64,000 nt of DNA from IMG/VR virus record IMGVR_UViG_3300045972_000138, positions 173,610 through 237,609 of that record; one strand, 5' to 3'. Numbering within the stretch: position 1 is the first letter of the stretch; every line of letters starts with the position of its first letter. Positions 1 to 64,000 of this stretch are shown here, piece after piece. Under the pieces are notes generated by a model. It searched no databases. It was not told the DNA's origin and saw nothing but the letters and a program-made list of their open reading frames with translations. The position numbers and the translations under genes are program-made.

Positions 1-2
1 CT

Positions 3-1133
3 GTATCGATACCTCCGGTTGCAAGTTTCACTAGTACACCGGTATCCGGGAATGTCCCATTTAATGTAACATTTACTGATACATCAACCAACTATCCTAC
101 AAGTTGGTTGTGGCATTTTGGCGATGGAACAACATCAACAGCAAGAAATCCTACACATACCTATACTACACAAGGTACATACAGCCCAACATTAACAGCT
201 ACAAATTCGTCAGGTAGCGGTACAGGCGGCGGTGGGTCTATTACAGCAAACCCTGCTGTGTTTGCTGCCAGCGCAACTATTCTTACTGGTTACATACTTG
301 GAAACTGGTTCTCTAGTAGCTACACAAATGGCAAATTTGTTATAGTTGACTATGGTAGTGCGAATAGTTATTATTCATCCGATAACGGATCATCGTGGAC
401 ATTAGGTAATACAGGTGCGTTACACGGTATTCGTGGACTATCACATGGTGCATATTATATGGCCGGTGTCCAGGCGAATAATGGGAATACAAATGTTGGA
501 TACTACAGTGGTGATGGCACAAACTGGTATACATTGACATTACCATCCGTACAACAATGGTGGGGTGCAGTATATGGCAATGGTGGATATGTATTTTATG
601 GATCTGTTACGGGTGGGCAAATTGCGCTATCGGGCGATTTAGGCAGTTTTTCAATGATATCAACAGGTGTTTCATCGGCATATACTAATGCATACTTCGG
701 TAATGGTATATATATGTTATGCACTTATGTTGGTGCTCTTGTCATGACTAGTAATGATGGTGGACAAACCTGGACAAGGCATAATACACCAGTCCCATTC
801 TATAGTGTGGCATACGGTAATGGCGTATGGGTAGGTACAACGGGCGGCATATCTGCTACTGTGTATACCAGCACTGATAATGGTGTGACATGGACAACAC
901 ACATAAATGCAATGCCGACCAACTCCGGATGGCGCGCAACAACATACGGCAATGGGGTCTTTGTATCAGTAGCAGACAACGGTGGCGGTTTAGGTAATGC
1001 TGCATACAGTACCAATGGCGTAAGTTGGACACTGATTGGCAATATGGATAGATCAGGTTGGGCAAGTCTAATATATGCAAATGGTACATTTATTACAACG
1101 TGCGGCGGTACAGAGCTTGCTAAGGTAATTTAA
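3..1133 (+). CDS. PKD-domain plus BNR/beta-propeller protein (virion/receptor-binding), 5' truncated
   Basis: The frame is open from position 3 (PVASFTSTPVSGNVPFNVTFTDTS..WLWHFGDG = PKD motif). A GSGTGGGG linker precedes repeated S-x-D-x-G-x-T-W and AYGNGxFV blades. Confidence 0.8.
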   Translation, partial: VSIPPVASFTSTPVSGNVPFNVTFTDTSTNYPTSWLWHFGDGTTSTARNPTHTYTTQGTYSPTLTATNSSGSGTGGGGSITANPAVFAASATILTGYILGNWFSSSYTNGKFVIVDYGSANSYYSSDNGSSWTLGNTGALHGIRGLSHGAYYMAGVQANNGNTNVGYYSGDGTNWYTLTLPSVQQWWGAVYGNGGYVFYGSVTGGQIALSGDLGSFSMISTGVSSAYTNAYFGNGIYMLCTYVGALVMTSNDGGQTWTRHNTPVPFYSVAYGNGVWVGTTGGISATVYTSTDNGVTWTTHINAMPTNSGWRATTYGNGVFVSVADNGGGLGNAAYSTNGVSWTLIGNMDRSGWASLIYANGTFITTCGGTELAKVI

Positions 1134-1192
1134 TAGGTTGACTAGAGCATAATTGCTCTGTATAATAAAGGCAAGTCCACTAACTATACAGA

Positions 1193-1579
1193 GTGATTAT
1201 GGAAACTAAAGATTTACACACCAAAGAAGACGCACTGGAGTTTGCAGAGAAGATGCACAATGACGATAATGCTGTTGACATTGCAAAAACTGCTGATGGT
1301 CTGTTTCGTGTGCGTTGGATTAAGAACAAAAAGTACACAACGTACGACGGCAAAGAATTCACTGATGAAGTTTGGATGACAGAGAAAGAAGAACTTATTT
1401 GCATCCAAGATCTAACCGAAGCGCACGCCAAAAATATCATTCGTATGATGTTGCGTAATAGCCGTGAAACAAATCAGGCAGCGACAGCAATGCTCGAAAG
1501 CTTGTCTGCACTTGCAGATGTGTTTGCTACTAGCAACGAAGTTGAGATTCCCGAATCCAGTAATCACGTGTTGCATTGA
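1193..1579 (+). CDS. hypothetical protein
   Basis: 128-aa ORF with an upstream TATAAT; the ATG at 1199 is an alternative start. Confidence 0.65.
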   Translation: MIMETKDLHTKEDALEFAEKMHNDDNAVDIAKTADGLFRVRWIKNKKYTTYDGKEFTDEVWMTEKEELICIQDLTEAHAKNIIRMMLRNSRETNQAATAMLESLSALADVFATSNEVEIPESSNHVLH

Positions 1580-1728
1580 CGTGATAAATAATAGTGCGTA
1601 TAATGCATTAAAAGGATAAATATGGACACAATTGAACACATACAACTTTTGATTGCAGAATTATGGACCAATTGGGATTTTGTGGCACCCGTGCTAGTCC
1701 CTATTGCATATTTTCTTAACTAATAACC

Positions 1729-1803
1729 CTGGCGTTCGTTCAACGGATAGGACATCTTTCTTCTAAAGAGATAATAGTGGTTCGATTCCACTACGCCGGA
1801 CCA
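1729..1803 (+). tRNA. trnR: tRNA-Arg(TCT)
   Basis: Acceptor CTGGCGT/ACGCCGG, anticodon loop CTTCTAA, T-loop GGTTCGATTCC, encoded CCA. Confidence 0.95.
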
Positions 1804-1828
1804 ATTTTTAAACCACCAAGGACTTAAA

Positions 1829-2053
1829 ATGGAAATGACTAAAGTGTATGCCGCTCCCATTCTTGCAGAAGAAATGATTGCTTTGCGTGCAATCGACGCG
1901 TCTAACGCAGAACTTCGCGCACGGAATGAGGCACGCCTTTTTGAATTCAAGGAGTCGATGGGTATCAAGTATCTGTTGCATCCCGACAACGCACCAAAGC
2001 GTCAAGAATATGTTCACGTGCTGACGCACAAAAAAGAAACTATCAACGAGTAA
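1829..2053 (+). CDS. hypothetical protein
   Basis: ORF with an AAGGA SD. Confidence 0.65.
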   Translation: MEMTKVYAAPILAEEMIALRAIDASNAELRARNEARLFEFKESMGIKYLLHPDNAPKRQEYVHVLTHKKETINE

Positions 2054-2056
2054 TAC

Positions 2057-2257
2057 GTGAACGACTTAGTTACGCTGAAAAACATTCTAGCCGTTTTAAT
2101 TGAAAACGGCGTACACAACGAAGTAACACAGCTCGATAATGCTGTGCTCTTCGAGGGTGTTCCGCAGAATGTAATATACAAGGATGATTTGGTTGCAGCA
2201 GGTGCAACTTATGATTCAAACTTCGAAGCCTGGATGTTTTGGGGCAACGAAGAGTAA
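2057..2257 (+). CDS. hypothetical protein
   Basis: ORF directly following the previous gene, GTG start. Confidence 0.6.
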   Translation: MNDLVTLKNILAVLIENGVHNEVTQLDNAVLFEGVPQNVIYKDDLVAAGATYDSNFEAWMFWGNEE

Positions 2258-2301
2258 AGCACGCAACTCTGATAAATAACATTATTGGAGTCGAATGCTT
2301 T

Positions 2302-2859
2302 ATGATATGTGAACATTGTTTAAAAGAATATACAAATAAATCCGGATATTCTAACCACATCAGGCGCTGCCCATCTAACCCGAATCGGGTAATGGAGACA
2401 ATGTCCCCCGAAGGTCGACTTAAAATAAGTAAGTCATCAACCGATTACAATAAGATAAAGTGGGCAGATCCTGTTATACGAGCAAAACACAAGCAGTCAA
2501 TGAAAGATGCCGTAAAGAATAATCCAGATTCTTACACATCATCTAATCGTGGAAGAACTAAACAAATAATTGTTGATGGTATTAAATTACAAGGGCAATG
2601 GGAAGTAGATTTTTATAATTGGGCAAAAGAAAAAGGATTGAGCCCAGAAAGACCAACTATAGCATTTAAGTATGAGTGGAATGGTGAAAGATTTTATCAT
2701 CCAGATTTTTATATACCATCACTAGATTTATACGTAGAAGTGAAGGGTTATGAAACAGATAGGGATAGAGCAAAATGGTCGCAATTTCCGGGTAAGTTGC
2801 GTATAATAAAAGCTGCAGAGATAAAACAGATTAGGCAAGGGTGCTTTGAGCGAGTTTAG
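2302..2859 (+). CDS. zinc-finger plus PD-(D/E)xK nuclease, putative free-standing homing endonuclease
   Basis: N-terminal CEHC..HIRRC and C-terminal YHPDFYIPSLDLYVEVKG. It has its own ATAAATA box (2272) and GGAG SD. The stop codon lies inside the tRNA-Met 5' end. Confidence 0.7.
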   Translation: MICEHCLKEYTNKSGYSNHIRRCPSNPNRVMETMSPEGRLKISKSSTDYNKIKWADPVIRAKHKQSMKDAVKNNPDSYTSSNRGRTKQIIVDGIKLQGQWEVDFYNWAKEKGLSPERPTIAFKYEWNGERFYHPDFYIPSLDLYVEVKGYETDRDRAKWSQFPGKLRIIKAAEIKQIRQGCFERV

Positions 2860-2924
2860 CATAAAGGTAGTGCCGAGAACTCATAATTCTTAAGGTCCGG
2901 GTTCGATCCCCGGGGCTCGCACCA
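2850..2924 (+). tRNA. trnM: tRNA-Met(CAT) (elongator Met or Ile2)
   Basis: Acceptor GCGAGTT/GGCTCGC, anticodon loop CTCATAA, T-loop GGTTCGATCC, CCA end. Confidence 0.92.
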
Positions 2925-2956
2925 AAGCATCTTTCCCTAATCTTAGAAAGACACAC

Positions 2957-3163
2957 ATGGCAGAAATCAAACTAACAAGCGTATGGGCAGTTGACATTAT
3001 TGAATCTGAGCGCGGTTGGGGTTCTAAGGTCGACGAAACAAAACTTTTCGAAACACAGGAAGAAGCTGTGAAGTTTTCGAAAGATTACAACGCAAAGTAC
3101 AATACCGCTACAGAAGTACCGGATTGGTATATGTCTGCTCAGACTCCGTACAAGGTTAAATAA
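2957..3163 (+). CDS. hypothetical protein
   Basis: 68-aa ORF with an ESERGWG motif seen in small phage proteins. Confidence 0.65.
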   Translation: MAEIKLTSVWAVDIIESERGWGSKVDETKLFETQEEAVKFSKDYNAKYNTATEVPDWYMSAQTPYKVK

Positions 3164-3429
3164 TCAACTAAGGGCCGTGCTCTAACATTCCAACGATTCG
3201 CCTACTTCGGTATATTCCAATGGTACGCGGCTGTAAATATATGTTGGTTGATAAAGGTGGCTACCGCGGTAGAATACGAAGGTAGTTACAGGCAGTAGCA
3301 TATCTTGATGACTGAGAATGTATTCTACCGAAAGGTCCCTATACAAAAGCTTTCATTCACCTCTATGCGTGACTGCCACCTATTCAAATAGTAGTTGCTC
3401 TACTTCCTATTTAATGTATAATAGGAAGC

Positions 3430-3933
3430 ATGAAGCAAATACTTATACTCCTAGCAATGGTGCCTACAACGCTGTATAACACAGTATGCCCTAAAATGCC
3501 AAAGATGGATGCCGCACAAGAAAAGTGCTTGGCTACTACCATTTACGGAGAAGCACGTAGCGAACCCGAACAAGGGCAGGTTGCAGTGGCTTATACACTA
3601 CTAAATCGCGCTAAAAATAAGACCATATGCGATGTTGCACTAGCACGCAAGCAATATAGTGTATTCAACAATAATCCTACATTACGAGCAATAGCGACAT
3701 CCTTGCACCTGTTACCAGAACAGAAAAATACAATTGACCAAAAGAGTTGGGAAATGGCTGTTCGTGTTTCAAGGATAGTTATGTATGGATTAACACCAGA
3801 CCCAACTAACGGTGCTACTCATTACATTGCTGACAAGGTCATGAAAGTAAAAGGATACAAATATCCTAAGTGGTCAAAAGAATATAAGGTTGTGGCAACC
3901 ATCAGCAACCATAAATTTTATAAAATCGGTTGA
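3430..3933 (+). CDS. cell wall hydrolase, SleB/Hydrolase_2 family
   Basis: CLATTIYGEARSEPEQGQVAVAYTLLNR, QYS and DPTNGATHY motifs; N-terminal signal-like segment. Confidence 0.88.
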   Translation: MKQILILLAMVPTTLYNTVCPKMPKMDAAQEKCLATTIYGEARSEPEQGQVAVAYTLLNRAKNKTICDVALARKQYSVFNNNPTLRAIATSLHLLPEQKNTIDQKSWEMAVRVSRIVMYGLTPDPTNGATHYIADKVMKVKGYKYPKWSKEYKVVATISNHKFYKIG

Positions 3934-3977
3934 CTGGTACAGGTCGAACTCATACAATAAATAGATCTAAGGATTAT

Positions 3978-4859
3978 ATGTCTATTAAGTACACCTTGTC
4001 GGTAATTATGTTGGCCTCACTGGTTGCTTGTGGAGGTGGGGGCGGAGGTAGCCCAGGCAGCGATGTTGCATCACCTACCAGATTACCAGTTAACGGTATT
4101 GTCTTATCTGCAGATCTGGCACCGGCCAATCTTAGTTGCACCGATTATGTAGAATACGATACAGGTAATGGCAGACTAACCAATAATGTCTGGAATAAAC
4201 AAGCAGCAGGAACATTTCCGTACGCACAATGCATCACAGCTAAAGGACCACTATCAGCAAAGGTGTATGGATGGTCGTGGAATTGGCCTGCGAACTCTGG
4301 CAGTGTATTTGCCTATCCAGAAATAGTGTACGGATGGAAACCGTGGAACGGCGGATCGAGTAATGTACCTACATTGCCTATACGTGTTTCGGCAATTACC
4401 ACTTTACGTTTCTCCTATGATCTTACTGTGACAACAAACGGTAAACACAATGTTTCTACATCTATGTGGTTAACAAGCAACGGTGCGACGAGTAATAAAC
4501 CGGACTCGTCGCATATCACAACCGAGTTTATGATATGGACAGATGGATATGATTTTCATCCTGCTGGTAATTTGGCAGCAATATATACAACCCAAACGGG
4601 AACACAATACGAGGTATGGTTTGATCCATATCAAACCGATGCATCGGGGCAGAATGCAAATGTATGGAAATATGTTGCGTACCGTGCAGTAGTTCCTAGT
4701 CTTACGCCAACTATCGATTTGAAATTAATACTGCAAGATGCAGTAACAAGAGGATATGTTTCGGCTACCGATTATGTATCTAATGTTGAACTTGGAAACG
4801 AAATTATGTCCAGTTCAGGTCAAACGTGGATTAACTCTATTTCGTTAGTAGCACAATGA
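3978..4859 (+). CDS. glycoside hydrolase family 12 lipoprotein (endo-beta-glucanase-like)
   Basis: Lipobox LVAC followed by GGGGGGS; NNVWN, YPEIVYGWKPW, TEFMIW and VELGNEI GH12 motifs; AAGGA SD before the ATG at 3978. Confidence 0.8.
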   Translation: MSIKYTLSVIMLASLVACGGGGGGSPGSDVASPTRLPVNGIVLSADLAPANLSCTDYVEYDTGNGRLTNNVWNKQAAGTFPYAQCITAKGPLSAKVYGWSWNWPANSGSVFAYPEIVYGWKPWNGGSSNVPTLPIRVSAITTLRFSYDLTVTTNGKHNVSTSMWLTSNGATSNKPDSSHITTEFMIWTDGYDFHPAGNLAAIYTTQTGTQYEVWFDPYQTDASGQNANVWKYVAYRAVVPSLTPTIDLKLILQDAVTRGYVSATDYVSNVELGNEIMSSSGQTWINSISLVAQ

Positions 4860-5179
4860 AACTTACAACATATCAAAAACACCTATTCTCCAGATTCAAA
4901 CTTCGCGGTGACTATGTCACTTGGTGTTTTAATTCTAAAGGGTGGTTGCGTATTCATCGATTCATTATCCGCTGGCGTCTAGTTGACATCAACGCCGTAA
5001 GCTGTGCTATAATACACTCAGCAGTGTGAGTGCAGTCCTATATAGTAGGCATACAAATAAGTCCTACTATATTTTATGCAGATAATGCTTGCTAGAGTCA
5101 TAAATAAGTGCTACAATAAGCACTTAGCAAAACAAATAGTTGATCGCAACTGTTTGTGGTAAGTTCTTTAACAAAATAT

Positions 5180-5266
5180 GCGAGTGTGGCGAAATAGGTA
5201 GACGCAACAGACTTAAAATCTGTCGGGGGCAACTTCATGCCGGTTCGATTCCGGCCACTCGCACCA
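5180..5266 (+). tRNA. trnL: tRNA-Leu(TAA)
   Basis: Acceptor GCGAGTG/CACTCGC, loop CTTAAAA, long variable arm, T-loop, CCA. Confidence 0.96.
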
Positions 5267-5274
5267 TAGTTTAT

Positions 5275-5356
5275 GTCCCTGTCGGTGGAGAGCGACACCT
5301 CCGCGCTTAACGGCAATGCAGAAATGCAAAGGATACGAAAGTATCAAGGGACTCCA
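5275..5356 (+). ncRNA. tRNA-like RNA with GAAA tetraloops and a CCA end
   Basis: GTCCCT/AGGGAC-T-CCA acceptor, GTCG/CGAC D-like arm, and two GAAA-capped hairpins, one replacing the T arm. Confidence 0.55.
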
Positions 5357-5363
5357 ATTTTAA

Positions 5364-5416
5364 GGGATACTTACAGCAATTTTAATTCACCGTAAATGAA
5401 ACCAAAAAGGTATCCT
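5364..5416 (+). ncRNA. mini stem-loop RNA presenting an anticodon-like 7-nt loop
   Basis: GGGATAC/GTATCCT closing stem around TTCA-CCGTAAA-TGAA. Confidence 0.4.
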
Positions 5417-5421
5417 GTTTA

Positions 5422-5496
5422 GCCCTTGTAGCAGAGTGGTAATGCACGCGCCTTGTAAGCGCGGGATCTGGTGTTCGATTCACCACGAGGGCACCA
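5422..5496 (+). tRNA. trnT: tRNA-Thr(TGT)
   Basis: Acceptor GCCCTTG/CGAGGGC, loop CTTGTAA, T-loop GTTCGATTC, CCA. Confidence 0.95.
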
Positions 5497-5585
5497 TATT
5501 AGAATGCACTAACTGAGTACAAGGCTCAGCGTGCGAATTCAGTAACTAAGCCTCAAGAGGAAGCTATAGTGCATTCTAATATGGT
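5493..5585 (+). repeat. spacer hairpin S1, 19-bp perfect inverted repeat
   Basis: ACCATATTAGAATGCACTA (5493-5511) / TAGTGCATTCTAATATGGT (5567-5585). Confidence 0.9.
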
Positions 5586-5699
5586 GTGTTGATCGTTAAA
5601 TCAAAAAGTAAAGCGAAGTACAAGCTAGCCAATAGACCCGCGAACGTACTTAGAATCGTTCATGACAGTGAAAGCCTGTAAGGGGAGATTAACATACCA
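5583..5699 (+). ncRNA. structured RNA module E1 (GGT...ACCA)
   Basis: 12-bp closing stem GGTGTGTTGATC/GATTAACATACC plus internal hairpins. Confidence 0.5.
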
Positions 5700-5760
5700 T
5701 ATTAGAACACACTACGACTCTAACGAGGGCTGGTTCACCGGTAGTGTGTTCTAATATGGT
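5696..5760 (+). repeat. spacer hairpin S2, 20-bp perfect inverted repeat
   Basis: ACCATATTAGAACACACTAC (5696-5715) / GTAGTGTGTTCTAATATGGT (5741-5760). Confidence 0.9.
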
Positions 5761-5835
5761 ATACCGATAGCCCAAAGATAAGAGGCAAGTATAATTACTG
5801 ACAGTGCAGGTTAGATTCCTGTTCGGATACTACCA
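5758..5835 (+). ncRNA. tRNA-like module E2 lacking a 7-nt anticodon loop
   Basis: 9-bp bulged acceptor plus A-CCA, D-like arm, 4-nt loop at the anticodon position, T arm GCAGG-TTAGATT-CCTGT. Confidence 0.55.
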
Positions 5836-5976
5836 TATTAAACTACATTCGTTGATCGGTGAGCCCAGGGCAGATCCGCAAATGTCGAAGTGTTGTTACA
5901 CACAGTTTCGGTCCTTGCCATATAGTGCTTGGTATCGGGTAAGACGGTTTAATTCCGCAGTGTAGTTTAATATGGT
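5832..5976 (+). repeat. spacer hairpin S3, 18-bp inverted repeat
   Basis: ACCATATTAAACTACATT (5832-5849) / AGTGTAGTTTAATATGGT (5959-5976), one G-U pair. Confidence 0.88.
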
Positions 5977-6098
5977 GATGTAATGTCCTCGCAAGGGACT
6001 GTGGCAGAGCAACGCGGATCGTTATACGGCAATGCTCAAGAGAATGCAACCACATGGGGCAAGAGTAAGTGAACGTGAGTAACCGATTACCTCTACCA
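5974..6098 (+). ncRNA. structured RNA module E3 (GGT...ACCA)
   Basis: Starts GGTGATGTAAT and ends ATTACCTCTACCA; internal GTCCT/GGGAC and GAGCA/TGCTC stems. Confidence 0.45.
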
Positions 6099-6219
6099 TA
6101 TCAATCCGCAAAGCTCTTGCGACGGGGCTTTACAGGACGGGAATTGACCCGAAACGTGTCGCAGCGTTGGCATCTGGTAAGGATGCATAGCCTGAATTAA
6201 CAGGGCGGATTGATATGGT
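6095..6219 (+). repeat. spacer hairpin S4, 15-bp perfect inverted repeat enclosing a multi-hairpin domain
   Basis: ACCATATCAATCCGC (6095-6109) / GCGGATTGATATGGT (6205-6219). Confidence 0.88.
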
Positions 6220-6645
6220 GTGCTAAGTTAAGTGCCTTAAACTGAAAGAGAATGAAAAGTAGAATTGCAGCTAATGTAGCCTGGCCAGGTACGGCATTAG
6301 ACGTTCTAGTTAGTAGATTTCTGGAGGGGTAGTTTAGTGTAATAGGAGCACGCAACCTTTATGGCGCCGAAGAACGGTGCGATACCGTGGCTATTAAAGG
6401 TGCTTAACTTAGATTTCCGAAGCTTGTAATCAAGCCTGACACGACAGCATAACGTGGGTTGGACCTTAGCCAAGTAAAAATATTAAGGTGCAGTATTGCC
6501 ATGCATAGAAGTGTGATAGTTTACGGGGCGGAGTTCTTAAAACTACCCTGGTATGGTCCTAATCATTAGGCCAAAGAAAGTGTTGTTAACGACACCAAAG
6601 TCATCCTAGACTGGAAAAACTAGGGTGCATATATTTTAAAGATTT

Positions 6646-6834
6646 GCCTCAGTACCTCAGTGGATTTGTGATTGTACTACTTTAAAGGAACGTTTAGTAG
6701 GGATTGCACTTTAAAGACGAATGCTTCTTCTTGCACAGATGCGCGATCTGGAATGGTTTTAGTTGAAGTCAATACTGTAGAGGGCCGGATTTCTAATCCG
6801 AAAGTCGGGGGTTCGATTCCTTCCTGCGGCACCA
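6646..6834 (+). tRNA. trnR: tRNA-Arg(TCT) interrupted in the D-loop by a 114-nt insert (6665-6778) with a BHB motif
   Basis: The 5' part GCCTCAG-TA-CCTC-AGTGGA and the 3' part A-GAGG-G-CCGGA-TTTCTAA-TCCGA-AAGTC-GGGGG-TTCGATT-CCTTC-CTGCGGC-A-CCA join into a 75-nt cloverleaf (acceptor 6/7 paired). Confidence 0.75.
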
Positions 6835-6904
6835 TATAGAAACACATTTCCGACAGTAGGCGGAGGTGACAATGTCCATTCGGGTGAATGTGTTTCTATA
6901 TGGT
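6831..6904 (+). repeat. spacer hairpin S5, 18-bp perfect inverted repeat
   Basis: ACCATATAGAAACACATT (6831-6848) / AATGTGTTTCTATATGGT (6887-6904). Confidence 0.9.
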
Positions 6905-7191
6905 ATGAAGCGTACTGTAACACTTAGTGGGAAAGCGCCTTCTGTTGTATATGATTTAGCAACTCACCTCTGGTAAATCACGACAGGAGAAAGTTACAGC
7001 CATTTTTATTATGGTAAATGCGGAGACTGATCCGCGAGTTAGGTTGCGTCACCGGGTGGCTTATTTTGCCAAGATCACATCAGATTGAGGCTACACTCCT
7101 ACCGCGGAAATTGGGTGATGTCCGAGGGTCTGAAGCGTAAGATGAGTAGTAGGAAAATCTAAATAATGCAGGAGATCAGTACCTGTTACCA
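6902..7191 (+). ncRNA. structured RNA modules E5 (6902-7002, ends GCCA) and E6 (7013-7191, GGTAA...TTACCA)
   Basis: CTGTAAC/GTTACAG and GGTAA/TTACC closing stems, each followed by CCA and a TTTTT run; no ORF. Confidence 0.4.
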
Positions 7192-7195
7192 TTTT

Positions 7196-7334
7196 TATAG
7201 AAAGCTTCCTGAGTAGCTACACTGGAACAACTGAAATACTAATGCCAGCCCCGAAAAAAGTGGGAAAGTTTCTTAGGACCAGCCAGGAAGAGTAGGGCTA
7301 CCACGAATTCGAGCGTCACAGGAAGCTTTCTATA
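7196..7334 (+). repeat. terminal hairpin S6, 16-bp perfect inverted repeat
   Basis: TATAGAAAGCTTCCTG (7196-7211) / CAGGAAGCTTTCTATA (7319-7334). Confidence 0.88.
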
Positions 7335-7346
7335 GATAAATACTGT

Positions 7347-7562
7347 ATGGCCACAATCAAGCGAAAATCTAAAATGACAGATGATGATTTCAGACGCGAT
7401 TTCGAAGACAGTGTCATTATGGAAGAACTTGATTTTGATACCATACCAATGGAACTATTAGCAGAATTTGAAGCAATGTCTATACAGTCAAAAGGTATAG
7501 ACCAGGATGTACAAGAACATATAGAAACTGAATTTGATCAATTACGTGACACCTATCTATAA
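7347..7562 (+). CDS. hypothetical acidic protein
   Basis: ORF after the ATAAATA box at 7336. Confidence 0.65.
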   Translation: MATIKRKSKMTDDDFRRDFEDSVIMEELDFDTIPMELLAEFEAMSIQSKGIDQDVQEHIETEFDQLRDTYL

Positions 7563-7777
7563 TGCTATTAAACATATTAAAACTCCTAGTGGTGGGCAAG
7601 CCAAAGGCCGCAACTAAAACGCCAAAGTACGAATCCTGGTACAATTCCGATATACGACTGTGGACTGCACAATTTAAAAATGATTCTGGTGATCAGATTG
7701 GTAGTGCAGGATTTGGTGCCAACAAATCTTCAGCAATTGAAGATCTATTCTACCAAAACATAGACATACTAGAATAA
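7562..7777 (+). CDS. hypothetical protein
   Basis: ORF coupled to the previous stop (TAATG). Confidence 0.6.
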   Translation: MLLNILKLLVVGKPKAATKTPKYESWYNSDIRLWTAQFKNDSGDQIGSAGFGANKSSAIEDLFYQNIDILE

Positions 7778-7812
7778 TTGTGTTATACTAACCACAACTA
7801 AGAAAGATTGCT

Positions 7813-8319
7813 ATGGACATTGTATACAAAGCGCGGGTATTTGCTACTGCTGCACACTACGCGGTTAAACAGGTGCGGAAGTACACTGGTGAACCTTACA
7901 TCGTGCATCCAGCAGAAGTAGTTAACATTCTGTACAAATATGGTGCAACAGACGAAATGGCTGCTGCAGGATGGTTACACGACACAGTGGAAGACACTGG
8001 TGTCACAATCGATGTCATTTACTACGAATTTGGGCAAACCATCGGCGAATATGTGAATTGGTTGACTGACCAAACCAAGCCCGAAGATGGTAACCGTGCC
8101 GTACGAAAGAAGATGGATGCTGATCGTTTAGCACTGGCACCAGCCGAAGTGCAGACTGTAAAGTATGCTGACCTGATCTCCAATACCAGGTCCATTACTG
8201 AATATGATGCAGGTTTCGCTAAAACATATTTGGTTGAAAAGGCTTACCTGTTAAGCGTAATGACAAAGGGTAATCCGCACCTTTACGAACTTGCGATGAA
8301 GAATATTGTATCAGTCTAA
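7813..8319 (+). CDS. HD-domain protein, RelA/SpoT-type (p)ppGpp hydrolase-like (Mesh1/SAH)
   Basis: AH..Q.RKYTGEPYIVHP, AGWLHDTVEDT and VKYADLISN motifs. Confidence 0.85.
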   Translation: MDIVYKARVFATAAHYAVKQVRKYTGEPYIVHPAEVVNILYKYGATDEMAAAGWLHDTVEDTGVTIDVIYYEFGQTIGEYVNWLTDQTKPEDGNRAVRKKMDADRLALAPAEVQTVKYADLISNTRSITEYDAGFAKTYLVEKAYLLSVMTKGNPHLYELAMKNIVSV

Positions 8320-8499
8320 GGTACTCTATGAAATACGCTAAAATTGCGGTTGGAATCCTATTTGTGTTAGTGCTAGTCAAAGGTCTTCTGTTTATCTCTA
8401 GTGAAGAGAACAGTATTAGACTGAATACTGACTGGGGCATCGCAAAAGATCATCCAATAAAATAATTGACTTTGTTTAAATTACTGCTATAATACATAT

Positions 8500-9918
8500 A
8501 TGACATACCAACTTATTAAAGAAATCGCATCTGATAACTCCAAGCTTCACAAGGAAGCAGTTATCAAGCGCGAAGCACTTGCAAACAATAGCGATTTCTT
8601 TGCAGGCCTGCGCTATGCACTGGACAATATCGACACCTTCGGTGTTAAGAAGGTTCCAGAACGCAGTGGGCCCGACGGCCCTGGGTTGCCGTTTATTGGA
8701 TTTGCTGCATTAGCGAACCAACTCATTGAACGCAATATTACTGGCGGCGCTGCATTGGATGCAATTGAAAAAGGTATGCGTCTTGCAACCAACGATGAGT
8801 GGAATGGCTGGTATCGTCTCATTCTGATTAAAGATTTGAAGGCAGGCTTCTCCGAGAGTACTGTTAACAAGGCAATCAAAGATACCCACCCGCAATGGGT
8901 AATTCCAACTACGCCGTATATGCGCTGCACATTGCCAGCCAAGTCCAACATGGAAGACTGGGATTGGAGCAAAGGTATTTACAGCCAAACCAAGGCCGAT
9001 GGTATGTTTGCTAATGTGAACATCCGTCAAGATGGTTACTTGTGGGTTACTAGCCGTGGTGGTACATTGTTTCCACCCGGTAGCCTGGGCATCGAAGATC
9101 AGCTTGTCGCAGTGTTCGATAAGGGCACACAGACGCACGGCGAACTTACTGTCTATATCGATGGTGTGTTGCAAGCTCGCGAAATCGGCAATGGTATCTT
9201 CAACAGTCTGCTTAAAGGCGGATCGTTGGAAGCAAACCAGAAGGTGCATTACGATTGCTGGGATCAGATTCCAATTGCCAAAGCACTACCTAAGGGCAAG
9301 TACGAGATTGGATACGAAAAGCGGTTTACTGTTTTAAAGATTCAGGTTGATACTGCAAAGAAAGATTCAGTAACTGCACACTTGGATCCAATTGAGCTTA
9401 CCGAAACGCGCATTGTGTTCTCTATGTCTGAAGCTGTAGTGCATTACAAGGAACACCGTGCTCGCAAGTTGGAAGGCACAATCCTTAAGGCACCTACTAC
9501 AATTTGGAAGGATGGCACATCCAAAGACCAAGTTAAGATGAAGGAAGAGATTGACGTTGAGTTGAAGGTAATTGGCTTCAATCCTGGCAAGGGCAAGAAT
9601 GCAAACACATTTGGTTCTATCCAGTGTGCAAGCGAATGCGACTTGCTGGAAGTAAATGTGTCTGGTATGAGCGATGATATGCGTGCTGCTATCCACGCAG
9701 ACCGTCTGAACTGGCCCGGTAAGATTATTACTGGTCGTTCCAACTCGCTGCTGGCTCCAAGCAAAGGTAAGAAGAATGGTAAGTGGTCTCTGTTCCTCCC
9801 GCGCTTGATTGAAGAGCGTATGGACAAGACTGTTGCCGATACATTGGAACAGATCCAAGCTCAGTTTGCTGCTGCTGAAGCTGCTGTTAAATCTACCGAA
9901 GAGGATAGCGAAGAATGA
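8500..9918 (+). CDS. lig: ATP-dependent DNA ligase (T4 gp30-like)
   Basis: KADG adenylation motif, HGEL, LEGTILK, and an OB-fold with LFLPR; preceded by TTGACT/TATAAT. Confidence 0.92.
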   Translation: MTYQLIKEIASDNSKLHKEAVIKREALANNSDFFAGLRYALDNIDTFGVKKVPERSGPDGPGLPFIGFAALANQLIERNITGGAALDAIEKGMRLATNDEWNGWYRLILIKDLKAGFSESTVNKAIKDTHPQWVIPTTPYMRCTLPAKSNMEDWDWSKGIYSQTKADGMFANVNIRQDGYLWVTSRGGTLFPPGSLGIEDQLVAVFDKGTQTHGELTVYIDGVLQAREIGNGIFNSLLKGGSLEANQKVHYDCWDQIPIAKALPKGKYEIGYEKRFTVLKIQVDTAKKDSVTAHLDPIELTETRIVFSMSEAVVHYKEHRARKLEGTILKAPTTIWKDGTSKDQVKMKEEIDVELKVIGFNPGKGKNANTFGSIQCASECDLLEVNVSGMSDDMRAAIHADRLNWPGKIITGRSNSLLAPSKGKKNGKWSLFLPRLIEERMDKTVADTLEQIQAQFAAAEAAVKSTEEDSEE

Positions 9919-10067
9919 ACGAAGAAATGGTAACCATCACTAAAGCAGAATACGATCAACTCTGTAAGGACTCTGAGTGGCTTGGCTATCTCGAAGCGGC
10001 TGGTGTTGACAACTGGCAAGGTATCGACGAAGCAATACAGATGCGACGAGAGGACAACGAAGAATGA
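9915..10067 (+). CDS. small hypothetical protein
   Basis: 50 aa, LEAAGVDNW motif; ATGA overlap with the ligase stop. Confidence 0.65.
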   Translation: MNEEMVTITKAEYDQLCKDSEWLGYLEAAGVDNWQGIDEAIQMRREDNEE

Positions 10068-10195
10068 AAGACTGCCCTGATTGCTGGCAAGAAGTAATCG
10101 ATGCAGACACAACTGAGTGCGAAAGCTGTGGCTTTAAATTTGTTGAGTTGATTGCTAATGAACACGATTGGGAAGAAATAAGTGAAACAGTATAA
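10064..10195 (+). CDS. small zinc-ribbon protein
   Basis: 43 aa with CPDC...CESC. Confidence 0.55.
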   Translation: MKDCPDCWQEVIDADTTECESCGFKFVELIANEHDWEEISETV

Positions 10196-10394
10196 AATTT
10201 TAGATACTATCTATTTGGGATTCTTAACTCATAATGATTCTTACGAATTGTTTATTGATCCGGGGTTTGGGCATTTGAAATTTGACGGTAGCGATATTGT
10301 GTATATTGATGCACACGGCGGCGAACACGTTTCGCACACTACAAACAACGCGATCGATATTTGGTTAGAACAAGGAAAGATTGAGGTGATGTAA
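10182..10394 (+). CDS. hypothetical protein
   Basis: ORF in the same operon. Confidence 0.6.
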   Translation: MKQYKILDTIYLGFLTHNDSYELFIDPGFGHLKFDGSDIVYIDAHGGEHVSHTTNNAIDIWLEQGKIEVM

Positions 10395-10545
10395 TGAAAG
10401 AAGAATTGTTAAAACTTCTTTACAGTCAACGCAGTCAAGTAATAGCAGACAGCGAACCCGACGAATTCGATTGTCTAGTTGGCCTTGTCGAAGATGGTAC
10501 AATTAGTACCTTTGAAGAACTTGCAGAATATGGCGTTGAGAAATA

Positions 10546-10648
10546 ACTTTCGAAATGGGGATGCGTTAGGTCAAGATTATAAACCTGGAAGAACCCTATA
10601 TATGTTTAACTAGGGTCCTAATGTTCGGTTCGAGACCGAAGCGAAAGT
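10546..10648 (+). ncRNA. candidate structured RNA with a perfect T arm
   Basis: ACTTTCG/CGAAAGT closing stem, CGTTAGG/CCTAATG, ACCCTA/TAGGGT, and TTCGG-TTCGAGA-CCGAA. Confidence 0.4.
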
Positions 10649-10665
10649 ATCTATAAGGAGATGAA

Positions 10666-10842
10666 ATGTTTGCTACATTGGTATTCTGTATTGTGATGTC
10701 GTTATTTGCAGTGGGATGTGTTGTTAAACCGCACTCAGATGCAAGGCGCGGAGATGTTCTTAAAACGTGGCTTGTTATGTTTTCGTCTTGCTGCATTGTA
10801 TCGTTTCCAGTGCATTGGGCATTTGTTGCGCTTTTTTGGTAA
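10666..10842 (+). CDS. 58-aa two-TM membrane protein (not in the ORF track)
   Basis: AAGGAG SD; MFATLVFCIVMSLFAVGCVV...WLVMFSSCCIVSFPVHWAFVALFW. Confidence 0.7.
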   Translation: MFATLVFCIVMSLFAVGCVVKPHSDARRGDVLKTWLVMFSSCCIVSFPVHWAFVALFW

Positions 10843-10852
10843 TAAATACTTT

Positions 10853-10932
10853 ACACAACTGATGAGTCCTTAAGGACGAAATTACAGAAGTAGTAGGATA
10901 AGGGATGGGATTCTCCTTCTGTAATATTGTGT
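10853..10932 (+). ncRNA. type I hammerhead ribozyme
   Basis: ACACAA-CTGATGA-GTCC(TTAA)GGAC-GAAA-TTACAGAAG...CTTCTGTAA-TA-TTGTGT; all core nucleotides and three stems are present; cleavage is predicted after 10926. Confidence 0.92.
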
Positions 10933-11231
10933 TATAAACATTTATATCGGTAGATAATACAACCACTATGGCATTACAAGCATCATAAGAGGTGAATGGT
11001 GCTTAACGCTATATGCATTTAAACTAAGATATTAAAGGTAACTATGCGCTCATCCACACGCAGGGAGAATATATCCAAAGGATTCTAATTTTTGCCAAAC
11101 AGACCTGTTGGCGGTCTAGTCCATCATATGACTTTAAGGTGCCTATGAATAATATAATTATCGGATGAAAAATCCAAACCGCTCTCGTCACTGCTCATCG
11201 GGCGAGATGTAATATGTAAGCAGATTGGAGG

Positions 11232-11255
11232 GCCCACTTCGGTGGGCTTTCTTTT
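11232..11255 (+). terminator. intrinsic terminator
   Basis: GCCCAC-TTCG-GTGGGC followed by TTTCTTTT. Confidence 0.85.
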
Positions 11256-11328
11256 GACCACAAATAGTTGTTGACTGGTAGTGCTTCCTGCGTTATAATA
11301 AAGACATACACAGCAACCAGGATACACA

Positions 11329-11712
11329 ATGTATACCAAGTATATTGAAGCACTGCGAATGATGGACGAAGTTATTGCAGTAGGCAAGGACGAGAAACAG
11401 ACACTTACCAAGTGGGACGAGTTGTTTACTTACATCCACGCTAACTTCGAATCCCCACATATCGGCAAGGCGGCTGAAGGATATGATGTACGTGTAGATT
11501 ACAACTATTGCCGGCCTGTAATCGACGGATCCTTTCGTGAAAATATGGAGGAAGTTATCCGCAGCATTCCGCCTATATTGCTCGACATTGTGTGGCCAAT
11601 TGGTATTGCACGTTTCCTGCTACGCGAAAATCGTGTGAAGTTTAACCATCGCTGGTCTACTACATTTGGCGAATTCCACGACCGTTACGGCTATATGATT
11701 TTGGAGTGCTAA
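11329..11712 (+). CDS. hypothetical protein, paralog of 13085..13432
   Basis: Shared YTK..EL, IH..FE.P and F..FH.RYG motifs. Confidence 0.7.
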   Translation: MYTKYIEALRMMDEVIAVGKDEKQTLTKWDELFTYIHANFESPHIGKAAEGYDVRVDYNYCRPVIDGSFRENMEEVIRSIPPILLDIVWPIGIARFLLRENRVKFNHRWSTTFGEFHDRYGYMILEC

Positions 11713-11716
11713 TACT

Positions 11717-12205
11717 ATGTCACTAATCAGTCAACTCAACAAACTTGGTAAGGCCGTGAATTGGGAATACCCCAATATCAACTACGGTGGTTGCTGTGTG
11801 TATGCTGCATTAGTTGCCGAAGCCTTGCTGTTGCATAAGGTTAATGTGCGCGGCATTGTAGCATCGCGTGAGGCGTGGGACTTCAATCGATATAATTCTA
11901 TTGATGATATTCGCCCGCATATCAAACATCACACAATCAACCGTTGGCAAGATAACGGTGTTGATTTTAGCCACATTGGGTTGGAATTCGAGATAAATGG
12001 TAAGCTTCGTCATTATGATTCCACTGGTGTAAAGAGGCCGGCGCGGGTCTTTAGCAACATGCCAATTTATAAAGGTCGCTTACAAGTGTATGAGCTTGTA
12101 AAATTAGCAGGCAAGGCACAGGGTTGGAATACAGCATTCAATCGTCGCCACATACCAAAAATCCGTGCAATGGTGCAGGATTATTTGGCAATTGATAAAG
12201 TTTAA
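11717..12205 (+). CDS. hypothetical protein, possible Cys-His-Asp (papain/transglutaminase-like) fold
   Basis: NYGGCC...FSHIGL...HYDSTG. Confidence 0.5.
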   Translation: MSLISQLNKLGKAVNWEYPNINYGGCCVYAALVAEALLLHKVNVRGIVASREAWDFNRYNSIDDIRPHIKHHTINRWQDNGVDFSHIGLEFEINGKLRHYDSTGVKRPARVFSNMPIYKGRLQVYELVKLAGKAQGWNTAFNRRHIPKIRAMVQDYLAIDKV

Positions 12206-12214
12206 GGAATAGAA

Positions 12215-12616
12215 ATGGTAAAAGAAACTGCCGCTGCACGTCGTGAGCGTGAAGCAAAAGAATTCGATAAGGCCAAGGAATTGGAATGGGCAGAATTCAC
12301 TGCTGCTTATCCTGCTAACTTTGCCAATCTCATTTTTGAATATATGGGTTTGTATTACGCAGGCTTCCGTGTTAGAAAAATAGACAGCGACACCTACAAC
12401 TTCAACCGTGAAGACTATTCTTGGAAAGAATTTACGTTGCAGGTGGTTCCTCCTAAATCCTACACGTGGGAATATATAAACGATTTCGATAACGCATACA
12501 AAACCTTAGCAGATTATGCGGCCGAAAAGGCAGAAGAGCGTCGTAGGGAATCTGTGCGAATGGCAGCACTGGCCAAGTTGAGCAAGGAAGAACGCGAACT
12601 GTTGGGGGTAAAATGA
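12215..12616 (+). CDS. hypothetical protein
   Basis: AAGGA SD; C-terminal ALAKLSKEERELLG motif shared with 14675..14941. Confidence 0.7.
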   Translation: MVKETAAARREREAKEFDKAKELEWAEFTAAYPANFANLIFEYMGLYYAGFRVRKIDSDTYNFNREDYSWKEFTLQVVPPKSYTWEYINDFDNAYKTLADYAAEKAEERRRESVRMAALAKLSKEERELLGVK

Positions 12617-13080
12617 AACAACTTTACGCTATCCGTGCATTTGGTGGTTCTTACGAAGATGCGTGGGAACGGACAGAATATGTAACCGATGATTTGGTCA
12701 AGGGTGAAGCATACTGTGCAGAGATGAATGCCTTCCGTGATGAAGTAATTACTGCCAAGAAGAAATGTCAAGAGTTCAGCCAACAATGGATAGCACAAAA
12801 TCCACGCCTTCCACATCCAGAACCAAAACAAATAGTGGTTCCACGGTGGGATAGCAAGACAAAGGTTACACAAGAAATGCGCGACGAACGTAAGCGACTA
12901 GAAGAAATAAACACCAATGCCAGAATGGTTGCATATGAACCTATGCGTCAATGGGGATTGGATTATAATGCCGCTATGAAAGCGTTCGACGCTACCTTCT
13001 CTGCTGAAATACAAGAAGGTCTTCAGAAGAATTGCGATGACACATATTGGGATATCGAACCCGTTGAATGGCTGGAGTAA
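12613..13080 (+). CDS. hypothetical protein
   Basis: ATGA-coupled ORF. Confidence 0.7.
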   Translation: MKQLYAIRAFGGSYEDAWERTEYVTDDLVKGEAYCAEMNAFRDEVITAKKKCQEFSQQWIAQNPRLPHPEPKQIVVPRWDSKTKVTQEMRDERKRLEEINTNARMVAYEPMRQWGLDYNAAMKAFDATFSAEIQEGLQKNCDDTYWDIEPVEWLE

Positions 13081-13084
13081 CAAA

Positions 13085-13432
13085 ATGGACAAATACACAA
13101 AAGCGATTGAATTGTTTAATACCTGTACATTATCGGCGCCCGATAATGTAAATGAGTGCGTAGATAATTTCCTGCTGCATATACACACAACGTTTGAAGC
13201 CCCACGTTCTTCTCCTGAAAATATTGTAGAATGCAAAAACATATTGTTAAGGAAGATATCTAAGGAAGATATACTACGCATTCCTACTGTTGTTTCGGAC
13301 GATATGTATCCTGTTGCGTTAATGAAGTTGTTGCTCACCGAATATCAACTTCCTATCATTGCGTCTAAGATTATGCATTTTAATGCATTCCATAGTCGCT
13401 ATGGTAGCATCATAATTCAATCAATGATGTAA
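13085..13432 (+). CDS. hypothetical protein, paralog of 11329..11712
   Basis: Shares the YTK..EL, IH..FE.P and F..FH.RYG motifs with 11329..11712; GGAG SD before ATG 13085. Confidence 0.65.
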   Translation: MDKYTKAIELFNTCTLSAPDNVNECVDNFLLHIHTTFEAPRSSPENIVECKNILLRKISKEDILRIPTVVSDDMYPVALMKLLLTEYQLPIIASKIMHFNAFHSRYGSIIIQSMM

Positions 13433-13495
13433 TAGTATTGACAAGGCTCCTATCTGTGCTATAATAAAGGCATAGAGTAACAAAAGGACCATACA

Positions 13496-13789
13496 ATGTC
13501 TTACATACTATTTGACCCAAACACAACGAAGATCGTTCGCATTATGCGTAACGGTTACTGGCAAGATGCTAAGTTTGCCACAATGGCTGCTGCTAAGGCT
13601 GCTGCTACTCGTATGTTCAAGGCAGGCACGCTGGCAAACGATGCTTGTGCAATCTTGGAAGCAAGCGAGTTTGCCAAGATTGAAAAGACCGAGATTGTGC
13701 AGAATTTGATGACTGGCAAGGATGTTGTGCAAAGTGTCAACACTCCGCTTTGCTGCGATGTATCTTCCGAAACTTATTGGAGCACCTGA
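13496..13789 (+). CDS. hypothetical protein
   Basis: Own TTGACA/TATAAT promoter; C-terminal TPLCCDVSSETYWS motif common in phage early proteins. Confidence 0.75.
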   Translation: MSYILFDPNTTKIVRIMRNGYWQDAKFATMAAAKAAATRMFKAGTLANDACAILEASEFAKIEKTEIVQNLMTGKDVVQSVNTPLCCDVSSETYWST

Positions 13790-14674
13790 AATGAAATACC
13801 TTGTGATTAGCCTGTATGATGGTACGCACCGTGTCGAGACCGAACTCGATGCCGATGCTTTCTTCGATATGGATTGTATTGAAAGCGAAGAAGCTATTGT
13901 GTGGCGCGGCGAAGAAACAATGATTGTCCGCTTCAAATGACTAAACAAGAAGAACAAATTCGGACTCGTATTGCCCGCAAAGGTATCTACTCCGAAGATA
14001 TCAAACACGCAGGACGGTTAACCGATGATGAGATTGCCGACCTGGCTATCGATAAGGTGTATTCCTGGGTGCGGCAGGGTGCGTGGAAAACAAAAGACTT
14101 CAACAAGTGGCTGAAGGTAATGAGGGTAATAGAATGAACGAGATGATAAACACAGCAATGAAAGTTATGAAGATGGCCGATTTGGAGAAAGAAGAAAAAC
14201 TTGCTCCGTTTGAAAAGGAAGAGCTGGCACGGTTGCGGCAAAAGCTAATGGGTACTGTACTCGAAGCCCCATTGCGTGTTTCTGATCCATTTGGGCTACT
14301 TAATGAGGACACAGAATGACACTACACGAACGTTGGCTGGCATTCTGCAAGAAGTATCTCGACAAGTGGATGCTTGCATTCCAACGCTCGCCAGATGTAA
14401 GCTACAGTGACTGGAAAGAGTTGCAAGTAGAATACAAGAAGGTGTATAATAAAGATTACGAACGCTAAATGGTTGGAGGATGATATGGCCATTCTATCTC
14501 GTGAACAGAAGTCAGAAGAAATTATGCGCTTAGAAATCGAACTATCTAAGATAGACAGAGATAACAACTATAACGAATATCTGAAAGTATTGCGTAAGAT
14601 ACAGAAATTAAGGAACTCGCTATGAACGAACTAATCTTACAACTTCAAATTCGTGCAACTTTTGGAGTTAAAGA

Positions 14675-14941
14675 ATGAAACAGTTTGAAATGGATTGCTA
14701 CGAAGTAGTCGAAGCAGATGGCGGCGGTATGCACGATCTCCACATCTGCTTCGTAGGTTCATCTAACCTTGCTGAAACACTTGTTGCTAGAAGTAAAGGT
14801 TATCGCAGGTATGTTAAGCACAATAAAACCTATACTGTTTTTGATACACTGGAAGAGGTTGATGCAAATAGTAAGGCTAACTTACGCAAGAGTGGTTTGG
14901 CCAAGTTAACCAATCTCGAAAAAGAAGCATTGGGGCTGTAG
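14675..14941 (+). CDS. hypothetical protein
   Basis: ORF; C-terminal GLAKLTNLEKEALGL. Confidence 0.65.
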   Translation: MKQFEMDCYEVVEADGGGMHDLHICFVGSSNLAETLVARSKGYRRYVKHNKTYTVFDTLEEVDANSKANLRKSGLAKLTNLEKEALGL

Positions 14942-15151
14942 TGTCTTTACTAACCAGACTTGAAAAGCAAGAAGAGCGAGTGCGTAAAGCGGCCTTCAAC
15001 CTGTCAAAAGAAAAATTAGCCCTTAGAGAATTAGAATTAAAAAGACTCAATTGCGCTCACATTTTTAGTAAACCTGTGTTAAACTACGAGCACGAAGGCG
15101 GATACTGCACTAAATGTGGTATTAACGAATTGTACGCATACACATTAGCAA

Positions 15152-15553
15152 ATGAACAAAGAACTACTCGATAAGGTGCTACCTATTGCTCGTGGTGTCC
15201 GGACGTGGACAGAACGAAAAGCAGAGGCGGCAAATTACAACCCCGATACATTGTGTGGCTGGTGTGCTATTTCCGCTGCCCACCTGTTTCGTGCATTAAG
15301 CAATGAAGGAATTAAATCCGAATTGCATTATGTTAGTGGGCACTGCTTTGTGGTAGTAGAAGATCACGTAGTAGATGTGACTGCTACTCAGTTCCCAGAA
15401 CTTCGAACTAACGATGTCTTTATTAAACATCACAAGGAAGTTGATTATCATTGGTTCTACCAAACCAGTCATATATTTGAGAAACCAATGGAACTGCGTG
15501 AACACCAACTTAAAGAAAAGTGGCCACGTCGCCAAATTGCCTATACACGGTAA
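15152..15553 (+). CDS. hypothetical protein, possible Cys-His-Asp fold
   Basis: GWCAISA...GHCFVVVEDHVVDVTATQF. Confidence 0.55.
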   Translation: MNKELLDKVLPIARGVRTWTERKAEAANYNPDTLCGWCAISAAHLFRALSNEGIKSELHYVSGHCFVVVEDHVVDVTATQFPELRTNDVFIKHHKEVDYHWFYQTSHIFEKPMELREHQLKEKWPRRQIAYTR

Positions 15554-15620
15554 AATAGGTAGACAGGTGATGCCTTCTTTGTTATAATTAAAACATCATT
15601 AACACACATAGGAGCCTAAA

Positions 15621-15875
15621 ATGGCATCTTTGAAGAAATGCGTAGAAGCAAAGTGCAAGCAATGCACATATGATTCCGCACAAGCAGGATCGTGGCGTCA
15701 TCAGGTTGAATTGTGTACTGTGCGTTCTTGCCCACTGTGGGAAGTTCGTCCAATCACAATGGAAACAATGTTGGCTCGTCGCAAGGACAAGAATGCAGCT
15801 GGCATCAATCTCGATGCGCTGGTCGATGGCCTGGAAGACGAATCCGACGACGAACCCGCAATGGCGGTAGCGTGA
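15621..15875 (+). CDS. small Cys-rich zinc-binding protein
   Basis: KCKQC...LCTVRSCPLWEVRP; own promoter and AGGAG. Confidence 0.7.
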   Translation: MASLKKCVEAKCKQCTYDSAQAGSWRHQVELCTVRSCPLWEVRPITMETMLARRKDKNAAGINLDALVDGLEDESDDEPAMAVA

Positions 15876-16095
15876 GCCTATTCTGCAAACTGCTAGGCCA
15901 TAAGATTCCGAAAGGATATTATGGCTACGGCGAGAAGTATCTCAATGTCGGTGTGTTTGCAATTGATGGCATTGATCGCATACACGCTCGATTAACAGTT
16001 GAATGTGAGCGTTGCGAAACAAAGTTCGATGTTGGTAACATTCATCTTCCTATGCTTACACAACACGAAGCAAATATGCTTGTAAGGAAAGAAAA

Positions 16096-16347
16096 ATGAG
16101 CTTCTTAGGAAAAACAATTCGACTTAAAGGTAAGTCGATGAAAGGCAAGAATCGCGTGCGCGAGCATGGCGAGAATTGGAATGTGAATGCCGAAACCGAC
16201 CGTGTCCTGTTTGCTAAGGACAAGATTGGTCCGTGGCTGTACATTGTTCCGACTGGCAAGGATCATGACCACAAAGCTGGCCGTTGGATTCATGCAGCAA
16301 ATGATCTGGATTTTGATTTGTTTGTCCAGGTTGACAATAAACCTTAA
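16096..16347 (+). CDS. hypothetical protein
   Basis: ATGA-coupled ORF. Confidence 0.65.
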   Translation: MSFLGKTIRLKGKSMKGKNRVREHGENWNVNAETDRVLFAKDKIGPWLYIVPTGKDHDHKAGRWIHAANDLDFDLFVQVDNKP

Positions 16348-16422
16348 AACAAATATACTAGATACAAGTTAGCAGGAATAGTCCAAACTAACTTAACCTT
16401 AACACACACAAAGGAAATTGAA

Positions 16423-16908
16423 ATGACGAAAGCATCCACCACCCCCGTAGCAGTTGAAACCGTTGCCACTGTTGCATCCACCGAAACCATCGTGACTCCT
16501 GCTGCACCTGCTGCACCGAAGGCACCTTCCAAGAAGTCCTTGGCCACTGCAATCTTTGCTGCCAAGATGACTGAACGCACGCAAGGCCTGTTCGCCTCCA
16601 ACAAGGAATTCCGTGCTGCTGTGCTCAACGCAATCGTTACCGATTTGGGCGTGTCGATTCCTTCCGCTGCAACGATGTACAACGCCTGCAAGGCCGAAGC
16701 TGAAAAGGCTGACGCATCGGTTGGTTTGGGCCGTGACCCCAAAGTGGTGAAGGTGAAGGTTGAAGGCGCTGGCAAACGCGGTCGTCCTCAGGGTAGTGTC
16801 AACAAAAAGAAAGATGCTGAAGTTGTTGTGACTGACGCTACCGTCGAAGTTGCTACCGTCGAAGTTGCTGCAGAAGCTGATACTGTTACTGAAGCAGTTG
16901 CTGCCTAA
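16423..16908 (+). CDS. Ala/Lys-rich putative DNA-binding protein, ASAATHYN family
   Basis: FRAAVLNAIVTDLGVSIPSAATMYN...GLGRDPK; AT-hook-like KRGRP. Confidence 0.7.
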   Translation: MTKASTTPVAVETVATVASTETIVTPAAPAAPKAPSKKSLATAIFAAKMTERTQGLFASNKEFRAAVLNAIVTDLGVSIPSAATMYNACKAEAEKADASVGLGRDPKVVKVKVEGAGKRGRPQGSVNKKKDAEVVVTDATVEVATVEVAAEADTVTEAVAA

Positions 16909-16936
16909 TACCTACTAAGACGGTAATGGCAATGTT

Positions 16937-16962
16937 AAAAAAGGGCCCGCGGGCCCTTTTTT
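16937..16962. terminator. bidirectional intrinsic terminator
   Basis: AAAAAAGGGCCC-GC-GGGCCCTTTTTT. Confidence 0.85.
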
Positions 16963-16977
16963 ATTGATAAATATACA

Positions 16978-17673
16978 ATGAACTATGCCAATATCTATAA
17001 CCAACTAATTCAATCTGCCCAAGATAGGCAAACATTAGACGGTTACAAAGAAAAACATCATATTATTCCGCGGTGTGTGCAAGGTACGAACGATAAGAGT
17101 AATTTGGTTTATTTGACAGCAAGAGAGCATCTTATTGCACATAGACTTTTAGATAAAATTTATCCAGATAATTATAAAATATTCTTTGCACTGTGGTCTA
17201 TGCTTACAATGAAGACAAACAATATGCAACGCATATCAAATTCAAGAGAATACGAAAAAGCAAAGATTAGATTGCGGTCTGTCATGTCCTTAATACAGAC
17301 TGGATCTAAACGACCGCCACGGACTCCAGAGCATACGGCCAAGATTGTTGCCGCACAAAAAGGCCGAGTTGTATCAGAAGAAACAAGATCTAAGATTAGA
17401 GAAGCACGAAAATCTCAGACTTGGTCAGATGAGCAGCGCCTGGCTCAGTCAATTCGATTATCTGGTAGTGGAAATCACTTCTTTGGTAAAACGCATTCAG
17501 ATCAAACCAAATCAAAGATAAGTGCAAATAATGCAGCATCTAAGAAAGTTTCGTGTGACGGGGTTATATACGAGTCGATGGTAGAAGCTGCTGCAGGTTG
17601 TGGATTTAAACATTACGAAACTATAAAGAAACGGTGCAGGTCAGACAAATATCCAAATTGGTTCTTTATTTAA
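16978..17673 (+). CDS. HNH homing endonuclease with NUMOD3-like repeats
   Basis: EKHHIIPRCVQGTNDKSNLVYLTAREHLIAH and NHFFGKTHSDQTKSKIS; ATAAATA box at 16967. Confidence 0.88.
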   Translation: MNYANIYNQLIQSAQDRQTLDGYKEKHHIIPRCVQGTNDKSNLVYLTAREHLIAHRLLDKIYPDNYKIFFALWSMLTMKTNNMQRISNSREYEKAKIRLRSVMSLIQTGSKRPPRTPEHTAKIVAAQKGRVVSEETRSKIREARKSQTWSDEQRLAQSIRLSGSGNHFFGKTHSDQTKSKISANNAASKKVSCDGVIYESMVEAAAGCGFKHYETIKKRCRSDKYPNWFFI

Positions 17674-17729
17674 AAGGTTGTTATTATACAGGTCAGCCGA
17701 TAAATACCGTTATAACTTTTAAGGATTAT

Positions 17730-18215
17730 ATGATTCACTACTTAACTCAAATATCATTCATAGCTAAATTTTTACTTTGGATTAGAAGTCTGATATCTAA
17801 ATCAGGTAATACAACTATTAATAAGACAGGTGTTAGTGCCAGCATAAATGGTAACAACAATAACATAAATTTAAATATTTCCGAAGACAAAAATAAATCA
17901 TTATCTTTTTATAACGAACCATTTTTAATAGCCGGAGTTTCGCGGGAAATGATAAGCGTAATAGTAATGAAGAGCGGGTCCGACGATAGAAATTTAGTGT
18001 TAGAGGATAATTTCAGAGAAGCTCTTTTTGCAGCTCATTATGTGTTTGATGCCAATGCTGTAAAATTTATGGAAAGAATATATAGTAATTATTCGACGGT
18101 AAGATCATATTATGGCCAAGGATCTGCCTATTCAGATAAATTTACCAATGCTATGAACGATATGTTGCTATGCATAAACGAACTACCTATTGCATTTAAA
18201 AAATTAAATAAATGA
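17730..18215 (+). CDS. hypothetical protein
   Basis: AAGGA SD and ATAAATA at 17700. Confidence 0.55.
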   Translation: MIHYLTQISFIAKFLLWIRSLISKSGNTTINKTGVSASINGNNNNINLNISEDKNKSLSFYNEPFLIAGVSREMISVIVMKSGSDDRNLVLEDNFREALFAAHYVFDANAVKFMERIYSNYSTVRSYYGQGSAYSDKFTNAMNDMLLCINELPIAFKKLNK

Positions 18216-18275
18216 CAGGTTGACTATTTGCATCCTTTGTGTTATAATTAATACATACAAACACAAAGGTTCAAG

Positions 18276-18635
18276 ATGTCTGCATTTAAAAACACTGTCT
18301 TAGCTATAGCATTAGGATTTCTGCCTGCAGTATTAGTTGCATCAATAATGGGCGATCCGTTCCTTACACCGTTTGCTGCCTGGGCGATTTCGTCTTTTAT
18401 AATTGCAATTAAATTGCAGGAAGATAGCGAAGTTTCGGCACGCGAAAAGCAACGGGTTAAGCACATAACAGCTATTGAACAAAATGAAGACGAATATGTA
18501 ACACAATTTATTCGTAAAGCTAAAATCGAATCCTTTAATCCCGAGCAAACACGCGACGATGTTATTGCTGTGTTAATGGAAAGTGGTTATTCTAAAATGA
18601 CCGCAAGTTCAATCTATAACAGCGTGAAGGTGTAA
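18276..18635 (+). CDS. membrane protein (two TM helices)
   Basis: Hydrophobic N-terminal half; own promoter. Confidence 0.65.
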   Translation: MSAFKNTVLAIALGFLPAVLVASIMGDPFLTPFAAWAISSFIIAIKLQEDSEVSAREKQRVKHITAIEQNEDEYVTQFIRKAKIESFNPEQTRDDVIAVLMESGYSKMTASSIYNSVKV

Positions 18636-18636
18636 T

Positions 18637-19080
18637 ATGCTTAATATATTCCGGTTAGCGAATTTAGTTGCTATTGTGTTATTAGTTGGCTGTAATAATC
18701 CAACACCTGTTGCACAACATACAGATACACGTCAACCTACAGAACTCGATCTGCCTATTACTGTGAAATTTTTATCAGGCCAGGAATGTGCAGATTTTCT
18801 CGATACTGTTCGTGTTAAATTTAATAAAGAACCGCACCCGCCAGGTTATTGGCAATATTTAGTATCAGTCGGTATGGCATATGAGTTGGAAGAATTTGAT
18901 CTACCAAGTACTCATATTGAAATTAAGTGCGACAATGATAGGCACGAATTTGAATCTGAGTCTATGTCACAGAAATTTTATAAAGAAGTTATGCGTCAGT
19001 GGAGAGAACAGGGTGTAAAAGATGCTGCCGATAAAGAAGCACGGTTAAGTAGTAATTTGGCAGCAATGGGAATTAAATAA
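18637..19080 (+). CDS. putative lipoprotein
   Basis: LLVGC lipobox. Confidence 0.65.
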   Translation: MLNIFRLANLVAIVLLVGCNNPTPVAQHTDTRQPTELDLPITVKFLSGQECADFLDTVRVKFNKEPHPPGYWQYLVSVGMAYELEEFDLPSTHIEIKCDNDRHEFESESMSQKFYKEVMRQWREQGVKDAADKEARLSSNLAAMGIK

Positions 19081-19381
19081 GGAATAACTATGTTCGAATA
19101 TTTACTTAACATTTTTAAGAAACCAGTTAATGAATCAGTTAATGATATAAAAGAAGTTCAACAACGAGTAAACGATTTAGAAACATATTTTAAAGACAAC
19201 TTCAGTGAAGATTATTTTAAGCCACCTGTCTCAAATGATGAGCAATGGGAAAGGTCTAAACAATTAGCCGCAGAATATAGAAATTCTTGTATGAATAGGG
19301 TAGATCTTTAAGAATATAATAGTTGACCACATTCTATCTTAGCGTTATAATTAACACATACACACAAACAGGATACGTAGG

Positions 19382-19711
19382 ATGTTCTCTAAACCACTTA
19401 GCGACTTGGCAGACAAGTACAAGACACCGGATGGTCAGATTTCGTTGTTATACAATGTGCCAATGGATCATTTGGCGGCGGTGAGGAAAGTGTTGCAAGA
19501 ACACTTTGAGCACAGCAAGGACACTTACAGCATTCGGTTTCGCGGGCCACGGCCTTCTTATATGCAGCAAAGCACACTTAAGAAGGATGCTACAGCGTTC
19601 TCTGTGTATGTTACGCCAAAGCGTAAGAGATATACTTCGATTTTTACAACACGCGGGCAGGCGTCGGTCAACGCAGTAGAATACATTAACGGACAATGGG
19701 TATCACTATGA
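19382..19711 (+). CDS. hypothetical protein
   Basis: Own promoter; IRFRGPR motif. Confidence 0.65.
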   Translation: MFSKPLSDLADKYKTPDGQISLLYNVPMDHLAAVRKVLQEHFEHSKDTYSIRFRGPRPSYMQQSTLKKDATAFSVYVTPKRKRYTSIFTTRGQASVNAVEYINGQWVSL

Positions 19712-20046
19712 AAACATCCGAACTGCTCAAGAAAGCTAAACGCAAACTGGCACACACCGATATTGACAGCAAGGAGCAATTTATTTGCCACTCAATCGAT
19801 GAGGTAGTCTGGAAGCGTCATCGTGATATTGCGACCGAAGAAAACGCAGCCCGGCTGAAGCGCGTTATTTCGCAGCGGCTTGCACCACATCGCACATTGG
19901 AAGCGTGGCTCGAAGCTACGCACAGCATTAAGGAGCCGCCTTGCTGGTACCAACACGAATTTAATCTGTACCTAACAAAGGTACAGACCACTCGTCACGC
20001 ATGGGTCAAGAGCATGATTGCTGAATACACGGTCAAAGGAGATTGA
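19708..20046 (+). CDS. MKTS..AKGD family paralog 1
   Basis: MKTSELLKKAK...TRHAWVKSMIAEYTVKGD. Confidence 0.75.
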   Translation: MKTSELLKKAKRKLAHTDIDSKEQFICHSIDEVVWKRHRDIATEENAARLKRVISQRLAPHRTLEAWLEATHSIKEPPCWYQHEFNLYLTKVQTTRHAWVKSMIAEYTVKGD

Positions 20047-20047
20047 T

Positions 20048-20350
20048 ATGAAAACATCCAAAGTCCTGAAACTTGCACGCCCACTTATCAAAGATTACGA
20101 ATTCCTCTGTCGCGCAGTTGATTCGACAAGGTGTCGCGACAGTAATGTAACTATCGAAGATGTAATCCGCGTCCAGGCAATGATCTCTAAGAGGCTCGAT
20201 GGTTACTTCACACTAGATTCTTGGCTGTTATATGTACACGGAGTTCTTGCCAAAGATATGGATGATAATAAGTATGAAAAGAAAATGCTTCAAACTCGTC
20301 TTGCTTGGTGCGATTCAATGATTGCAGAATTTGCTGCCAAAGGAGATTGA
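20048..20350 (+). CDS. MKTS..AKGD family paralog 2
   Basis: MKTSKVLKLAR...TRLAWCDSMIAEFAAKGD. Confidence 0.75.
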   Translation: MKTSKVLKLARPLIKDYEFLCRAVDSTRCRDSNVTIEDVIRVQAMISKRLDGYFTLDSWLLYVHGVLAKDMDDNKYEKKMLQTRLAWCDSMIAEFAAKGD

Positions 20351-20351
20351 T

Positions 20352-20699
20352 ATGAAGACATCCAAGGTCCTGAAACTTGCTAAAACATATTTGGCGGCGA
20401 GTCACTGTGAGATGCGTAACAATTATAAGGAAGAATATATTTGTTACTCGGTAAATGATGTATATCTCAATCACCATAAGTGTAGTATAGATGATCGAAA
20501 CCGTGTCAAGGATATGATTGCCAATCGACTCGGTGACTACTGCACACTTGACGACTGGCTCGAGAGCCTTCACAACATCGTGCATCCCGACTGGGATGAA
20601 GCCAAATCTAAAATGGATGCATTTGTTGATAAGATGCAGAAGACGCGCCACGCCTGGGTTGATTCGATGATTGCAGAATTTGCAGCAAAAGGAGATTGA
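20352..20699 (+). CDS. MKTS..AKGD family paralog 3
   Basis: MKTSKVLKLAK...TRHAWVDSMIAEFAAKGD. Confidence 0.75.
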   Translation: MKTSKVLKLAKTYLAASHCEMRNNYKEEYICYSVNDVYLNHHKCSIDDRNRVKDMIANRLGDYCTLDDWLESLHNIVHPDWDEAKSKMDAFVDKMQKTRHAWVDSMIAEFAAKGD

Positions 20700-20700
20700 T

Positions 20701-21063
20701 ATGAAAACATCACAAATACTGAAACTTGCCAAGGTCCACCTATCTGATGGTGCCGGCAACGGTAGTCAACAATTTATTTGCTGGGCAATCGGCAAAGTAT
20801 ATGGTGTGCCAGAGCACGCACTTATGAACCTCAAACAGGATATAACTCACAAGTTGGGCTATGACTATGAGGGCGAAAACTATACAAGCACACTTGAGCT
20901 GTGGTTGTCTAAGAACCACAATATCCCGATGGTCAAGCCCGTCTACAACGGCAATGAATGGGTAAACAAAGCCGAAGTGGCAGCGTATCAGGCCAAACTT
21001 CAGCGAACTCGCCACGCCTGGATTGACAGCATGATTGCAGAGTTTGAAGCACAAGGTGATTAA
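20701..21063 (+). CDS. MKTS..AKGD family paralog 4
   Basis: MKTSQILKLAK...TRHAWIDSMIAEFEAQGD. Confidence 0.75.
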   Translation: MKTSQILKLAKVHLSDGAGNGSQQFICWAIGKVYGVPEHALMNLKQDITHKLGYDYEGENYTSTLELWLSKNHNIPMVKPVYNGNEWVNKAEVAAYQAKLQRTRHAWIDSMIAEFEAQGD

Positions 21064-21382
21064 ATGACATCTGAACAGAATGCAATCGTTGACCTAATAA
21101 CTTATCTTTATGAGAATCGCGAAAAGCTTTCTACGGATAAGTTTAGTGGAATGCACAAAGTGGACAATGTCTACCGCGTGCATAAGAGCTCATTTGTTCC
21201 GCAATTGCTTAATAGCCGCCTTGTAGACGTGGATAAAACCATTGCTGCTGTAGCTGATATCTACTTCCATAACAAAGGCCTTGTGTGGGATGCAGAATCT
21301 TATTGGATCACAATTTCTTAAAGTTGTAGACATCATTCTAAATGATGTTATAATAAAGACATACACACAAAAGGAGTAGTAT

Positions 21383-21940
21383 ATGAGCGCTAAAGACCGT
21401 GCAGTTGAATTGTATAACAAACACATCGAGTTGGCTTCCGCAGATGGTCGTTTGTTCCGCAAGACGGTTATGCAGACACTTATGGATGAGACTGGTTGCA
21501 CATTGGCTGCCGCTGCCACTCACTACAATAGCGCAAAGAAACTTGCTGCTCCTGTTGAAGGATTGGGTCGTCCTGTTGTTTCTGCTGCTGTTCGTAAGCC
21601 TGCTGCTACAAAGCACAAGGGCGAAGAGCTGCAAGAAGATGACGAGTGCTACACTGTTATGGAACTGCTCGCACATGAAGATGGTTCCGTTACTGTTGGT
21701 CGCAACCGTTCGCATTTGATGCAGGGCGATGCAAGCGAAGAATTCGACGAAAAGGCAGACTACAGCCCTGTCAACACTTGGGTGATGATTAAGGGTCTTG
21801 GCCCGCTGTATGGCGAAACCTTCAAGCTATCCGGTCGCGAAGCAGAGATTAAACGTTATACTCCTACCGTAGTGGCAGTGGTTGCTAAGGAAGCACCGTT
21901 GCTTATTCAGGAAGATGATTTGGAAGAAGAGGATATTTAA
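21383..21940 (+). CDS. ASAATHYN family protein with an acidic C-terminal domain
   Basis: FRKTVMQTLMDETGCTLAAAATHYNSAKK...GLGRP. Confidence 0.7.
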   Translation: MSAKDRAVELYNKHIELASADGRLFRKTVMQTLMDETGCTLAAAATHYNSAKKLAAPVEGLGRPVVSAAVRKPAATKHKGEELQEDDECYTVMELLAHEDGSVTVGRNRSHLMQGDASEEFDEKADYSPVNTWVMIKGLGPLYGETFKLSGREAEIKRYTPTVVAVVAKEAPLLIQEDDLEEEDI

Positions 21941-22363
21941 AATGACTAAATTTGTTATGCTCCCTCAACATTACAATAAAGCACCATTCGCGGCCAATGT
22001 TGATAAAATCTATTTCGTAGAACGCAGTTCCAATCATCCGCTTTCTGCAAGGATCGTTTTTGGTTCGGACTGCTACGCCGAAGTCAACTTGCCGCTCGAT
22101 GAGTTGATTGTGTTGCTTAACAATGCTGCACAGGAAGACTGAAATGGCATTCATACCAAACAATCCAGCATCGTCCGGCAAGTACGGCATATCAAATATC
22201 CAAACTTTGAAAAAGGATGTTTCGACTATGAGTGGCACTATTACCAAAGGTAGTCAGGTGCAAATAGTAGGAATTGGGGATCGTGGATACGAAATCAAGG
22301 ATATTGACAGCGGTGTCGTATTCATTGAATGCGGATACGATCTTTTCGAACCAAAGGTGTAAA

Positions 22364-22600
22364 ATGAAAAAGATTCTGCTCATTGCACTCGCTGTAATGT
22401 TTTTGGTAGGTTGCACAACACGAAACGAATACGGTAATTGTGTTGGCATCAATGACGATGACCGCGACCCGGCTCTTCGGTACAAGTTAGATGGTTGGAA
22501 TATAGCAATGGCAGTTATCTTTGTCGAAACTGTTGTTGCTCCGATTATTGTTATTGTCGACGAAACTTACTGCCCAATAGGCAAGAAGGAAGTGAAATGA
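22364..22600 (+). CDS. small lipoprotein/membrane protein
   Basis: MKKILLIALAVMFLVGC lipobox and a second TM helix. Confidence 0.7.
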   Translation: MKKILLIALAVMFLVGCTTRNEYGNCVGINDDDRDPALRYKLDGWNIAMAVIFVETVVAPIIVIVDETYCPIGKKEVK

Positions 22601-24555
22601 TCAAACTTACAATTGGATTCATCCTTGGTGTAGTTGTTGCAACCATTGGCTTCAGCGGGCTTGCAAATATGGCAGACAAGGGTGTTGCACAAGTGCAGGC
22701 CGCTGCTAAAGATGCAGCAAAGTCCGACACAGCAACTGAAGTAAAGAAGACGGTGAAGAAGGCCGTCGACGAGGTGACAAAATGAGCAAGTATAGCTACG
22801 GTGTCTGGCTGTTGGCCTTTGCAGTAGGTGTTATTGTTGGTTATAACGTTAACATCGTAACGGCCATTGCAAGCCTGTTCGCAGTGTGGGGAATTGCCTA
22901 TATGATTACAGGTACGCTGGAAGGTGTACTGAAGGCAGTGTTTAACGCACTGCGAGAGATGAAGAAATGACCTTCTTTGGTGTTATGGGTGCGGTTGTGT
23001 TAGTATTGCTAGGTGCATTGTGGGCACTTAAACCAACCAATCGCAAATAATATGGAACAATGGTGGCAGGTTAAGGTATATGATGCTCAGTCATCATCCA
23101 CGACAGCAGTGTCCAAATTCGGAGAGTTAGATGATATTATTGCCGGATTAAAAGAAGATGGATTGTGGGAGTTTGTATCTGCACACCCGGAGGAACAAAA
23201 TGAATAACGACGAAGATTTAGTTACCGTTCCAATTGAACAGATTCAATTTATGTTGCTCAAAGCAAACATTGAATTGATGCAACGAGTTAACAAATTAGT
23301 TGAATTATTGGAAAAGCAAAATGATCAAAGCTCAACCAGCATCATTCGTTAAAATCAGATACGACGATCCGCGGTTTATTATGACTGACGGATTTGTTAA
23401 CTGTAATCCTGCAGGCATTGAAATTACATCTAAGTGTCCGCAAAAGCATCAAGATTACATTGTGGAAGCAATGGAAAACGGATGGTTGGTGCCGTTTGCA
23501 ATGATTAAACAGGAAATGGATTACTGTATATGAATGAACGAATTAAAGAACTTGCTGAAAAGTCTGGTTTATACAACTTTGTACTAGAAGCAATGGGTAT
23601 TGATGAAGAGATGGGAAAGTTTGCCGAGTTGATTGTCAAGGAATGTGTAAAGATCGTAACCGATAATCACGAAAGTTTGATTACTTCCCCGCTGCACCCG
23701 GGTGATTTACTTAAAGAACATTTCGGAGTTGAATAATGAGTAAACAAGTTGTATACAAAGGTCTGGGTCTTGCAAAGGGCAGCACTGCGCTGGAACTGTG
23801 GGAAGCCTGGCAAAAAGAAACAAAGGACCGGAATGGCGCGCAGAAGAAACTCGATGTGCATATGAAAGATGTCGAAACACGACACAAAGAATTATTGGAG
23901 CGTTACAGGAGTACAGAACGTGAGTAAAGGTATTGTTTATTTCTTCGAAGGCGAACACCGCGCCTGGTTCTGCAAGAACATAACTGTTACAGACACAACC
24001 ATTCGTGGCTATGTGCTAGACGGCTGTTGGTGGATGGATTACATTATTGCAACCGGCACCGTGAATGTGTGCATTGCGACAATGGGCGAAGTCAATTGGC
24101 AGAAACCAATAAACACATTCAAAGCAAAATTAGTCAACCAAGTTGATGTACCCGATAGTGTCGACGGTACCGCATTTGAACTATTGCAATGGGCAAGACG
24201 CCAGTTGACAATATAGCAAGCATCTGCTATAATTAATTAACAGTTAGTGGTATACTGTGTCTTATACCACAAAAGTGAAAGTTAATAAAATGGATTCACG
24301 TATTTTCATCAAGGACGCCGCAGTTTTGATTTCTGATATCAAGGCTTTTCAGGCATCCTATTTGTCGCCAGAAGACGAAATGGCGCAAGGCACTGTGTTG
24401 CAGAAACGCATCACTGGCCTGTTCTCCAGTCTGCAAAACCCCACGCTGCCATCCGCATACAAGCTGCGCGATGCTGCATTGGGTGCTGGTTTCGCAATTG
24501 AAACCAAGCGTTTGCACTTGTTGGCATCTTTCGAGACGCTCCGGGCGTAAAGAAA

Positions 24556-24876
24556 ATGGGCACGGTCGTTCTTGGTAGCTTGGCAATAAGCACATTGGTG
24601 ATTCTTCACTATTGCTTATTGCCCGTTGAAACAGTCTGGACAGGCGCAATGGATCTTACATTGATAGCCTTTACGATGATATGGGGCATGTCGGTAATCG
24701 GACTCTTTGTCTGGCTCGATGATGTGCGTAAATTCTATCGTGACAAGAACGACCCGCTTGCAATGGCGATTAAGATTATCACCTTTCCAATTTGGATTAT
24801 TGGATTCGTACTATTTGCCTGGGGCTCTTACGAAACTGCCAAAGGTGTGCGTAACTGGATGAACAAGAAGGATTGA
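24556..24876 (+). CDS. three-TM membrane protein
   Basis: Hydrophobic segments. Confidence 0.65.
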   Translation: MGTVVLGSLAISTLVILHYCLLPVETVWTGAMDLTLIAFTMIWGMSVIGLFVWLDDVRKFYRDKNDPLAMAIKIITFPIWIIGFVLFAWGSYETAKGVRNWMNKKD

Positions 24877-25092
24877 GGTATATCATGCACATACAAGCTC
24901 TTACAATATTTATTTTCAGCACGTTGTCTATCATTGCTACCGGTTTGATTCTTAGTCTGCCTGTTATGTGGCTGTGGAACGGATGCCTCATCGGTGCTGT
25001 TGCAGGCGTGTCCGAAATCGGTTGGTTGCAGGCGTGGGGCATTTCTGCACTCTGTGGTTTGTTGTTCAAAACCACTATAACAAAGGACTAAA

Positions 25093-25461
25093 GTGATTAC
25101 ACACTTTGACATTACTTGTCCACGCAACCCAACCAACAAGGTTGCAATCATTAAGGCAATTCGTTGCCTTACTGGTTCTGGACTCAAGGAAGCGAAAGAT
25201 ACTTCCGAAATATACGACCTGCAATCTCTGCAAATCAGCCTAACATCCGGGCTCAACATTGCAGCTGGTCGTGAGGAAGATTACATTGAAGAACAATTTA
25301 AGGTTCTTCGTCAAGAAGGCTGCTTGATTGGGCCGTCTGTGCATCGCTTGCTGCAAGAATTGCGTATACTTGGCAGTCAAGCACTCGAACAAGGTGAAGA
25401 TGAATTGGCAAACGAAATTCTGCAACTTGTGTTGGCAGAAAAGCTCAGGAGAAAACAATAA
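25093..25461 (+). CDS. protein with a ribosomal L7/L12 C-terminal domain
   Basis: NKVAIIKAIRCLTGSGLKEAKD matches the bL12 CTD consensus KV.VIK.VR..TGLGLKEAKD. Confidence 0.75.
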   Translation: MITHFDITCPRNPTNKVAIIKAIRCLTGSGLKEAKDTSEIYDLQSLQISLTSGLNIAAGREEDYIEEQFKVLRQEGCLIGPSVHRLLQELRILGSQALEQGEDELANEILQLVLAEKLRRKQ

Positions 25462-26000
25462 TGGCAAAGATTCCAGCAAAACTGTACGTAACGGCCCGAT
25501 TGGCCCCAATCGATCAACAAACCGGCTTGCGGTCGGATGACCCAATGGGTTTCCTTAATGGATACGAACCCGGCAAGTCTGCATTCGAAAAGAAAAAAGC
25601 AACACAAGACAAGTGGGCATATCTTGACTACAGCGGGCTCTCATATGGTGGCCGACTCGAAATGCAAGGAGGCACCTACGTTATGATTGGCGAAAAGATT
25701 GAATGGGTGCAAGGACAACCTTATCCGCATAACCAGCGCAAGATTCCTGTATGCAAGCCAGTTGACTTCCAACCACAGATTTGGGACAATGTTCCTACAG
25801 TGGGATTCAAGATTGTCGACACTGTAAGCCGTTACTCGACATCAAACAAGTTCTGGTTGATCCTTGATCCACGTGGTGTTAAGTTCGAAATCTCTACTGG
25901 TACGTTTGAAGAAATTATCATGCAGACTACCATTATCAGGGGTGTGATTCAAGAGGCGTGTGTTTGGGAAGCCAATAAAAAACTTGTTGTAGCACCTTAA
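25461..26000 (+). CDS. hypothetical protein
   Basis: 179-aa ORF; ILDPRGVKFEIS motif common in jumbo phages. Confidence 0.7.
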   Translation: MAKIPAKLYVTARLAPIDQQTGLRSDDPMGFLNGYEPGKSAFEKKKATQDKWAYLDYSGLSYGGRLEMQGGTYVMIGEKIEWVQGQPYPHNQRKIPVCKPVDFQPQIWDNVPTVGFKIVDTVSRYSTSNKFWLILDPRGVKFEISTGTFEEIIMQTTIIRGVIQEACVWEANKKLVVAP

Positions 26001-26644
26001 ACTGTGCTATAATAAACGCATAGGAGTTTATTATGGACACAAATTTGGTAGTATATATGGCAATCGTGTTTTCGATTGTGTGCGGTGCAGAAGCGTACAG
26101 CGATTACACCCACTCGGAGTGTGCTAAGGCCTATGCTACTAGCAATCGTACCGGTGACGAAATAGCTAAGATTTGTCACAAGTGAAAGATCGATATGAAC
26201 GACAAGAAGCAACTTTACATAATCGAATGGTCCTATCCTTACAATAAGGAATGGAAAGAGATGCAAGAAGCTATTGTTGAAGTAATGGTAGACAATAGCG
26301 ATCTCAAAGAAGCACGAGCCCTACTTAAACAAATAATGGATCAGTAATGGAAATTATTGCGGATATGGGTAATGGCAGAAAAATGGTATCTGTCCATAAC
26401 GACGAGCTTGCTGTTATACTAGGATACGACAGCCAGTATGATAACAAGTTTGATAAAACTTCAACAGCGGTTGGCAAAACGATTGATGTTAACGGATTTA
26501 AGAGAATTAGTGGATACGTTCAGTCAATGAATACTAGCCAACTTAAAAGTATTCTATCTCGTCTCAAAGATACACAGTCTGAATTAGAAAAAGCAATTGA
26601 GTTGGCAGACGAGTTGCAAGTATTTGACAAATTAAAGGGATAAT

Positions 26645-27124
26645 ATGAAAAAAGTAGAAGTAAACAATGGACGCGATGAAGCTCAATTTAAGATTGACGT
26701 TGTTGAAACAAAATACAACGCGCATTTTGTTGGACAGTTTTGCCTGAAGACCGTAGGCGGTGGATGGGCAAATGCACCCGCTGATGTATATTGGCAAGCA
26801 GAACCGCCCATTGCAGGTTATTCCAACTACTTTGCGCTGATTTATCAGGGCGGAAGTCCATACATTACGTCCGGCGCGTCCGCTGTTGAGCAGGTTATTG
26901 GCGCGGTGGAATCGGACGGAGAGATTATTTACAGCCGCTACCGCCACGATTACCGCCAAACAAAGGACGGAAAAGCTATTATTGATGGTGGACGCGACTA
27001 TACAAAGCGTGCAGGCGGCGGACGCGACCTGTTGCTTAAGGTTATAGATGGTTACTTCTACGAACTTGAGCTCGCAGATATGGACGAATTTAACGTTAAA
27101 GAATCAGTGGATGACGAATCATGA
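26645..27124 (+). CDS. hypothetical protein
   Basis: YSRYRHDY...IDGGRDY motif. Confidence 0.7.
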   Translation: MKKVEVNNGRDEAQFKIDVVETKYNAHFVGQFCLKTVGGGWANAPADVYWQAEPPIAGYSNYFALIYQGGSPYITSGASAVEQVIGAVESDGEIIYSRYRHDYRQTKDGKAIIDGGRDYTKRAGGGRDLLLKVIDGYFYELELADMDEFNVKESVDDES

Positions 27125-27248
27125 ACGCAATGGCTGAAGCAATCCTCCGTGTTTGGCAAAGCTTCAACGATTGGTGCGAACGATATCTTGAAGCACACAA
27201 TCCAGATCAGTAGTCGACCTATTAGTAATTTTTAGTGTAAAATACATT

Positions 27249-27578
27249 ATGAACAACACAACCTTCACTGTTTACTGGATGTATAAGCGCCTTGTGCCTA
27301 ATGCACTACAGTTTACGGATATGAACAAAGCACTTTTCTGGATGGCTGATCTCCGTGATCGTGCTAAAACCGAACCAATTGCTGCCATTACAATGTGCTC
27401 CGAAATGACTGATCACGTTGGCAAGGTGGGTGTTGATTCTGTAGAGGACGGAAAGACGCCCGATGGCCACGTCTACGATTGGAACAAAGACAGCCGCATT
27501 GGAGCAATGAAACGCTCCAAACGTCTTATCCCGCCAGTTAGTACAGATATGGTTGTGGTCAAATTGGACGACGAATAA
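27249..27578 (+). CDS. hypothetical protein
   Basis: ORF after a TAAAAT promoter. Confidence 0.7.
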   Translation: MNNTTFTVYWMYKRLVPNALQFTDMNKALFWMADLRDRAKTEPIAAITMCSEMTDHVGKVGVDSVEDGKTPDGHVYDWNKDSRIGAMKRSKRLIPPVSTDMVVVKLDDE

Positions 27579-27822
27579 TGTTTAAATCCAAATACATTAT
27601 TGTTAAATCGGGCAGTAGCACTATTCCTGTGATATTCGGGGATGATGCTGTTCACAAGGATGTTGCGAGAGCGTTTATGCCCGCAAAGATAGTTGGCGCA
27701 GGGTTCTGTTACATCGCAGACGACCAATATCACTGTTACGGTGAGAGCACCAGTCTGCAAATAAAGTCCAACGGCGAAGAAGATGCTAAACTGTTGAACA
27801 CATTTCTGGGTGTAGACTACCA

Positions 27823-28317
27823 ATGAAAACACGCAACGCATCTGGTGTGGAAGGTGTACTACTTAACCCGTACCACAACGAAGGTAAGTGGGTGTTTCGT
27901 ACATATGAGGAAGACGGGACGTTCAAGGACTACGATCTCAACCATTCGGATTTGTCCATAACAATTGATGATATCGATGCTTGCCTGTACGAGCACGATG
28001 ATGGAACGAACAGTCTAGATCACAGTCCCGAAACATTGGGAATTTATTGGGAATTTAAAATGACGAATGCAACTTACTTTAGCGCATCGCAAGCAAAGAA
28101 ATTAGCAGAAGATGCACAATCTTTGCACGGCGAGCATATGCGTGCAGAAACAAACAAGGCGCTGGACAACATCAAGGCTGCTGCAAAGAAAGGTATGAGG
28201 ACGATTACCTTTTACAGTTGCGATCCTATAGTTGTTGCCAGACTGGAGAAATTGGACTATACAGTATCTATTGTACGCGATGGACGCGACGGCGATTTTA
28301 TTAATATTTCTTGGTGA
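27823..28317 (+). CDS. apparent fusion of two small genes via an 11-bp tandem duplication
   Basis: ATTGGGAATTT x2 at 28035-28056 removes a TAA and puts ATG 28060 in frame. Confidence 0.6.
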   Translation: MKTRNASGVEGVLLNPYHNEGKWVFRTYEEDGTFKDYDLNHSDLSITIDDIDACLYEHDDGTNSLDHSPETLGIYWEFKMTNATYFSASQAKKLAEDAQSLHGEHMRAETNKALDNIKAAAKKGMRTITFYSCDPIVVARLEKLDYTVSIVRDGRDGDFINISW

Positions 28318-28322
28318 ACAAA

Positions 28323-28766
28323 ATGACATTATTTGCACAAATCAAATCCGATCAACTTACTGCACGTAAGGCAAAGGACGGCCTAAAGGCAACCTTGTTG
28401 ACTACTCTAATTGGCGAACTTACCGCAGTAGGTAAGAACGACGGTAATCGTGAAGTTACCGATACTGATGTTGTTAAGCTCGTTAAGAAGTTTCTCGACG
28501 GCGTAAACGAAACAATCAAACTAATGCCCGATGCAACCAATGTTGACGGCAGTGCTGATCGGTATGTAAATCTGCTAAAGGAACAAAGTTATCTTGCTCC
28601 GTACCTGCCGCAGCAAATGGACGAAGCTGCTCTTACTATCGCAGTGAAAGCACTCATCCTCGAACAAGGCCCAAATATGGGCAAGATTATGGCAGGACTG
28701 AAGACATTGTACGCTGGCAAGTACGACGGTGCAATGGCCTCGAAGATTGTAAAGATCTTGCTGTGA
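28323..28766 (+). CDS. GatB/YqeY domain protein
   Basis: IKSDQLTARKAKD...LIGEL...VTDTDVVKLVKK...LAPYLPQQM...MGKIM. Confidence 0.85.
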   Translation: MTLFAQIKSDQLTARKAKDGLKATLLTTLIGELTAVGKNDGNREVTDTDVVKLVKKFLDGVNETIKLMPDATNVDGSADRYVNLLKEQSYLAPYLPQQMDEAALTIAVKALILEQGPNMGKIMAGLKTLYAGKYDGAMASKIVKILL

Positions 28767-28991
28767 AACACTTCAGCCAACTTAACGAGCTTGATACACA
28801 AATCTGCCGCCTTGGCGAAATGTACAAGTTGTTTCGTGTAATTTGTAATGGTGCCGATACATCCGATCTAGAAGAGCTTCGTAGTTCCATTCATTACATT
28901 GAAGGCTCGCTGGGCGATATAGCAGAATCGCTTCAGACAAACTTTCAAACGTTGTTTGAAACACTTGCACGTGAACCCGACGAGGACGATA

Positions 28992-29315
28992 ATGGCAATT
29001 GAAGTAAACTATAATCGGAAGATGGTGCCCAAGCAGCAGACTTCATTGAACTTCGAGTACGATACGTTAGAGACCGTCCTTAAAGAAGTCAAGCGCCTAA
29101 TCAAGGACTACGGCAAGGATGCAAAAATTCAATGCCACTGCGATGCATATAGCAATTCTGACAAAGAGTATATGTATGTCTATATGGACGAACTCGAGAC
29201 TGATGGCGAAATGGCAAAGCGTATTGCACAAGAAGAACAGTGGAAGAAAGATTGCGACGAGCGCGATGCGTCCGAATACAGGCGTTTGCAGGAAAAATAT
29301 AACGCAAAGCAATGA
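28992..29315 (+). CDS. hypothetical protein
   Basis: GAGG SD, charged C-terminus. Confidence 0.65.
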   Translation: MAIEVNYNRKMVPKQQTSLNFEYDTLETVLKEVKRLIKDYGKDAKIQCHCDAYSNSDKEYMYVYMDELETDGEMAKRIAQEEQWKKDCDERDASEYRRLQEKYNAKQ

Positions 29316-29505
29316 ACGAGTCGACTAAACAGTCGTTAGCACGCTATTATGCACGTATATCGGACGACGATTTAACGCAGTGCAAAGCAGATATTGGCGA
29401 ACTGTTGAAGCATAGCAAAGTACAAAATCTAGATGATATAAAAGAAAATATATCTCTTATAAATAACGAAATAAAAATACGGTTACAACGAAAGGTCTAA
29501 GGGAA

Positions 29506-29886
29506 ATGAACAAGATTAAAGCGTATGCCATTGAGCACTGGAACGGTAAATTCTCTCTTAGCCATAGCTATTGGTTAAACTCGGTTATCATTGCAACTGT
29601 TATCACACTGATATTCGCATTCGCTATTGGGTTTATATTGGGTGCATCTGCAACAATGGTTGGTGCCGCAATGCCTAGTTCGGCTGTATGCAATTTCTTA
29701 GGCACATTAGCATCTATTCCTGTGTTGGTGTGGTCACTAACAGGTACGTGGAGATCTGCAGAGGCATACAACGCTGCTCGCCCCGACAGCTCGTTTACGT
29801 GGGGTAGCCTTGCTAAAATCGCCATTTGCTTAGGTGTATTACGGACTGTACTGTACTTTATTGGTACATTTATGTTAATATTATAA
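29506..29886 (+). CDS. membrane protein
   Basis: Three hydrophobic segments; SLSHSYW motif. Confidence 0.7.
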   Translation: MNKIKAYAIEHWNGKFSLSHSYWLNSVIIATVITLIFAFAIGFILGASATMVGAAMPSSAVCNFLGTLASIPVLVWSLTGTWRSAEAYNAARPDSSFTWGSLAKIAICLGVLRTVLYFIGTFMLIL

Positions 29887-30799
29887 TATGGCAAACAAGA
29901 AACAAGGTAACCTAACACCTAGCCCGCAATGGTGGAAACACTTACGCGACTGGAAACGTATCTTTTGGAAAAGCGAACGCAATGCCCAAAAGAAAGACAT
30001 CAAAGAGCGGGTTAAAGAATGAACTACAAAGATAACCGAACATGTGATTGCTGCAAACGATCATTTGATGGTGGAATGTCATCCGGTAAGCGTACTTGGT
30101 GGCACCTTAACCACTATCATGGATTCACCGGATTCTTCTGCCCACAATGTTATGACACGGTAAGTCACGATAGCTATAACAAGCCAGAGGATCCGGCGGG
30201 CTTATTAGCAATGACAATTAAACTCGGAGTTAAATATGAAACTTGTTAATATTTTTACAGTGCGTATTGTCTACAAGAGTGGATATACACACGACTTCGA
30301 TGTTACCAAATTCACTATTAAAGGTTCAACCTATGTGTGGGAAAGTGCCAATGATAGCAATAAGCCAATTCAACTAGGTGCAAACGATATTGTAGCCGTC
30401 TACCAAGTCGGTATGCGTAAAAAACTTGTATGGGGTAAACAAAATGCGGAAAGTTAAAATCGATGCAATCACGGCTGACAACATTACCATTTGCACACTT
30501 CGGGATTATCGTAAAACTCTTAAGCAAGAACTAAAGGCTTTCAAGAGGGGCGAGTGGATGCATCCAGAAGATGTGGGCCCTACAATACGCAAGATTGATA
30601 TGCTTACTGAAATCTTAAAGGACTTTGGATATGACAGCGTTTAGTCAATTAAAGAAAATAATGGGTAAAAGAATGCCTGCGCGTGAAATGATCACTACGC
30701 TGGAATATTCATTACCTAATTGGAAAAATATGGTCAAGTCAGGCGATAATCAAGTTCAAACATTCTTAAGCCACTTTGATTGGACATTGGACGAACTAA

Positions 30800-31413
30800 A
30801 TGAACACCTACCGTCTAACAATTAAGACGGAAGATATTAAACGTCTAAAGGAAGATTTTGCCCAACTTACCGATAGTAAGTTATACACTATTGGTAACAC
30901 ATCGAAAGTAGCTTCGTTTGATGCTCAGGTAACAGACGAAGACATTTCCTATTTAAAACTACGATATAAATTTATTCTATTCTATGATCGATATGGTAGT
31001 AGTTTCTAGTAATTTCCAGGCACCGACACAAGAGTGGCCACCAACACGAACATTAAATGTCTTACCACATAATCAAGCTAAAATGTATACGGCATTAGTG
31101 GAGAGCTCTGCACAGTTCTACGAATTTAAGTACACTATACTAAATGATATAGTGGTTTTCACTTTCAGAGCTAACAACGAAGATTACGTTGCTCTTAAAC
31201 TAGCGTATGGAACATGATTCCGATAGTGAATTAGTAACTGCTTGCTTCCGAATGCGTAGCGAAGATGCTATAGATTTGCTGAATTACTGTGAATTAACCA
31301 ATATCTCCGTGTATTATGAGTTGTTTGGCACACAATCTGCTGTTGTGGCACTAAAAGCAACAGAGGAGGACATATCTTTCCTTAAGCTGCTATTCAGGAC
31401 GCGGCGATGGTAA
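30800..31413 (+). CDS. three small EDxxxLKL family paralogs (30800..31009, 30984..31217, 31207..31413)
   Basis: C-terminal TDEDISYLKLRY, NNEDYVALKLAY and TEEDISFLKLLF. Confidence 0.6.
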
Positions 31414-31756
31414 ATACTATTATGGAACCCACCTGCCTAGCTACAATCACAATAAGTGCCGAAGAAGAGATAATGCTCCTTTCTCTTATTTCCGAATTAA
31501 AACTAGAGCATCCATCTTATAAGTGCAACTGCATTGCTCGCAGTAAACCTTACAAAGGTAGGTCCGTATCTAAGTTCGAATTAGATGTTGATCATGCTTG
31601 CATAGAAATTATAAGAAAGCAGTTAGACATTATCCGTATGACAGTTACAGATTACAGCGTAAGCGATTTTCTTGGTCTGCGTACAATGGATATACCCGAA
31701 CACAGATAATCGCGCAATCACTTTACAACCTATTACAAATAGTGTAATATATAGGT

Positions 31757-33045
31757 ATGTCTACATATACTGAAGATCAAACATTTGAAGCTTTATCTAA
31801 ACCTGAATTCGACGTATTAAATGAATTGTTTAGATCTAAGTTTCCTCACGCTTCAGCAGATCTATTCAGCGTAGAAGAAATAGAATTCATTCGCTCATAT
31901 TATTGGGATCATATTGTATTTGGGCAGGCACGAAGCCAAGCCGTGTATAAATCAATTGTTGATATGGCTCGCACAATAGCTAAGAATATGAAGATAACAT
32001 GGTCACTAACTACACAGAAGACGATACATTTCGGCGATTAAGGCAAGTACCATATCACGAAGTACTTGCTTTCGTAAATAATTACTTCAGCGCAAACCCA
32101 CATCACGATGACCACGACGTAGAAGAACACATAATCCCAATGGGTTGGACGTATAACGAATTCTTAAAGATATACAGGCTGCAAGGCAATGACACAAAGA
32201 AAACAGTATTCAGAGGATGACACATTCAATAAGTTGCGCCGCACTACAATACAAGAAATGGCAGCAACTGTAACCGATTACTGTCTTGCCAACGGCGTAT
32301 TTCAGCTACCCAAAGAAATACTAGAACCAATGCTTAACTCGCAAGGATGGACAAAAGAGACATACTTAGGCGAAGTTGAGCGGTTGGAAAGAAAGCTAGG
32401 AATAATAGAATGAATACTGAAGCAGAAACTATTCGCAAACTCAAACGCTCGGACTTTGCTACCACTCTCAATGCTATGCGTAATAGAATGGGGATGGTTA
32501 CGACGACATATAAAACCTACGACCAAGTATTAAAAGAACATCACTGGACCGAAGAAGAGTATAAAATAGCATGTAATAGAGTATATGGTGCACTCTGAAG
32601 ACGACACTTTCCGCAAGCTAATCCAATCCCCATTCAGAGATGTGTATATGGATATAGTTAAACACGGTGCTGTTGATTCCAGCGATGTTATAGCCAAGCA
32701 TCATTGGACAACAGAAGAATACATGTCTGAACTAAATTGTCGCTTATATTTTTTTAAAGTAGAAGGTCGAATGGTGCTATGAAAACTGAAGATGATACCT
32801 ACCGTAAACTAATGCAAACACCATTTAGGGAAGTATTGGACGCACATAGAGCGCTCAACCTATCTACAAGTGAACAATTAGATGCTGTGTTGAAAATACA
32901 TCATTGGACTAAAGACGAGTACAACGCTGCACTCAACCAATATTACACCGATCTAATCGGTAAACAAATTGTTATACAAATGGGCACTGAAAATCTATGT
33001 GCAGGTTTAAGCGATCTAGTAGAAAAATCTATCTACAAGAAATAG
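31757..33045 (+). CDS. six tandem TEDxTF family paralogs (31757..32041, 31999..32220, 32189..32413, 32410..32598, 32585..32782, 32779..33045)
   Basis: N-terminal (T/S)EDxTFxxL and internal (H/G)WTxEEY motifs. Confidence 0.72.
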
Positions 33046-33046
33046 T

Positions 33047-34546
33047 TTAAATTGGATATACAGTAGTAGTGAGTCCTGGCATTGTCGAAAACGTTGCACT
33101 ACTTGGAGTATATGCTAATCCTGTAGGGCCTGTATCACAACCTTCTACATATTGCGCCATTACTATTGATTCATTCTGATATGGTTGCATTGGGGTAGAA
33201 TACACCAAATTACCGTATGTACCTGCAGGTAAACTATATCCAGGAAGTTTTATTATATAGTCGTTAGATAAATTGGTACTGCTATCGTAAAAATAACCAC
33301 CAATAAACATATCTGTTCCTAGTGTAGAAACATTACAATTGAATGCACTTCCTATAAACATACCTATTGTATTTGCCAGGTCGGCCTGTAATCCAATAGT
33401 ACCATCCGAATTATATCTTATAACAAATGCCGGTGTCTGTGCTGAATCGCTTAATGTATATCCTACGTAATAAAGACTGCCGTTAGTATCAATCGCCAAT
33501 CCGTACGTAATCAGTCCTACTAGATTACCAGGAATAACTGTTAATTTCTGTGTCCACACTACATTCATATTAGTATCAAGTTTCATTAACATACCTGCAT
33601 ACAAGCTACCATCAACTGCAAATGTTCCAGCTGTGCCTGCAATATATAAGTTTCCAGCTGTATCTAAAACAATACCGCTTGGATTAAATCCTACATACAG
33701 TTCTGGTTGATTAATCGAATTGTATGCATAGGTAGATTGACTTGTTACTAAGCCAGTGGTTGCATCAAATATTACTAAACGAGTATGTGCTACTCCACCA
33801 ACCATTGTGTATCCAGTAAAGTATGCATTATTGTTGATATCGACTACCACTGCATTAAACGATCCAGGATTACTATAGTAATCCCCATAGTGTCTACTCC
33901 AGGCTCTTATGCCATCCGATGTTATCTTAAACGCAAATGCCTGTTGTAACGTAGCATCCGACTTACTAAGCATTGCCCCTGCTATGAATATACTGCCTGC
34001 CGAATCCGTACATAAGTTATTCACAGACACATCATCGGCAACCGACTCACCAATGAATATAGTGTACTGCCATAGAAAGTTTCCGTCTGCTGCTAACTTA
34101 ATAACAACTGTTTCAACATTACCAGTATCGGCCGAATTCCTGTATACGAATATAACACTGCCTCCTGCATCTGCTGTTACAGCCATATTTGTATTTTCCC
34201 CATATCCATAGACTGTTCTAGAGTTAACATATAGATAATTCCATAGCAACGCTCCATTAGGATCATACTTAACTATGTAAACTTGATTAAGGTTATTCGA
34301 TCCAATACCAAAGCTATTACCTGCGCTATCTATACAGGAATTAATAAAGCTCTTGTTTTCAGCTAACCCTTGCGATATCCAGTAAGGGGAAGTAGGAGGC
34401 GGTGTAGGTGTTGGTGGACCTGGATTTATAACAATAGTCGTTGACTTCTTAACTATATCGCCCGTACCTGAAGGGGCACCTGTCCCATCTTCAACGGATA
34501 AGAATACATTAGGTGCTTTCTTTGTGCTATCTGCTGGCATTGACAT
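33047..34546 (-). CDS. SBBP-like beta-propeller protein with a Pro-rich linker (virion/adhesin-like)
   Basis: Repeated DxxGNxYxxG blades; PPTPTPPPTSPYWIS. Confidence 0.75.
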   Translation of the reverse strand: MSMPADSTKKAPNVFLSVEDGTGAPSGTGDIVKKSTTIVINPGPPTPTPPPTSPYWISQGLAENKSFINSCIDSAGNSFGIGSNNLNQVYIVKYDPNGALLWNYLYVNSRTVYGYGENTNMAVTADAGGSVIFVYRNSADTGNVETVVIKLAADGNFLWQYTIFIGESVADDVSVNNLCTDSAGSIFIAGAMLSKSDATLQQAFAFKITSDGIRAWSRHYGDYYSNPGSFNAVVVDINNNAYFTGYTMVGGVAHTRLVIFDATTGLVTSQSTYAYNSINQPELYVGFNPSGIVLDTAGNLYIAGTAGTFAVDGSLYAGMLMKLDTNMNVVWTQKLTVIPGNLVGLITYGLAIDTNGSLYYVGYTLSDSAQTPAFVIRYNSDGTIGLQADLANTIGMFIGSAFNCNVSTLGTDMFIGGYFYDSSTNLSNDYIIKLPGYSLPAGTYGNLVYSTPMQPYQNESIVMAQYVEGCDTGPTGLAYTPSSATFSTMPGLTTTVYPI

Positions 34547-34566
34547 AATGTGTGCTTTCCTTAAAC

Positions 34567-35982
34567 TTAAACTATTGGAGTAACGATAGTAGTAAGTATA
34601 TATGTTTCGTTTGAAACACTTGGTGTCGGTGTTGAGAATCCAGCATCAGCAGTAGGTATTGTTTGTGGTATAAACCATCCTGCCAATGCCAAATACACAG
34701 GACTATATGATAAGTCAAAGTATGAAAAATTACTATACACGCCTGTCTGTACCGCCGCGCCCGATAACGTAGCAACAGTATCAGCACCAGTACTGGCGGC
34801 ATTATCATCCATGCCGCCTGTGTAAACTATATTAGAACCAGACACACCTAGATTACCATAACTAACCAATCCATCTGTTGCAGGAGAATATGATATTCCA
34901 CCTAGGAATCCAGTTCCACCTTCTGCACTGGTGTATTTAAGTATAACTGCATTAACATTCGGATCGTTATAAACATATCCACCAGTAAAAGCATTACCAC
35001 TTGCATCCAACGAAATACCATTTGTGTAGATGCTTGCCGAACCTCCTCCCGACAATGCTCTCTGCCAAACAATCCCACCAGCACTAGTAAGTTTCATTGT
35101 AACCGAATCAACAATCCCACCAGCAAGATTAACAGTGCGTCCGCTTATAAGAATATTACCTGCTGCATCTGCCGCAATACCTGTTGGAACAATCGTGTTG
35201 TAATATCCAACACCAAAGGAAGAAGGATACACATATGCAGAGTTTTGCTGCACTGTTCCATCTGTACGTGAATACTTTACTACCACTCCCTTAGCAAATC
35301 CGCTGATTTGAATTGCTCCACCAACCCAAATATTGTATGAAGAATCCACCGTAACAGAATAGAAAGAACCACCAGTTCCACTAGCATATGTTCCATAAGT
35401 CTTCTGCCAGTTTATATTCCCAAATGGTGCGGCCTGTATAATAAACGATGAAGTATCAACCCTTACACCAGGCACACTGATATCAACAACTGCTCCAACA
35501 ATACATATATTGTTAGAAGCATCAATGCATATATCGTTAATCGCTACCGCATATCCAGACCCCTTGCTGTACGATGTCTGCCATACTATATTTCCAGTAT
35601 CATCAAACTTCATTAACACTGTATCAACAACCGACCCATTTCCAGCACTATCATATCTGAAAGCAACCAAAGCAGATCCACCCTGATCCACTATAAACAT
35701 ACCTCTATCACCCGTACCAGAAACAGTTGGGGGATACGTCAATATCCTAGTAGAATAAAGTAATCCCCCAGATGTATCATACTTGGCAACAAACATATGC
35801 ATTCCGGTACTAAACTCCGTTCCTATAACAAGTGTATTACCTGCATAATCAATACACGAATCAACTATACCGCCTGCAACAGGATCCGATTTAGATATCC
35901 AATAAGGAGATGCAGGTGGAGGAGGAGTCGAACTACTTGTTACAATAATGTTTGATACTTTCGTGTTTGATATTTTAGTCAT
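34567..35982 (-). CDS. SBBP-like beta-propeller protein, paralog of 33047..34546
   Basis: TPPPPASPYWIS, SCIDYAGN, KYDTSGGLL and repeated blades. Confidence 0.75.
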   Translation of the reverse strand: MTKISNTKVSNIIVTSSSTPPPPASPYWISKSDPVAGGIVDSCIDYAGNTLVIGTEFSTGMHMFVAKYDTSGGLLYSTRILTYPPTVSGTGDRGMFIVDQGGSALVAFRYDSAGNGSVVDTVLMKFDDTGNIVWQTSYSKGSGYAVAINDICIDASNNICIVGAVVDISVPGVRVDTSSFIIQAAPFGNINWQKTYGTYASGTGGSFYSVTVDSSYNIWVGGAIQISGFAKGVVVKYSRTDGTVQQNSAYVYPSSFGVGYYNTIVPTGIAADAAGNILISGRTVNLAGGIVDSVTMKLTSAGGIVWQRALSGGGSASIYTNGISLDASGNAFTGGYVYNDPNVNAVILKYTSAEGGTGFLGGISYSPATDGLVSYGNLGVSGSNIVYTGGMDDNAASTGADTVATLSGAAVQTGVYSNFSYFDLSYSPVYLALAGWFIPQTIPTADAGFSTPTPSVSNETYILTTIVTPIV

Positions 35983-35999
35983 TTTAGAATTTGGCTCCG

Positions 36000-37305
36000 G
36001 AAATAGTTAGGATTAATAACACATATTTACCTAAAATACGACATAACACACAGTAGACCTAAAATGTGTAACACTAGACTAAATCCACAATAAAAAGGAC
36101 GAAAAATGCATAGTAAACAGTAGTTTTGCTATAGAACATACTAGCTAGAACCTTTAAACTACACTCAAAAACACTATATAGCATCCAACTACATAGAATA
36201 TTGCACTTTGTTGCACATTATTGCACTTTTATGGACGTATATAGAATTGAATGTTTTACGTCTAGGTCTCTGTAAGAAAAGAGATCTAAAATAGGAATCC
36301 CCCATAAGAGAATTAGGCCAGATTTCTATCTCAGATTTGGAATTTCAAATAGGAATCCTAGGTTAAAATCTTAAACTTGGCGCTTGAGTCAGAATCCTAC
36401 GCCAAAATCCTGCCTATAGGCGTGTAGAGCACCCTATGTGGGCATTATAGAAGAATAGACCCACCGTGACGAATATCGAGCGCAGCGGTGTAAACATAAT
36501 AGAAATTCAATTAGAATCGATGTCGAACCTTCCTAGACCACGCAGCACCACATAGGATTATCTTTCACTATGCAAACGTTTCAACATAGTTACCGCTTTC
36601 GATATTCTCCAGTATAACCGCATCGACACTGTTATGCTTACTATAGAAACCCACTTTAGCCAAATCTTTCACTATAGCATACCGACGTGAAACCCTATTG
36701 GAAGCCTATTTATACTATAGTTTCACAGTGATAACCGCAGAAATCCTTTTGCTAGGCTAACGGGAAGCAACTGTAACCCACTTTGCTGCACTATAGTCTA
36801 GCAAGATTCTCATAGTGCGCTATGTATAGTGATCGCTATAAGAGTATCACATAGAGTTTCAAAAGGGTTTCGTCTAGGGTTTCGATCAATGAATTTCGAG
36901 TTTCGAAGAGTTTCAAGTGTGGGTTTCTTACAACGGTTTTCGATAAAATTTCTCGTGGTGTGGTTTTTATACAACGGATTTCTGATTGGGTTTCGAATAA
37001 CTAAATCACTTTGATTTAAGAAGTCTAGGGTTTCGATGTGGGCGGTATGTTAGCATATAAACGGCGAATAGGTCAACCACTGGATGGAGACCTTTGTAAA
37101 ACGTTTGTTAACTTGTGGCAAGTATACGACACTTGGTGGATCTGGTGTTTATCTCGCTTTAAGCGATCGGCCACTAGTGATCAAGTTGCGAGGTCCGGGA
37201 ATACCTCGCATTGTCTGCAGTGCTTTTAATTTTTTATAAGCGAGGTTAGGAGTAGAGTTTCTACCTCGCGGGCACTAGTCTTGTGCAATGAATATTAAAG
37301 CGAGG
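36000..37305. other. long non-coding block with phased short repeats (possible origin/packaging/DNA-entry region)
   Basis: No credible ORF; RTTTC(G) units about every 10-13 bp in 36857-37037; 12-15-bp direct repeats; CTCGC/GCGAG chain at 37190-37305. Confidence 0.55.
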
Positions 37306-37316
37306 TAAATAGCACT

Positions 37317-37547
37317 ATGAAAGAAACTATCATTATTTGTTTAATGTGCTCTATACTTGTTCTCGGCTATGCTGGTTCAAGGCCGGCCACTAAGCAGACC
37401 GAGACTGTGCAATGCCCTAACTTAGAGCAATTACTTGCTGAAAAGGTAGCAAAGGAAAAACAGGATCGCTTAGACAAAGCTAAAGAGCGCCGCGATAAAA
37501 TCATCGAAGGTCTTCAAACAATAGACAAAATATTCAGCGACCCTTGA
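37317..37547 (+). CDS. small secreted/membrane-anchored protein
   Basis: N-terminal hydrophobic helix, coiled-coil tail. Confidence 0.6.
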   Translation: MKETIIICLMCSILVLGYAGSRPATKQTETVQCPNLEQLLAEKVAKEKQDRLDKAKERRDKIIEGLQTIDKIFSDP

Positions 37548-37895
37548 CCAAAACTCTGCTATAATGTTTGCATAGGAGAAAAGATATGAATCCTTACAAG
37601 ATCAAAGTAGTCAAGAAAATATACATCAGTGGGACACTCTTCTCTAAACCAGAGATGGCCGCGAGGGCTTATACTGACGCACAATGCCAAGCTTGGTGGT
37701 TGTGCTATAAAGCAATAACACAACTACCACCAAATGCAACCATACGTGGGAGGGCTGCTGTTAACACTACCTTTGATGTTTCTTTGCTACGTGAGCGCCA
37801 AGTGCGTATGTACAAAAGAGTCTTGCCCATATTCAAAAGAATGTTGCAACAGGAATAATTCCTGCTATAATGTTTTAACTTAACAAGGAGTTGAT

Positions 37896-38234
37896 ATGGA
37901 ATACACAGAACGCCAACGCCGCACACTGGCCAACACGTTTAAGAAGGCACTCAAACGCTTGCCGGATTCGTTCAATGAGGTCGGGCCAACCTATGCAAGT
38001 CCGTACATCTGCGACAACATCTATCACGTATCCTGTACCCGATCTGCTGCCTTGGCATCTAGCTTGATTGCTGAACGCATTAACCGCGCATTTAGTATTG
38101 AGCGTTGGTTGAAAGATCAAAGCCCATCGATTTCCGATGATGTGCAACACGATGTACTTTGCAATGACGGCAAGAAGCTGCAAGCTTATCGCAAGGCTTG
38201 GCTTCGTAAGCTGATTGCAGAGTTTGAGGTGTAA
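37896..38234 (+). CDS. distant member of the MKTS..AKGD family
   Basis: YIC...LIAERI...IERWL...QAYRKAWLRKLIAEFE. Confidence 0.7.
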   Translation: MEYTERQRRTLANTFKKALKRLPDSFNEVGPTYASPYICDNIYHVSCTRSAALASSLIAERINRAFSIERWLKDQSPSISDDVQHDVLCNDGKKLQAYRKAWLRKLIAEFEV

Positions 38235-38457
38235 CATGCCAACAGTAGGAGACCTTTGCTGTGCAGACCCCGAAGAAGAAGGGGTGTTTTTGTACGGTGT
38301 TATTACACGCATCGAGGGAGACATCGCATACTCGGACCTTATGCCCGACCATAGCCCCGAGGGATTCGGTGGTGATGTTCCAACAAGTAAACGTGATGGC
38401 ATTTGGGTGTTTACTTCCTTTTAGTGTTATAATAAACATATCGCAACAAGGAGTTAT

Positions 38458-38778
38458 ATGGCAACAGTTAAAATCAAGTTCACATCGCCCGGAATGATGG
38501 GAACTATGTACACGCATATGGTAGGGGAGAAGACTGTTCCCTATGTGCGTGCTTGCCTTAAAGAAGGTGGCTACTACATCGAAGAGTCTGCATTGTTTGA
38601 TGTGCAAGGCGATAGCCAAGACGCAGCCGATGAAGTGTTTGACCTTACCAACAACCCTTCGCGTCAAGATGAGCGTGAGCAGGTTTACGGTCGTGGTCGT
38701 AGCTTGTCTGTAGGCGATATCGTTGTTGTGGGCGAGGAACAGTGGCTTTGCTGTTCCATGGGTTGGAAGGAACTGTAA
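38458..38778 (+). CDS. YodL-like domain protein
   Basis: GRSLSVGDIVVV...GW.EL motif. Confidence 0.55.
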   Translation: MATVKIKFTSPGMMGTMYTHMVGEKTVPYVRACLKEGGYYIEESALFDVQGDSQDAADEVFDLTNNPSRQDEREQVYGRGRSLSVGDIVVVGEEQWLCCSMGWKEL

Positions 38779-39135
38779 TGTTTAAACTAGATAGTACACC
38801 AATCGCATCCGAGTATCTTGAACACAAGAATATGGAATGCACACTGGGCGAGTATGTTGTTACTATTCGCACTCGCACAAAGGACTCGCGGACAGGCAGC
38901 TATGCGCGTGGCTTTAAGTTCAGCAGCAACACATATGGCTTCTTGGTACGCACGCTCAGGGGCACCAAGTACTACAAGCCCTCGCGCTACAGTGCTGATC
39001 ACGGCAAGAGCTGGCACGAGACATTTGAATCAATGCTGAAGCAACGTGCAGGGCTTGTTAAGTTGGATAGCAGCCAGCACAAAGAGTTCGCTTTCGACAG
39101 CATCCAACAGATCAACAAAGACTACGATCGCAACT

Positions 39136-39570
39136 ATGCGTGGCACCCGTAAGATACTTGCTGCGCTAGTGTTAGCGGCAGCAATGCCCGCATATGCCCT
39201 TATCACCACAGGGGAAATACTAGCAGCAGCCTCTTGCAACAGCATCGCAGACAATGCATACTTCGCGAGGGAGTTCGAAGCAGCATTTGGTAAGCCTGTA
39301 CGCAATGAGCAGGGTGCGCTGTGGTATAAGGCAAGCGGGGAGGCATATGGCACACAGATCCGCGAAGTCTTTGTGTCTAACGTGAGTTCTCGCTTGTTCG
39401 TAGGTGTGGTTCTCACAGGTAAGCCCGAGGCTGTAGTTGCCAGTGTCCCTACCTCCCAACTCTATCCAACTAATGTATTCCCAACCAACAATCACTGGAT
39501 AGGAACTGATGGCCGCAGCATTATGTGGCACGATGGCAAATATACGAAAATGTTTTGTACACCAAAGTAG
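39136..39570 (+). CDS. putative secreted protein
   Basis: Signal peptide MRGTRKILAALVLAAAMPAYA. Confidence 0.65.
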   Translation: MRGTRKILAALVLAAAMPAYALITTGEILAAASCNSIADNAYFAREFEAAFGKPVRNEQGALWYKASGEAYGTQIREVFVSNVSSRLFVGVVLTGKPEAVVASVPTSQLYPTNVFPTNNHWIGTDGRSIMWHDGKYTKMFCTPK

Positions 39571-40454
39571 GATTTGGTGTTATAATTGCTTATCGCAACA
39601 AGGAGCAGCAAATGAAAAAGTTCTTTAAGTACACAGCAGAACACATTGGTCGTGAACGTGCAACCAAGTTTGTTAAGCTGCTGGAATCGGAAGACGTGGA
39701 TGTGATGCACGCAATGATGGACCCGGTCTTCGAAAACCAGTTCGTGTTGTTCGTGCAATGCACCGATGCTGAAGCGAAGGTTATCAAGAATCGTGTGTGG
39801 GAACTGAACAACGGTGCCTACAACGAGATGTTGGTCGTGGATGCAGACGAGATGGAGGAGTATCTGTAATGGCTAAGCTAAACGAAACGCAAGTAAACAA
39901 AGCATACGGGAAGCTGGAAACAGCTATGCTTGCACTGCAAGAGGAAGTGGTGGACTTCAAGCGTGCTTTCCCCATTGAGTCCAGTAAGCTGGCTCTCGAC
40001 GACGCTATGAGATCAGCGATGGGCGCACTCGAGGATGTGGACAGTGACATCACATCGCATTTTGCAACTCGTTAAGGATATCAAATGACTATCGTACGCA
40101 AAGGTGTTCGTGGAACTTGGGAAGCCGAAGACAGCATTGATCTTGTAGCACTGCGGGTGCTTAAGATCCACACGCATAAGGTAAGCACCGGGCAGCTTGT
40201 TACTACTGCCACAGTGCTTACAAAGGACAATGGTTTCCTATCGCATATGGTGTATCACGACTTCTCGCAACGTGTGATCGTGAGCAAAGATCGCTGCACC
40301 GAGGGCAATGTTACTGCACAGCACGCAGCGGCAATGGCCGGGATTAACCAGATCCACAGTGCCATCACTGCACACTATGTGAAGAAAGATGAAGTGGTGA
40401 CTGCCTAACAGGAATTTTAGTGTTATAATGTACACATCAACAAAGGAGTACACT

Positions 40455-40757
40455 ATGCAAAACACTAAACCCAAGGGCGTATGTCCCTGCTGCAATGGTT
40501 CGGGTCGTATGCCTGTACCAGAGTCATCGCAACGTTGGAAGACTGTCTGTGCCGGGTATGATGCTGCCACAGACACCTTCACTTGTCATAACTGCGGCGG
40601 CCAGTATATGTATGGTCAGGCAAAAGGGGAAGTTAGCCTCAACAAAGACGGCGAACCCTGCACACACGCCTACGAGGGCATTAACGCAGGTCGTTGCTGG
40701 ACCAAGTACACTTGCAAGCACTGCGGCGACAAGTATGACGTCGATTCTTCGGATTAA
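40455..40757 (+). CDS. zinc-finger protein
   Basis: CPCCNGSG, CHNCGG and CKHC; AGGAG SD. Confidence 0.7.
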   Translation: MQNTKPKGVCPCCNGSGRMPVPESSQRWKTVCAGYDAATDTFTCHNCGGQYMYGQAKGEVSLNKDGEPCTHAYEGINAGRCWTKYTCKHCGDKYDVDSSD

Positions 40758-41025
40758 AAGGAGCACACTATGTTGATCACTCGCATTAGCCCATTTACCG
40801 GTAAGGTCAACTCTATGGAGTTGAATGTTACCTCGGAACAAATGAATGAGTTGGATTCCCCCGACCGTCGTTTGATCCAAGAGATCTTCCCTACGCTTGC
40901 CGTACACGAACGGGAATTCATTAAGACTGGATACACCCAGGAAGATTGGGACCAAATGTTTGCGGGAATGGAAGATTAATCCCAGACCTGTGTTATAATG
41001 TTTTTACTTTAACAAAGGAAGTGAA

Positions 41026-41334
41026 ATGAAAATTGCAACTACACTCCAGTTCCGTAAAGCTGTTCGCAAGTACGCGGAGAAGAAGGGACTGCTTATTGGC
41101 GAGTCCTGGACAAACAAGACTACAGCTGATGGCGAATTCGACGGGCACCGCACTGTTGGCTTCTGGATTGGGCACGCTACCGAAAAGGTTGCTGCAAAGA
41201 TCGAGAAGAAGCTCAACAAGAAAGGGCTTACTGCCAAGACACGTTTTACAGATGCAGACAGCCGCATGCCTTCGGGTAGCAGCTTTCGCAGCTGGTCCGG
41301 TACTTACATCCGCGGTACCTGCGTGCTTCCTTAA
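41026..41334 (+). CDS. hypothetical basic protein
   Basis: Own TATAAT promoter and AAGGA. Confidence 0.7.
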   Translation: MKIATTLQFRKAVRKYAEKKGLLIGESWTNKTTADGEFDGHRTVGFWIGHATEKVAAKIEKKLNKKGLTAKTRFTDADSRMPSGSSFRSWSGTYIRGTCVLP

Positions 41335-41340
41335 GGAGCT

Positions 41341-41670
41341 ATGATGCGCCCTGTAATTGTGGCGGCCCTCGTGGCGGCCCTTACAGGGTGTGCCGTCCCT
41401 GTACCGAGGTTTGAGACGGCAGTAGGGTTAGTGCAGTGGCACAAAGTGAAAGACTTACAGGATATGCGCGTCATTTGCGATGATGTGCGATTCAAAATGC
41501 CGGGAATCACATACGGCTGCTATAAGATGGATAGCGAGAACAAGGTGTGCCACATCTACGCAATGGATAACGAACGATACTTCGGTACACTTGGGCACGA
41601 ACTCAAGCATTGTTTTGATGGCAGGTTCCACGATCAATTTGGAAATAGTGCGTATCCAATCGACAAATAG
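41341..41670 (+). CDS. small HExxH (zincin-like) lipoprotein
   Basis: LTGC lipobox; CHIYA...LGHELKHCFDGRFH; paralog of 57566..57895. Confidence 0.7.
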   Translation: MMRPVIVAALVAALTGCAVPVPRFETAVGLVQWHKVKDLQDMRVICDDVRFKMPGITYGCYKMDSENKVCHIYAMDNERYFGTLGHELKHCFDGRFHDQFGNSAYPIDK

Positions 41671-41710
41671 GATGTATAATACATACATCGCAACACACTA
41701 GGAGAAGCAG

Positions 41711-42121
41711 ATGGCTTATATGTCCCAAGAGAAGAAGGCACAGCTTGCACCCGCAATCAAGGCAGTGCTGAAGAAGTATGGTATGAAGGGCACTATCGGT
41801 GTTCGCAACCATAGCTCGCTTGTGTGCAATGTTACATCCGGCCCGTTGGATGTGATTGGCAATATGTTTGAACTGGCAAAGAGCAAGCCGGGCACGCATT
41901 ACAACCGCAACCCTGTGAAGCCTACGCACATTCAAGTGAACCCTCACTGGATCAGCGAGCACTACACGGGCAAGGTGTGCGAGTTCGTGCAAGATCTCAG
42001 AGACGCAATGGATGTTGGCAATCACGATCGCAGCGATATCCAGACAGACTATTTTGATGTGGGCTGGTACATTGATATCAACATCGGTCAGTGGAATAAG
42101 CCGTTTCAACTTACCGCCTAA
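41711..42121 (+). CDS. hypothetical protein (large-polyvalent-protein-domain-like, DYF motif)
   Basis: DRSDIQTDYFDVGWYIDINIG. Confidence 0.55.
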   Translation: MAYMSQEKKAQLAPAIKAVLKKYGMKGTIGVRNHSSLVCNVTSGPLDVIGNMFELAKSKPGTHYNRNPVKPTHIQVNPHWISEHYTGKVCEFVQDLRDAMDVGNHDRSDIQTDYFDVGWYIDINIGQWNKPFQLTA

Positions 42122-42195
42122 AGATCAAACAACCATCGACCAAAGTAGCATTTGGTCGTATAATTAATACTTCAGCAACACACTAGGAACACTTA

Positions 42196-43323
42196 ATGTC
42201 CCAAATCCAAGTTAGTATCGTTCGTGGCGTCTATCGTGGGGAAGTTATCAGCGGAGTCTACCCGCTGGTTAAAGCTTACCAGGATGGTGCACGCGGTGGA
42301 TTCGTTACGATCAAGAACCCTGATCACAAGCCTGGCACCCCGATGGTGCAACGTGTGCAAGTGGAAGCCGATGGGTTCAAGCTGTTGGATGCAGCAGGTG
42401 CTGAACTTGAAGCACACATTGTGATTGAAGCAGGTGGTTCCACCGCAGTCACTGACTTCGAGTCTGCCTTTGCTGCGAACGAGAGCGAAGATGAAGCAAT
42501 GGAACGCATTGCAAACACCTTCTTGATGCTGGACAAGATCACTGATGCAGCAGCACGCGGCATTGTACGTGGACTCGTTGTTAGCGGCCCTCCTGGCATT
42601 GGCAAGAGCTTTGGTGTTGAAAAGCAACTCGAAGCCGCCAACATGTTCCGCAAGATGGATGGCAAAGACCCCAAGTACGAAGTTATCAGCGGTGGCGTAA
42701 GCAGCATTGGGCTCTATCAGAAGCTGTACCACAATCGCAGCCCTGAGAACGTGTTGGTGTTCGACGATTGCGATGGCGTACTGGAAGACAGCGAAATGCT
42801 CAACCTGCTTAAGGCAGCGTTGAACAGCGGCGACAAGCGTCGTATTTGCTGGAACAAGGAAAGTCGCGTGCTGTTGACGGATGACATTCCGAATGCATTC
42901 GACTTTGAGGGCTCTGTGTTGTTCTTGAGCAACAAAGACTTCGATAAAGAGATCGAGCGTGGAAGCCGCATCGCTGTACACTTGTCTGCGATTATGTCCC
43001 GCTGCCATTACTTGGATCTGGAGATTGGATCCACACGCGATAAGCTTTTGCGTATCAAACAAGTGGTGCGTGACGGTATGCTTACTAGTTTCGAGTTCAC
43101 ACAAGAACAAGAAGACGATATCGTGGCATTCGTTATCGACAACGCCGAGTACTTGCGTGAGATCAGCTTGCGTATGGTAAAGAAAGTTGCTGACTGGATG
43201 AAAGCTGATCCAGAAGGTTGGTACGAAATGGCCGAGTCCACTTGCTTGACCAAAGAAGCATACTTTAAACGTATGCTTGCAAAACAACAAAAGGCTATTC
43301 ATACGCCCTTGTTGACAGCGTAG
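42196..43323 (+). CDS. P-loop AAA-type ATPase
   Basis: Walker A VSGPPGIGKS, Walker B VLVFDDCD, SRCH sensor/Arg finger. Confidence 0.85.
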   Translation: MSQIQVSIVRGVYRGEVISGVYPLVKAYQDGARGGFVTIKNPDHKPGTPMVQRVQVEADGFKLLDAAGAELEAHIVIEAGGSTAVTDFESAFAANESEDEAMERIANTFLMLDKITDAAARGIVRGLVVSGPPGIGKSFGVEKQLEAANMFRKMDGKDPKYEVISGGVSSIGLYQKLYHNRSPENVLVFDDCDGVLEDSEMLNLLKAALNSGDKRRICWNKESRVLLTDDIPNAFDFEGSVLFLSNKDFDKEIERGSRIAVHLSAIMSRCHYLDLEIGSTRDKLLRIKQVVRDGMLTSFEFTQEQEDDIVAFVIDNAEYLREISLRMVKKVADWMKADPEGWYEMAESTCLTKEAYFKRMLAKQQKAIHTPLLTA

Positions 43324-43427
43324 TACTAAATAGACTGGGTATCACAAAATGCCCAGTTTGTTTTGTTTGATTTGACATTTGGTTAAATCAGTACTATAAT
43401 TCAAACACTTAAACAAAGGAGTCAGAA

Positions 43428-44861
43428 ATGATTAAACTATTATCAGTTCTAGCTGTTGCTACCGCGCTCACAGCGTGCGGTGGTGGCAGTGGTGGTCTCG
43501 ACGTTGCAGGTGCAAACCCTGCAACAACCGAAGCCACGATGTCGCCAATGGCGGCAATTACAAGTGCCAGTGCAGCAATGCAAGCATCTGTCACAACCGC
43601 AGGTGGGTTATCTAGCTTCGGTCAAAGTCCAGCAGCAGTTCGTACTCGTTACGGATTTGACGCACTTACTACCCCAGCCCAACAGGGTTCGGGCCAAACT
43701 ATCGTGATCATTAGTGCTTACGATAATCCTACAGCGGGTGCTGACTTAGCAGCATTCTCAGCAGCAAAAGGTATCGCAGGATGCCCTACTGTTGCAACGA
43801 CATTCGTTACACCAACGAACAGCTATCCTCAGGCAGTTGTACCAAAGCCAGTGATTGGCGATGGATGCACCTTCCAGAAGTTCAATGCAAACCCTAACGG
43901 TTTGGGTGCAAACCCAACTGCTATCCAGTACGATACGTCTGGTATGTGGATTGCAGAGAGCAACATGGATATCCAGTGGGCACACGCAATGGCTCCAATG
44001 GCAAAGATTGTATTGGTACAAGGGTCCAACAACTTCATCAGCTCACTTAGTGGTGCGGTTGCAGTTGCTAACCAATTTGCCGACGTAATCTCTATGTCGT
44101 GGGGTGGATACGAAAGCGCATTGAACCAAACCACAGCGTGTACGACAAACGAAATGGTGTTCATCCCAGGATGTACATTGTTTACGAAGACTCAGTACTC
44201 GTTGTTTGGTGCACCAAACACAACATACGGCACAGCAGGTGGATACGACACGAAAATGTTCTCCAATCCTAATGTGACATATGTTGCGGCATCGGGCGAT
44301 GCAGGATCTAAACCACTTTGGCCATCAGTGTCAACAAAGGTACTCGCAGTTGGTGGAACAAACAGCAGCGGTGCAACTGATACAGGTTGGACAGGCAGTG
44401 GTGGCGGTGTTTCTACATACTACACACGCCCAAGCTGGCAAACTGTTTCGGGTAATGCTCAACGCACTACACCCGACGTAGCAATGCCAGCAGACAGCGC
44501 AACCCCAATGAGTGTATACGTTAGCCCGCAAAAGGGTATGCCAGATACTGCTTGCGTAACAGCAAAAGGTGCGGCAGCTTGTGGCTGGTATGCAGGTTAC
44601 GGTACAAGTGTTAGCGCACCTATGTGGGCAGGACTTGCAGCGGTTACCAAAGCAGTTCGTACACAAAATGGAAAGCCAGTAGTAGACTTCATTGCATCAC
44701 TATACAACGTGGCGGCAGTACAAGGCAACTATGTTACAGCATTTGGGGACGTTACAACAGGAACAAACGGATTATACTCGTCGAAGGCCGGATATGATTT
44801 GGTTACAGGACTTGGTGTACCTAAAGCGAATGCACTAGTTGGAATGTTAGCAGCTCAATAA
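43428..44861 (+). CDS. S53 (sedolisin/kumamolisin) serine peptidase lipoprotein
   Basis: LTACGGGSG lipobox; E-x3-D (AESNMDIQW), AASGDAG, PDVA, GTSVSAPMWAG and YDLVTGLG. Confidence 0.88.
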   Translation: MIKLLSVLAVATALTACGGGSGGLDVAGANPATTEATMSPMAAITSASAAMQASVTTAGGLSSFGQSPAAVRTRYGFDALTTPAQQGSGQTIVIISAYDNPTAGADLAAFSAAKGIAGCPTVATTFVTPTNSYPQAVVPKPVIGDGCTFQKFNANPNGLGANPTAIQYDTSGMWIAESNMDIQWAHAMAPMAKIVLVQGSNNFISSLSGAVAVANQFADVISMSWGGYESALNQTTACTTNEMVFIPGCTLFTKTQYSLFGAPNTTYGTAGGYDTKMFSNPNVTYVAASGDAGSKPLWPSVSTKVLAVGGTNSSGATDTGWTGSGGGVSTYYTRPSWQTVSGNAQRTTPDVAMPADSATPMSVYVSPQKGMPDTACVTAKGAAACGWYAGYGTSVSAPMWAGLAAVTKAVRTQNGKPVVDFIASLYNVAAVQGNYVTAFGDVTTGTNGLYSSKAGYDLVTGLGVPKANALVGMLAAQ

Positions 44862-44880
44862 CTAAGATGAGCTTTAGGAG

Positions 44881-44902
44881 GCCCCGCAAGGGGCTTTCTT
44901 TT
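44881..44902 (+). terminator. intrinsic terminator
   Basis: GCCCC-GCAA-GGGGC followed by TTTCTTTT. Confidence 0.85.
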
Positions 44903-44981
44903 GGGCTATTCGTTTTTGAATACCTTGACACTCTAAATCTGATATGTTATACTTAGATCATAACTTATTAAGGAGCCACAG

Positions 44982-45227
44982 ATGGCATTCACAACTCTCA
45001 CCACAACCCAGAAGACATTCTTGGAATCTCACCTTCGTGGCACCGGCAAAGCATTGAGCTCTGCCCAGGCTCGCGAGACTTATGGCATTATGAACTTACG
45101 TGCTCGCATCTCTGAAATGCGTAGCGCAGGGCTTAATGTTCGCAAGGTTGTTAATACAAACGGTCGCAATGCATACACTATCGCTCGCCGCGATGTTGCA
45201 GGCGTACAAGGCAAGATCTTCGCATAA
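44982..45227 (+). CDS. helix-turn-helix protein
   Basis: LSSAQARETYGIMNLRARISEMRSAG. Confidence 0.7.
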   Translation: MAFTTLTTTQKTFLESHLRGTGKALSSAQARETYGIMNLRARISEMRSAGLNVRKVVNTNGRNAYTIARRDVAGVQGKIFA

Positions 45228-45252
45228 GCATTAGTCCTTTGTGTGTAAAGAA

Positions 45253-45631
45253 GCCACCTTAGGGTGGTTTTCTTTTGGTTGGATAAACAGGTTGCCCATT
45301 CATATCATATGTTGTATTATACATGTATTAACTACTTAAGGACTTGTATGAAAAATCTCTCTATTATCATTGCTTCGATGGTACTAGCATCAGCAGCGTT
45401 TGCAGCAGATTCTACCGCTACACAAACAATTGTGTTGGCAAAAGGGCTGACACTTACCTGCTCGAACGTCTCGTCTGTTTACGGTGTGGCCAATGGCGAT
45501 ACAACCGAGGCTCCTGCGGCAAAAGGTTCGCTGACTGTCAATTACAACGGCCGCCTCTATTTCTGCTCTACGGCTACGAAATAACCGATCTGCACATCCG
45601 CAAACCACCTTAGGGTGGTTTTCTTTTGGTT
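45253..45631 (+). repeat. duplicated terminator CCACCTTAGGGTGGTTTTCTTTTGGTT flanking 45348..45584
   Basis: Identical copies at about 45254-45280 and 45605-45631. Confidence 0.75.
45348..45584 (+). CDS. small secreted protein
   Basis: Signal peptide MKNLSIIIASMVLASAAFA; two Cys. Confidence 0.7.
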   Translation: MKNLSIIIASMVLASAAFAADSTATQTIVLAKGLTLTCSNVSSVYGVANGDTTEAPAAKGSLTVNYNGRLYFCSTATK

Positions 45632-45745
45632 AAAATATCTTTAAAAATCCGTAGACCTACAACTCTTCCTGCAGTATAATCAATACATGGGCAGCAGATA
45701 TAGCGGTCCAGAGTTAGTTTACTTTAATCAACTTTAGGAGTCTAT

Positions 45746-46204
45746 ATGACAAAAGGTATCCGCGCATTCGTTAACGACACGTTCAACAACACACTGTCCA
45801 AGCTGGGCGAACTGGGCAACATTGCCTTCCGTGCAGAAGTGATGAACCAGGCTATCATGGCCTTTGGTATCAACGTTGCATCCGCTGCAACGCATTACAA
45901 CCACAGCCTGAAGATGGCGCGTGCTGCAAACCCCGAAGCTGTTGCTACGCTGGGTCGTCCGGAAGACAAGAAGGGCGGACGCAAGCCCACGCTGGTGGAT
46001 GTGGTTAAGGCCAAGTCCGGCGAAGTGGTTGCAACTGGCGTCACCAAAGCTGCCGCTGAAGCAATGATTGCCAAAGCTGTTGCTGCCAAGAAGACCAAAC
46101 TGTCCATCAAGGTGGTGATCAACACCCCGGCCGAAGCTCCTGCAACCCCTGTGGAAGCTGCACTTGAATCCGGTGCACTGCACGCAGAAGCTGCATTGGC
46201 ATAA
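45746..46204 (+). CDS. ASAATHYN family putative DNA-binding protein
   Basis: MTKGIRAFVN...FRAEV...ASAATHYN...LGRPEDKKGGRKP. Confidence 0.75.
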   Translation: MTKGIRAFVNDTFNNTLSKLGELGNIAFRAEVMNQAIMAFGINVASAATHYNHSLKMARAANPEAVATLGRPEDKKGGRKPTLVDVVKAKSGEVVATGVTKAAAEAMIAKAVAAKKTKLSIKVVINTPAEAPATPVEAALESGALHAEAALA

Positions 46205-46634
46205 GCAGGGCCCGCAAGGGCCTTGTTTGCAGAGTGTTATAATGTAGCACTCTCCAAACAAGAAGGAGTTATCATGCCAGACTTTGATGATGTAGCCCTT
46301 GAAGATGCAATGTGTGCTGGATGTCAACCCGACAACGAATGGGAAGACGAAGATGATCAATGGGAAGACGATCTCACTATTGATTCCGGCGATCCTCTTG
46401 ACATCGAGTACGATCGTTAATTTTCCAAGATGGATTATTATTCCTAAGTAGGAATTTAAAATCCGAAACTTGGCCTGTCCTTTACACGTAACACGCATAT
46501 GACACTTACTACCCTCATCCTGCTCATTGCAGCGTGCGTCTTATTTTCAGAGGACCACCCTATACTTGGCATTTTGATGTTGTTCATCATCTTCCGATAG
46601 TATATAATATAAACATCAACAACAGGAGTTTACT

Positions 46635-47063
46635 ATGCTAATGAACGACGCACACACAGATTGGGACGTAGCTGACAACGATACACGTCCTGCCATTGCT
46701 ACACTGCACACAGGTGGCGGCGGATACTGGAGTAACATCAAACGTGATGTACACATTACTGAACTCACTGTTCCGTACATTAACGAAGAAGGCGACTTTG
46801 GTGAACTGCGTGTACATTTCAACACAGACAGCTGGCGCGTTGACAAAGTTGGATTGATATACACTGACAAGCAGTTTATGATAGAACTGCAAGCGTGGTT
46901 GTTGTCTATGGGACTTGCTGGATTAGATGTTGAATACAGCGAGCAAGGTATGCAGGGCGACAACTATGTTTCGTGCGATGTTGAAGCAGAATTCCTGAAA
47001 ACCTGGAAAGTAGCACATCCGGAAGCCTACAAGGCCGCATACGACAACATTTGGGCAGACTAA
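46635..47063 (+). CDS. hypothetical protein
   Basis: Own promoter cassette; YSEQGMQGDNYVS motif. Confidence 0.75.
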   Translation: MLMNDAHTDWDVADNDTRPAIATLHTGGGGYWSNIKRDVHITELTVPYINEEGDFGELRVHFNTDSWRVDKVGLIYTDKQFMIELQAWLLSMGLAGLDVEYSEQGMQGDNYVSCDVEAEFLKTWKVAHPEAYKAAYDNIWAD

Positions 47064-47231
47064 GCGACAGCGAGGAAGGGGCTTAGGCCCTTTTCGTTTG
47101 GTCATTTGAACCTCGGTGGCATAGATCAAGGCGCCGGTCGGACTAGAGCGAGGTTGCATAAAGATCAAACAAAACGGTTGCACACCAATCAATTCCTGTT
47201 ATAATAAACACATCGCAACAAGGAGCACATT

Positions 47232-47546
47232 ATGCTACTTCAACTCACTCCGTTCCCCATCAAGATGTTTGCACACAATCCAGAATCCAAGATGCTCGTT
47301 GTTGAATTGAGCGACTTTGGTTTGCCTGTTGGTATGTTGCCCTTTGGTCAGCTCTACGATGATGCGTGCGACGAAGGCTTTGCAATATATAACCATCGTA
47401 CTGGCAGCACAACCTTTTGGCACACTGCTGCCGATGTGCGCGATGCAGACGGCGACCTGACTACATGGATCCTGCAACCCACAACCGAGTCCTGCCGCAA
47501 GCATCCGGGCGTGCAGAACTACACGATGCACATACTCAACGACTAG
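47232..47546 (+). CDS. hypothetical protein
   Basis: Own promoter cassette; YDDACDEG motif. Confidence 0.7.
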   Translation: MLLQLTPFPIKMFAHNPESKMLVVELSDFGLPVGMLPFGQLYDDACDEGFAIYNHRTGSTTFWHTAADVRDADGDLTTWILQPTTESCRKHPGVQNYTMHILND

Positions 47547-48073
47547 GAGCACACCATGTTCGACATTATCCTTATTCGCTGGGGCTGGTACAAGTATCGC
47601 AAGGAGTTGGGTTATCCCATCGGCCTGCGTCGTGCTATGTTCTCGCAGATGCCACGATTCGGATCTTTTTACGAAGGCGAGGCGGGTTGCCCGGCATCTG
47701 ACAAACGTGATTACGTGTTAGTTCGCAAATACGAAACGGAGAATCCATAATGGCTTATCATCTTACTGGTCACGGAGCCTACAAGAAGGCAATTCAACGC
47801 AGCCTGCTACCTGTCGAGGGTGGATTGCATTATACGGCAAGCACAGACATCACCTCGGAGGACGCACTCGGATCGCCGGTCAACATACAGCGAGGCACAG
47901 GTTACAAGATAACTGGTACCAAAGACGGCAACGGCTACGTGGTGACCATCCTCGATGGATCCAAAGCAACCTATTACTTAGAGGCAGAAGAAGGTTGTAA
48001 ACTTTGCTAAAGTGGTTGCACAAACGGTTTCTGGTGTTATAATAAACACATCAGCAACACAATAGGAACTTAA

Positions 48074-48940
48074 ATGCCTACTCCACAACAGCAAATTATC
48101 GACAAGTGCAAGGAAGTGTACGAAACGGCTACACTCCTGTACGGTGTTGATATGTCCCGTGTAACCATTCACTTTGATCTTAAAGGTCACAATGCTGGAA
48201 TGGCATGCCGCCGCGGTGCCCAATACTACATGCGCTTCAACCGCGACATGCTTACACGTGATGCATTCGATCATGTGCTCAACAACACTGTGCCGCACGA
48301 AATTGCACACATTGTCTGCTTCATGAAACCCCAATATGGTCGCAATCACGACAGCGGCTGGGAGCGTGTTTGCCGTGCATTGGGCGGAACGGGCGCTCGC
48401 GCACATACCGAGGAAGTAGTGTATGGAAAAGGCACTACATATGAATATGTCACAAGCACTGGAAAGACTGTACGTGTTGGTGATCGTCATCACAAAGTTA
48501 TCCAAGCTGGCCGTTCACTTACTTGGAAACGTGGTTTGGGCACTGTTACAAACGCATGCCAATACAGCATTGTTGGTGTCCAAGGGCGCACACTTGCAAA
48601 CCCGCGTACTATTGTACCAACTGTACCTGCAGCCACTCCGGCATATGTTCCGGCATACCCATTTGGGGTTATTGGAACACAACTGCAACCAAAGGTACCG
48701 CACACAGTGGAAGTACCGAAACGTACACCACGCACTGTTGCCCCAACTGCCCCACACTTCCGCGAAGGTGCAAGCAAAGCAGCTATATCGCGTTCCATTA
48801 TGCTTGCAGGGCATACACGCGGTCAAACATATGAGCAAATCATTAGCGCAATGATGCTCGCGAATGGATATGATCGCCAACTTGCCCGTGCAACATACAA
48901 AGCAAACTTTGAAAAGGTTGGAGTGCCTGCTCCACAGTGA
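48074..48940 (+). CDS. SprT-like zinc metalloprotease
   Basis: FDLKGHNAG, TVPHEIAH and HDSGW. Confidence 0.85.
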   Translation: MPTPQQQIIDKCKEVYETATLLYGVDMSRVTIHFDLKGHNAGMACRRGAQYYMRFNRDMLTRDAFDHVLNNTVPHEIAHIVCFMKPQYGRNHDSGWERVCRALGGTGARAHTEEVVYGKGTTYEYVTSTGKTVRVGDRHHKVIQAGRSLTWKRGLGTVTNACQYSIVGVQGRTLANPRTIVPTVPAATPAYVPAYPFGVIGTQLQPKVPHTVEVPKRTPRTVAPTAPHFREGASKAAISRSIMLAGHTRGQTYEQIISAMMLANGYDRQLARATYKANFEKVGVPAPQ

Positions 48941-48952
48941 TAAATATGGGAT

Positions 48953-49486
48953 ATGAACTTAACTGAAATATCCCTACCCTCAACACAATACCTTACAGAA
49001 GCCTTCCGTAGCAATACAGAGGGCTTCTCTCTTGACGATCTTCTACTCATAGCACACACCTTCTTGTCTGAGGCAAAGAACAATAAGTCTCGCTCTGTGC
49101 CCATCGGCACCTTGAACAACGCTACCGAGGGCGTAGTCTTTGTAGAAGCATCCTGCTATGCATCTATGACTGCCCCTAAGATACAGCACTTGCCTAAGCT
49201 ACAAGCTAAAGTAGATGAGTTTAAAGCTAGTAAAAAGGCGAACAAAATGCAGCCATACGGTCCTAACGACAATGCGTTTGTGGGCGGTGGTCCTATCTCG
49301 AATATGATGCCGGGATTACGCCACGCGCACGTAACAAGGGACCTAAGCATTGTGTATGCCCTCTCGGGTGCCAATCCAACTGTCATTACATTGTACGGTA
49401 TCTTTAGCCACGCAGAGACAGGTACTGGAACACCGGGCAAACCCGATAGGCAGAAGAGTTTCGCAAAGTTTATAAAGAACCAATAA
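48953..49486 (+). CDS. RelE/YafQ-like RNase domain protein
   Basis: C-terminal GLRHAHVTRDLSIVY...LYGIFSHAE resembles YafQ; ATAAATA box at 48940. Confidence 0.5.
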   Translation: MNLTEISLPSTQYLTEAFRSNTEGFSLDDLLLIAHTFLSEAKNNKSRSVPIGTLNNATEGVVFVEASCYASMTAPKIQHLPKLQAKVDEFKASKKANKMQPYGPNDNAFVGGGPISNMMPGLRHAHVTRDLSIVYALSGANPTVITLYGIFSHAETGTGTPGKPDRQKSFAKFIKNQ

Positions 49487-49545
49487 ATCGGTTTACTTGC
49501 TTCGTGTTGATGCTATAATTAAAACATCAACAACAGGAGCTCTTA

Positions 49546-49854
49546 ATGCAAGCAAAGAAAGCAACACCACAACATTTTTCACTTAACACTGTAGCAGGCC
49601 GCGTTGCTTTGCTTACAGGCATTGTGGAGGGGGTTGTACTGCAAAAAGAAATTATGCACGCAGTAATTCAAGACACTGAAAAGCGCCCGTACCGCAAGCC
49701 TGTCGTTGCATACGGCAAACGTTACCCGAGTGTTACAGCAGCAGCATTGGCCAATTCGGGTGCAGTGGGGCGCAAAGCAGTAAACGCAATGCAGAAGAAC
49801 ATTGCACGCTGGTGCAACGAAGACTGCCACGTGGGCTTCTACTGGTCCGAATAA
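49546..49854 (+). CDS. hypothetical protein (NUMOD1-like segment)
   Basis: YGKRYPSVTAAA. Confidence 0.6.
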   Translation: MQAKKATPQHFSLNTVAGRVALLTGIVEGVVLQKEIMHAVIQDTEKRPYRKPVVAYGKRYPSVTAAALANSGAVGRKAVNAMQKNIARWCNEDCHVGFYWSE

Positions 49855-50907
49855 CATAAACGAAAAGGGGTTGACAGCCCCTTTTTTCTTTTGTATAATA
49901 CATTATGGCACAAATCACTATTATGGATCACGTTGTATTCCCCGATGGAAGTACCAACGAAGTCCATGCGACTATCACACACAGTGGTTGCAACATCGAA
50001 TACAGCGGGGCATTAACATCTGTCTCGTGGGAACAAATGGCAGATGTAGAGCAGCTTAGTGAGTTGTTTGGTTCACAGACTGTCCGCGTGTTTAAGGTTA
50101 TAGTACAGCTCTTGGGCAGGATCTACAGCGGCAAGGATGCATACAAACTTGTAGTCTGATTTGCGTGCCTAGATTTCAAGGTCAGATTTATGTTTCTAAA
50201 TCGGATTTTTAAACAAGGATCTGGCACAGGTTTCGTGCCTAAAGACTCAAAGGCACCTGAGCAGGCAGACCGAGGCACGTATACAATGGACAACCACACA
50301 CTAATCATTACACCGGAACAGAAGCGACTAATCATAAAAGCTCTGGAAAAGTTCTCGCAATTGCAGCTCGGGCAGACTAGTCTAGAGCAGCGAGAAGCAA
50401 AGAAGCTGGAGCAGTTGCTGGCACGTCATAAAGATAGTATAGTTGTAGACGCGGTAAATAGCGATACGCGCTAGTATATAATTAACTCTTGCCGGGTACG
50501 CAAGGGATCACTACAACCGCAACATTATACACCCACTGTATACGACGATACTGCTTTGAAGATAGCAGAGGGTCACTACGTTGTGGGGAGTAGCAGCAAA
50601 CTAATATGCGTAAGGATTTGGGTAAGACCCATTGGCTTCTATTAGCATTGCTTTTCTTATCTGGATATACTGTAACGCAATGCATCGCGTTGTCCCTATC
50701 CTAGATTTTCATCCTTGGATTTCATTTTCTGCTCTTAAATCAATTTCCCTGATTTAAGACGGTATCCTCGCTCCCAATTTTGAGAATGCACTTTGATTGA
50801 GCGAGGATTTCGCAGACTGCCCACCTCGGTATCGATCTGACCCAGTTGTCATTGAATCGAGCGAGGAGAGCACGCAGTAATAGGAGCATCGTTGCCCCTA
50901 TTATGCA

Positions 50908-51324
50908 TTAGACCCAGTAAAGCTTTGCCTTCTTTGCAGAAGCCGCCTTGCGGACCAGTGCAGTTGCAGCATCAAACGACAGCTTCTCGGCAACAAGTGC
51001 CCCAGTGCTCTTGACGAACACAGAGAACTCAGTTTGCTCAAGCACAACAGCCGCTTCGGGTGCAATGCGAATCTTGGGCTTGCGTCCGCCCTTCTTGTCT
51101 TCTGCACGCCCCAGACCTTCGAGGAGCGGTGCAAGTTCTGCAACCTTCTTAGCCTCTTTGAAAGCGTGATTGTAGTGGGTTGCAGCAGAGGCAAGCGTAA
51201 TGCCGTAGTCGTCCATTGCGAATGCAATAACTTCTGCACGGAAGCGCGTGTTGCCCAGTTCCGCACGCTGGGGAAGCAAGTCTACGAACTTGCGGTTAAC
51301 TGCGGGGCGAATTCCTTTGTCCAT
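50908..51324 (-). CDS. ASAATHYN family putative DNA-binding protein
   Basis: MDKGIRPAVN...FRAEV...LASAATHYN...GLGRAEDKKGGRKP. Confidence 0.75.
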   Translation of the reverse strand: MDKGIRPAVNRKFVDLLPQRAELGNTRFRAEVIAFAMDDYGITLASAATHYNHAFKEAKKVAELAPLLEGLGRAEDKKGGRKPKIRIAPEAAVVLEQTEFSVFVKSTGALVAEKLSFDAATALVRKAASAKKAKLYWV

Positions 51325-51495
51325 CTTAAACTCCTGTTGCGTTGTTGATGTATGTATTATGCATCCAAAGGAAGCTTCCGTCAACAACTATTTTCCACTT
51401 TACATATCTTTACAGAACATTAGTCTCGCTCTGTGCCCATCGGCGTCTTGATCGACTCGTCCGAGGCTAAATATTCCATCCAATGGAGATATATT

Positions 51496-52239
51496 ATGAC
51501 AAAGACCTACAATGTAGTTAAGAGTGCACCAGACGCAAGGGACTATCAGTTCTCGCAGAAGGTATCGATACCAAAGAGCGTGCCCAGCGCGGTGGACTTG
51601 CGTCCGCATATGCCTACCGTTGTTGATCAGGGTAACCTAGGCAGTTGCACCGCGAATGCTATTGTAGCAGCATTTCAATACGATCTTACCAAACAAAAAT
51701 TAAACATATTCACAGGATCCCGCCTGTTTGTGTACTATAATGAACGTGTAATGGAAGGAAGTGTAGGACAGGATAGCGGTGCAATGATTCGTGACGGGAT
51801 TAAGTCCCTTAACACGTATGGCGTATGCAGCGAGCCAACGTGGCCTTATATCATAGCTAAGTTCGCAGTTAAACCGTCTACAGCAGCTTACACGCAGGCA
51901 AAGCTAAACAGAGCACTAACCTATTACAGCGTTGCGAGCAATCCTACTGCAATCAAAACAGCACTTGCCGCGGGCTTCCCAGTAGTGATCGGCATCGAAG
52001 TCTACGAGAGCTTTGAAAGCGATGCTGTAGCAGTAAGCGGTGTTGTTCCTATGCCTGGTCCCTCGGAGCAGTTACTCGGTGGTCATGCAGTCCTAGTGGT
52101 AGGCTACAATGATGTATTAAAACAATTCATTGTACGCAATAGTTGGGGCACTGGTTGGGGCAAAAGCGGATACTTCTTCTTGCCTTATGCATACACATCG
52201 CTAATGAGCGATTGCTGGGTAGTCTCCTCGGTGAACTAG
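51496..52239 (+). CDS. C1A papain-family cysteine peptidase
   Basis: DQGNLGSCTANA, GGHAVLVVGY and RNSWG catalytic motifs; GGAG SD. Confidence 0.92.
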   Translation: MTKTYNVVKSAPDARDYQFSQKVSIPKSVPSAVDLRPHMPTVVDQGNLGSCTANAIVAAFQYDLTKQKLNIFTGSRLFVYYNERVMEGSVGQDSGAMIRDGIKSLNTYGVCSEPTWPYIIAKFAVKPSTAAYTQAKLNRALTYYSVASNPTAIKTALAAGFPVVIGIEVYESFESDAVAVSGVVPMPGPSEQLLGGHAVLVVGYNDVLKQFIVRNSWGTGWGKSGYFFLPYAYTSLMSDCWVVSSVN

Positions 52240-52865
52240 ATCAAGACGCCGGGCGCCCTATAGCGAGGTCTATGTTGTTGCGAAAAAACAACTAGACCTT
52301 TTTCTTTGACCTGTTATAATTGATACATCAACAACAGGAGAACTATATGGCAACAGCACTTCAAGCATCAGTAGTTTCTAAACTCAACAAGCGCCAACAA
52401 ACCTCACTCCGCACCCTTCAGAACAAGGTAGAGAGCGGCCGAGGCTACGTATCTACCATTGCTGTAAGCGACGCACAAATGCGTGCATTGCAAGCAGCGT
52501 TTGATGCAGCGAAAGCCTCGGGGCACACTCTGCCACCCGAAGTTGCAATTGCTGCGGCTAAGTTGGGATTGAAATAAAATGGTAGCACAGCTTGGAAGCT
52601 GTGCTATAATAAAGCATCACAACAGGAGTTTACTATGCTCACAGCTCAAGAAACAAATAAGCTACGTCTTATTAAAGATATGGCTACCCGTGGTTTGGCG
52701 AATCAAGTATCGCGTGAAGACAAACAATGGGTTCTGGACATAGCAGCACGGGAAGGATCCTCAGTCCCCGCCCCTGCAGCAGCGATGGCGTTGCGTGAGG
52801 GTTACAACATTAGCCATCTCACAAACATCAGCAAGCAAACGGTTGCAGTATAACAGGAGTATATC

Positions 52866-53069
52866 ATGGCATTTGATGTAATTCAACTGTGCCGCAACGC
52901 CGGCAATGATTTGAAAGCTGACCTCGGTGGTGCGCCACTTGAAGACAGTATGGCATACGAGGTTGCAGGCTGCTTGCTGGATGATGCCGATATCCTCAAG
53001 GCTGCTAAGGCCAAGTGGCCGGGCAAGTCCCGCCAGATCCTGCAAGAGATCATGGCAGACTACATTTAA
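52866..53069 (+). CDS. hypothetical protein
   Basis: AGGAG SD. Confidence 0.65.
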   Translation: MAFDVIQLCRNAGNDLKADLGGAPLEDSMAYEVAGCLLDDADILKAAKAKWPGKSRQILQEIMADYI

Positions 53070-53372
53070 AGATAGACAGTGTGTTTCTTTGTGTTATAAT
53101 TGATATATCAACAACAGGAGCGCACACTATGCAAATTAATGGAAACAAAATTATTTACGCCACCCATGTTGTGGTGTGCGACCCCTCGTGTGCCAGCCCA
53201 GAGTACATGAAGATTATGGCAGAGCTTCTTGAGGATGCAAATGCACCTACTATGCGTGAACACGCACGGACTCTGCGCTATCACAATAATGATGGCACGT
53301 GGGGGATTAAACAGCACAAAGGCTATCAACCCTGTGCTATAATGTCTGCATAGCAACACAAAGGAGCACACT

Positions 53373-53711
53373 ATGCAAACAGTTCACGCTTACATCCGCT
53401 TAACCCACAAATACCGTGATGGTTGGAGTCACTTGGACAGTGACGAGTTTTTGACATCAGTACGCCTCACTCCGCCTAAGATGGTTCGCGAAGGCGAAGG
53501 GTACGACGACGGTGGCAAGTATGTGCAGTACCTGCGTGTTCCCCGTAATGTTAATCCTGGGCAGCTTGGACAAGCGTTGCGCGATACTATCGGGGGCAGC
53601 GACTGCCGACACGAGCACGACTGCTGCGGCTGCGCTACACGTTATGTTCGCACTAAGCTAGTTGCACCACGCAAGCTCAAAGTAACGACAAGCGTTACCT
53701 ACAACTATTAA
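53373..53711 (+). CDS. hypothetical protein
   Basis: CRHEHDCCGC motif; own promoter cassette. Confidence 0.7.
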   Translation: MQTVHAYIRLTHKYRDGWSHLDSDEFLTSVRLTPPKMVREGEGYDDGGKYVQYLRVPRNVNPGQLGQALRDTIGGSDCRHEHDCCGCATRYVRTKLVAPRKLKVTTSVTYNY

Positions 53712-54333
53712 GTTAGTTGCTACTAACAGGGGACTTCGGTCCCTTTTGTTTTGGCCGCTGTGTTCGTGCTCTATGCGATCAAGGTAGCACTGCTTAAGAG
53801 CGAGGATCGCCACAATCGGTATATAGATCAACAGAGTCTCGCTAAGGTACAGATACTGGGCTTAGGTCTATACCTAAGGTGCGAGGTCGGCCTAGACTTC
53901 TAAGCCTGATTTAGATTTTTAAAAATCAGAGTTAAACTCAGAAATCTAATTCTCGCACCTAAACAAGAATCTTAAACAAGAACCCTGCCTATAGGCCACG
54001 ATGCTTGCTAAGGACTACACGCAGGTTATTGTACAGAACTAGTGGCACAAAATAGCCTAAAAAGCGTATTAAAACACGCCTACAAGCTTTAGTAGAGCAC
54101 TGGGCAATACTTTAACACGACAGCACGTAATCAATGTGTTGCCTGTTCGTTACTCTCGCTAACGATTGCAAAAGAACCGGTAACAGCAGCAGCAGTCGTA
54201 CCGAGGTTGTGGCCTATAAGATTAGAACCTTAGATCGTTTAGACAAAGTCTCGCTCTGTGCCCATCGGCGTCTTGATCGACTCGTCCGAGGCTACAGATG
54301 ACTACATCTTAGACAGGTGATTGCAGCGGAGAC

Positions 54334-54434
54334 AAAAAAAGAGCGGCTTAGACTTAACTAAGACCGCCCTAACGTGGAGGAGAACCACGACTATGCAACA
54401 ACAAGACTCACACTAACAAAAACTATCTAGCTTG
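54334..54434 (-). ncRNA. candidate ~100-nt sRNA with an anti-SD loop
   Basis: TGTGTTATAAT promoter (TATAAT at 54445-54440), CGTGG-TTCTCCT-CCACG hairpin, terminator hairpin plus T7; no SD-led ORF on this strand. Confidence 0.6.
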
Positions 54435-54618
54435 ATGTAATTATAACACACTAACCTTACATCAAACTTACATATTCCTTACACCAAACTTACAGGTTTT
54501 CTCGCTGCAGGATTTAATACCTGCGCTTGCATTTGCGAGAGAAAACCTCACACTGCACGCAAATAACCGATAACCTCGCTGCGAGAACTTCGGTATACTG
54601 CGTGCTATCCGAGAGTGC

Positions 54619-54837
54619 CTAGTAATTAATTAAGCTTGGCACTTCATAGAACTTGCCGATTGTGATCAATGCAGAACGCACGGGTTCTGGGCTGCTTTGA
54701 TCGGCTAAGTTTAATATTTCATTACGCAGATACTTCTCGATGCTGTGCTCAAACAAGTCATAGATTTGATCTGAGGACAACTTATTGCACGCAAGCGCAA
54801 ACGCTTTTAAGTTGCTAAATTGTTTTACAGTGTGCAT
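54619..54837 (-). CDS. hypothetical protein
   Basis: AAGGAG SD and a TATAAT promoter. Confidence 0.7.
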   Translation of the reverse strand: MHTVKQFSNLKAFALACNKLSSDQIYDLFEHSIEKYLRNEILNLADQSSPEPVRSALITIGKFYEVPSLINY

Positions 54838-54889
54838 AGTGTAACTCCTTTGTGTAATGTATTATAACACAATTTGGAAGTTTTTGCTA

Positions 54890-55084
54890 TTAAAGTTCAA
54901 CTGTTTTGTTGGACTCTTCGACCGCACTAACAATCATTGCTCCCTTGAAGAAGCCTCCCGAGGAGATATCAAACGTTACGTCGCCGATACCATCAGTGAA
55001 GTGTTTGAGGAGGATGCGTTCAATCTCCTCAGTGCTGATTTCTATTACCTTCGTTACTTTTACAGAGGTGCGTTGTGTTGCCAT
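54890..55084 (-). CDS. hypothetical protein
   Basis: AGGAG SD and a promoter. Confidence 0.65.
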   Translation of the reverse strand: MATQRTSVKVTKVIEISTEEIERILLKHFTDGIGDVTFDISSGGFFKGAMIVSAVEESNKTVEL

Positions 55085-55701
55085 TTGTATTCTCCTGTTG
55101 TATGTCTATATTATAACACAGCAGATGGAAACTTCTCAAGTGCTGCACGCAATACTTCTGGTTGCGGGCCATGAGGTGTACCGTGGAAGTAAGCAAGAGT
55201 GTGACTCATTGCGGCAGCAAGACATTGCCACTCTTGCAGCGTAAAGTGCGCGTAAGCAATTTGTGTCTTCTGCAATTCAGTAAGTTCGAGCATCTCGTGT
55301 ACTCCTTAAGTAGACTTCTTTGCTTTGGGCTCGGGGAAATAAAACAGCTTAGTCTTGCCTGCAAGCCCGTGTTGCAGTGCGTAGCGCAAGCACACAGCTT
55401 TAGTGCCTATGCAATAAGCATACACACCGTCGTTGCTTATAAGTGTCCAGTCGTACATGTTAACTCCTTATGTACGTTTATTATAGCAGATTTTCTAAGT
55501 TAAAGTTCCATCTTTACATATCTTTACAAAGCAGCAATCGTGCTTTTAGCTTTGAGTTCTGCGATCTTAGGTAGCGAGGTAAGTCATCTTAGGAATCTAA
55601 AATCTAAGATAGATCCTCACACGACATGCTCAAGACGCCGACCTGTGCTGACCGAGATTGTTTGTTGACAACAGCAAGTAAATGTGCTATAAAATAACAC
55701 T

Positions 55702-55908
55702 ATGCAAACCTACCGATACACTCTGAAGGACCTGAGCACAGGTAACGAGGAGATTAGAGAGTTCACCGGATACGACAACGAAGTCTTCTCGGTTGACTCT
55801 ATCGCCTGCAAGAAGGTTAAAGACGAGGCCGCACGCTCTCTTATAGCGTACTGGAACTACTCACACAAAGGTAAGCGGAGTTACACCCTACTCTCGCCGG
55901 GGCACTAG
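55702..55908 (+). CDS. hypothetical protein
   Basis: TTGACA promoter upstream. Confidence 0.6.
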   Translation: MQTYRYTLKDLSTGNEEIREFTGYDNEVFSVDSIACKKVKDEAARSLIAYWNYSHKGKRSYTLLSPGH

Positions 55909-56729
55909 AGATTCTGCGAAGTACATAGGCAAGGCAGCAAGCAGCGATGATGCAGCAGCCTCGAGCACAAATGTCTTTGGTATCATAAATGCATACGCGA
56001 TAACAAACGCTATCGCCTGAACTACCAGGAAGACGGTAAACAAATAACGAGGATGCATTTTACTTGCTCTCGATGTTTGTCTGAGCGATCTCCCAAACCA
56101 TCTGCACGAAACGTTTGAAAGACATTGGCTTACCGCCGATGCAGTAAGTGCGTGTAACGTGTTGCAGGTAAGCGTAGTTGGCTGATGCGGGCATAGTGTG
56201 CTCCTTGTTGCGATAAAACAATTATAGCATAGAAACATTCCAATGCAACTCACTTTACATATCTTTACACAGCACAGGACCGTGCTCTACGTGATCAAGG
56301 CCAGCGACTTGACCTACCGAGGTTCTAAGTCGCTCGCGTCTTAGGTTTTTGTAACCTTTGATATCTGCAGCGCGACAGCCTCGGTGGAGGTTTTACTGCT
56401 GCGAAAAACCCCTGCGAGGTATAAAAACATACGGCCAGCCTCCTACGTGCAAACATTATAACATAGGACCTCGCTCTACAAGTAAATTCTTTAAGTAGAA
56501 TTTAATACCTTAGCGAGAACAAGTATTACCTCGCTGGTACACACTCAAGCCAGCGAGCAAGCATAGCGCGATACATACGCACTGTATAAAACAGCAGTAG
56601 TAACATTCTCGCAAAACCCATTTGTTCCCCTACACATATAGCACGGCAAATCAATTGTAAAGATATGTAAAGCAGCACACTTTCACCCAAAGAAGCGTTA
56701 TAATAAACACATAGCAACAAAGGACTAAC

Positions 56730-57332
56730 ATGCAAGCAAACGAAGCACTACAAGCAATCGCCCTGCACAACAGTGGCAACAGCATCCGCAAGGAACAAGT
56801 GAGCGACATACTAGCAGCAACACGAGGCACAACAATGGCAAGCATTGTGCAAGTAACAAAGGTTGCACTTGCCGCAAAGCATAAGCTGATTAACATTAAA
56901 AAGGTTACTGAGGCTAGCGTGCAACTGTTTAACAACATTAGCGAGCACACAAGCGTATGGGCTAACGCAGTAAAGCGCAGTGCCTCGAAGAACAGCGATA
57001 ACGATGCAGCAAACATCGAGGGCTTCACAGCACAAAGCAACTGGTTTGAGCATACAGATTGCTACAGCATTGTCAAGCACAAAAGCAAAGAACAATACTA
57101 TCTGTATGCTATATACAACAAGGCAGCAGCCGTGTATATGTTAGACGGCGTTGAAGTAAGCAAGGACGAGGTAGCAGCATACATGACCCCTGCAGCCGCA
57201 AAGGAACTGTTGGAGCCATACGACGCTACCCTTAACGTAACGCACGACGTACTACATACAGCAGTGTGCCGCGCTACTGCACTGGAGAACATAGTGAGCA
57301 TAGTAGCGAACAAGCAACTGCTAATTGTGTAG
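56730..57332 (+). CDS. hypothetical protein
   Basis: 200-aa ORF; promoter with a TGTAAAG operator. Confidence 0.75.
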   Translation: MQANEALQAIALHNSGNSIRKEQVSDILAATRGTTMASIVQVTKVALAAKHKLINIKKVTEASVQLFNNISEHTSVWANAVKRSASKNSDNDAANIEGFTAQSNWFEHTDCYSIVKHKSKEQYYLYAIYNKAAAVYMLDGVEVSKDEVAAYMTPAAAKELLEPYDATLNVTHDVLHTAVCRATALENIVSIVANKQLLIV

Positions 57333-57565
57333 CGTACACACAACAGTACAGCGCAGCATCCGTGCTCGCTGTACTCAATCCTAAGAGTAGGCACAGCGAG
57401 GGTTCCGCACCCAGTTGCAAAAGATAACCTCGATGTAGATATTTTAGGAAAAATCCCAGTCAGCACTATATCTGCGAGAATCTGTGATAGAAAATATCTA
57501 GTGGCAAGCCGCAACTAATTTTTTCCTCCAACTCCTATAGGAACCATCTTCCTATAAATATATCT

Positions 57566-57895
57566 ATGCTACGTATCATTCTATTAACTATCTTACTAAC
57601 TGGTTGTGCCACTAAGTTTGAAAAAGGTTCAGCCGGAATGGTGTATTGGCATAAGCTGGATTCTCAAGACGAAATTGTAGAAGCATGTTTACCTCCGCAT
57701 ACTAGGGGTTCGATTGTATTCAATATTCGTGGATGCTATGTGTTCAATGATAATGTTTGCCATATATACGCACAGGATGATATTAACAGTATGAAGTATT
57801 TAGGGCACGAACTCAAACACTGTTTTGATGGTCACTTTCATAATGCACGCGGGCAATGGTATAAGCTTGATAAGAATGGTAATATCATAGATTAA
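57566..57895 (+). CDS. small HExxH lipoprotein, paralog of 41341..41670
   Basis: LTGC lipobox; CHIYA...LGHELKHCFDGHFH; TATAAATA box. Confidence 0.7.
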   Translation: MLRIILLTILLTGCATKFEKGSAGMVYWHKLDSQDEIVEACLPPHTRGSIVFNIRGCYVFNDNVCHIYAQDDINSMKYLGHELKHCFDGHFHNARGQWYKLDKNGNIID

Positions 57896-58001
57896 CTTCA
57901 ATGCCGGTATTTTTCTAGGCCTTAAAAAAATTTTACAGTAAAATTTTCTCCAGCCCACTATAGGGTCAATCATATTCCTATTTTTAGATAAATATGGGAT
58001 T

Positions 58002-58455
58002 ATGGTACTATATATGTTCCTTCCTACAATAAGGCCAGATTCAAGTAAGGAACTTATAAAACGTGTCCGTACAGCCAAAGTATGGCTAATAGAGCATAAG
58101 GTACTAGCAAGTGGAAGTTGTGTTATGTTCAATAATACCGAAGATTACCTATTCTTTAAACTTCAATTCAGCGACTTGCTACAGGACATATACAATGACA
58201 ATTAAGATAAATGTAAACAATTCATATATACAGCACGCCTACTCTGCTGCATACAATGCTTTATACGAGCCGGCTCAACGTGAATATGATTTCTTTAATA
58301 ATAGAGAACTTCATGATTACTGGATGGTACGTACTAAGGAATTGCTATGTGCTCAAAACAAATTCAAGATTATATCAGAGCGTAGTGGTTACCCTACTGA
58401 GATAGAGTTTGAGGATGAGAGCGATCTAATTGTGTTCAAATTGAAGTATAGATAA
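58002..58455 (+). CDS. two EDxxxFKL family paralogs (58002..58205, 58195..58455)
   Basis: FNNTEDYLFFKLQF and FEDESDLIVFKLKY. Confidence 0.7.
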
Positions 58456-58466
58456 ATATAGCAATT

Positions 58467-59696
58467 ATGTTACTATACGAACTCATATCCGAAGCTAGGC
58501 GTAACCCTGGGCAAAATGTTAAAGCTGAAGGGCACGAAGCGGCTGTTAATTTTCTAAAGAGTAAAGGCAAGGAATTACGATACTACGGGGTTAGTATGAC
58601 AGATATTCCTAAGCTAGGGATTAACCCCGGATCTAGGTATAACACTCCTGTAGGTATTTACTATTACCCTGCTGAATACTATGTAAGAAAGAAGAGTAAG
58701 GGTAAAGAATTAGAGTTTAAGGATGATGCACCTTATATACAGGTTTTTAAGATTAAGGCTAACACTATAGAACTTATCGATGAAGTAAACCACGATACGT
58801 ATGGTGGATACGTTAAGTTACTATATAAGAATGTTGGGCAGATTGCGAAGTATATTAATAAGTCGGAAAAAGAAACTTATAGCTTACTTAATAAACTAAC
58901 AATGGAAGCACCGCAAGAAGCTAAGGTTAATTCCTATGGTGGATGTCTATGGTATATACTTTACTCCTTGGGATTCTATGCTGGTAGGGATAAGCGCGAT
59001 AATGCTCCACCACGTAGTTCTGTTGTGTGGAATGCACTTATAAGAATGTTAGGATTAGATGGGATTGAGGATAACGGTGCGGGTATTATACACGAGAATG
59101 AACCTTACCAGGGTGTTATTGTAAATCCTAGAGGTGTGGAGCACGTTAATACATTTAAGAATGTAGGTAAGAAGGATGATACAACTAGCCTTAGATTTAC
59201 TAAGTGGGCTAATGCACCTATTAACGAATTTTCTATAGGTAACTTAGCGGATGATGTAGACGAGTGGGATATGCAATATAGTGATAAGCATAGGAAAGAA
59301 TGTAAGGCGATTATGACTAAGGTACTTACTGTATTACGTAACTCTCCTTCTACTTATTTAAGTTTGGGCCAGCGAAAAATATTCTCTTTGTTAAGGTTAA
59401 GTAATGACACTAATGTTAGGCAGGAATTGGCTGTAGGATATTTTGCTGCTAAGTTTCCTAGAATGAAGGCAGAGCTAGATGAAATAGTTACTGTATGGGA
59501 AGAAGAAAAGAATAGTGTTGAGTGGGCTGCGAAGCCAGAAAGTAGAAAGCAACGTGCATTTGCATTATGGGTACCTCCCGAGAAAGTAGCATACGCGCAT
59601 GAGTTTATGCGAAACTTAACTCCGTATAAATCCTCTAGTGCCGATGCTAAGAAGATGATTGATTATATCGAAGCTTCCTTAGCTAGGTTAAAGTAA
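58467..59696 (+). CDS. hypothetical protein (late, possibly virion-associated)
   Basis: 409 aa; ATAAATA box at 58452; MLLYELISEA start. Confidence 0.75.
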   Translation: MLLYELISEARRNPGQNVKAEGHEAAVNFLKSKGKELRYYGVSMTDIPKLGINPGSRYNTPVGIYYYPAEYYVRKKSKGKELEFKDDAPYIQVFKIKANTIELIDEVNHDTYGGYVKLLYKNVGQIAKYINKSEKETYSLLNKLTMEAPQEAKVNSYGGCLWYILYSLGFYAGRDKRDNAPPRSSVVWNALIRMLGLDGIEDNGAGIIHENEPYQGVIVNPRGVEHVNTFKNVGKKDDTTSLRFTKWANAPINEFSIGNLADDVDEWDMQYSDKHRKECKAIMTKVLTVLRNSPSTYLSLGQRKIFSLLRLSNDTNVRQELAVGYFAAKFPRMKAELDEIVTVWEEEKNSVEWAAKPESRKQRAFALWVPPEKVAYAHEFMRNLTPYKSSSADAKKMIDYIEASLARLK

Positions 59697-59832
59697 TTAC
59701 ATAACATTAAAGCAGCGGTTAATAGGTGTTTGAAATTTGCGCTTTTTCGGCGCGCTCGCTGCGTACTGACCTTAACCGCGCCTGAAGGTTTCCAATTGAC
59801 ATCATTAAATATTAGTTGTATAGTAGCCTAGT

Positions 59833-62800
59833 ATGAGTACATATCAAATATTTCAAGCATGGCAACACAAGGAATTATTCCTGAAAGCGGATGTCTGGCT
59901 AACTACTGTAGAAGACGGTGCGGAATGGAATTGGAAGCGTGGTAGGTCTACTATAAATGGAGTAGAGTATCCTGCTGCTGTAAATATAGAGCATGAAGAA
60001 GATTTGTTAGCATTCAAATTAAAGTTTGGTGAATTACTAAGATGAAAACTATACGTGTGGGCTCTTGGCCTTTTCCAACTGGTGTAGCCGCAGAGCGACA
60101 AGTGTGGCTATTAGAATTACCTAAAATGAAGAATGGAAGCCCTGCATATACATATGATAGTGGGTTAACATTTTCTAGAATAATATTTAAACGCAATGAA
60201 GATGCAACTGCTTTTAGGTTAAAGTTTGATCTATGAATATTATTATTGAACCACCTGTCAGCGATTATTATATTGTACAGGTTGATGTTACTGATGCTAT
60301 GTTAGCCGAGGATCCGTGGGGCAGAGAATGGTTTCCGGAAATAGAAGCGTGGTGCCACCAAACGCTCGGGCAACAAGATATGTGGGGCGAACCCGTAGTA
60401 ACTGGCTGGAAGCGTATGCGTAATAAGTTTTTCTTTGCAGATGAAGATATGCTTACTATGTTTAAGTTAGTGTGGGGTGGACCTGTAGAGTGAAAGCAAC
60501 AGGTGACACCGTTTGCCAAGTTACTGTCGGTGATGGTACTCTGTATGAGTTCGAATACTACACATATACTATGCAAGCCGAATACTTTGTTAGACGCGAT
60601 TGGGTTAAAGAGAATATAGGAATATTCGGTAAAGACTATTATCATCACCAAGGTACATGGTGGTTTAAAACAGAAGAAGATTTGTTAGCATTTATATTAA
60701 GGTTTGACTACGGAAGAAATAATGTATAATCTAAAGGTAATAAAGGATGGTCGGTCTAATAGCGATGGCGATGACCTCTGGGATCACTTTGTTGATTGGG
60801 TTGTGGATACACGCGGTGTACGGTATGTAGATACTGTATTATCTGAAATGAACGCAAAGAACATAAATGGTACTCCGTACATACAGTTTCGGTCCGAAGA
60901 GGATGCAATCGTATTTAAGTTGAGGTTTACATAATGTTCGAATTGGGTGCCGACTATGAATGGAATTAATTTGGGTAGGAAAGAACCTACCTGGTCATTT
61001 GTTAAGTTTCCCGACTTTGATCAAAGAGCAGAATGGAAAATATCAGGTGATACCTTAACTGATTACAGGGCATTTTTGGAAACAAATGCAGGACCAGAAA
61101 CCGATACCTGGTACTGGCTCCGGGGTGACAGATTCGCACAAGGCGTGTATATTAGTGATGCGTCTGTAGCAGTAATGTTTAAATTGAAATTTGATTTATC
61201 GTAATGTTGCAGCAGGACTTCGACGGATGGTATATAATTAACGGACCTAATTCTGTTAGGATATATAAATCGTTGGACTGGTGTAAGAAAAATCTTCCTG
61301 CTGATATATGGGAATATTCTTGGCATAATGGGGTCTTCTCATTTAAGAATAGTACAGATGCGTTAATGTTTAAACTTTTATTTGATGATGATTGTAGATC
61401 AAGGGATACTCAACAAAGTGTGGACTAACTGGCTCAGAAAAAAATTTACTGATCCATACATAGTAAGATCTAACAGCACGGATTATTCGCGGGTTGCAAG
61501 ACGTTCGCATATTGCACAGGAATTTGAAATGTGGTTATGGGCAGAAGGTGCAGCCGTTAGGCGTGCTAACAAGAAATGCACTTTAGAATTCTTTGATGAA
61601 GCAGATGCATTAGCCTTTGTTCTAAGAAACAGTTAATATGATTAAATCAGAATTGAAATTAACAGATAGTCGTAGTGTTGTGTATGTTGCAGCAACAGAG
61701 GTGCAACCCTGGATGGAAGAAACTTTTGGCAAGAAAGAAAACGGTAAGCGCAGGCAATGGTCTGTAAGGGCAGATTACCATAATCGTAAGATTATTATTA
61801 TGACACGTATCCCGGAACAGGCTGTAATAGTTAGATTGCGATGGGGTTCGATATGACATACCTATTAGACACTGGATTGCCTACTGCTACCGCTCCGTGG
61901 TTTGCTAACTTCATTAATATGTGTGCCGACGAATCGCAGTCTAAGGTTAATTTAGAAGATTCATTCAGAAGTAATTTAGCAAAGTATAACGGGCGCGGTA
62001 CCAAGAGTGCCTTTATCGAATTCGATACTCCAGAAGATGCAGTTGCTTTTGTGCTAAAATGGTCGTAACATGTTTATACTAGATGGCTTTAAGATATAAT
62101 AATTCAACTAGAATTTTTCCATACCATGTAAGTTACCCGCGGACTGGCAGCTGGTGGGCCAGCGATTGGAGAGATATGAGCAGTTGGTTAAATGCAACCA
62201 TCGGACCGTGCGTCTATGAATGGGAATATCTTAGCGAGTGCTTTTATTTTAAAACTAAAGAAGATTTATTAATATTCAAATTAAGATGGCTATAACTAAC
62301 GTAATGATACCAATGATTAAGCGAATAATGCCCGGGATACTTGCAAATCAAATTACCGGTATTCACCCCATGCCTGCATCCACAGGTAGCATATTTACTG
62401 TTAAGAATAACTGGTTGTTTAGGGATTATAATAAGAAATATTGGCCACACCAATTTATAGTTGAAAACGATAAACGTAGAGAAGTAGAGAAGTGGTGTTG
62501 GAATCATTTTAATGGCTGGCGTTGGCATAGTAGCCGTGGTAAGTTTGTATTTAAGAAGGCCGATGATGCTATGCTATTTAAAGTAAGATGGGAATGTAGG
62601 TCAGCATGAGCGAACTCATTACACGCCGCAGAGGGCATGAAGATTTTGAAAAGATGCTCAAAATCATCAAATTCTGCGAAAAGCAATTCGGTAAGACAAA
62701 TTGCTTTTACACGTGGGATATCAACTTTGCAGATGATACAGAAGACTACTGTGCATTCAAGTTCTGGGACAATTCAATGGCATCATACCTAAAGTTGATA

Positions 62801-63702
62801 TATCCCGAATTAATGACAAGAGAGCAATTTGATAATAGAATATACGATGAGAGTACTTAACAAAAAATACTGGCCTTACCAATTTGACTTACCTAAAGAA
62901 GTAGTGTATGTCACTGATGTTGACAAGCGCGAAGCGTGGTGTGAGGAAAATCTAAAAGCTAGTCAATGGAGATCGTTCGGGTGGAATATAAAAACTTTTG
63001 CATTTAAGAATGCAGAAGATGCAACTGTGTTTAAGTTAATGTTCAAATGAGCAATATCGTAACGGTTAGTTACACTGTATACGACGAATCACTGAAGTGG
63101 GCAAAAGAACACTGCCCGGGCTATATAACGAACGACTATCATATGATTAGTGAAGATGAACTCGATATATCATATATCGATTTCTTCTTTAGCTTAGATG
63201 CAGAAGAAGATATGACTGCCTTTAAATTAAAATGGGATAAATGACTGGGTACAGATTACGCATTGTTGGCGAAAGCACTGTTAGCAATATGCTACCGGTG
63301 TGGAAAAAATTTGTAGACACAATTAATCTTCCCACAAATCATACACAGTTTATAAGAGTACGAGATGAAAAGTTGTTATACGAATACAATGCTAAAATCG
63401 ACAAAGATAGAAAGCATTTACTCTTTAGATCAGAAACAGATGCAGTAGCATTCAAGTTAAGGCACTCATAAATGGATATGGTTAAAATTGATTTAACCGC
63501 ATATTGGAATAGAATATATGCAGGTACAAGTATTCTAAATACTGCGTCGTTTGCTGAATATAGAGTTATGAGAGAATGGTTAGCAAATACTAATACCCAA
63601 CACGAATTCAAATGGAACGACACAGGAATGTATTTGCCGGATTGCGTGTGGATAGATATAACTAGCGACACAGCAACAATATTTAAGTTGAAGTACCTAT
63701 GA
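59833..63702 (+). CDS. 17 tandem EDxxxFKL family paralogs
   Basis: Starts at 59833, 60042, 60233, 60490, 60722, 60947, 61204, 61382, 61638, 61853, 62083, 62286, 62606, 62847, 63047, 63241 and 63472; most end F-x-x-x-(E/D)-D-x-x-x-F-(K/R)-L-x-(F/W/Y), with a few degenerate copies. Confidence 0.8.
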
Positions 63703-64000
63703 GTATATCCGAAGATATGTTAGCTGACAAATTAAAGGGTCACTCCTTTAAGATGTCTCAATACCAATATGCAGAAGTGCGGAGTCATATTGATCCAGAG
63801 ATGATGTATATTGTTACAGAGTCAGTATATAACTTTATGAATGATCAACCAAGCGACACATATAAAATGTACTCATTCTTTAAAACAATAGTGCGTATTG
63901 TTATTAAAGTTATGTGTGAAAGAGAAAAGTGCGATATTGCACTTAACTCTGATAGAATAGAATCAATAGTGTGGAATAAGTATGAAGCAGTTTGCACTAA
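63699..64000 (+). CDS. hypothetical protein, 3' truncated
   Basis: ATGA-coupled; open to the window end; the SEDMLADKL start resembles the TEDxTF family. Confidence 0.6.
   Translation, partial: MSISEDMLADKLKGHSFKMSQYQYAEVRSHIDPEMMYIVTESVYNFMNDQPSDTYKMYSFFKTIVRIVIKVMCEREKCDIALNSDRIESIVWNKYEAVCT

What the first reader, a model, noticed from the sequence alone, without database searches (positions are those of the whole stretch)
6646..6834. tRNA-Arg(UCU) with an archaeal-type bulge-helix-bulge intron in the D-loop of a bacteriophage tRNA
Seen: removing 6665-6778 (114 nt) gives a 75-nt tRNA-Arg(UCU). The junctions fold into a textbook BHB: exon helix = D stem CCTC(6655-58)/GAGG(6780-83); 3-nt bulge GTA (6777-79); central 4-bp helix AGTG(6659-62)/TACT(6773-76); 3-nt bulge GAT (6663-65); intron helix TTG/CAA. 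Known: archaeal/eukaryal EndA cuts after the second nucleotide of each bulge, which here gives GA|T and GT|A and restores the D-loop AGTGGAA; position 20/21 is a known non-canonical archaeal intron site; bacteria lack EndA. The rest of the window is clearly bacterial-phage-like, and an intact tRNA-Arg(UCU) exists at 1729. Inference: the phage or an unknown host or phage nuclease plus an RtcB/Rnl ligase performs BHB-type splicing, and the excised 114-nt RNA (internal hairpins CTACT/AGTAG and AGAT/ATCT) may itself be functional or circular.
Basis: partly seen in the sequence, partly recalled or inferred. Interest (0 to 1): 0.92.

Follow-up and report, generated by a model that had tools for sequence, protein, structure and literature searches.

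The report
Phage tRNA with conserved D-loop insert
A large virus of bacteria carries a transfer-RNA gene interrupted by a 114-base structured insert that related viruses also keep, but the archaeal-style splicing signal seen here is not conserved among them, so whether and how the insert is removed is unknown.

Summary
Window 6646-6834 is a tRNA body split in the D-loop by about 114 nt. Deleting the insert gives a 75-nt tRNA-Arg(UCU), and the 5' piece is the only fitting 19-mer in 128 kb. A strict bulge-helix-bulge (BHB) can be drawn in this sequence, which happens in 0.3-0.8% of shuffled inserts.

I found homologues in seven metagenome contigs, giving three further distinct sequences, and all carry the insert at the same site.
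- The BHB exists only in the window and its closest variant. In the other two the only G-C pair of the central helix is G.A, the 5' bulge has 2 nt, and the same 3' bases close a different helix (a three-way junction).
- The insert is under selection: 65-92% identical against 37-57% at four-fold sites of the neighbouring gene. It has a covarying hairpin with an invariant 14-nt loop.
- The anticodon is not conserved: UCU, UUU (with A33) and AUU.
- The insert matches no group I intron or known ribozyme.
- No EndA, RtcB or Rnl was found among 30 ORFs of at least 150 aa in the window.

Best reading: a conserved tRNA-derived RNA with a functional D-loop module, not an archaeal-type intron. Retention (0.4) is only slightly favoured over splicing by an unknown route (0.3). 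RNA data are needed to decide.

The parts
6607..6635 (+). weak sigma-70-like promoter match (9 of 12) ending about 10 nt before the tRNA 5' end
   Evidence: The number of such matches in the region (10) is close to the shuffled expectation (6.5), so this is only a lead.
6646..6663 (+). 5' exon: acceptor 5' strand 6646-52, U8 A9, D stem 5' strand 6655-58, D-loop start AGUGG (A14, G18, G19)
   Evidence: Unique fitting 19-mer in 128 kb. 16-18 of 18 positions are identical in four variants. U4.C69 is a mismatch here and a G-C pair in L008.
6664..6778 (+). D-loop insert (111-114 nt in the four variants; the exact ends are ambiguous by 1-2 nt)
   Evidence: Present at the same site in all homologues. 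65-92% identical between variants, against 37-57% at four-fold sites of the neighbouring HD gene. No Rfam family matches it. Its own folding energy is no better than shuffles, z = +1.1.
6668..6707 (+). insert domain 1: helix 6668-73/6702-07, 3-nt bulge, helix 6677-81/6696-6700, invariant 14-nt loop 6682-95
   Evidence: All cells pair. Changes on both sides occur at alignment pairs 28:57, 35:52 and 36:51. The loop is 14/14 identical in all pairs of variants and occurs once in the window.
6708..6778 (+). insert domain 2, closed by helix 6708-14/6772-78. The helix has 6-7 bp in L006 and L008; here it is 2+2 bp around a 2x2 internal loop
   Evidence: The inner helices have weak support and the apical hairpin 6736-40/6746-50 is lost in L006. 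Conserved purine-rich motifs GGAAU and GUNGAAGU.
6659..6668 (+).
   Evidence: Pairs with 6770-76. Present in the window and L010 only.
6770..6779 (+). 3' side of the BHB (helix 6770-72, helix 6773-76, bulge 6777-79). The same bases form the 3' strand of the domain-2 closing helix.
   Evidence: C6775 pairs with G6660 here. In L006 and L008 the base is A and pairs with U66 of the alignment instead.
6779..6834 (+). 3' exon: A21, D stem 3' strand 6780-83, anticodon arm 6785-6801 (anticodon TCT 6792-94), variable loop, T arm 6807-23, acceptor 3' strand 6824-30, A73, encoded CCA
   Evidence: ARAGORN cloverleaf after deletion. T arm, acceptor 3' strand and CCA are 28/28 identical in all variants. The anticodon arm is only 10-17 of 17 identical, with one compensated pair.
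6831..6904 (+). long hairpin whose 5' arm begins at A73-CCA (18-bp perfect stem)
   Evidence: It is kept in L006, L008 and L010 through compensatory changes while the loop is unalignable. It is one of six such hairpins in 5490-7340.

Best explanation
This is a real, selectively maintained composite RNA gene of an uncultivated jumbo phage. It has a complete tRNA body (Arg-UCU in this genome), and a 111-114-nt structured RNA module sits between G19 and A21 of its D-loop. It lies in an island of tRNA and tRNA-like units, each followed by a long hairpin that starts at the CCA.

Shown:
- The split gene exists, and the insert is conserved at the same site in four sequence variants.
- The first insert hairpin covaries and has an invariant loop.
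- The tRNA top half (5' piece, T arm, acceptor 3' strand, CCA) is nearly invariant.
- The anticodon is not conserved.
- BHB geometry is confined to one lineage.

Inferred:
- The unit is transcribed with the array and released by RNase P at its 5' end and by cleavage in the flanking hairpin (RNase III-like).
- The D-loop module is itself the selected functional part.
- The BHB here is a by-product of one substitution (C6775) in a segment that in other lineages closes the second insert domain.

My pick for the mature form is a tRNA-like RNA that keeps the module. The module would project from the solvent-exposed 20/20a/20b region while the tRNA core still folds, and the RNA would serve something other than ordinary decoding. 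Candidate roles are a protein-binding RNA or a decoy that presents a variable anticodon loop; I have no direct evidence for either. Splicing by an unknown route is nearly as likely.
For: - Homologues all carry the insert.
- Covariation supports the cloverleaf plus insert hairpin. 93.9% of cells pair, 4 pairs change on both sides, and slid controls give 46-58% paired and no such pairs.
- The insert is far more conserved than neutral sites.
- The cloverleaf with the insert in place is within about 1 kcal/mol of the unconstrained minimum in all four variants.
- In L006 and L008 the D stem and the two insert domains form a tight three-way junction that leaves A14-G19 and A21 unpaired.
- The anticodon loop is the most variable exon part: UCU, UUU with A33, and AUU.
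- The acceptor stem carries a mismatch in 3 of 4 variants.
- Neighbouring units also end in ACCA without being canonical tRNAs.
- An intact tRNA-Arg(UCU) at 1729 makes this copy redundant for decoding.
- No splicing machinery, group I core or known ribozyme was found.
Against: - Nothing shows what the mature RNA looks like.
- After removal of the insert, every variant is a 75-nt tRNA with all universal tertiary nucleotides, a 7-nt anticodon loop with A37 and A38, and a sense anticodon for an A-rich codon. The anticodon stem shows a compensated pair. Both facts fit a decoding tRNA, which would probably need the insert removed.
- No natural tRNA-like RNA with a large D-loop expansion is known to me.
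- Only four distinct sequences were available, and two of them are close.
- High similarity of the RNA between window and L010 could partly reflect recombination rather than selection.
Confidence: 0.4

Rival explanations
1. It is a true intron of a new kind. The conserved insert is removed after transcription by a route that does not depend on a BHB, either a phage or host nuclease that recognises the conserved hairpin loop or an unrecognised small ribozyme. The halves are then joined by an RNA ligase (host RtcB or a phage Rnl/PNK pair), giving decoding tRNAs: Arg, Lys or Asn, depending on the phage.
For: - The exons give a complete 75-nt tRNA in all four variants, and joining GG to UA gives the same canonical D-loop in all.
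- The insert site is invariant.
- The conserved insert core is what a ribozyme or a protein-recognised intron would show.
- Anticodon changes are single steps among sense anticodons.
- More distant relatives carry an AAA_33 kinase (a polynucleotide-kinase-like domain) and an Rnl1 RNA ligase beside the same HD gene and their tRNA arrays.
- Lak megaphages have conserved tRNA 'introns' of unknown mechanism (bioRxiv 10.1101/356790).
Against: - There is no match to group I or any self-cleaving ribozyme family.
- The insert folds no better than shuffles.
- No RNA ligase or candidate splicing nuclease was found in the 64-kb window.
- A33 in L006, A34 in L008 and the acceptor mismatches are odd for working tRNAs.
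Confidence: 0.3
2. This is the reader's model: in this lineage the insert is cut at a BHB by an EndA-like enzyme (phage-encoded or unknown) and the exons are ligated.
For: - A strict hBHBh' lies in the register set by the D stem, in the window and in L010.
- It appears in only 0.3-0.8% of shuffled inserts.
- The two variants that have it are also the two with a fully canonical anticodon loop.
Against: - It is not kept in L006 and L008. Pair 15:130 is G.A, there are no compensating changes, and the 5' bulge is 2 nt. Alternative registers do not restore a tRNA.
- The window and L010 are near-identical here, so they count as one observation.
- A competing 5-bp helix removes the 5' bulge in the predicted fold.
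- The intron interior is constrained, unlike BHB introns.
- No EndA domain is found in the window, and the local nuclease is PD-(D/E)XK.
- Bacteria lack EndA (established knowledge).
Confidence: 0.1
3. It is a tRNA pseudogene disrupted by an insertion and now decaying.
For: - Acceptor mismatches occur in 3 of 4 variants and the anticodon loops are aberrant in two.
- A redundant intact tRNA-Arg(UCU) is present.
Against: - Exons are 85-100% and the insert 65-92% identical while four-fold sites of the next gene are 37-57% identical.
- Compensatory changes occur in the insert hairpin, the anticodon stem and the flanking hairpin.
- No terminal repeats, target duplication or other copies of the insert were found.
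Confidence: 0.05

Closest known systems
Non-canonical BHB introns of archaeal tRNA genes (D-loop positions such as 20/21, e.g. Thermoproteales; reviewed in PMC4090602)
   Same: The insert sits in the D-loop one base before the 3' strand of the D stem. In this genome a strict helix-bulge-helix-bulge-helix can be drawn with cut sites that restore a 7-nt D-loop.
   Different: The host is bacterial (ppGpp hydrolase and peptidoglycan hydrolase genes, encoded CCA). No EndA was found. The motif is absent in two of four variants. The insert interior is conserved and structured, whereas BHB introns vary freely.
Group I introns in bacterial and phage tRNA genes (PMC3984707); one occurs in the relative L002, in tRNA-Met(CAT)
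   Same: A phage tRNA gene is interrupted by a conserved structured RNA.
   Different: Group I introns lie in the anticodon loop and are 200 nt or longer, and RF00028 detects the L002 intron at 50.4 bits. Here the insert is 114 nt in the D-loop with no RF00028 hit at E up to 10.
'Enigmatic' conserved introns in tRNAs of Lak megaphages (bioRxiv 10.1101/356790)
   Same: Large phages carry oversized tRNA genes with highly conserved inserts of unknown splicing mechanism.
   Different: Those were placed by eukaryote-mode tRNAscan (an anticodon-loop model) and refined with insert-free alleles. Here the site is the D-loop, no insert-free allele was found, and the structure is supported by covariation.
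tRNA-like non-coding RNAs: tmRNA, bacterial and phage Y-RNA-like YrlA, and the two stable RNAs of the T4 tRNA cluster (own knowledge)
   Same: An acceptor/T-arm module with a CCA end is joined to an extra domain, encoded among phage tRNA genes, and not used as an ordinary decoder.
   Different: Here the full cloverleaf including an anticodon arm is kept, and the extra domain sits in the D-loop. No Rfam match to these families occurs at the locus.

Membership tests
BHB (EndA-spliced) tRNA intron | hBHBh' or relaxed HBh' motif at the exon-intron junctions | tested here: met
   Met in the window and L010, with 11 of 11 pairs in the register fixed by the D stem. It arises in 0.3-0.8% of shuffled inserts.
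BHB (EndA-spliced) tRNA intron | motif maintained in homologous genes | tested here: not met
   In L006 and L008 the central pair 15:130 is G.A and the 5' bulge has 2 nt. There are no changes on both sides. The best alternative registers do not rebuild the D arm.
BHB (EndA-spliced) tRNA intron | splicing endonuclease (EndA) available in the phage or host | tested here: inconclusive
   No tRNA_int_endo hit in 30 ORFs of at least 150 aa of the window. The nuclease at 2302-2856 folds as PD-(D/E)XK, and EndA is not among its 50 best PDB matches, all of which are weak (best E 0.046). The other 173 kb of the contig and the host were not available. Bacteria lack EndA (established knowledge).
BHB (EndA-spliced) tRNA intron | RNA ligase for the cut ends (RtcB or Rnl with PNK) | tested here: inconclusive
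   None in the window. An AAA_33 kinase and Rnl1 lie next to the HD gene in the distant relatives L027 and L030.
BHB (EndA-spliced) tRNA intron | spliced tRNA and excised (often circular) intron exist | not testable with these tools
   No RNA data were available.
Group I intron in a tRNA gene | group I core detectable by RF00028, 200 nt or longer, in the anticodon loop | tested here: not met
   No hit at E up to 10. The insert is 114 nt and lies in the D-loop. The positive control, the L002 intron, scores 50.4 bits.
Small self-cleaving ribozymes (hammerhead, twister, pistol, hatchet, HDV-like) | match to the family covariance model | tested here: not met
   No such hit in the element in the window, L006, L008 or L013.
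Canonical decoding tRNA | contiguous cloverleaf passing tRNA detectors | tested here: not met
   The genomic sequence is not called by ARAGORN, and Rfam gives 26.5 bits against a cut-off of 29. The feature is met only after removing the insert in silico.
Canonical decoding tRNA | anticodon conserved among orthologues, with U33 | tested here: not met
   The anticodons are UCU (two variants), UUU with A33, and AUU.
tRNA-like non-coding RNA (tmRNA, YrlA) | match to the family model | tested here: not met
   No tmRNA or YrlA hit at 6640-6910. The resemblance is functional only.

The most novel reading that the evidence does not exclude
The insert is a new class of tRNA intervening sequence in bacteriophages. 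It would be a conserved, structured module of about 114 nt at D-loop position 20/21, removed by protein-dependent or new ribozyme chemistry in a bacterial cell. In one lineage it may have acquired a working BHB. The excised module could itself be a functional small RNA.
Probability: 0.3. Interest if true: 0.9.

Novelty: new variant of a known kind. Interest (0 to 1): 0.6.

Why it matters

A conserved, non-group-I insert in the D-loop means one of two things. Either bacteria-infecting phages have a tRNA splicing route that nobody has described, or they build a new type of tRNA-derived RNA by adding a domain at the tRNA elbow. Either would widen what phage 'tRNA arrays' are thought to encode.

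It also shows that tRNA detectors miss such genes. The element is small and easy to test, which makes the question directly approachable.

Tried and rejected
- **Group I intron or known ribozyme:** no Rfam match, even when only 271 nt were searched.
- **Mobile-element insertion:** the insert is single-copy in the window and has no terminal repeats or target duplication.
- **Alternative tRNA using 6762-68 as the acceptor strand** (the Rfam 26.5-bit alignment): it skips the D arm and pairs worse in L006, so I rejected it in favour of the conserved 5' piece.
- **'Delete any interval' ARAGORN scan of 1-9000:** no other convincing interrupted tRNA. The scan also showed that ARAGORN accepts chance 5' pieces.
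- **More homologues.** These searches added nothing:
  - two scans of metagenome contigs and two of genome contigs;
  - four DNA-pattern scans of IMG/VR;
  - a protein search with a spurious antisense ORF that covers the element.
  - Homologues came only from contigs encoding close relatives of the neighbouring HD protein. Further look-ups gave contigs without the element.
- **Cultured phages:** no close relative of the locus, and only generic tRNA similarity for the 3' exon.
- **Nuclease at 2302-2856 as a splicing enzyme:** it has a PD-(D/E)XK fold and conserved synteny with tRNA-Met in other phages, so it is more likely a homing-type or DNA nuclease.
- **Oversized unit in another phage array (L033:7149-7245):** it gave ambiguous calls and is not a clear second case.

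Full report
**Context.** The window is the last 64 kb of a 237.6-kb IMG/VR contig. It encodes phage-type genes for a bacterial host:
- an ATP-dependent DNA ligase;
- an HD-domain (p)ppGpp hydrolase;
- a peptidoglycan hydrolase;
- homing endonucleases.

It has no close relative among cultured phages. ARAGORN and Rfam find four ordinary tRNAs, at 1729, 2850, 5180 and 5422, and nothing at 6646-6834.

**The observation.**
- Removing 6665-6778 gives a 75-nt tRNA-Arg(UCU).
- ARAGORN is lenient. In a scan that deleted every interval of 10-200 nt it also accepted chance upstream pieces for intact tRNAs, so I tested the 5' piece directly.
- Among all 127,962 19-mers of the window on both strands, 6646-6664 is the only one with at least 6/7 Watson-Crick pairs to the acceptor 3' strand and a perfect 4-bp D stem. 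It also has U8, A14 and G18 G19. The split gene is therefore real.
- The BHB pairs exist, and that register is the best one. Shuffling the insert gives such a motif in 0.3% of trials with a 3-bp outer helix and 0.8% with a 2-bp one.
- The junction is not fixed by the sequence: GG|UA and GGA|A both give valid D-loops.
- The constrained minimum-energy fold replaces the 5' bulge with a 5-bp helix.

**Homologues.** DNA-pattern scans of the public collections found nothing but the source contig. Contigs encoding close relatives (79-80% identity) of the neighbouring HD protein did contain the element: L006, L008 and L010-L014. Together with the window they give four distinct sequences, because L010-L014 are identical across the element. 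All four carry an insert of 111-114 nt at the same D-loop site, and none is called by ARAGORN.

**What is conserved**.
- The T arm, acceptor 3' strand and CCA are identical in all four (28/28). The 5' piece is 16-18 of 18.
- The insert is 92% (L010), 83% (L008) and 65% (L006) identical to the window. Four-fold degenerate sites of the adjacent HD gene are only 37-57% identical, and the loop of the flanking hairpin cannot be aligned. The insert is therefore under purifying selection, although recombination may contribute.
- Its first domain is a bulged hairpin with three pairs that change on both sides and an invariant 14-nt loop (6682-95).
- On the cloverleaf plus this hairpin, 93.9% of cells pair and four pairs change on both sides. 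Slid controls give 46-58% paired and none.
- The second domain is well conserved among three variants but only 56% identical in L006, and its inner helices have weak support.

**The BHB is not conserved**.
- In L006 and L008 the base matching C6775 is A. The only G-C pair of the central helix becomes G.A with no compensating change, and the 5' bulge has 2 nt.
- In those two sequences the same 3' junction bases pair instead with the linker after domain 1 (alignment columns 63-69 with 127-133, 6-7 bp). This closes domain 2 and forms a compact three-way junction with the D stem that leaves A14-G19 and A21 unpaired.
- In the window and L010 this helix is broken in the middle (U.U and U.C) and the BHB appears.
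- The two structures exclude each other and differ by two substitutions. With four sequences I cannot root the change firmly. Domain 2 groups L008 with the window, which suggests the junction helix is the older state.
- Other BHB registers in L006 and L008 do not rebuild a D arm.

**The anticodon**.
- Joined at GG|UA, all four give 75-nt tRNAs: Arg(UCU) twice, with identical exons, Lys(UUU) with A33 in L006, and an AUU anticodon in L008.
- The anticodon stem keeps 4 of 5 pairs, with one compensated pair.
- The acceptor stem has one mismatch in three of the four variants.
- So the tRNA top half is under much stronger constraint than the anticodon. That is the reverse of what orthologous decoding tRNAs usually show. 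Single-step switches among sense anticodons for A-rich codons remain possible.

**Machinery.**
- The insert matches no Rfam family, including group I and the small ribozymes, in the window or in the homologues. A genuine group I intron in tRNA-Met of the relative L002 is detected.
- The insert folds no better than shuffles.
- Pfam scans of 30 ORFs of at least 150 aa in the window show no EndA, RtcB or RNA ligase.
- The nuclease beside tRNA-Met (2302-2856) gave a confident model (mean pLDDT 87). Its PDB matches are weak (best E 0.046) but are PD-(D/E)XK enzymes, not EndA. It keeps the same position next to tRNA-Met in other jumbo phages.
- More distant relatives have an AAA_33 kinase, phosphatases and an Rnl1-type RNA ligase next to the HD gene and large normal tRNA arrays. 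A heal-and-seal ligase therefore exists in the wider group, but not in what I could read of this phage.

**Surroundings.** The element lies in an RNA island (5490-7340) with few ORFs. It holds six long perfect hairpins, each starting at the A-CCA of the preceding unit.
- The hairpin after this element (6831-6904) is kept in all variants by compensatory changes, so the element shares a processing context with tRNA-Thr at 5422.
- Other units in the island end in ACCA but are not canonical tRNAs. This raises the prior that tRNA-derived, non-decoding RNAs are made here.

**Verdict.**
- The split tRNA gene is real and conserved.
- The archaeal-type BHB reading is not supported by comparison and has no machinery to support it; I give it about 0.1.
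- The insert is a functional RNA module. I slightly favour a mature tRNA-like RNA that keeps it (0.4) over splicing by an unknown, non-BHB route (0.3). A decaying pseudogene is unlikely (0.05).
- The steps from transcript to mature RNA are inferred, not shown.
- Precedent for unexplained conserved inserts in phage tRNAs exists in Lak megaphages (bioRxiv 10.1101/356790). I found no report of a D-loop case in a phage.

Noticed in passing
window 5490-7340 (hairpins 5492-5586, 5694-5762, 5832-5976, 6095-6219, 6831-6904, 7196-7334): An island of long perfect hairpins (15-22 bp), plus one imperfect one (7196-7334, 87% complementary). The first five start exactly at the discriminator-CCA of the preceding tRNA or tRNA-like unit (ACCATAT...ATATGGT); 7196-7334 does not carry this motif. 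Their arms resemble each other, so leader-trailer pairing around each unit is also possible. They may be RNase III-type processing sites. They are absent after the tRNAs at 1729, 2850 and 5180.
   Followed up: partly
window 5587-5699, 5761-5835, 5977-6098; also L033:5141-5222 and L033:7149-7245: Units that end in ACCA and have an acceptor-like stem, some with a T arm, but no canonical anticodon arm. They look like tRNA-like RNAs of unknown function inside phage tRNA arrays.
   Followed up: partly
L002:4298-4600: In a relative with 64% ligase identity, tRNA-Met(CAT) is split in the anticodon loop by a group I intron (RF00028, 50.4 bits, 4322-4532).
   Followed up: partly
L002:8579-8625 and 8671-8790: Two weak tmRNA/tRNA-like hits (E 0.0076 and 0.00026) with T arm, acceptor 3' strand and CCA but no full tRNA.
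   Followed up: no
window 2302-2856: A 185-aa zinc-finger plus PD-(D/E)XK nuclease whose stop codon overlaps tRNA-Met. It has 586 homologues, the 120 listed being 59-78% identical, and the same synteny with tRNA-Met in other jumbo phage contigs (L033, L034).
   Followed up: yes
L027:8679-12040, L030:8399-14896 and L030:1978-2092: More distant relatives carry an RNA-repair cluster around the HD gene (phosphatases, AAA_33 kinase, Rnl1) next to 25-33 tRNAs. L030 also has a DUF2828 protein, which may be Ro-like (my recollection, not tested), and a Y-RNA-like (YrlA) hit of 36 bits.
   Followed up: no
window 6413-6645, 6897-7011 and 7196-7334: Other non-coding stretches of the island are conserved at 70-88% in several relatives (L006, L008, L010, L011, L016, L019, L021), sometimes in a different order. 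They are probably further structured RNAs.
   Followed up: no
window 16978-17673: An HNH / NUMOD3 / I-TevI-type DNA-binding homing endonuclease.
   Followed up: no
window 38000-54000: G+C rises from about 0.40 to 0.47-0.49 across this block.
   Followed up: no

What the first reader, a model, noticed from the sequence alone, without database searches (positions are those of the whole stretch)
47111..56420. Dispersed fixed-length 43-bp bipalindromic motif CCTCGG-N7-GATCAAG-N16-A(G/C)CGAG
Seen: seven 43-bp copies in both orientations (47111, 49088, 50824, 51424, 52226, 54249, 55615). Two are part of an identical 48-bp repeat (51422-51469 = 54247-54294), one is embedded in the coding sequence of 48953..49486, and one overlaps the C1A stop. 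Partial copies lie at 53777 and 56293. Looser CTCG(C/G)-N29-31-GCGAG pairs occur at ~37204, ~37263, ~50766, ~54500 and ~56379. Fixed boxes with variable spacers, and outer arms about three helical turns apart, point to a protein-bound DNA site rather than an RNA hairpin. Inference: a recombination, partition, nicking or DNA-entry site, or an operator specific to the early region.
Basis: partly seen in the sequence, partly recalled or inferred. Interest (0 to 1): 0.7.

Follow-up and report, generated by a model that had tools for sequence, protein, structure and literature searches.

The report
Fixed-span inverted half-site family, phage early region
The 43-bp motif is real. It is the best-preserved branch of a family of about 25 sites, each two inverted YCTCGS words exactly 35-37 bp apart. 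The family occurs only in the early-gene region of this pond jumbo phage and its close relatives, and it most likely marks where a still unknown protein binds the DNA.

Summary
**Observation: confirmed and enlarged.**
- Five strong 43-bp copies lie at 47111+, 49089-, 51425-, 52226+ and 54250-. Weaker copies lie at 55615, 56281 and 53765.
- These are a subfamily of 24 CTCG-N31-33-CGAG pairs, plus one at N34. All lie in window 37153-56418.
- The rest of the 237.6-kb contig holds none. 500 dinucleotide shuffles of the region gave a mean of 0.4 and a maximum of 3.
- CTCG/CGAG is the only strongly enriched inverted 4-mer at that spacing, apart from its shifted form CCTC/GAGG.

**Context.** About half the copies lie inside + strand coding sequences.

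**Relatives.**
- The family recurs in related metagenomic phages: L073 has 9 pairs against 0.32 expected, and L075 has 5 against 0.44.
- Some copies sit at orthologous positions, where the arms are conserved and the interiors have diverged.
- A more distant relative, G001, lacks the family.

**RNA versus DNA.**
- No RNA fold signal was found, and there is no covariation in the arms.
- The innermost arm bases are S/S and are not complementary.
- A GATC box occurs in both orientations.
- Together these favour sequence-specific recognition of double-stranded DNA by a symmetric protein.

**Copying.** The coding-sequence copy at 49089 is not an insertion. Its interior was overwritten, which points to gene conversion between sites.

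**Open points.** The binding protein and the function (operator or architectural site versus recombination site) are inferred, not shown.

The parts
37153..37192 (+). Family member, span 36. First of a tandem trio just before the first early gene (ATG 37317). GATC box 7 nt from the left arm.
   Evidence: Orthologous to L075 5155 and L073 1851.
37205..37244 (.). Family member, span 36. Second of the tandem trio. Arms CTCGC/GCGAG.
37265..37304 (.). Family member, span 36. Third of the trio. Its right arm GCGAGGT is the only Shine-Dalgarno-like sequence before ATG 37317.
37362..37403 (+). Probable member, span 38. Inside CDS 37317-37547. Carries a GTTCAAGG box.
38981..39020 (.). Member, span 36. 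Inside CDS 38778-39152.
39389..39429 (.). Member, span 37. Inside CDS 39046-39570.
39995..40033 (.). Member, span 35. Inside CDS 39869-40075. Its interior keeps a stretch like the B-type copies.
40264..40303 (-). Member, span 36. Inside CDS 40085-40408. GATC box 6 nt from the arm.
   Evidence: Conserved at the same place in the ortholog L073 6302-6619. The arms are identical, synonymous sites included, while the interior has diverged.
41368..41408 (.). Member, span 37. Inside an ORF 41341-41670 that was not in my first gene list. The ORF has a lipoprotein-type signal peptide.
45470..45509 (.). Member, span 36. Inside CDS 45348-45584.
47111..47153 (+). Canonical 43-bp copy, type A. Lies between the terminator of gene 46635-47063 and the TGTTATAAT promoter at 47197.
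   Evidence: Orthologous to L073 13299, behind the orthologous gene and terminator.
47642..47681 (.). Member, span 36. Inside CDS 47556-47750.
47854..47894 (+). Member, span 37. Inside CDS 47750-48010. A decayed type A copy that shares CGCCGGTC with 47111.
   Evidence: (family D6).
49088..49130 (-). Canonical copy, type B, 1 mismatch. In frame inside CDS 48953-49486 (P0001, residues 46-60).
   Evidence: The homolog P0002 aligns through it with a 1-residue gap. The relative's DNA has CCTCGC ... CAAGG at the same place and spacing.
50354..50394 (.). Member, span 37. Inside CDS 50190-50474.
50767..50805 (.). Member, span 35. In the convergent intergenic region. Arms extend to 8 bp.
50825..50865 (+). 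Member, span 37.
51424..51466 (-). Canonical copy, type B. In the divergent intergenic region 51325-51495. Part of the 48-nt perfect repeat 51422-51469.
52226..52268 (+). Canonical copy, type A. Supplies the last codons and the stop codon of the C1 peptidase gene 51496-52239. The -10 of the next promoter lies 47 nt downstream, as at 47111.
52923..52961 (.). Member, span 35. Inside CDS 52866-53069.
53765..53805 (+). Degenerate copy. Left arm CGTGC, GATCAAGG box, right arm AGCGAGG. Lies just behind the terminator at 53728-53745.
54249..54291 (-). Canonical copy, type B. Lies in a gene-poor stretch 53712-54618. Second copy of the 48-nt perfect repeat (54247-54294).
54501..54539 (.). Member, span 35. 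Intergenic. Arms extend to about 9 bp and there is an inner hairpin.
54575..54613 (.). Member, span 35. Intergenic.
55615..55657 (+). Weak canonical copy. Left arm CCTCAC, GCTCAAGACGCCG box, right arm ACCGAG. Ends next to the -35 of the promoter of gene 55702-55908.
55788..55827 (.). Member, span 36. Inside CDS 55702-55908.
56281..56322 (+). Degenerate copy. Left arm CGTGC, GATCAAGG box, right arm ACCGAGG. Lies 10 nt behind a CTTTACATATCTTTACA box.
56380..56418 (.). Member, span 35. Intergenic. Its interior forms a hairpin.

Best explanation
**What the sites are.** They form a family of bipartite recognition sites in double-stranded DNA. Each site is two inverted half-sites YCTCGS, with centres 35-37 bp (about 3.5 helical turns) apart. 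About a third also carry a GATC(A/G)AG box 6-7 bp inside one arm.

**How they most likely work (inferred).**
- A symmetric dimeric or tetrameric DNA-binding protein, phage-encoded but not identified, reads both half-sites and measures the distance between them.
- The 31-33 bp in between is therefore free to vary, and can even encode protein.
- The sites mark the early (host-takeover) gene region only. They cluster in tandem before the first early gene and often sit between a terminator and the next sigma-70-type promoter.
- The most likely role is operator-like or architectural control of early transcription, such as shut-off, insulation or compaction of this region.
- The binding itself and its effect are both inferred.

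**How copies spread.** Copies exchange their interiors by gene conversion anchored on the arms. This explains near-identical 43-48-bp copies in unrelated surroundings.
For: **Frequency and confinement.**
- 24 pairs at spans 35-37, against a shuffle mean of 0.4 and maximum of 3.
- None elsewhere in the 237.6-kb contig.

**Sequence-specific arms, not mere pairing.**
- Among all 4-mers, only CTCG/CGAG and its shifted form CCTC/GAGG are clearly enriched as inverted pairs at this span.
- Over 40 elements from four phages the arms read Y-CTCG-S ... S-CGAG-R.
- The inner S/S positions are complementary no more often than chance: CC 9 and GG 6, against CG 8 and GC 8. This is what two independently read half-sites predict.

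**Orientation.** The GATC box keeps its offset from the arm but occurs in both orientations relative to transcription: 6 forward and 7 reverse.

**No single-strand structure signal**, and no Rfam family.

**Conservation in relatives.**
- L073 has 9 pairs against 0.32 expected. L075 has 5 against 0.44. L069 has 2 against 0.14.
- Orthologous positions are kept while interiors diverge.

**Placement.** A tandem cluster sits before the first early gene or promoter in three phages. The terminator-element-promoter order is conserved.

**Gene conversion.**
- The CDS copy at 49089 replaces a segment of equal length that already had arms in the relative.
- A 48-nt perfect repeat has unrelated flanks.
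Against: - No binding protein is identified. HTH_39, the only recognisable DNA-binding early protein, is also present in G001, which lacks the family. No HU/IHF-like protein was found in the 237 kb held.
- The outer flank shows a strand asymmetry: T.G 15 against C.A 3, p = 0.0075. A purely symmetric duplex site does not predict this. It fits pairing in the + strand, or transcription-linked C-to-T bias.
- Half-sites 3.5 turns apart face opposite sides of straight DNA, so bending or wrapping has to be assumed.
- The distance from element to promoter is not constant.
- Many sites lie inside genes, far from any promoter.
- There are no expression or binding data. No RNA run was listed.
Confidence: 0.45

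Rival explanations
1. The same bipartite DNA sites are targets of a site-specific nuclease or recombinase. Breaks or strand exchange at the sites drive patch-wise gene conversion and the shuffling of single-gene cassettes in the early region. On this reading the function is recombination, not regulation.
For: - Interiors are copied between sites with unrelated flanks.
- The CDS copy 49089 was overwritten without a change in length.
- L073 1851 and 1990 share identical right halves but differ in their left halves.
- The order of orthologous early genes is scrambled between this phage, L073 and G001, and one gene is inverted.
- Elements sit at the swapped junction between 46635-47063 and 47232-47546.
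- A 48-nt perfect direct repeat brackets a 2.8-kb gene block.
- L073 carries a NUMOD3 homing-endonuclease-like gene in its early region.
Against: - No recombinase or nuclease gene was recognised in this early region.
- No joint, inversion or deletion between copies was seen in three metagenomes, although their contigs are short.
- Individual sites are kept at orthologous positions across about 60-70% protein identity. This is easier to explain by a direct function of each site.
- Most cassette junctions carry no element.
Confidence: 0.2
2. The element acts in RNA on the sense (+) transcripts. A short clamp helix YCUCG/CGAGR closes a loop of about 31 nt and is recognised by an RNA-binding protein or ribonuclease that controls early mRNA stability or processing.
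For: - Outer flank pairs on the + strand are T.G 15, C-G 15, T-A 7 and C.A 3, so G.U-type pairs are favoured over A.C (p = 0.0075).
- The helix can be extended outward by at least one pair in 33 of 37 elements on the + strand, against 23 of 37 on the - strand. Intergenic copies reach 7-9 bp.
- The right arm CGAGG resembles a Shine-Dalgarno sequence.
- All 13 CDS copies lie in + strand genes.
Against: - Folds are no better than shuffles.
- The predicted probability of arm pairing is the same on both strands, 0.55 against 0.54.
- The arms never covary.
- The inner arm bases are not complementary.
- The conserved GATC box occurs in both orientations relative to transcription.
- There is no Rfam match.
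- The strand bias can also come from C-to-T change on the non-template strand. This is an inference.
Confidence: 0.15
3. It is a selfish miniature mobile element of MITE, REP or RPE type, with 5-6-bp terminal inverted repeats, that inserts into intergenic and coding DNA.
For: - Near-identical copies sit in unrelated flanks.
- The ends are inverted.
- Copies occur in both coding and non-coding DNA, as is known for Rickettsia palindromic elements (my own knowledge).
Against: - The CDS copy is not an insertion relative to its homolog, which differs by a 1-residue gap.
- No target-site duplication is visible.
- Spans of 39-41 bp are not multiples of three, yet the reading frames stay open.
- Sites are kept at orthologous positions.
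- The family is strictly confined to one 19-kb region.
- No transposase was recognised.
Confidence: 0.07
4. The elements are passive PeSL-like homology patches. They are simply part of repeated terminator/promoter cassettes and have no recognition of their own.
For: - The region is a hyperplastic early region, with many repeated TGnTATAAT promoters and ribosome-binding sites (families D1-D5).
- Some elements lie in terminator-element-promoter units.
- The two type A copies share a 124-bp cassette that includes the promoter.
Against: - Half of the elements lie inside genes, far from promoters.
- Only the arms and the span are conserved while the interior varies. Shared descent of a cassette does not explain this.
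- The elements contain no promoter and no stable stem-loop.
Confidence: 0.08

Closest known systems
PeSLs (promoter-early stem-loop cassettes) of T4-like phages (PMC2839356, PMC4122927)
   Same: - Repeated short motifs concentrated in the hyperplastic early region of a large myovirus.
- They lie between small ORFan genes, next to sigma-70-type promoters and terminators.
- Gene order in the region is shuffled between relatives.
   Different: - PeSLs are defined by an early promoter plus a stable, often GGGG...CCCC, stem-loop, and they are intergenic.
- The present elements contain no promoter and no stable stem-loop.
- They have a fixed span with a variable interior.
- Half of them lie inside coding sequences.
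Region-restricted families of protein binding sites on chromosomes, such as matS/MatP, parS/ParB and SlmA or Noc sites (my own knowledge)
   Same: - A short dyad-symmetric word dispersed over one defined part of a genome.
- It occurs in genes and between them, in either orientation.
- Such sites are read by one dedicated protein.
   Different: - Those sites are compact 13-16-bp palindromes. Here the half-sites are 36 bp apart with a free interior.
- The setting is a phage early region.
- The protein is unknown.
Long operators with conserved ends and a free centre, such as the 40-bp bio operator bound by a BirA dimer or paired ARG boxes bound by ArgR (my own knowledge)
   Same: - The total length is about 40 bp.
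- Recognition is concentrated at the two ends of an imperfect inverted repeat.
- The spacing is fixed.
   Different: Those are single-copy or few-copy operators at promoters, not about 25 sites that include intragenic ones. No sequence similarity was tested or is expected.
Integron attC sites (my own knowledge)
   Same: - Conserved short inverted ends with a variable centre.
- They are associated with arrays of small genes in one orientation.
- A strand bias is seen.
   Different: - attC sites are 57-141 bp and of variable length. They fold as largely paired single-stranded hairpins and lie at the 3' end of each cassette.
- Here the length is fixed, the interior is unpaired and many copies are intragenic.
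- No integrase was recognised.
Palindromic elements inside genes, such as Rickettsia RPEs, and REP/MITE-type repeats (my own knowledge)
   Same: Dispersed copies lie in coding and non-coding DNA, and the coding copies are translated in frame.
   Different: Those arise by insertion and are longer and self-complementary. Here the coding copy is a replacement of equal length, and the interiors do not pair.

Membership tests
PeSL (T4-like promoter-early stem-loop cassette) | Contains a sigma-70-type early promoter within the repeated motif. | tested here: not met
   No promoter lies inside the 43 bp. Where a promoter follows, its -10 is 30-63 nt beyond the element.
PeSL (T4-like promoter-early stem-loop cassette) | Contains a stable stem-loop that acts as a terminator or attenuator. 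| tested here: not met
   Fold z-scores run from -1.9 to +0.8 for the best copies. Interiors are no more structured than shuffles. The true terminators lie outside the element.
PeSL (T4-like promoter-early stem-loop cassette) | Intergenic, in hyperplastic regions, at the ends of insertions, deletions or replacements between close relatives. | tested here: inconclusive
   The region is hyperplastic and shuffled, and one swapped junction carries elements. However, 13 of 25 elements are intragenic, and no close relative with an indel was available.
Known RNA families (Rfam 15) | Match to a covariance model. | tested here: not met
   Only one chance-level hit (E = 0.87) in 35-60 kb, and it does not lie at an element.
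Structured RNA element in general | Base pairs kept through compensatory changes, and a fold better than shuffles. | tested here: not met
   The arms are invariant and no other inverted 4-mer is clearly enriched. Inner arm bases are not complementary. Folding tests. Only the outer flank shows a G.U-type bias.
MITE / REP / RPE-type mobile repeats | Copies arise by insertion: an empty site exists in relatives, often with a target-site duplication. | tested here: not met
   The homolog of P0001 aligns through the element with a 1-residue gap, and the relative already has arms there. No duplication is seen at the flanks.
MITE / REP / RPE-type mobile repeats | A cognate transposase (for example a RAYT) is present in the genome. 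| tested here: inconclusive
   None was recognised among the larger early proteins. The contig is only about 62% of the genome, and many small proteins have no family.
Integron attC | Variable length of 57-141 bp, largely self-paired as a single strand, one per cassette 3' end, with an IntI integrase. | tested here: not met
   The span is fixed at 39-41 bp, the interior is unpaired and there are intragenic copies. No integrase was recognised.
IHF binding site (WATCAANNNNTTR) | Match to the full consensus, with an A/T-rich flank. | tested here: not met
   Only ATCAA is shared. The TTR part reads CCG and the flank is G+C-rich. No IHF/HU-family gene was found in the contig.
Dimeric-protein operator (generic) | Two inverted half-sites at fixed spacing, read independently, working in either orientation. 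| tested here: met
Dimeric-protein operator (generic) | Demonstrated binding by a protein. | not testable with these tools
   There are no binding data and no candidate protein was singled out.

The most novel reading that the evidence does not exclude
A phage-encoded, site-specific system uses fixed-span bipartite sites as anchors to swap 31-33-bp patches between sites, and whole single-gene cassettes as well, throughout the host-takeover region and even inside coding sequences. This would be a targeted diversification mechanism for early genes, distinct from PeSLs, integrons and diversity-generating retroelements.
Probability: 0.12. Interest if true: 0.85.

Novelty: new variant of a known kind. 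Interest (0 to 1): 0.6.

Why it matters
- Early "host-takeover" regions of large phages are the least understood and fastest-changing parts of their genomes.
- This is a dense family of sites specific to that region. It has a strict molecular-ruler geometry, it tolerates lying inside genes, and it is conserved across diverged relatives.
- That points to a dedicated protein acting on the whole early region, whether it controls transcription, organises the DNA or promotes exchange.
- Finding that protein would give a handle on how such phages switch off or reshuffle their early genes.
- The motif itself is also a simple marker for this phage clade in metagenomes.

Tried and rejected
**Searches that found nothing useful.**
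- RNA hairpin or known RNA: RNAalifold on both strands, single folds, arm-pairing probabilities, folds with forced arms against shuffled interiors and Rfam. None gave a signal.
- The strict pattern in viral, metagenome and genome collections gave 0 hits. A looser pattern gave one unrelated hit.
- megablast against phage records gave no match.
- Relatives of the C1 peptidase (L001, L002) share only that gene.

**Sequencing runs.**
- No RNA run was listed.
- Three pond DNA runs hold the region. Their contigs only break at the 48-nt repeat, and their loose ends are other copies of repeats.
- Both X2 and X3 lack contigs over about 48733-49270. A hole proves nothing.

**Ideas rejected.**
- Repeated peptide or paralogous genes: only one paralog pair exists, 45746-46204 with 50908-51324.
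- Promoter for a phage sigma factor: the box orientation is mixed relative to the genes, and no sigma region 2 was found.
- HIP1-type palindromes: GCGATCGC is absent.
- General GATC enrichment: GATC is not unusual across the genome.
- Dam or HU/IHF partner: neither was found.
- HTH_39 as the discriminating partner: it is also present in G001, which lacks the family.
- Fixed distance to promoters: not found.

No complex prediction was run, because no candidate protein justified one.

Full report
**Setting.**
- The window is the last 64 kb of a 237,609-bp single-contig virus record from a pond metagenome, JGI 3300045972. CheckV rates the contig about 62% complete.
- It is a jumbo myovirus with rIIA, a tail sheath and a family-B DNA polymerase. 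The polymerase is at most 43% identical to those of Atu_ph07- and Rak2-like phages. No near relative exists in the phage collection.
- Window 37-57 kb is a typical early region:
  - dozens of small + strand genes
  - repeated TGnTATAAT promoters and AGGAG ribosome-binding sites
  - higher G+C (47-49%, against 38-43% elsewhere)
  - a few larger genes: an S53 peptidase, a SprT-like protein, a C1 peptidase and an HTH_39 protein

**The observation.**
- The strict 43-bp pattern has five strong copies, at 47111+, 49089-, 51425-, 52226+ and 54250-. Shuffles gave none.
- A profile search over the whole contig adds only the weaker 55615 and 56281 copies, plus faint ones at 37372 and 53765.
- The copy listed at 50824 shares only the arms.

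**The larger family.**
- Listing every CTCG and CGAG showed that they pair up at one distance.
- Over the whole contig, the start-to-start distances of CTCG...CGAG give 6, 8 and 10 pairs at 35, 36 and 37, and one at 38. Every one lies in window 37153-56418. The remaining 215 kb has none at these distances.
- An independent pattern search gave 24 matches, against 1 for the reversed control.
- 500 dinucleotide shuffles of the region gave a mean of 0.4 and a maximum of 3.
- Among all inverted 4-mers, only CTCG/CGAG and its shifted form CCTC/GAGG are clearly enriched at this span.
- No other arrangement of the two words has a preferred distance.
- Thirteen of the 25 lie inside + strand coding sequences, in various frames. 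The rest are intergenic.
- The 43-bp motif is therefore the youngest, best-preserved subfamily. Types A and B share a GATCAAGRCGCCG box. Decayed A-like and B-like copies sit inside genes at 47854 and 39995.

**Relatives.**
- Searches with early proteins recovered related early regions from other metagenomes.
- L073 (S53 peptidase 70% identical) has 9 pairs at 35-37, against 0.32 expected.
- L075 has 5 against 0.44, and L069 has 2 against 0.14.
- L074 (56% identical) is at chance.
- The 353-kb relative G001 shares about ten early genes at 30-67% identity. It has no 43-bp motif, and its pairs are at chance level and lie elsewhere in the genome.
- Several elements are orthologous:
  - the tandem cluster before the first early gene or promoter
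  - an element inside gene 40085-40408 and its L073 ortholog, where the arms and the GATC box are identical at synonymous sites while the interior has diverged
  - an element behind the conserved terminator of gene 46635-47063

**DNA or RNA?**
- The profile of 40 elements is Y-CTCG-S ... S-CGAG-R.
- Against an RNA or single-strand structure:
  - no fold signal
  - equal arm-pairing probability on both strands
  - no compensatory arm variants
  - inner S/S positions complementary only at the chance rate
  - the GATC box in both orientations relative to transcription
- For a strand-specific effect:
  - The outer flank pair is T.G in 15 elements and C.A in 3 (p = 0.0075).
  - Outward helix extension is more frequent on the + strand.
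  - This may reflect pairing in the sense strand, or C-to-T bias on the non-template strand. I cannot separate the two.
- On balance the data fit two independently read, sequence-specific half-sites at a measured distance, that is, a symmetric DNA-binding protein.
- No candidate protein stands out. HTH_39 is also in G001. No HU/IHF, Dam or sigma region 2 was found.

**How copies spread.**
- P0001 (ORF 48953-49486) has a full-length homolog that aligns through the element with a 1-residue gap.
- The relative's DNA carries CCTCGC and CAAGG at the same position and spacing, with an unrelated interior.
- The site is therefore old. In this phage its interior was overwritten by the type B sequence, or served as its source.
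- This is a replacement of equal length, meaning gene conversion and not insertion. It also explains why the span stays fixed.
- The half-identical pair L073 1851/1990 and the 48-nt perfect repeat with unrelated flanks point the same way.
- The order of orthologous early genes is scrambled among the phages.
- No structural variant ending in an element was seen in the three pond metagenomes. Their contigs merely break at the 48-nt repeat.

**Comparison with known systems.**
- PeSLs of T4-like phages are the closest published analogue in setting. They are defined by a promoter plus a stable stem-loop, and these elements contain neither.
- MITE/REP/RPE-type insertion is contradicted by the homolog alignment.
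- attC-type folded sites are contradicted by the fixed length and the unpaired interiors.
- The geometry resembles long operators with conserved ends. The distribution resembles region-restricted site families such as matS.
- I found no description of such a family in the paper library.

**Verdict.**
- The feature is real, highly non-random, clade-conserved and larger than reported.
- Best reading: a family of protein-recognised bipartite DNA sites specific to the early region (confidence 0.45). The role is probably regulatory or architectural, and a recombination role is the main rival.
- The function and the partner protein remain inferred.

Noticed in passing
window 51398-51414, 55512-55528, 56253-56269 (+) and 56656-56672 (inverted); G001:C1:326725-328583: A second repeat, CTTTACATATCTTTACA (two TTTACA words 10 bp apart), sits in the three divergent promoter regions, 9-10 nt from a family element in two of them. 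Unlike the 43-bp motif it is conserved in the distant relative G001, which has 5 copies within 1.9 kb. In run X2 it also occurs next to sequence that is not in this genome.
   Followed up: partly
window 36000-37150, and 53889-53996; L073 760-1800: A 1.2-kb non-coding stretch ahead of the early genes holds GGTTTCGA-type and CACTATAG-type iterons. One 113-bp part is repeated at 66% identity in the gene-poor stretch at 53.9 kb. The layout is conserved in L073. It may be an origin or a control region.
   Followed up: no
window 51422-51469 and 54247-54294: This perfect 48-nt direct repeat brackets a 2.8-kb block holding the C1 peptidase and five small genes. The Logan contigs of the source sample end exactly in the repeat, and a separate 2,837-bp contig (L010) spans the block. 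A deletion or circle form is possible but was not shown.
   Followed up: partly
window 45746-46204 (+) and 50908-51324 (-): This is the only paralog pair in the early region (53% identity over 85 residues). The two genes lie in opposite orientation and share a 40-nt stretch that is 93% identical.
   Followed up: no
L071 (ENA ERZ27280181, 18.6 kb): A protein 82% identical to the early S53 peptidase (43428-44861) lies in a quite different neighbourhood, among AAA ATPases, a large helicase and a McrB-like gene. This suggests recent transfer between a phage early region and a defence-island-like locus.
   Followed up: no
window 48940-48955, 57990-58002, 58455-58467: Genes without a Shine-Dalgarno sequence are preceded directly by GATAAATATGG or GATAAATATAG. 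This resembles the T4 late-promoter box TATAAATA and hints at a different promoter or initiation class.
   Followed up: no
window 41341-41670: This ORF of 109 residues has a lipoprotein-type signal peptide (…LTGC). It was not in my first gene list, and a family element lies in its signal-peptide coding part.
   Followed up: partly
window 48733-49315: Runs X2 and X3 have contigs on both sides of this stretch but none over it. The stretch holds the coding-sequence copy 49089. It may be a variant segment or just low coverage.
   Followed up: no
window 54619-55458 against G001 (L067 15850-16029): The four-gene minus-strand block is inverted relative to its neighbours when compared with G001, where the ortholog of 55111-55293 has the same direction as its neighbours. 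The block is flanked by elements in opposite orientation (54250- and 55615+).
   Followed up: partly
G000:C1:14223-14351 (outside the window): A small ORF with a sigma-70 region 4 domain (32.9 bits) and no region 2 nearby. A relative's early region (the contig carrying P0011) encodes a full sigma-70-family protein that this contig lacks.
   Followed up: no

What the first reader, a model, noticed from the sequence alone, without database searches (positions are those of the whole stretch)
54334..54494. Candidate trans-acting sRNA displaying an anti-Shine-Dalgarno loop complementary to the phage's own early start sites
Seen on the minus strand: an extended -10 TGTGTTATAAT with the usual ACATCAA start; no SD or ORF; TCTTGTTGTTGCATAGT followed by the hairpin CGTGG-[TTCTCCT]-CCACG; then a terminator hairpin and T7, about 100 nt in total. 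The loop is complementary to AGGAG(AA), and the flank is complementary to ACTATGCAA. The sequence AGGAG-N3-5-ACTATGC(AA) is the start region of genes at 40455, 46635, 52635, 53129, 53373 and 54837(-). Inference: one RNA could shut off translation of many early (and host) mRNAs, acting as an early-to-late switch controlled by the TGTAAG array.
Basis: partly seen in the sequence, partly recalled or inferred. Interest (0 to 1): 0.75.

Follow-up and report, generated by a model that had tools for sequence, protein, structure and literature searches.

The report
Phage small RNA against start sites
A roughly 100-base non-coding RNA gene with its own promoter and terminator lies in a pond jumbo phage and two relatives; its conserved stretches are complementary to the ribosome-binding and start regions of the phage's own early genes, so it probably damps their translation, but no expression data exist.

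Summary
On the minus strand there are four TGTAAG repeats at 11-bp spacing, a consensus extended -10, about 100 nt with no credible ORF, a small hairpin with a CUCCU loop, and a strong terminator with U7. It is the only such promoter-to-terminator unit in the 237-kb phage contig. Neighbour-gene searches found two diverged relatives (L235, L237; flanking proteins 70-84% identical). In both, the stretch from repeat array to terminator is a conservation island between poorly conserved flanks. The -10, two 14-nt single-stranded blocks and the terminator are kept. The hairpin is the least conserved part, though an accessible CUCC persists. Predicted pairing to the phage's promoter-leader-start cassettes (CAACAA-AGGAG-N3-5-ACTATGC) is far stronger than for shuffled RNAs. 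The best register is a long colinear antisense through the two conserved blocks, not only the proposed seed plus loop. The plus-strand micro-ORF is formally kept, but it looks like a by-product of two tandem start-region copies. No RNA data could be found, so expression, the real targets and the early-to-late switch role remain untested. Verdict: a probable new phage sRNA of a known mechanistic kind, confined to a narrow lineage.

The parts
54456..54494 (-). Array of four TGTAAG direct repeats at 11-bp spacing. The last repeat ends 10 bp upstream of the -10 hexamer, in place of a -35. Presumed binding site of an unknown regulator.
   Evidence: unique in the genome. Conserved with 4 copies in L237 and 2 copies in L235, a 22-bp indel. 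Similar arrays with promoters occur in L240, L241 and L244.
54440..54450 (-). Extended -10 promoter TGTGTTATAAT.
   Evidence: Five other exact copies in the window are all on the sense strand of downstream sequence; four were seen to be followed by an SD and ATG. L237 has TGTGTTATAAT and L235 has TGTGTTACAAT.
54334..54434 (-). Predicted sRNA transcript of about 100 nt (the TSS is inferred, not mapped).
   Evidence: Fold. It is the only orphan promoter-terminator unit in the genome. Homologs are L235:1481-1588 and L237:4742-4846.
54411..54424 (-). Conserved block 1, AGUUUUUGUUAGUG. It is U-rich and mostly single-stranded. It is predicted to pair with CACUAUGCAAA at start codons, and could also be a chaperone site.
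   Evidence: 14/14 invariant in three phages. Pairing register. P(unpaired) 0.44-0.68.
54389..54402 (-). Conserved block 2, GUUGUUGCAUAGUC.
   Evidence: 14/14 invariant. The 9-bp seed duplex is -10.2 kcal/mol with an opening cost of 1.1. Alternative register.
54373..54389 (-). Small hairpin CGUGG[UUCUCCU]CCACG carrying the CUCCU (anti-SD) loop.
   Evidence: -3.5 kcal/mol; CUCC P(unpaired) = 1.0. In L235 and L237 the stem is CAGG/CCUG with a longer loop and CUCC is kept. This is the least conserved segment.
54334..54370 (-). Intrinsic terminator: 12-bp bulged stem plus U7. It also ends the upstream minus-strand operon.
   Evidence: It is more stable on this strand in the window (-17.0 versus -13.1) and in L235. 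L235 shows a G.U to G-C change. No other minus-strand terminator lies between 54619 and 54450.
54393..54416 (+). Plus-strand micro-ORF MQQQDSH* behind GGAGGAG. Judged a by-product of two tandem start-region-like copies.
   Evidence: L235 and L237 read MQQLTH*. SD-ATG spacing is 10-12 nt. No plus-strand promoter-like site lies between 53745 and 54390.
54619..54837 (-). Upstream 72-aa gene. Its transcripts (promoters at 54861-54871 and 55110-55120) run into the same terminator, so the sRNA also lies in this operon's 3' UTR.
   Evidence: Homologs P0002-P0004 are 81-84% identical.
53116..53134 (+). Predicted target start region AGGAGCGCACACTATGCAA of the 74-aa gene. It ranks first or second genome-wide.
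53362..53378 (+). Predicted target start region AGGAGCACACTATGCAA of the 112-aa gene.
40444..40460 (+). Predicted target start region AGGAGTACACTATGCAA of the 100-aa gene.
46624..46638 (+). Predicted target start region AGGAGTTTACTATGC.
   Evidence: rank 10.
52624..52638 (+). Predicted target start region AGGAGTTTACTATGC.
   Evidence: rank 17.
54834..54849 (-). Predicted target start region AGGAGTTACACTATGC of the 72-aa gene in the sRNA's own operon.
   Evidence: rank 28.
56191..56205 (-). Predicted target start region AGGAGCACACTATGC.
   Evidence: rank 12.

Best explanation
This is an independent, sigma-70-type small RNA gene of an uncultured freshwater jumbo phage.

Shown from sequence and comparison: host RNA polymerase would start at the extended -10 promoter, which has no -35. 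The four TGTAAG repeats sit where a -35 would be. Transcription would stop about 100 nt later at a strong intrinsic terminator.

Inferred: the RNA is not translated. Its 5' two-thirds are largely single-stranded and read as an imperfect antisense copy of the phage's recurring promoter-leader-start cassette. GUUGUUG faces the leader CAACAAC, GUCUU or the CUCC loop faces the Shine-Dalgarno AGGAG, and CAUAGU or UUAGUG faces the ACUAUG start. The gene probably arose from inverted copies of such a start region.

Inferred: by pairing in trans across the ribosome-binding site and start codon of a set of small early genes, and perhaps of genes in its own operon, it would block 30S binding and lower their translation. 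The TGTAAG array would let an unknown DNA-binding protein set when or how much RNA is made.
For: Unit anatomy. It is unique in the genome, and Rfam gives no match.

Conservation:
- Syntenic homologs were found without bias, through the neighbouring 72-aa protein.
- The stretch from array to terminator is a conservation island with poorly conserved flanks.
- The -10, two invariant 14-nt blocks and the terminator are kept, with a G.U to G-C change on the sense strand. Third-codon positions of the adjacent genes are invariant at only 0.58-0.62.
- The hairpin stem differs by two double changes, G-C to A-U and U-A to G-C.
- An accessible CUCC is present in all three.
- No conserved sense ORF exists.

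Complementarity:
- AGGAG-N3-6-ACTATGC occurs at 7 sites, all gene starts within a 16-kb span.
- By cofold, interaction with cassette start regions averages -17.8 kcal/mol, against -7.4 +/- 1.8 for 24 shuffles.
- Start regions in the 38-57.5 kb early region (n = 38) average -13.8, against -7.45 +/- 1.5 for shuffles, and 11 of the top 20 targets come from this region.
- In the accessibility-corrected ranking the cassette genes rank 2-36 of 278, and early versus rest gives p = 5e-6.
- An explicit 29-bp duplex covers -27 to +6 of gene 53129.

Other:
- GGAG-N3-7-ACTATG occurs 12 times in this genome, against 4, 0 and 2 in three large relatives that lack the sRNA.
- 17 of 21 extended -10 promoters of the 237-kb contig lie in this 64-kb window, which fits a host-polymerase early region.
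Against: - No transcript evidence: no RNA runs were listed.
- Only three homologs exist, in effect two lineages. None was found in about 1 Mb of other relatives' loci or in three 210-363-kb relatives.
- The anti-SD hairpin is weak (-1 to -4 kcal/mol) and is the least conserved segment.
- For L235 and L237, pairing to start sites in their own contigs is not significantly better than for shuffles.
- The complementarity could simply reflect descent from inverted start-region copies.
- Relatives without the unit in the available contigs (L240, L241, L246) still have ACTATGC starts.
- The sRNA promoter is of the same class as its targets' promoters, so a temporal switch is not evident.
- My start-site set comes from a crude ORF/SD heuristic that covers 58% of the genome.
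Confidence: 0.42

Rival explanations
1. The sRNA is real, but its main target is something else: a host mRNA, a phage gene in the missing ~38% of the genome, or one specific gene such as the 64-aa first gene of its own operon. On this view the broad match to many early start sites is a by-product of its origin from a start-region copy.
For: - The invariant blocks are 14 nt long, but no site in the available 237 kb matches more than 10-11 nt of either.
- The 64-aa gene's start region is the top predicted target in both L235 and L237, at -14.2 and -14.4, and scores -12.8 in the window.
- The contig is only 62% complete, and the host is unknown.
Against: Early-region start sites as a class are strongly enriched among predicted targets. 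No candidate single target with a long perfect match is available.
Confidence: 0.25
2. This is a DNA-level junction element. The TGTAAG array, the promoter and the terminator would act as a protein-bound insulator or terminator between convergent operons, or as part of a replication or recombination site in the large non-coding region. The short RNA would be a by-product with no trans function.
For: - The unit sits where minus-strand and plus-strand transcription converge, and it also terminates the upstream operon.
- The array, together with a palindrome, persists in L240 and L241 without the sRNA body. In L240 the -10 is decayed.
- The unit adjoins a ~590-bp ORF-free conserved region and a strain-level mosaic junction at 54247-54276.
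Against: The two invariant blocks lie inside the transcribed part. They are neither needed for termination nor similar to the array. The -10 is kept in all three sRNA-bearing phages.
Confidence: 0.15
3. The promoter and terminator form a leader or attenuator that controls read-through into the downstream ~590-nt non-coding region (53746-54333), which would be the functional RNA.
For: The downstream region is ORF-free, 77% identical to L235 over 425 nt, and rich in conserved hairpins. Distant relatives have minus-strand promoters that read into comparable regions.
Against: The terminator is strong (-17 to -20 kcal/mol, with U7) and no alternative antiterminator pairing was evident. The first ~100 nt after the terminator are poorly conserved.
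Confidence: 0.08
4. The plus strand is the functional one: a start region (GGAGGAG, a hairpin, then ATG) with a 6-7-codon micro-ORF that acts as a translated leader peptide or as a decoy for ribosomes or a repressor.
For: - The ORF is open in all three phages, MQQQDSH and MQQLTH twice.
- A 3-nt indel keeps the frame, and the same TAA stop is used.
- One synonymous ACG/ACT difference separates L235 and L237.
- GGAG motifs are conserved upstream.
Against: - No plus-strand promoter-like site lies in the 640 nt upstream, and a terminator at 53728-53745 follows the preceding gene.
- SD-ATG spacing is 10-12 nt.
- The peptide's middle is not conserved.
- Nucleotide invariance extends beyond the ORF on both sides.
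- The conserved -10 and the U7 tract are oriented for the minus strand.
Confidence: 0.07

Closest known systems
c4 antisense RNA of phages P1 and P7 (Rfam C4)
   Same: It is a phage-encoded RNA of similar size (my own knowledge: about 77 nt). It acts in trans by pairing short complementary stretches, displayed in loops, to the ribosome-binding region of a phage mRNA and so blocks translation (review PMC12197685).
   Different: From my own knowledge: c4 is processed from the same transcript as its single target (icd/ant) and serves immunity in temperate phages. Here the RNA has its own promoter and terminator, sits in a large apparently lytic-type phage, and matches a family of start sites. There is no sequence or Rfam match.
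Lambda OOP RNA and P22 sar RNA
   Same: They are short phage RNAs (OOP 77 nt, sar 68/69 nt) that base-pair with a phage mRNA and reduce its expression; OOP has its own promoter, pO (PMC12197685). That each also ends at an intrinsic terminator is my own knowledge.
   Different: OOP is listed as a cis antisense RNA in the review; that sar is also cis-encoded and fully complementary to an overlapping gene is my own knowledge, since the review's table lists it as trans. Here no gene overlaps on the other strand apart from a 7-codon frame, and pairing to targets is partial and in trans.
C/U-rich anti-Shine-Dalgarno sRNAs of bacteria (for example Staphylococcus RNAIII and RsaE, Bacillus RoxS); recalled from my own knowledge
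   Same: An accessible pyrimidine-rich motif (here CUCC/CUCCU) in a hairpin loop or single strand could pair with the GGAG of several mRNAs.
   Different: Those are host-encoded and their motif is the most conserved part. Here the loop region is the least conserved segment, and the invariant blocks are the anti-leader and anti-start sequences.
T4 RegB endoribonuclease and RegA translational repressor (functional analogues; my own knowledge)
   Same: They are phage-encoded shut-off of many early mRNAs through recognition of the GGAG/start region.
   Different: They are proteins, not an RNA. No homology is implied or tested.
PhoB/OmpR-type response-regulator promoters ('pho box' architecture); my own knowledge, only a resemblance for the TGTAAG array
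   Same: Direct repeats with 11-bp phasing that come in pairs (the 22-bp indel between L235 and the others). They replace the -35, and the last repeat ends about 10 bp upstream of the -10.
   Different: The repeat sequence TGTAAG is not the enterobacterial TGTCA core. The host is unknown. No winged-helix regulator gene was found in the phage contig. The array could equally be a repressor operator.

Membership tests
Stand-alone bacterial-type sRNA gene (promoter to intrinsic terminator, non-coding) | Own promoter matching the organism's consensus | tested here: met
   TGTGTTATAAT is identical to five other exact copies in the window; four were seen to drive an SD and ATG. The -10 is conserved in L235 and L237.
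Stand-alone bacterial-type sRNA gene (promoter to intrinsic terminator, non-coding) | Intrinsic terminator about 50-300 nt downstream | tested here: met
   The hairpin is -17 to -20 kcal/mol and is followed by U7 in all three homologs.
Stand-alone bacterial-type sRNA gene (promoter to intrinsic terminator, non-coding) | No conserved ORF on the transcribed strand | tested here: met
   Sense frames are short, lack an SD, and are broken by indels between homologs.
Stand-alone bacterial-type sRNA gene (promoter to intrinsic terminator, non-coding) | The transcript is actually made | not testable with these tools
   No RNA run was listed. Only three pond-metagenome DNA runs hold the sequence.
Trans-acting base-pairing translational repressor | An accessible conserved region complementary to the RBS and start codon of targets | tested here: met
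   Blocks 1 and 2 are invariant and about 0.5-0.7 unpaired. Predicted duplexes cover the SD and AUG. Enrichment over shuffles is shown.
Trans-acting base-pairing translational repressor | Target expression responds to the RNA, and compensatory mutations restore regulation | not testable with these tools
   This needs reporter assays.
Trans-acting base-pairing translational repressor | sRNA-target complementarity is maintained in relatives | tested here: inconclusive
   The seed and the ACTATGC starts are both kept in L235 and L237. Overall pairing there is only 1.3-1.5 sd better than shuffles.
Cis-encoded antisense RNA (OOP/sar type) | An overlapping gene on the opposite strand | tested here: not met
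   Only a 7-codon frame lies opposite, and the surrounding region 53746-54618 is ORF-free.
Rfam C4 or any other curated RNA family | A covariance-model match | tested here: not met
   cmscan of 50-60 kb at E <= 1 gave only a chance-level P9 hit elsewhere.
Hfq-type sRNA | A U-rich site next to a stem plus a terminator poly-U tail; chaperone binding | tested here: inconclusive
   The U-rich block AGUUUUUG and the U7 tail are present. Binding cannot be tested and the host is unknown.
PhoB/OmpR-box promoter | Binding by a winged-helix response regulator | not testable with these tools
   The geometry resembles this type. No PF00486 gene was found in the phage and the host is unknown.

The most novel reading that the evidence does not exclude
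A jumbo phage builds a multi-target 'anti-start-site' RNA from inverted copies of its own promoter-leader-start cassette. It uses this RNA, under control of a repeat-binding regulator, to lower translation of a whole class of early genes at once. This would be an RNA counterpart of T4 RegB/RegA and, to my knowledge, the first trans-acting sRNA regulon directed at a lytic phage's own early mRNAs.
Probability: 0.3. Interest if true: 0.75.

Novelty: new variant of a known kind. Interest (0 to 1): 0.55.

Why it matters
Post-transcriptional control by phage-encoded small RNAs is known mainly from temperate phages, as single-target cis or near-cis antisense RNAs, or from prophage sRNAs that act on the host. 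A conserved stand-alone sRNA in an uncultured jumbo phage whose invariant parts mirror the shared start region of its own early genes would point to RNA-based bulk regulation of an early gene class. It would also show how such a regulator can arise, by inverted duplication of the target's start region. In addition, it marks a regulated promoter type (TGTAAG repeats) and a large structured non-coding region as features of this phage group. All of this is prediction: the phage is uncultured and no transcriptome is available.

Tried and rejected
- **Cultured relatives.** Near-identity and protein searches against phage records found no close relative. Only the DNA ligase gave distant matches.
- **Rfam.** No family matched.
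- **RNA evidence.** No RNA runs were listed. Three DNA runs only showed identical sequence and a strain junction.
- **Exact and degenerate DNA patterns** in IMG/VR and JGI metagenomes:
  - The sRNA core gave no hit.
  - One hit, L247, is a GC-rich chance match.
  - The TGTAAG-array pattern gave more than 118 unrelated loci with no sRNA.
- **Distant relatives via the 112-aa, 268-aa and 200-aa proteins**: no similar DNA and no analogous orphan promoter-terminator unit in 876 kb.
- **An apparent similarity in L002** (TATAAT-ATCAAG...GTTCTCCACC) did not hold up. It has no hairpin, no terminator and a fold z-score of +1.2.
- **Closer relatives via the 112-aa and 64-aa proteins** (L240-L261): the unit is absent.
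- **Covariance model R1.** It found only its three training sequences, and it did not realign the window's hairpin, so no formal pair counts are given.
- **Plain RNAduplex ranking** was uninformative because it gives long bulged duplexes. It was replaced by cofold and an accessibility-corrected scheme.
The cofold shuffle control stands instead.
- **Phage-encoded regulators.** No sigma-70 or winged-helix gene was found in this contig.
- **Neighbouring small proteins.** Pfam gave nothing.

Full report
**Context.** The window is the last 64 kb of a 237,609-bp IMG/VR viral contig (CheckV 62% complete, GC 40.7%). No cultured phage is close. Protein-level relatives are uncultured jumbo phages with 300-400-kb contigs from freshwater and pond samples. 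The window is packed with small genes. Each sits behind a stereotyped cassette: an extended -10 (TGTG[T/C]TATAAT), about 6 nt, CAT(C/A)..CAACA(A), AGGAG, 3-5 nt, then often ACTATG. Of the 21 such promoters in the contig, 17 lie in this window. That fits a host-polymerase 'early' region, though the label is an inference.

**Observation.**
- four TGTAAG repeats at exact 11-bp spacing (54456-54494);
- TGTGTTATAAT (54440-54450);
- ACATCAA;
- TCTTGTTGTTGCATAGT;
- the hairpin CGTGG[TTCTCCT]CCACG;
- a bulged 12-bp terminator stem with T7 ending at 54334.

The 101-nt RNA folds to -26.4 kcal/mol (z = -2.75), and its centroid structure is the small hairpin plus the terminator. The array is unique in the genome. 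A scan for 'extended -10 or consensus promoter, then under 170 nt, then a strong terminator, with no SD-led ORF' found this unit plus one weak hit, which I judged to lie in coding sequence, in 237 kb. AGGAG-N3-6-ACTATGC occurs seven times in the genome. The surrounding 53746-54618 is ORF-free. No minus-strand terminator separates the upstream 72-aa gene from the unit, so the sRNA also lies in the 3' UTR of that operon.

**Comparative evidence.** Searches that presupposed the RNA sequence found nothing. An unbiased route worked better. Homologs of the upstream 72-aa protein (81-84% identity) lie on two usable contigs, L235 and L237. Both have the same gene order: 64 aa, 72 aa, a gap of about 900 nt, then the convergent 112-aa gene.

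Alignment shows a conservation island running exactly from the repeat array to the end of the terminator. It has 14-17 invariant columns per 20. The 3' UTR before it and the sequence after it have 0-9 invariant columns per 20 and many gaps.

What is kept:
- the -10 (TGTGTTATAAT or TGTGTTACAAT);
- two 14-nt blocks that are 14/14 invariant, AGTTTTTGTTAGTG (54411-54424) and GTTGTTGCATAGTC (54389-54402);
- the terminator, which shows a G.U to G-C change and is more stable on the sRNA strand in two of the three phages.

For comparison, third-codon positions of the two adjacent genes are invariant at only 0.58-0.62. The array has 4 copies in L237 and 2 in L235, a 22-bp difference.

The first ~15 transcribed nt, including ACATCAA, vary. 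The hairpin is the least conserved segment:
- window: C-GUGG[UUCUCCU]CCAC-G;
- L237: CAGG[UUGUCUCCACU]CCUG;
- L235: CAGG-U-UGUG[CUC]CACA-CU-CCUG.

Read from the closing C-G pair inward, two stem pairs differ by double changes (G-C to A-U, and U-A to G-C). This supports a hairpin, but it rests on what are in effect two lineages. The hairpin is also weak, at -1 to -4 kcal/mol. A CUCC with P(unpaired) of 0.8-1.0 is present in all three.

The unit is absent from all other relatives examined:
- 876 kb of distant loci;
- contigs with the 112-aa protein at 73-91% identity or the 64-aa protein at 67-81% identity;
- covariance-model searches of about 1 Mb of loci and three records of 210-363 kb.

The family is therefore narrow.

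**What the RNA could pair with.** I built a crude set of 278 start regions.

With RNAcofold partition functions:
- The seven ACTATGC cassette starts average -17.8 kcal/mol, against -7.4 +/- 1.8 for 24 composition-matched shuffles of the RNA body.
- The 38 start regions between 38 and 57.5 kb average -13.8, against -7.45 +/- 1.5.
- Eleven of the top 20 targets come from these 38 (Mann-Whitney p = 6e-7).

With an accessibility-corrected scheme (duplex suboptimals plus opening energies):
- The picture is the same: gene 53129 ranks 2 and the cassette genes rank 2-36 of 278.
- Early versus rest gives p = 5e-6.

The favoured register is a nearly continuous duplex between sRNA nt ~16-46 and about -27 to +6 of the mRNA. 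GUUGUUG (block 2) pairs with the leader CAACAAC. GUCUU pairs with AGGA of the SD. UUGUUAGUG (block 1) pairs with CACUAUGCAA across the start codon. The small hairpin stays closed.

- the 9-bp seed UUGCAUAGU/ACUAUGCAA gives -10.2 kcal/mol;
- the loop-SD pairing gives -5.3 to -8.2 kcal/mol;
- opening costs are about 0-5 kcal/mol.

A second target type (AGGAGAAC...AUGGCAACA, for example 52347 and the 64-aa gene) matches the loop (GUUCUCCU) together with GUUGUUGC. The cofold runs cannot represent loop kissing, and the duplex-based scheme allows only one continuous duplex, so the two-site mode is under-scored.

In L235 and L237, pairing with the start sites on their own short contigs is only 1.3-1.5 sd better than shuffles, so the replicate evidence is weak. 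GGAG-N3-7-ACTATG is more frequent in this genome (12 sites) than in three large relatives without the sRNA (4, 0 and 2). This is a weak co-occurrence signal that phylogeny alone could explain.

**Origin and the micro-ORF.** Read on the plus strand, the locus looks like two tandem start-region copies. The first is intact: GGAG...GACTATG. In L235, GGAGCACA[ACCTGA]CTATGC equals the cassette sequence plus a 6-nt insert that creates the stem. The second is degenerate: CAACAAGACTCACACTAACAAAAAC, compared with the cassette CAACAAGGAGCACACTATGCAAAAC. The 6-7-codon frame (MQQQDSH, or MQQLTH in both relatives) starts at the ATG of the first copy and stops at the TAA that replaces the ATG of the second.

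The frame does survive, with a 3-nt indel and one synonymous difference. Against a coding role:
- its middle is not conserved;
- SD-ATG spacing is 10-12 nt;
- no plus-strand promoter-like site lies in the 640 nt upstream, and a terminator follows the preceding gene;
- invariance extends beyond the frame on both sides.

I therefore treat the micro-ORF as a by-product (probability that it is the function: about 0.07).

**Regulation.** The TGTAAG repeats replace the -35. They are phased at 11 bp, vary in copy number by pairs, and the last one ends 10 bp from the -10. This geometry is typical of response-regulator or similar direct-repeat binders (my own knowledge), but an operator for a repressor is equally possible. 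No winged-helix or sigma gene was detected in the contig.

Related arrays (TGTAAG twice, preceded by a perfect palindrome GTTAGTAAG..CTTACTAAC) sit in L241 and L244 before an extended -10 that points antisense into a convergent small gene. In L240 the same arrangement has a decayed -10. The array is therefore a wider regulatory element of this phage group and is not tied to the sRNA. Nothing here shows an early-to-late switch. The sRNA promoter belongs to the same class as its putative targets' promoters.

**Verdict.**
- I put the probability that a discrete minus-strand RNA is made at about 0.75. This rests on the promoter, the terminator, the conservation island and the absence of an ORF.
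- I put the probability that it acts as a trans antisense repressor of the phage's own early start regions at about 0.4.
- The rivals are another main target (0.25), a DNA-level junction element (0.15), an attenuator for the downstream non-coding region (0.08) and the plus-strand micro-ORF (0.07).
- The closest described system is the c4 RNA of P1/P7, which has loop-displayed complementarity to an RBS (PMC12197685). OOP and sar are cis antisense RNAs and differ in that defining feature. Anti-SD C/U-rich sRNAs and T4 RegB/RegA are mechanistic or functional analogues (my own knowledge).
- No Rfam family matches. I rate it a new variant of a known kind, of moderate-to-good interest, limited by the absence of any expression data and by having only three homologs.

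Noticed in passing
window 53746-54333 (both strands); L235:1782-2200; L237:~4850-5480: A ~590-bp ORF-free region lies next to the sRNA terminator. It is 77% identical to L235 over 425 nt. It is built of hairpins closed by GCGAG/CUCGC or CCUCG/CGAGG stems, plus a conserved AT-rich hairpin CTGATTT...AAATCAG. Its function is unknown: it could be an ncRNA, an origin or a protein-binding array.
   Followed up: partly
L002:5185-6370; L003:4660-5760; L237:~450-3690: Distant relatives carry 1.1-3-kb ORF-free regions after the same gene cluster. These share the motif vocabulary (TCTCGC, CCGAGG, CTAAGATG), long direct and inverted repeats, and orphan sigma-70-type promoters (TTGACA-N17-TATAAT on the minus strand). 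This suggests a conserved non-coding 'hub' in this phage group.
   Followed up: partly
L241:~5100-5180 (-), L244:~1720-1790 (-), L240:~5160-5230 (-): TGTAAG direct repeats preceded by a perfect palindrome GTTAGTAAG-N2-3-CTTACTAAC occur at an extended -10 promoter. That promoter points antisense into the 3' end of convergent small genes that the gene caller missed. In L240 the -10 is decayed to TACGCT.
   Followed up: partly
window 54247-54276: In the Logan assembly of run X1, the dominant strain (depth ~17) is identical to the window from 54265 rightwards, but its contigs break here and the left flank differs. Run X3 has a contig that spans the junction identically. This is a strain-level mosaic junction just beyond the sRNA terminator.
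   Followed up: no
window 38400-56500, both strands: A family of near-identical promoter-leader-start cassettes (TGTG[T/C]TATAAT, ~6 nt, CATCAACAA, AGGAG, N3-5, ACTATG) sits in front of unrelated small ORFan genes. 17 of the contig's 21 extended -10 promoters lie in this window. The cassettes resemble mobile regulatory cassettes that could drive gene shuffling.
   Followed up: partly
L259:1184-1250; L260:765-830: A different tiny unit follows the 66-aa gene. A TTGCTATAAT promoter is followed by about 45 nt holding the hairpin GCGUAGCAUAUGCUACGC, a U-run and an 8-codon frame. It is not homologous to the sRNA.
   Followed up: no
window 54497-54620 (-): The 3' UTR of the 72-aa gene contains a partly conserved long hairpin (GGUUUUCUCUCGC...GCGAGAAAACC, with an inner CGCAGG/CCUGCAG stem) directly upstream of the TGTAAG array and without a U-tract.
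   Followed up: no
window 53373-53711 (+): The 112-aa protein with a Cys/His cluster (CRHEHDCCGC) has no Pfam match. It has more than 90 relatives in IMG/VR and consistently borders the large non-coding region.
   Followed up: partly
L240:418-1098: A close relative (its 112-aa protein is 91% identical) encodes a 226-aa sigma-70-family protein about 3 kb upstream. No Sigma70_r2 match was found in the window's own 237-kb contig.
   Followed up: partly
window 1729-5496 (+): There are four tRNA genes (Arg-TCT, Met-CAT, Leu-TAA, Thr-TGT). An ATP-dependent DNA ligase lies at 8500-9918.
   Followed up: no
window 53147-53204 (+): A weak Rfam hit to Pseudomonas sRNA P9 (22 bits against a gathering score of 43, E = 0.35) lies inside the 74-aa gene. 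I judge it a chance match.
   Followed up: no

What the first reader, a model, noticed from the sequence alone, without database searches (positions are those of the whole stretch)
58002..63702. Massive array of ~70-aa paralogs ending in EDxxxFKL
Seen: 17 consecutive, mostly overlapping genes (59833-63702), 2 more at 58002-58455 and 3 related at 30800-31413. The C-terminal F-x3-(E/D)D-x3-FKL-x-(F/W) strand-helix is retained while the N-terminal parts are highly divergent, often with W..W(C/L) motifs. Inference: a common docking or oligomerisation helix with hypervariable recognition surfaces, a library-like system possibly for anti-defence or host-range tuning.
Basis: partly seen in the sequence, partly recalled or inferred. 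Interest (0 to 1): 0.6.

Follow-up and report, generated by a model that had tools for sequence, protein, structure and literature searches.

The report
Phage array of small paralogous proteins
A large uncultured pond phage carries a tightly packed run of 19 genes for one small, undescribed, phage-only protein domain that also forms arrays in many other big phages, and one conserved copy carries a piece of the capsid protein that a known bacterial defence senses in phage T4.

Summary
The array is real. A profile built only from proteins of other phages recovers all 19 genes at 58002-58455 and 59833-63702, plus 5 scattered copies elsewhere in the 237.6-kb record. It does not recover the three genes at 30800-31413.

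The domain is about 55-60 residues and rich in Trp. Two AlphaFold models give a beta-alpha-beta-beta-alpha fold. It matches nothing in Pfam, PHROGs, NCBIfam, PADLOC or the PDB.

It has 638 relatives (50%-identity clusters). In 38 IMG/VR contigs it forms same-strand clusters of up to 23 copies. Three complete 344-369 kb genomes that carry it have T4-type capsid genes.

The copies are old and individually kept. Paralogs are at most 45% identical, orthologs are 45-86% identical, and dN/dS is 0.07-0.22. This does not fit a hypervariable library.

The genes overlap as in an operon and follow a conserved consensus sigma-70-type promoter, so early expression is likely.

One member (62286-62609) and its orthologs carry an N-terminal copy of the T4 gp23 residue 95-128 region, the Gol-like part of the capsid protein. 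Members in other phages carry other capsid-protein segments.

Best reading: early, diversified small binding proteins, some of which display capsid-protein peptides. Function is untested.

The parts
59796..59824 (+). Near-consensus sigma-70-type promoter (TTGACA, 17 nt, TATAGT). It ends 8 nt before the first ATG of the main array, so the mRNA would be leaderless or nearly so (inference).
   Evidence: Best promoter-like site in 56-64 kb. The hexamers and spacer are identical in relative L005, while synonymous sites of the adjacent gene differ (pS 0.37). Genome-wide the pattern occurs 26 times on the + strand and 0 times on the - strand.
59833..60045 (+). Family member 1 of the main run (70 aa)
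   Evidence: External HMM E 2e-8. Ortholog P0011/L005 is 86% identical, dN/dS 0.14.
60042..60236 (+). Member (64 aa)
   Evidence: External HMM E 6e-7. ATGA overlap.
60233..60493 (+). Member (86 aa)
   Evidence: External HMM E 7e-12. 48% identical to an L006 gene.
60472..60729 (+). Member (85 aa from a GTG; the true start may lie further in)
   Evidence: External HMM E 3e-12. Ortholog P0028 is 64% identical.
60704..60934 (+). Member (76 aa)
   Evidence: External HMM E 3e-8.
60947..61204 (+). Member (85 aa)
   Evidence: External HMM E 3e-6.
61204..61428 (+). Member (74 aa, short C-terminal tail)
   Evidence: External HMM E 4e-13. P0099 is 45% identical.
61382..61636 (+). Member (84 aa)
   Evidence: External HMM E 1e-5.
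61638..61856 (+). Member (72 aa, degenerate motif)
   Evidence: External HMM E 1e-6.
61841..62068 (+). Member (75 aa)
   Evidence: External HMM E 3e-6.
62083..62295 (+). Member (70 aa)
   Evidence: External HMM E 4e-15. Syntenic ortholog in L003.
62286..62609 (+). Fusion member (107 aa). The N-terminal 45 residues or so are homologous to T4 gp23 residues 95-128 (Gol-like capsid segment). The family domain follows at residues 48-105.
   Evidence: PHROG 138 major head protein E 3e-6. Pfam Gp23 30 bits, above its cut-off. Aligns to T4 gp23 chains and to capsid genes of PA5oct-like and other phages. AF2: domain pLDDT above 90, N-terminal peptide below 50. Orthologs are in A4.
62606..62860 (+). Member (84 aa) with a C-terminal extension after the motif
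   Evidence: External HMM E 1e-3. Orthologs in L003/L004 are 66-69% identical, dN/dS 0.07.
62829..63050 (+). Member (73 aa from a TTG; orthologs start at residue 7)
   Evidence: External HMM E 7e-16. Orthologs are 68-77% identical, dN/dS 0.22. AF2 model: beta-alpha-beta-beta-alpha.
63047..63244 (+). Member (65 aa)
   Evidence: External HMM E 2e-7.
63241..63471 (+). Member (76 aa)
   Evidence: External HMM E 2e-6.
63472..63702 (+). Last member of the run (76 aa)
   Evidence: External HMM E 6e-4.
58002..58205 (+). Member (67 aa), upstream part of the array
   Evidence: External HMM E 2e-5.
58111..58455 (+). Member. The 114 aa from the GTG overlap the previous gene by 95 nt. An internal ATG at 58195 would give 86 aa (inference).
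   Evidence: External HMM E 6e-4. An ortholog in L005 directly precedes the conserved intergenic region.
58467..59696 (+). 409-aa ORF that splits the array. It is a gene-sized insertion relative to L005. Possibly an ADP-ribosyltransferase (lead only).
   Evidence: Absent in L005, with the flanks aligned. No Pfam or PHROG hit. ESM Atlas feature neighbours are ART-PolyVal/AcrIF11-like clusters at 0.90-0.91.
30800..31413 (+). Three small ORFs with a loose ED-x3-LKL ending. Family membership is not shown.
   Evidence: Not found by the external HMM. hhalign probability 15%.

Best explanation
The region is an operon-like array of anciently duplicated genes for a phage-specific, Trp-rich domain of about 55-60 residues with a beta-alpha-beta-beta-alpha fold.

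Shown:
- The homology, the copy number and the shared predicted fold.
- Tight packing with overlapping stops and starts.
- A conserved consensus sigma-70-type promoter just upstream.
- Purifying selection on individual copies.
- Recurrence of such arrays in many large uncultured phages. The three complete genomes examined have T4-type capsid genes.
- A conserved subfamily whose N-terminus is a copy of a capsid-protein segment.

Inferred:
- The array is transcribed early by unmodified host RNA polymerase as one polycistronic, translationally coupled message.
- Each copy uses the same stable core to present a different surface or N-terminal peptide.
- Each copy therefore binds a different target, probably a host or host-defence protein. 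This is the usual role of small early accessory genes of T4-like phages.
- The fusion member displays a flexible capsid-derived (Gol-like) peptide on this core.
For: Family and fold.

No known family or solved relative. Only generic fold matches, with Z at most 6.5.

Phage-only relatives:
- 638 clusters, almost all 55-110 aa.
- BFVD and ESM Atlas neighbours are all viral hypothetical proteins.

Arrays elsewhere:
- L001 has at least 15 in 3.4 kb.
- 38 IMG/VR contigs have clusters of up to 23.
- Complete 344-369 kb genomes carry 6-21 copies and a full Gp23 capsid gene.

Old, maintained paralogs.

Variable charge, pI 4.2-10.2.

Operon-like packing and promoter.

Two-domain tandem fusions exist (P0013, P0014, P0019, P0021, P0111).

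Capsid-fragment fusions.
Against: - There are no expression data. No RNA run holds this phage, so 'early' rests only on promoter type.
- No binding partner is known. The only complex tested gave no answer.
- The host is unknown (pond metagenome).
- The conserved D, K and R/K on the last helix could mean one common partner rather than many targets.
- The capsid-fragment fusions point to the phage's own capsid rather than to host targets.
- The fold class also includes RNA-binding and ligand-binding domains.
Confidence: 0.4

Rival explanations
1. Capsid-linked role. The domain works with the gp23-type capsid protein, in one of two ways. It may modulate assembly by capping interfaces with borrowed N-arm, E-loop or spine-helix segments. 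Or it may be cargo targeted into the prohead by capsid-derived N-terminal segments and delivered with the DNA.
For: - Members in different phages carry three different conserved capsid-protein segments: MCP residues 6-99, 154-178 and 187-216.
- 8 of 13 unique non-capsid hits of a capsid HMM are family ORFs, although family ORFs are only 7.6% of small ORFs.
- One fusion (L022) includes the capsid propeptide region.
- All three complete genomes examined that carry the family have a Gp23-type capsid gene.
Against: - Most members (about 65-76 aa) have no room for any capsid-derived segment.
- Arrays lie far from the capsid gene. In G004 the array is at 5-14 kb and the capsid gene at 91 kb.
- The promoter is of the early type.
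- G004 has 18 members and no such fusion at BLAST level.
- Matches to segments B and C are weak, E 0.01-0.5.
Confidence: 0.15
2. Counter-defence set. Members inhibit or decoy host immune sensors. The capsid-fragment fusions would act as early-made mimics of the most conserved capsid epitopes, which capsid-sensing abortive-infection systems such as Lit recognise.
For: - The fusion peptide aligns with T4 gp23 residues 95-128. By my recollection of the primary papers this overlaps the 29-residue Gol region. The review only places Gol in the first quarter of gp23 and calls it the most conserved part, binding EF-Tu and activating Lit.
- The peptide is predicted to be flexible and exposed.
- It keeps invariant residues across distant fusions.
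- A possible AcrIF11/ART-PolyVal-like enzyme is inserted in the array.
- Gene content of arrays differs between related phages.
Against: - No member resembles any known anti-defence protein, and no assay exists.
- A Gol-like peptide made early would be expected to trigger a Lit-type system rather than block it, unless it binds without activating.
- Copies evolve under purifying selection, without the rapid change typical of arms-race genes.
- The EF-Tu co-fold gave no answer.
Confidence: 0.15
3. Small nucleic-acid-binding regulators. The split beta-alpha-beta core acts like an RRM, KH or ACT-type module that binds RNA, DNA or a small ligand to tune phage or host gene expression.
For: The nearest solved folds, at Z 4-6.5, include RRM, KH, ACT and ribosomal-protein domains. 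Some members are strongly basic, with pI 9.4-10.2.
Against: - The matches are at the level expected for any small alpha/beta fold (notes).
- Over half of the members are acidic. Net charge ranges from -9 to +10.
- No conserved basic patch exists beyond K and R/K on the last helix.
Confidence: 0.1
4. Decaying or selfish duplicates, or mis-called ORFs, with no function for the phage.
For: None positive. Only the lack of any functional data.
Against: - All 19 frames are open, on one strand, and match an independent profile.
- dN/dS is 0.07-0.22.
- Orthologs are conserved in order in another phage.
Confidence: 0.03

Closest known systems
Lineage-specific expansions of small domains in jumbo phages, for example the roughly 35-copy zinc ribbon of Bacillus phage G (Iyer et al. 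2021, PMC7824862)
   Same: Many paralogs of one tiny domain in one very large phage genome, with function unknown.
   Different: A different fold (no metal-binding Cys/His pattern), tight tandem operon-like arrays, and recurrence across many phages. This family is not named in that survey as far as my term search showed.
[quoted passage not shown]
   Same: Residues 7-40 of the 62286-62609 protein align with gp23 residues 95-128 and pass the Pfam Gp23 cut-off. Like Gol, the segment is a short linear peptide from the most conserved part of the capsid protein.
   Different: Here the segment sits on a 107-aa non-capsid protein fused to the array domain. Binding to EF-Tu and any effect on a Lit-type protease are untested. 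The exact Gol residue range (93-122) is from my memory of the primary papers, not from a paper I could read.
Clusters of small early accessory genes of T4-like phages, and amplified anti-defence loci (for example PMC13096335, seen)
   Same: Small, overlapping, co-directional genes behind host-type promoters, with gene content varying between relatives.
   Different: Those clusters are mixtures of unrelated genes or recent amplifications. Here one ancient family fills the cluster, and no recent duplication is visible.
Split beta-alpha-beta (ferredoxin-like, RRM, ACT, HMA) small domains
   Same: The order of secondary-structure elements and the packing of two helices on one sheet. Z is 4-6.5 with rmsd 2-3.5 A over 52-71 residues.
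   Different: The sheet has only three strands (beta-alpha-beta-beta-alpha). There is no sequence similarity and no conserved ligand or RNA-binding motif. The scores are in the range of chance resemblance.

Membership tests
Any curated protein family (Pfam-A, PHROGs v4, NCBIfam, PADLOC) | Significant profile match of the array domain | tested here: not met
   No family for the 22 window proteins or for 47 relatives. PADLOC gave one stray hit at E 0.003 in 1 of 22 proteins.
Proteins with a solved structure | Sequence or clear fold match to a PDB chain | tested here: not met
   The profile against PDB sequences gave 0 hits. Foldseek found nothing at E <= 0.001. The best VIA-align Z was 6.5 and 6.0, below the level considered informative.
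gp23-type major capsid protein, N-terminal (Gol-like) region; fusion member 62286-62609 only | Homology to the conserved N-terminal segment of gp23 | tested here: met
   Pfam Gp23 30 bits against a cut-off of 24.4. PHROG 138 E 3e-6. Aligned to T4 gp23 residues 95-128. tblastn hits inside capsid genes. An HMM of capsid proteins from related phages gives E 7e-8.
gp23-type major capsid protein; fusion member only | Full HK97-type capsid fold of about 400-520 residues | tested here: not met
   Only profile positions 5-44 of 376 match. The protein is 107 aa, and the rest of it is the array domain.
Gol peptide (functional definition) | Binds EF-Tu domains II/III and licenses Lit cleavage of EF-Tu | tested here: inconclusive
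   The co-fold of residues 1-50 with E. coli EF-Tu gave 'no answer'. It needs biochemistry.
Diversity-generating (hypervariable) library | A reverse transcriptase and template/variable repeat pair, or elevated dN/dS | tested here: not met
   No RVT_1 in the record, which is 62% complete. The only repeats are the 29-34 nt motif-coding pieces at 71-91% identity. dN/dS is 0.07-0.22.
Lineage-specific expansion of a small domain in a jumbo phage | Many paralogs of one domain within one phage genome of 200 kb or more | tested here: met
   24 members in 237.6 kb by an independent HMM. There are 6-21 in complete 344-369 kb genomes.
Known anti-defence proteins | Homology to a characterised inhibitor, or demonstrated inhibition of a defence system | not testable with these tools
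   No anti-defence library was at hand and no assay is possible. Family scans gave no named match.

The most novel reading that the evidence does not exclude
Large gp23-type phages use this small domain as a carrier that displays short, highly conserved pieces of their own major capsid protein. These pieces are the Gol-like N-terminal segment and, more weakly supported, an E-loop-type strand and a spine-helix-type segment. The proteins would be made early from a host-type promoter. They would act as mimics of capsid epitopes, either to blunt capsid-sensing abortive-infection systems of the Lit type or to control capsid assembly. The rest of the array would be further target-specific versions of the same carrier.
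Probability: 0.2. Interest if true: 0.8.

Novelty: new member of a known kind. Interest (0 to 1): 0.6.

Why it matters
- The family is large: 638 clusters at 50% identity, in arrays of up to 23 genes. It takes up several kilobases in many of the biggest uncultured phages, yet it is absent from Pfam, PHROGs and NCBIfam and has no solved structure. Defining it removes a block of 'hypothetical' genes from jumbo-phage annotation.
- It offers a compact, apparently very evolvable scaffold for study.
- The conserved fusion with the Gol-like capsid segment gives a concrete experiment. [quoted passage not shown]

Tried and rejected
1. Cultured phages: megablast and tblastn against 50,697 phage records found no relative of the array or of a consensus-like member. 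The family is seen only in uncultured phages so far.
2. The search for related loci with the alignments failed because no stretch was conserved enough. Single proteins found nothing in IMG/VR. A degenerate DNA pattern for the motif did work.
3. Complex prediction, Gol-like peptide (residues 1-50) with E. coli EF-Tu: no answer, score 0.00. This is no evidence either way.
4. Position of arrays near the ends of 'DTR' genomes as a sign of first-injected early genes: rejected. The terminal repeats are 99 and 127 nt, that is, assembler overlaps of circular contigs.
5. The Hydra vulgaris 5271-aa hit (P0015): rejected. It consists of seven identical weak repeats of 7.9 bits each, whose scores add up.
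6. Reads: the only holders are two pond-metagenome DNA runs, and no RNA run. Laying the contigs showed only the same phage at low depth in a second study.
7. A wider 'mimic of other large proteins' idea: BLAST of all small ORFs against all large ORFs of G004 and G000 found no family member carrying a piece of another large protein.
8. Exact residue numbers of the Gol peptide could not be confirmed from the papers held.
9. Uniform acidic (DNA-mimic) or basic character: rejected.

Full report
**Where the window lies.** The window is the last 64 kb of a single 237,609-bp IMG/VR virus record. The record is linear and CheckV rates it 62% complete. The DNA comes from a pond metagenome. A second pond study holds the same phage at low depth, and no RNA run holds it. 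No cultured phage is close. The DNA ligase is about 42% identical to those of distant T4-like Pseudomonas phages. The record encodes a family-B DNA polymerase but no T4-type portal and no full capsid gene, so the structural module is probably in the missing part. The rest of the window holds tRNAs, a cell-wall hydrolase, an HD-domain protein, an I-TevI-like endonuclease, a YqeY-like protein and a papain-like protease. This is an accessory and replication region.

**Checking the observation.**
- From 59833 to 63702 there are 17 consecutive + strand ORFs of 64-107 aa, and two more lie at 58002-58455.
- A profile built from these genes finds them at E 1e-8 to 1e-17, but that test is circular.
- I therefore built a profile from 142 proteins of other phages only. 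It recovers all 19 at E <= 1e-3 among 1779 six-frame ORFs. It also finds five scattered genes elsewhere in the genome. All hits are on the + strand.
- The strict motif is found in 7 + strand ORFs and in no - strand ORF.
- The three genes at 30800-31413 are not found by this profile. hhalign gives only 15% probability. Their kinship is not shown.
- The 409-aa ORF that separates the two parts of the array is missing in a close relative (L005). There the ortholog of the 58111 gene is followed directly by the same intergenic sequence and the ortholog of the 59833 gene. The array is therefore one unit with an inserted gene.
- The run ends at 63702. The next ORF is not a member, although its first residues and DNA resemble the family's terminal motif.

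**The domain.**
- Over 167 sequences, the conserved positions span the whole domain rather than only its end. They are an aromatic residue in strand 1, W-C in helix 1, a Gly after it, a Trp in strand 2, a Phe in strand 3, and D-A-x2-F-K-L-(R/K)-(W/F) in the last helix.
- Trp makes up 3.8-5.0% of residues, against 1.3% in large ORFs of the genome.
- AlphaFold2 models of two members that are 38% identical both give strand-helix-strand-strand-helix. The 62829 protein has mean pLDDT 74. The domain of the 62286 protein has pLDDT above 90.
- Neither Foldseek nor an exhaustive structural scan finds a convincing solved relative. Best Z is 6.5 and 6.0, among generic RRM, ACT and ferredoxin-like hits and designed proteins.
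- Profile searches of PDB sequences, Pfam, PHROGs, NCBIfam and PADLOC find nothing.
- Predicted-structure libraries return only uncharacterised viral proteins.

**Distribution.**
- An exhaustive profile search of 1.84 billion representatives gives 638 clusters at E <= 0.001. Nearly all are 55-110 aa. A few are two-domain tandem fusions.
- One apparent animal hit is an artefact of seven weak identical repeats.
- Arrays recur widely. A 3.4-kb JGI contig has at least 15 members in a row. A 77-kb NCBI contig has 11.
- All 38 IMG/VR contigs found with a degenerate motif pattern carry at least one member, and 34 carry same-strand clusters of 2-23.
- Three complete genomes of 344-369 kb carry 6-21 copies (18 in G004 by my own profile). 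Each has a full Gp23-type capsid gene.

**Evolution.**
- In-genome paralogs are at most 25-45% identical over partial lengths, and the best paralog is usually not the neighbour.
- Several genes have orthologs at 45-86% identity over their whole length in other contigs.
- Where DNA is available, dN/dS is 0.07-0.22.
- A block of four genes (62083, 62286, 62606, 62829) is kept in order in L003, while the flanking members differ.
- There is no reverse transcriptase in the record. The only DNA repeats are the 29-34 nt that encode the motif.
- The array is therefore ancient and its members are individually maintained, with some turnover of content. It is not a hypervariable library.

**Expression signals.**
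- Junctions within the array are ATGA overlaps (six), longer overlaps, or gaps of at most 14 nt. This is the pattern of translationally coupled genes in one transcript.
- The single 136-nt gap before 59833 holds the best promoter-like site of the region: TTGACA, 17 nt, TATAGT.
- Hexamers and spacer are identical in L005, although synonymous sites nearby have diverged.
- Genome-wide the pattern TTGACA-N16-18-TAnAnT occurs 26 times on the + strand and never on the - strand. My own estimate of the chance expectation is about 1 per strand.
- By analogy with T4, whose early promoters have both host-type hexamers, I infer early transcription by host polymerase. This is inference only.

**The capsid-fragment fusions.**
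- The 107-aa protein at 62286-62609 has the family domain at its C-terminus. Its N-terminal 40 residues match major head proteins: PHROG 138 at E 3e-6, Pfam Gp23 above cut-off, T4 gp23 residues 95-128, and capsid genes of PA5oct-like, phiAS5, SCTP-2 and XacN1 phages.
- The same architecture is found in P0016, P0041, P0089, P0130, P0162, P0163, L003, L006 (P0160), L017/L020, L022 and G005. Invariant Pro and Phe positions are kept across members that otherwise share about 32% identity.
- An ESM Atlas cluster of 113 such proteins exists.
- The peptide is modelled as flexible (pLDDT below 50) next to a confident domain.
- According to a T4 review, a 29-residue 'Gol' region in the first quarter of gp23 is the most conserved part of the protein. 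It binds EF-Tu and thereby licenses the Lit protease.
- That Gol spans roughly residues 93-122 is my recollection of the primary papers, which I could not read.
- A profile of the capsid proteins of three related complete genomes also gives weaker matches in members from other phages. These match two other capsid segments: residues 154-178 in a G003 gene and L036, and residues 187-216 in a G005 gene and L024.
- Of 13 unique non-capsid hits of that profile, 8 are family ORFs, against a 7.6% share of small ORFs.
- The window's own array holds only the Gol-like fusion. G004 holds none.
- A co-fold of the peptide with E. coli EF-Tu gave no answer.

**Interpretation.**
- The best-supported account is a family of early-made, diversified small binding proteins built on one stable core. 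This is what small early accessory genes of T4-like phages usually are.
- The fusions show that the core can carry a functional peptide. I give this reading 0.4.
- The fusions also support two narrower ideas. One is a role tied to the capsid protein itself (0.15). The other is counter-defence by mimicry of conserved capsid epitopes (0.15).
- A nucleic-acid-binding role (0.1) and non-function (0.03) are less likely, given the mixed charge and the purifying selection.
No alternative genetic code was used.

Noticed in passing
window 62286-62609: The N-terminus of this array member is a copy of the conserved N-terminal (Gol-like) segment of gp23-type capsid proteins, aligning with T4 gp23 residues 95-128. 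The same fusion is conserved in many other phages. It is the only Gp23 match in the 237.6-kb record.
   Followed up: yes
G003:C1:110044-110436 (L055), G005:C1:60764-61048 (L054), L036:4131-4613, L024:791-1066: Family members in other phages carry N-terminal stretches that weakly match two further capsid-protein segments (MCP residues 154-178 and 187-216). L012 has small ORFs with capsid fragments but without the family domain.
   Followed up: partly
window 58467-59696: A 409-aa ORF is inserted cleanly into the array and is absent in relative L005. It has no Pfam or PHROG match. Its ESM Atlas feature neighbours are ART-PolyVal and AcrIF11-like ADP-ribosyltransferase clusters (score 0.90-0.91, a lead only).
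   Followed up: partly
window 31757-33045: A second, unrelated run of six small paralogous ORFs (62-94 aa). They share an N-terminal EDDTF-x-KL motif and a later HHWT-x-EEY motif. The run lies directly downstream of the three ORFs at 30800-31413.
   Followed up: no
whole genome G000 (window examples 13438, 16331, 24205, 43372, 44925, 49871, 59796): There are 26 near-consensus TTGACA-N16-18-TAnAnT promoters, all on the + strand and none on the - strand. Some lie within a few bases of an ATG, which suggests leaderless or very short-leader mRNAs.
   Followed up: partly
window 63699-63741: The ORF after the array is not a member. It begins with residues and DNA that resemble the family's terminal ED-x3-(F)KL motif (repeat family D1, 71% identity). 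This may be a scar of recombination between motif-coding repeats.
   Followed up: no
window 38000-54000: A block with 47-49% G+C, against 36-45% in the rest of the window. It holds unknown ORFs and a papain-family protease gene (51433-52239).
   Followed up: no
window 33047-35982 (- strand): Two large paralogous minus-strand ORFs (499 and 471 aa) with repetitive propeller-like sequence. One weakly matches a virion structural protein PHROG. They are the only long minus-strand genes in the window and coincide with negative GC skew.
   Followed up: no
window 57566-57895: A 109-aa ORF with a lipoprotein-type signal sequence and an HExxH-like motif, just upstream of the array. It matches only an unknown-function PHROG.
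   Followed up: no
P0015 (Hydra vulgaris XP_065643044.1): This 5271-aa animal protein ranked third in the big profile search. The reason is that seven identical weak repeats (7.9 bits each) add up. It is not a family member.
   Followed up: yes
G002 and G004 record ends (L045-L048): The 'direct terminal repeats' of these complete IMG/VR records are 127 and 99 nt. These are assembler k-mer overlaps of circular contigs, not biological terminal repeats.
   Followed up: yes
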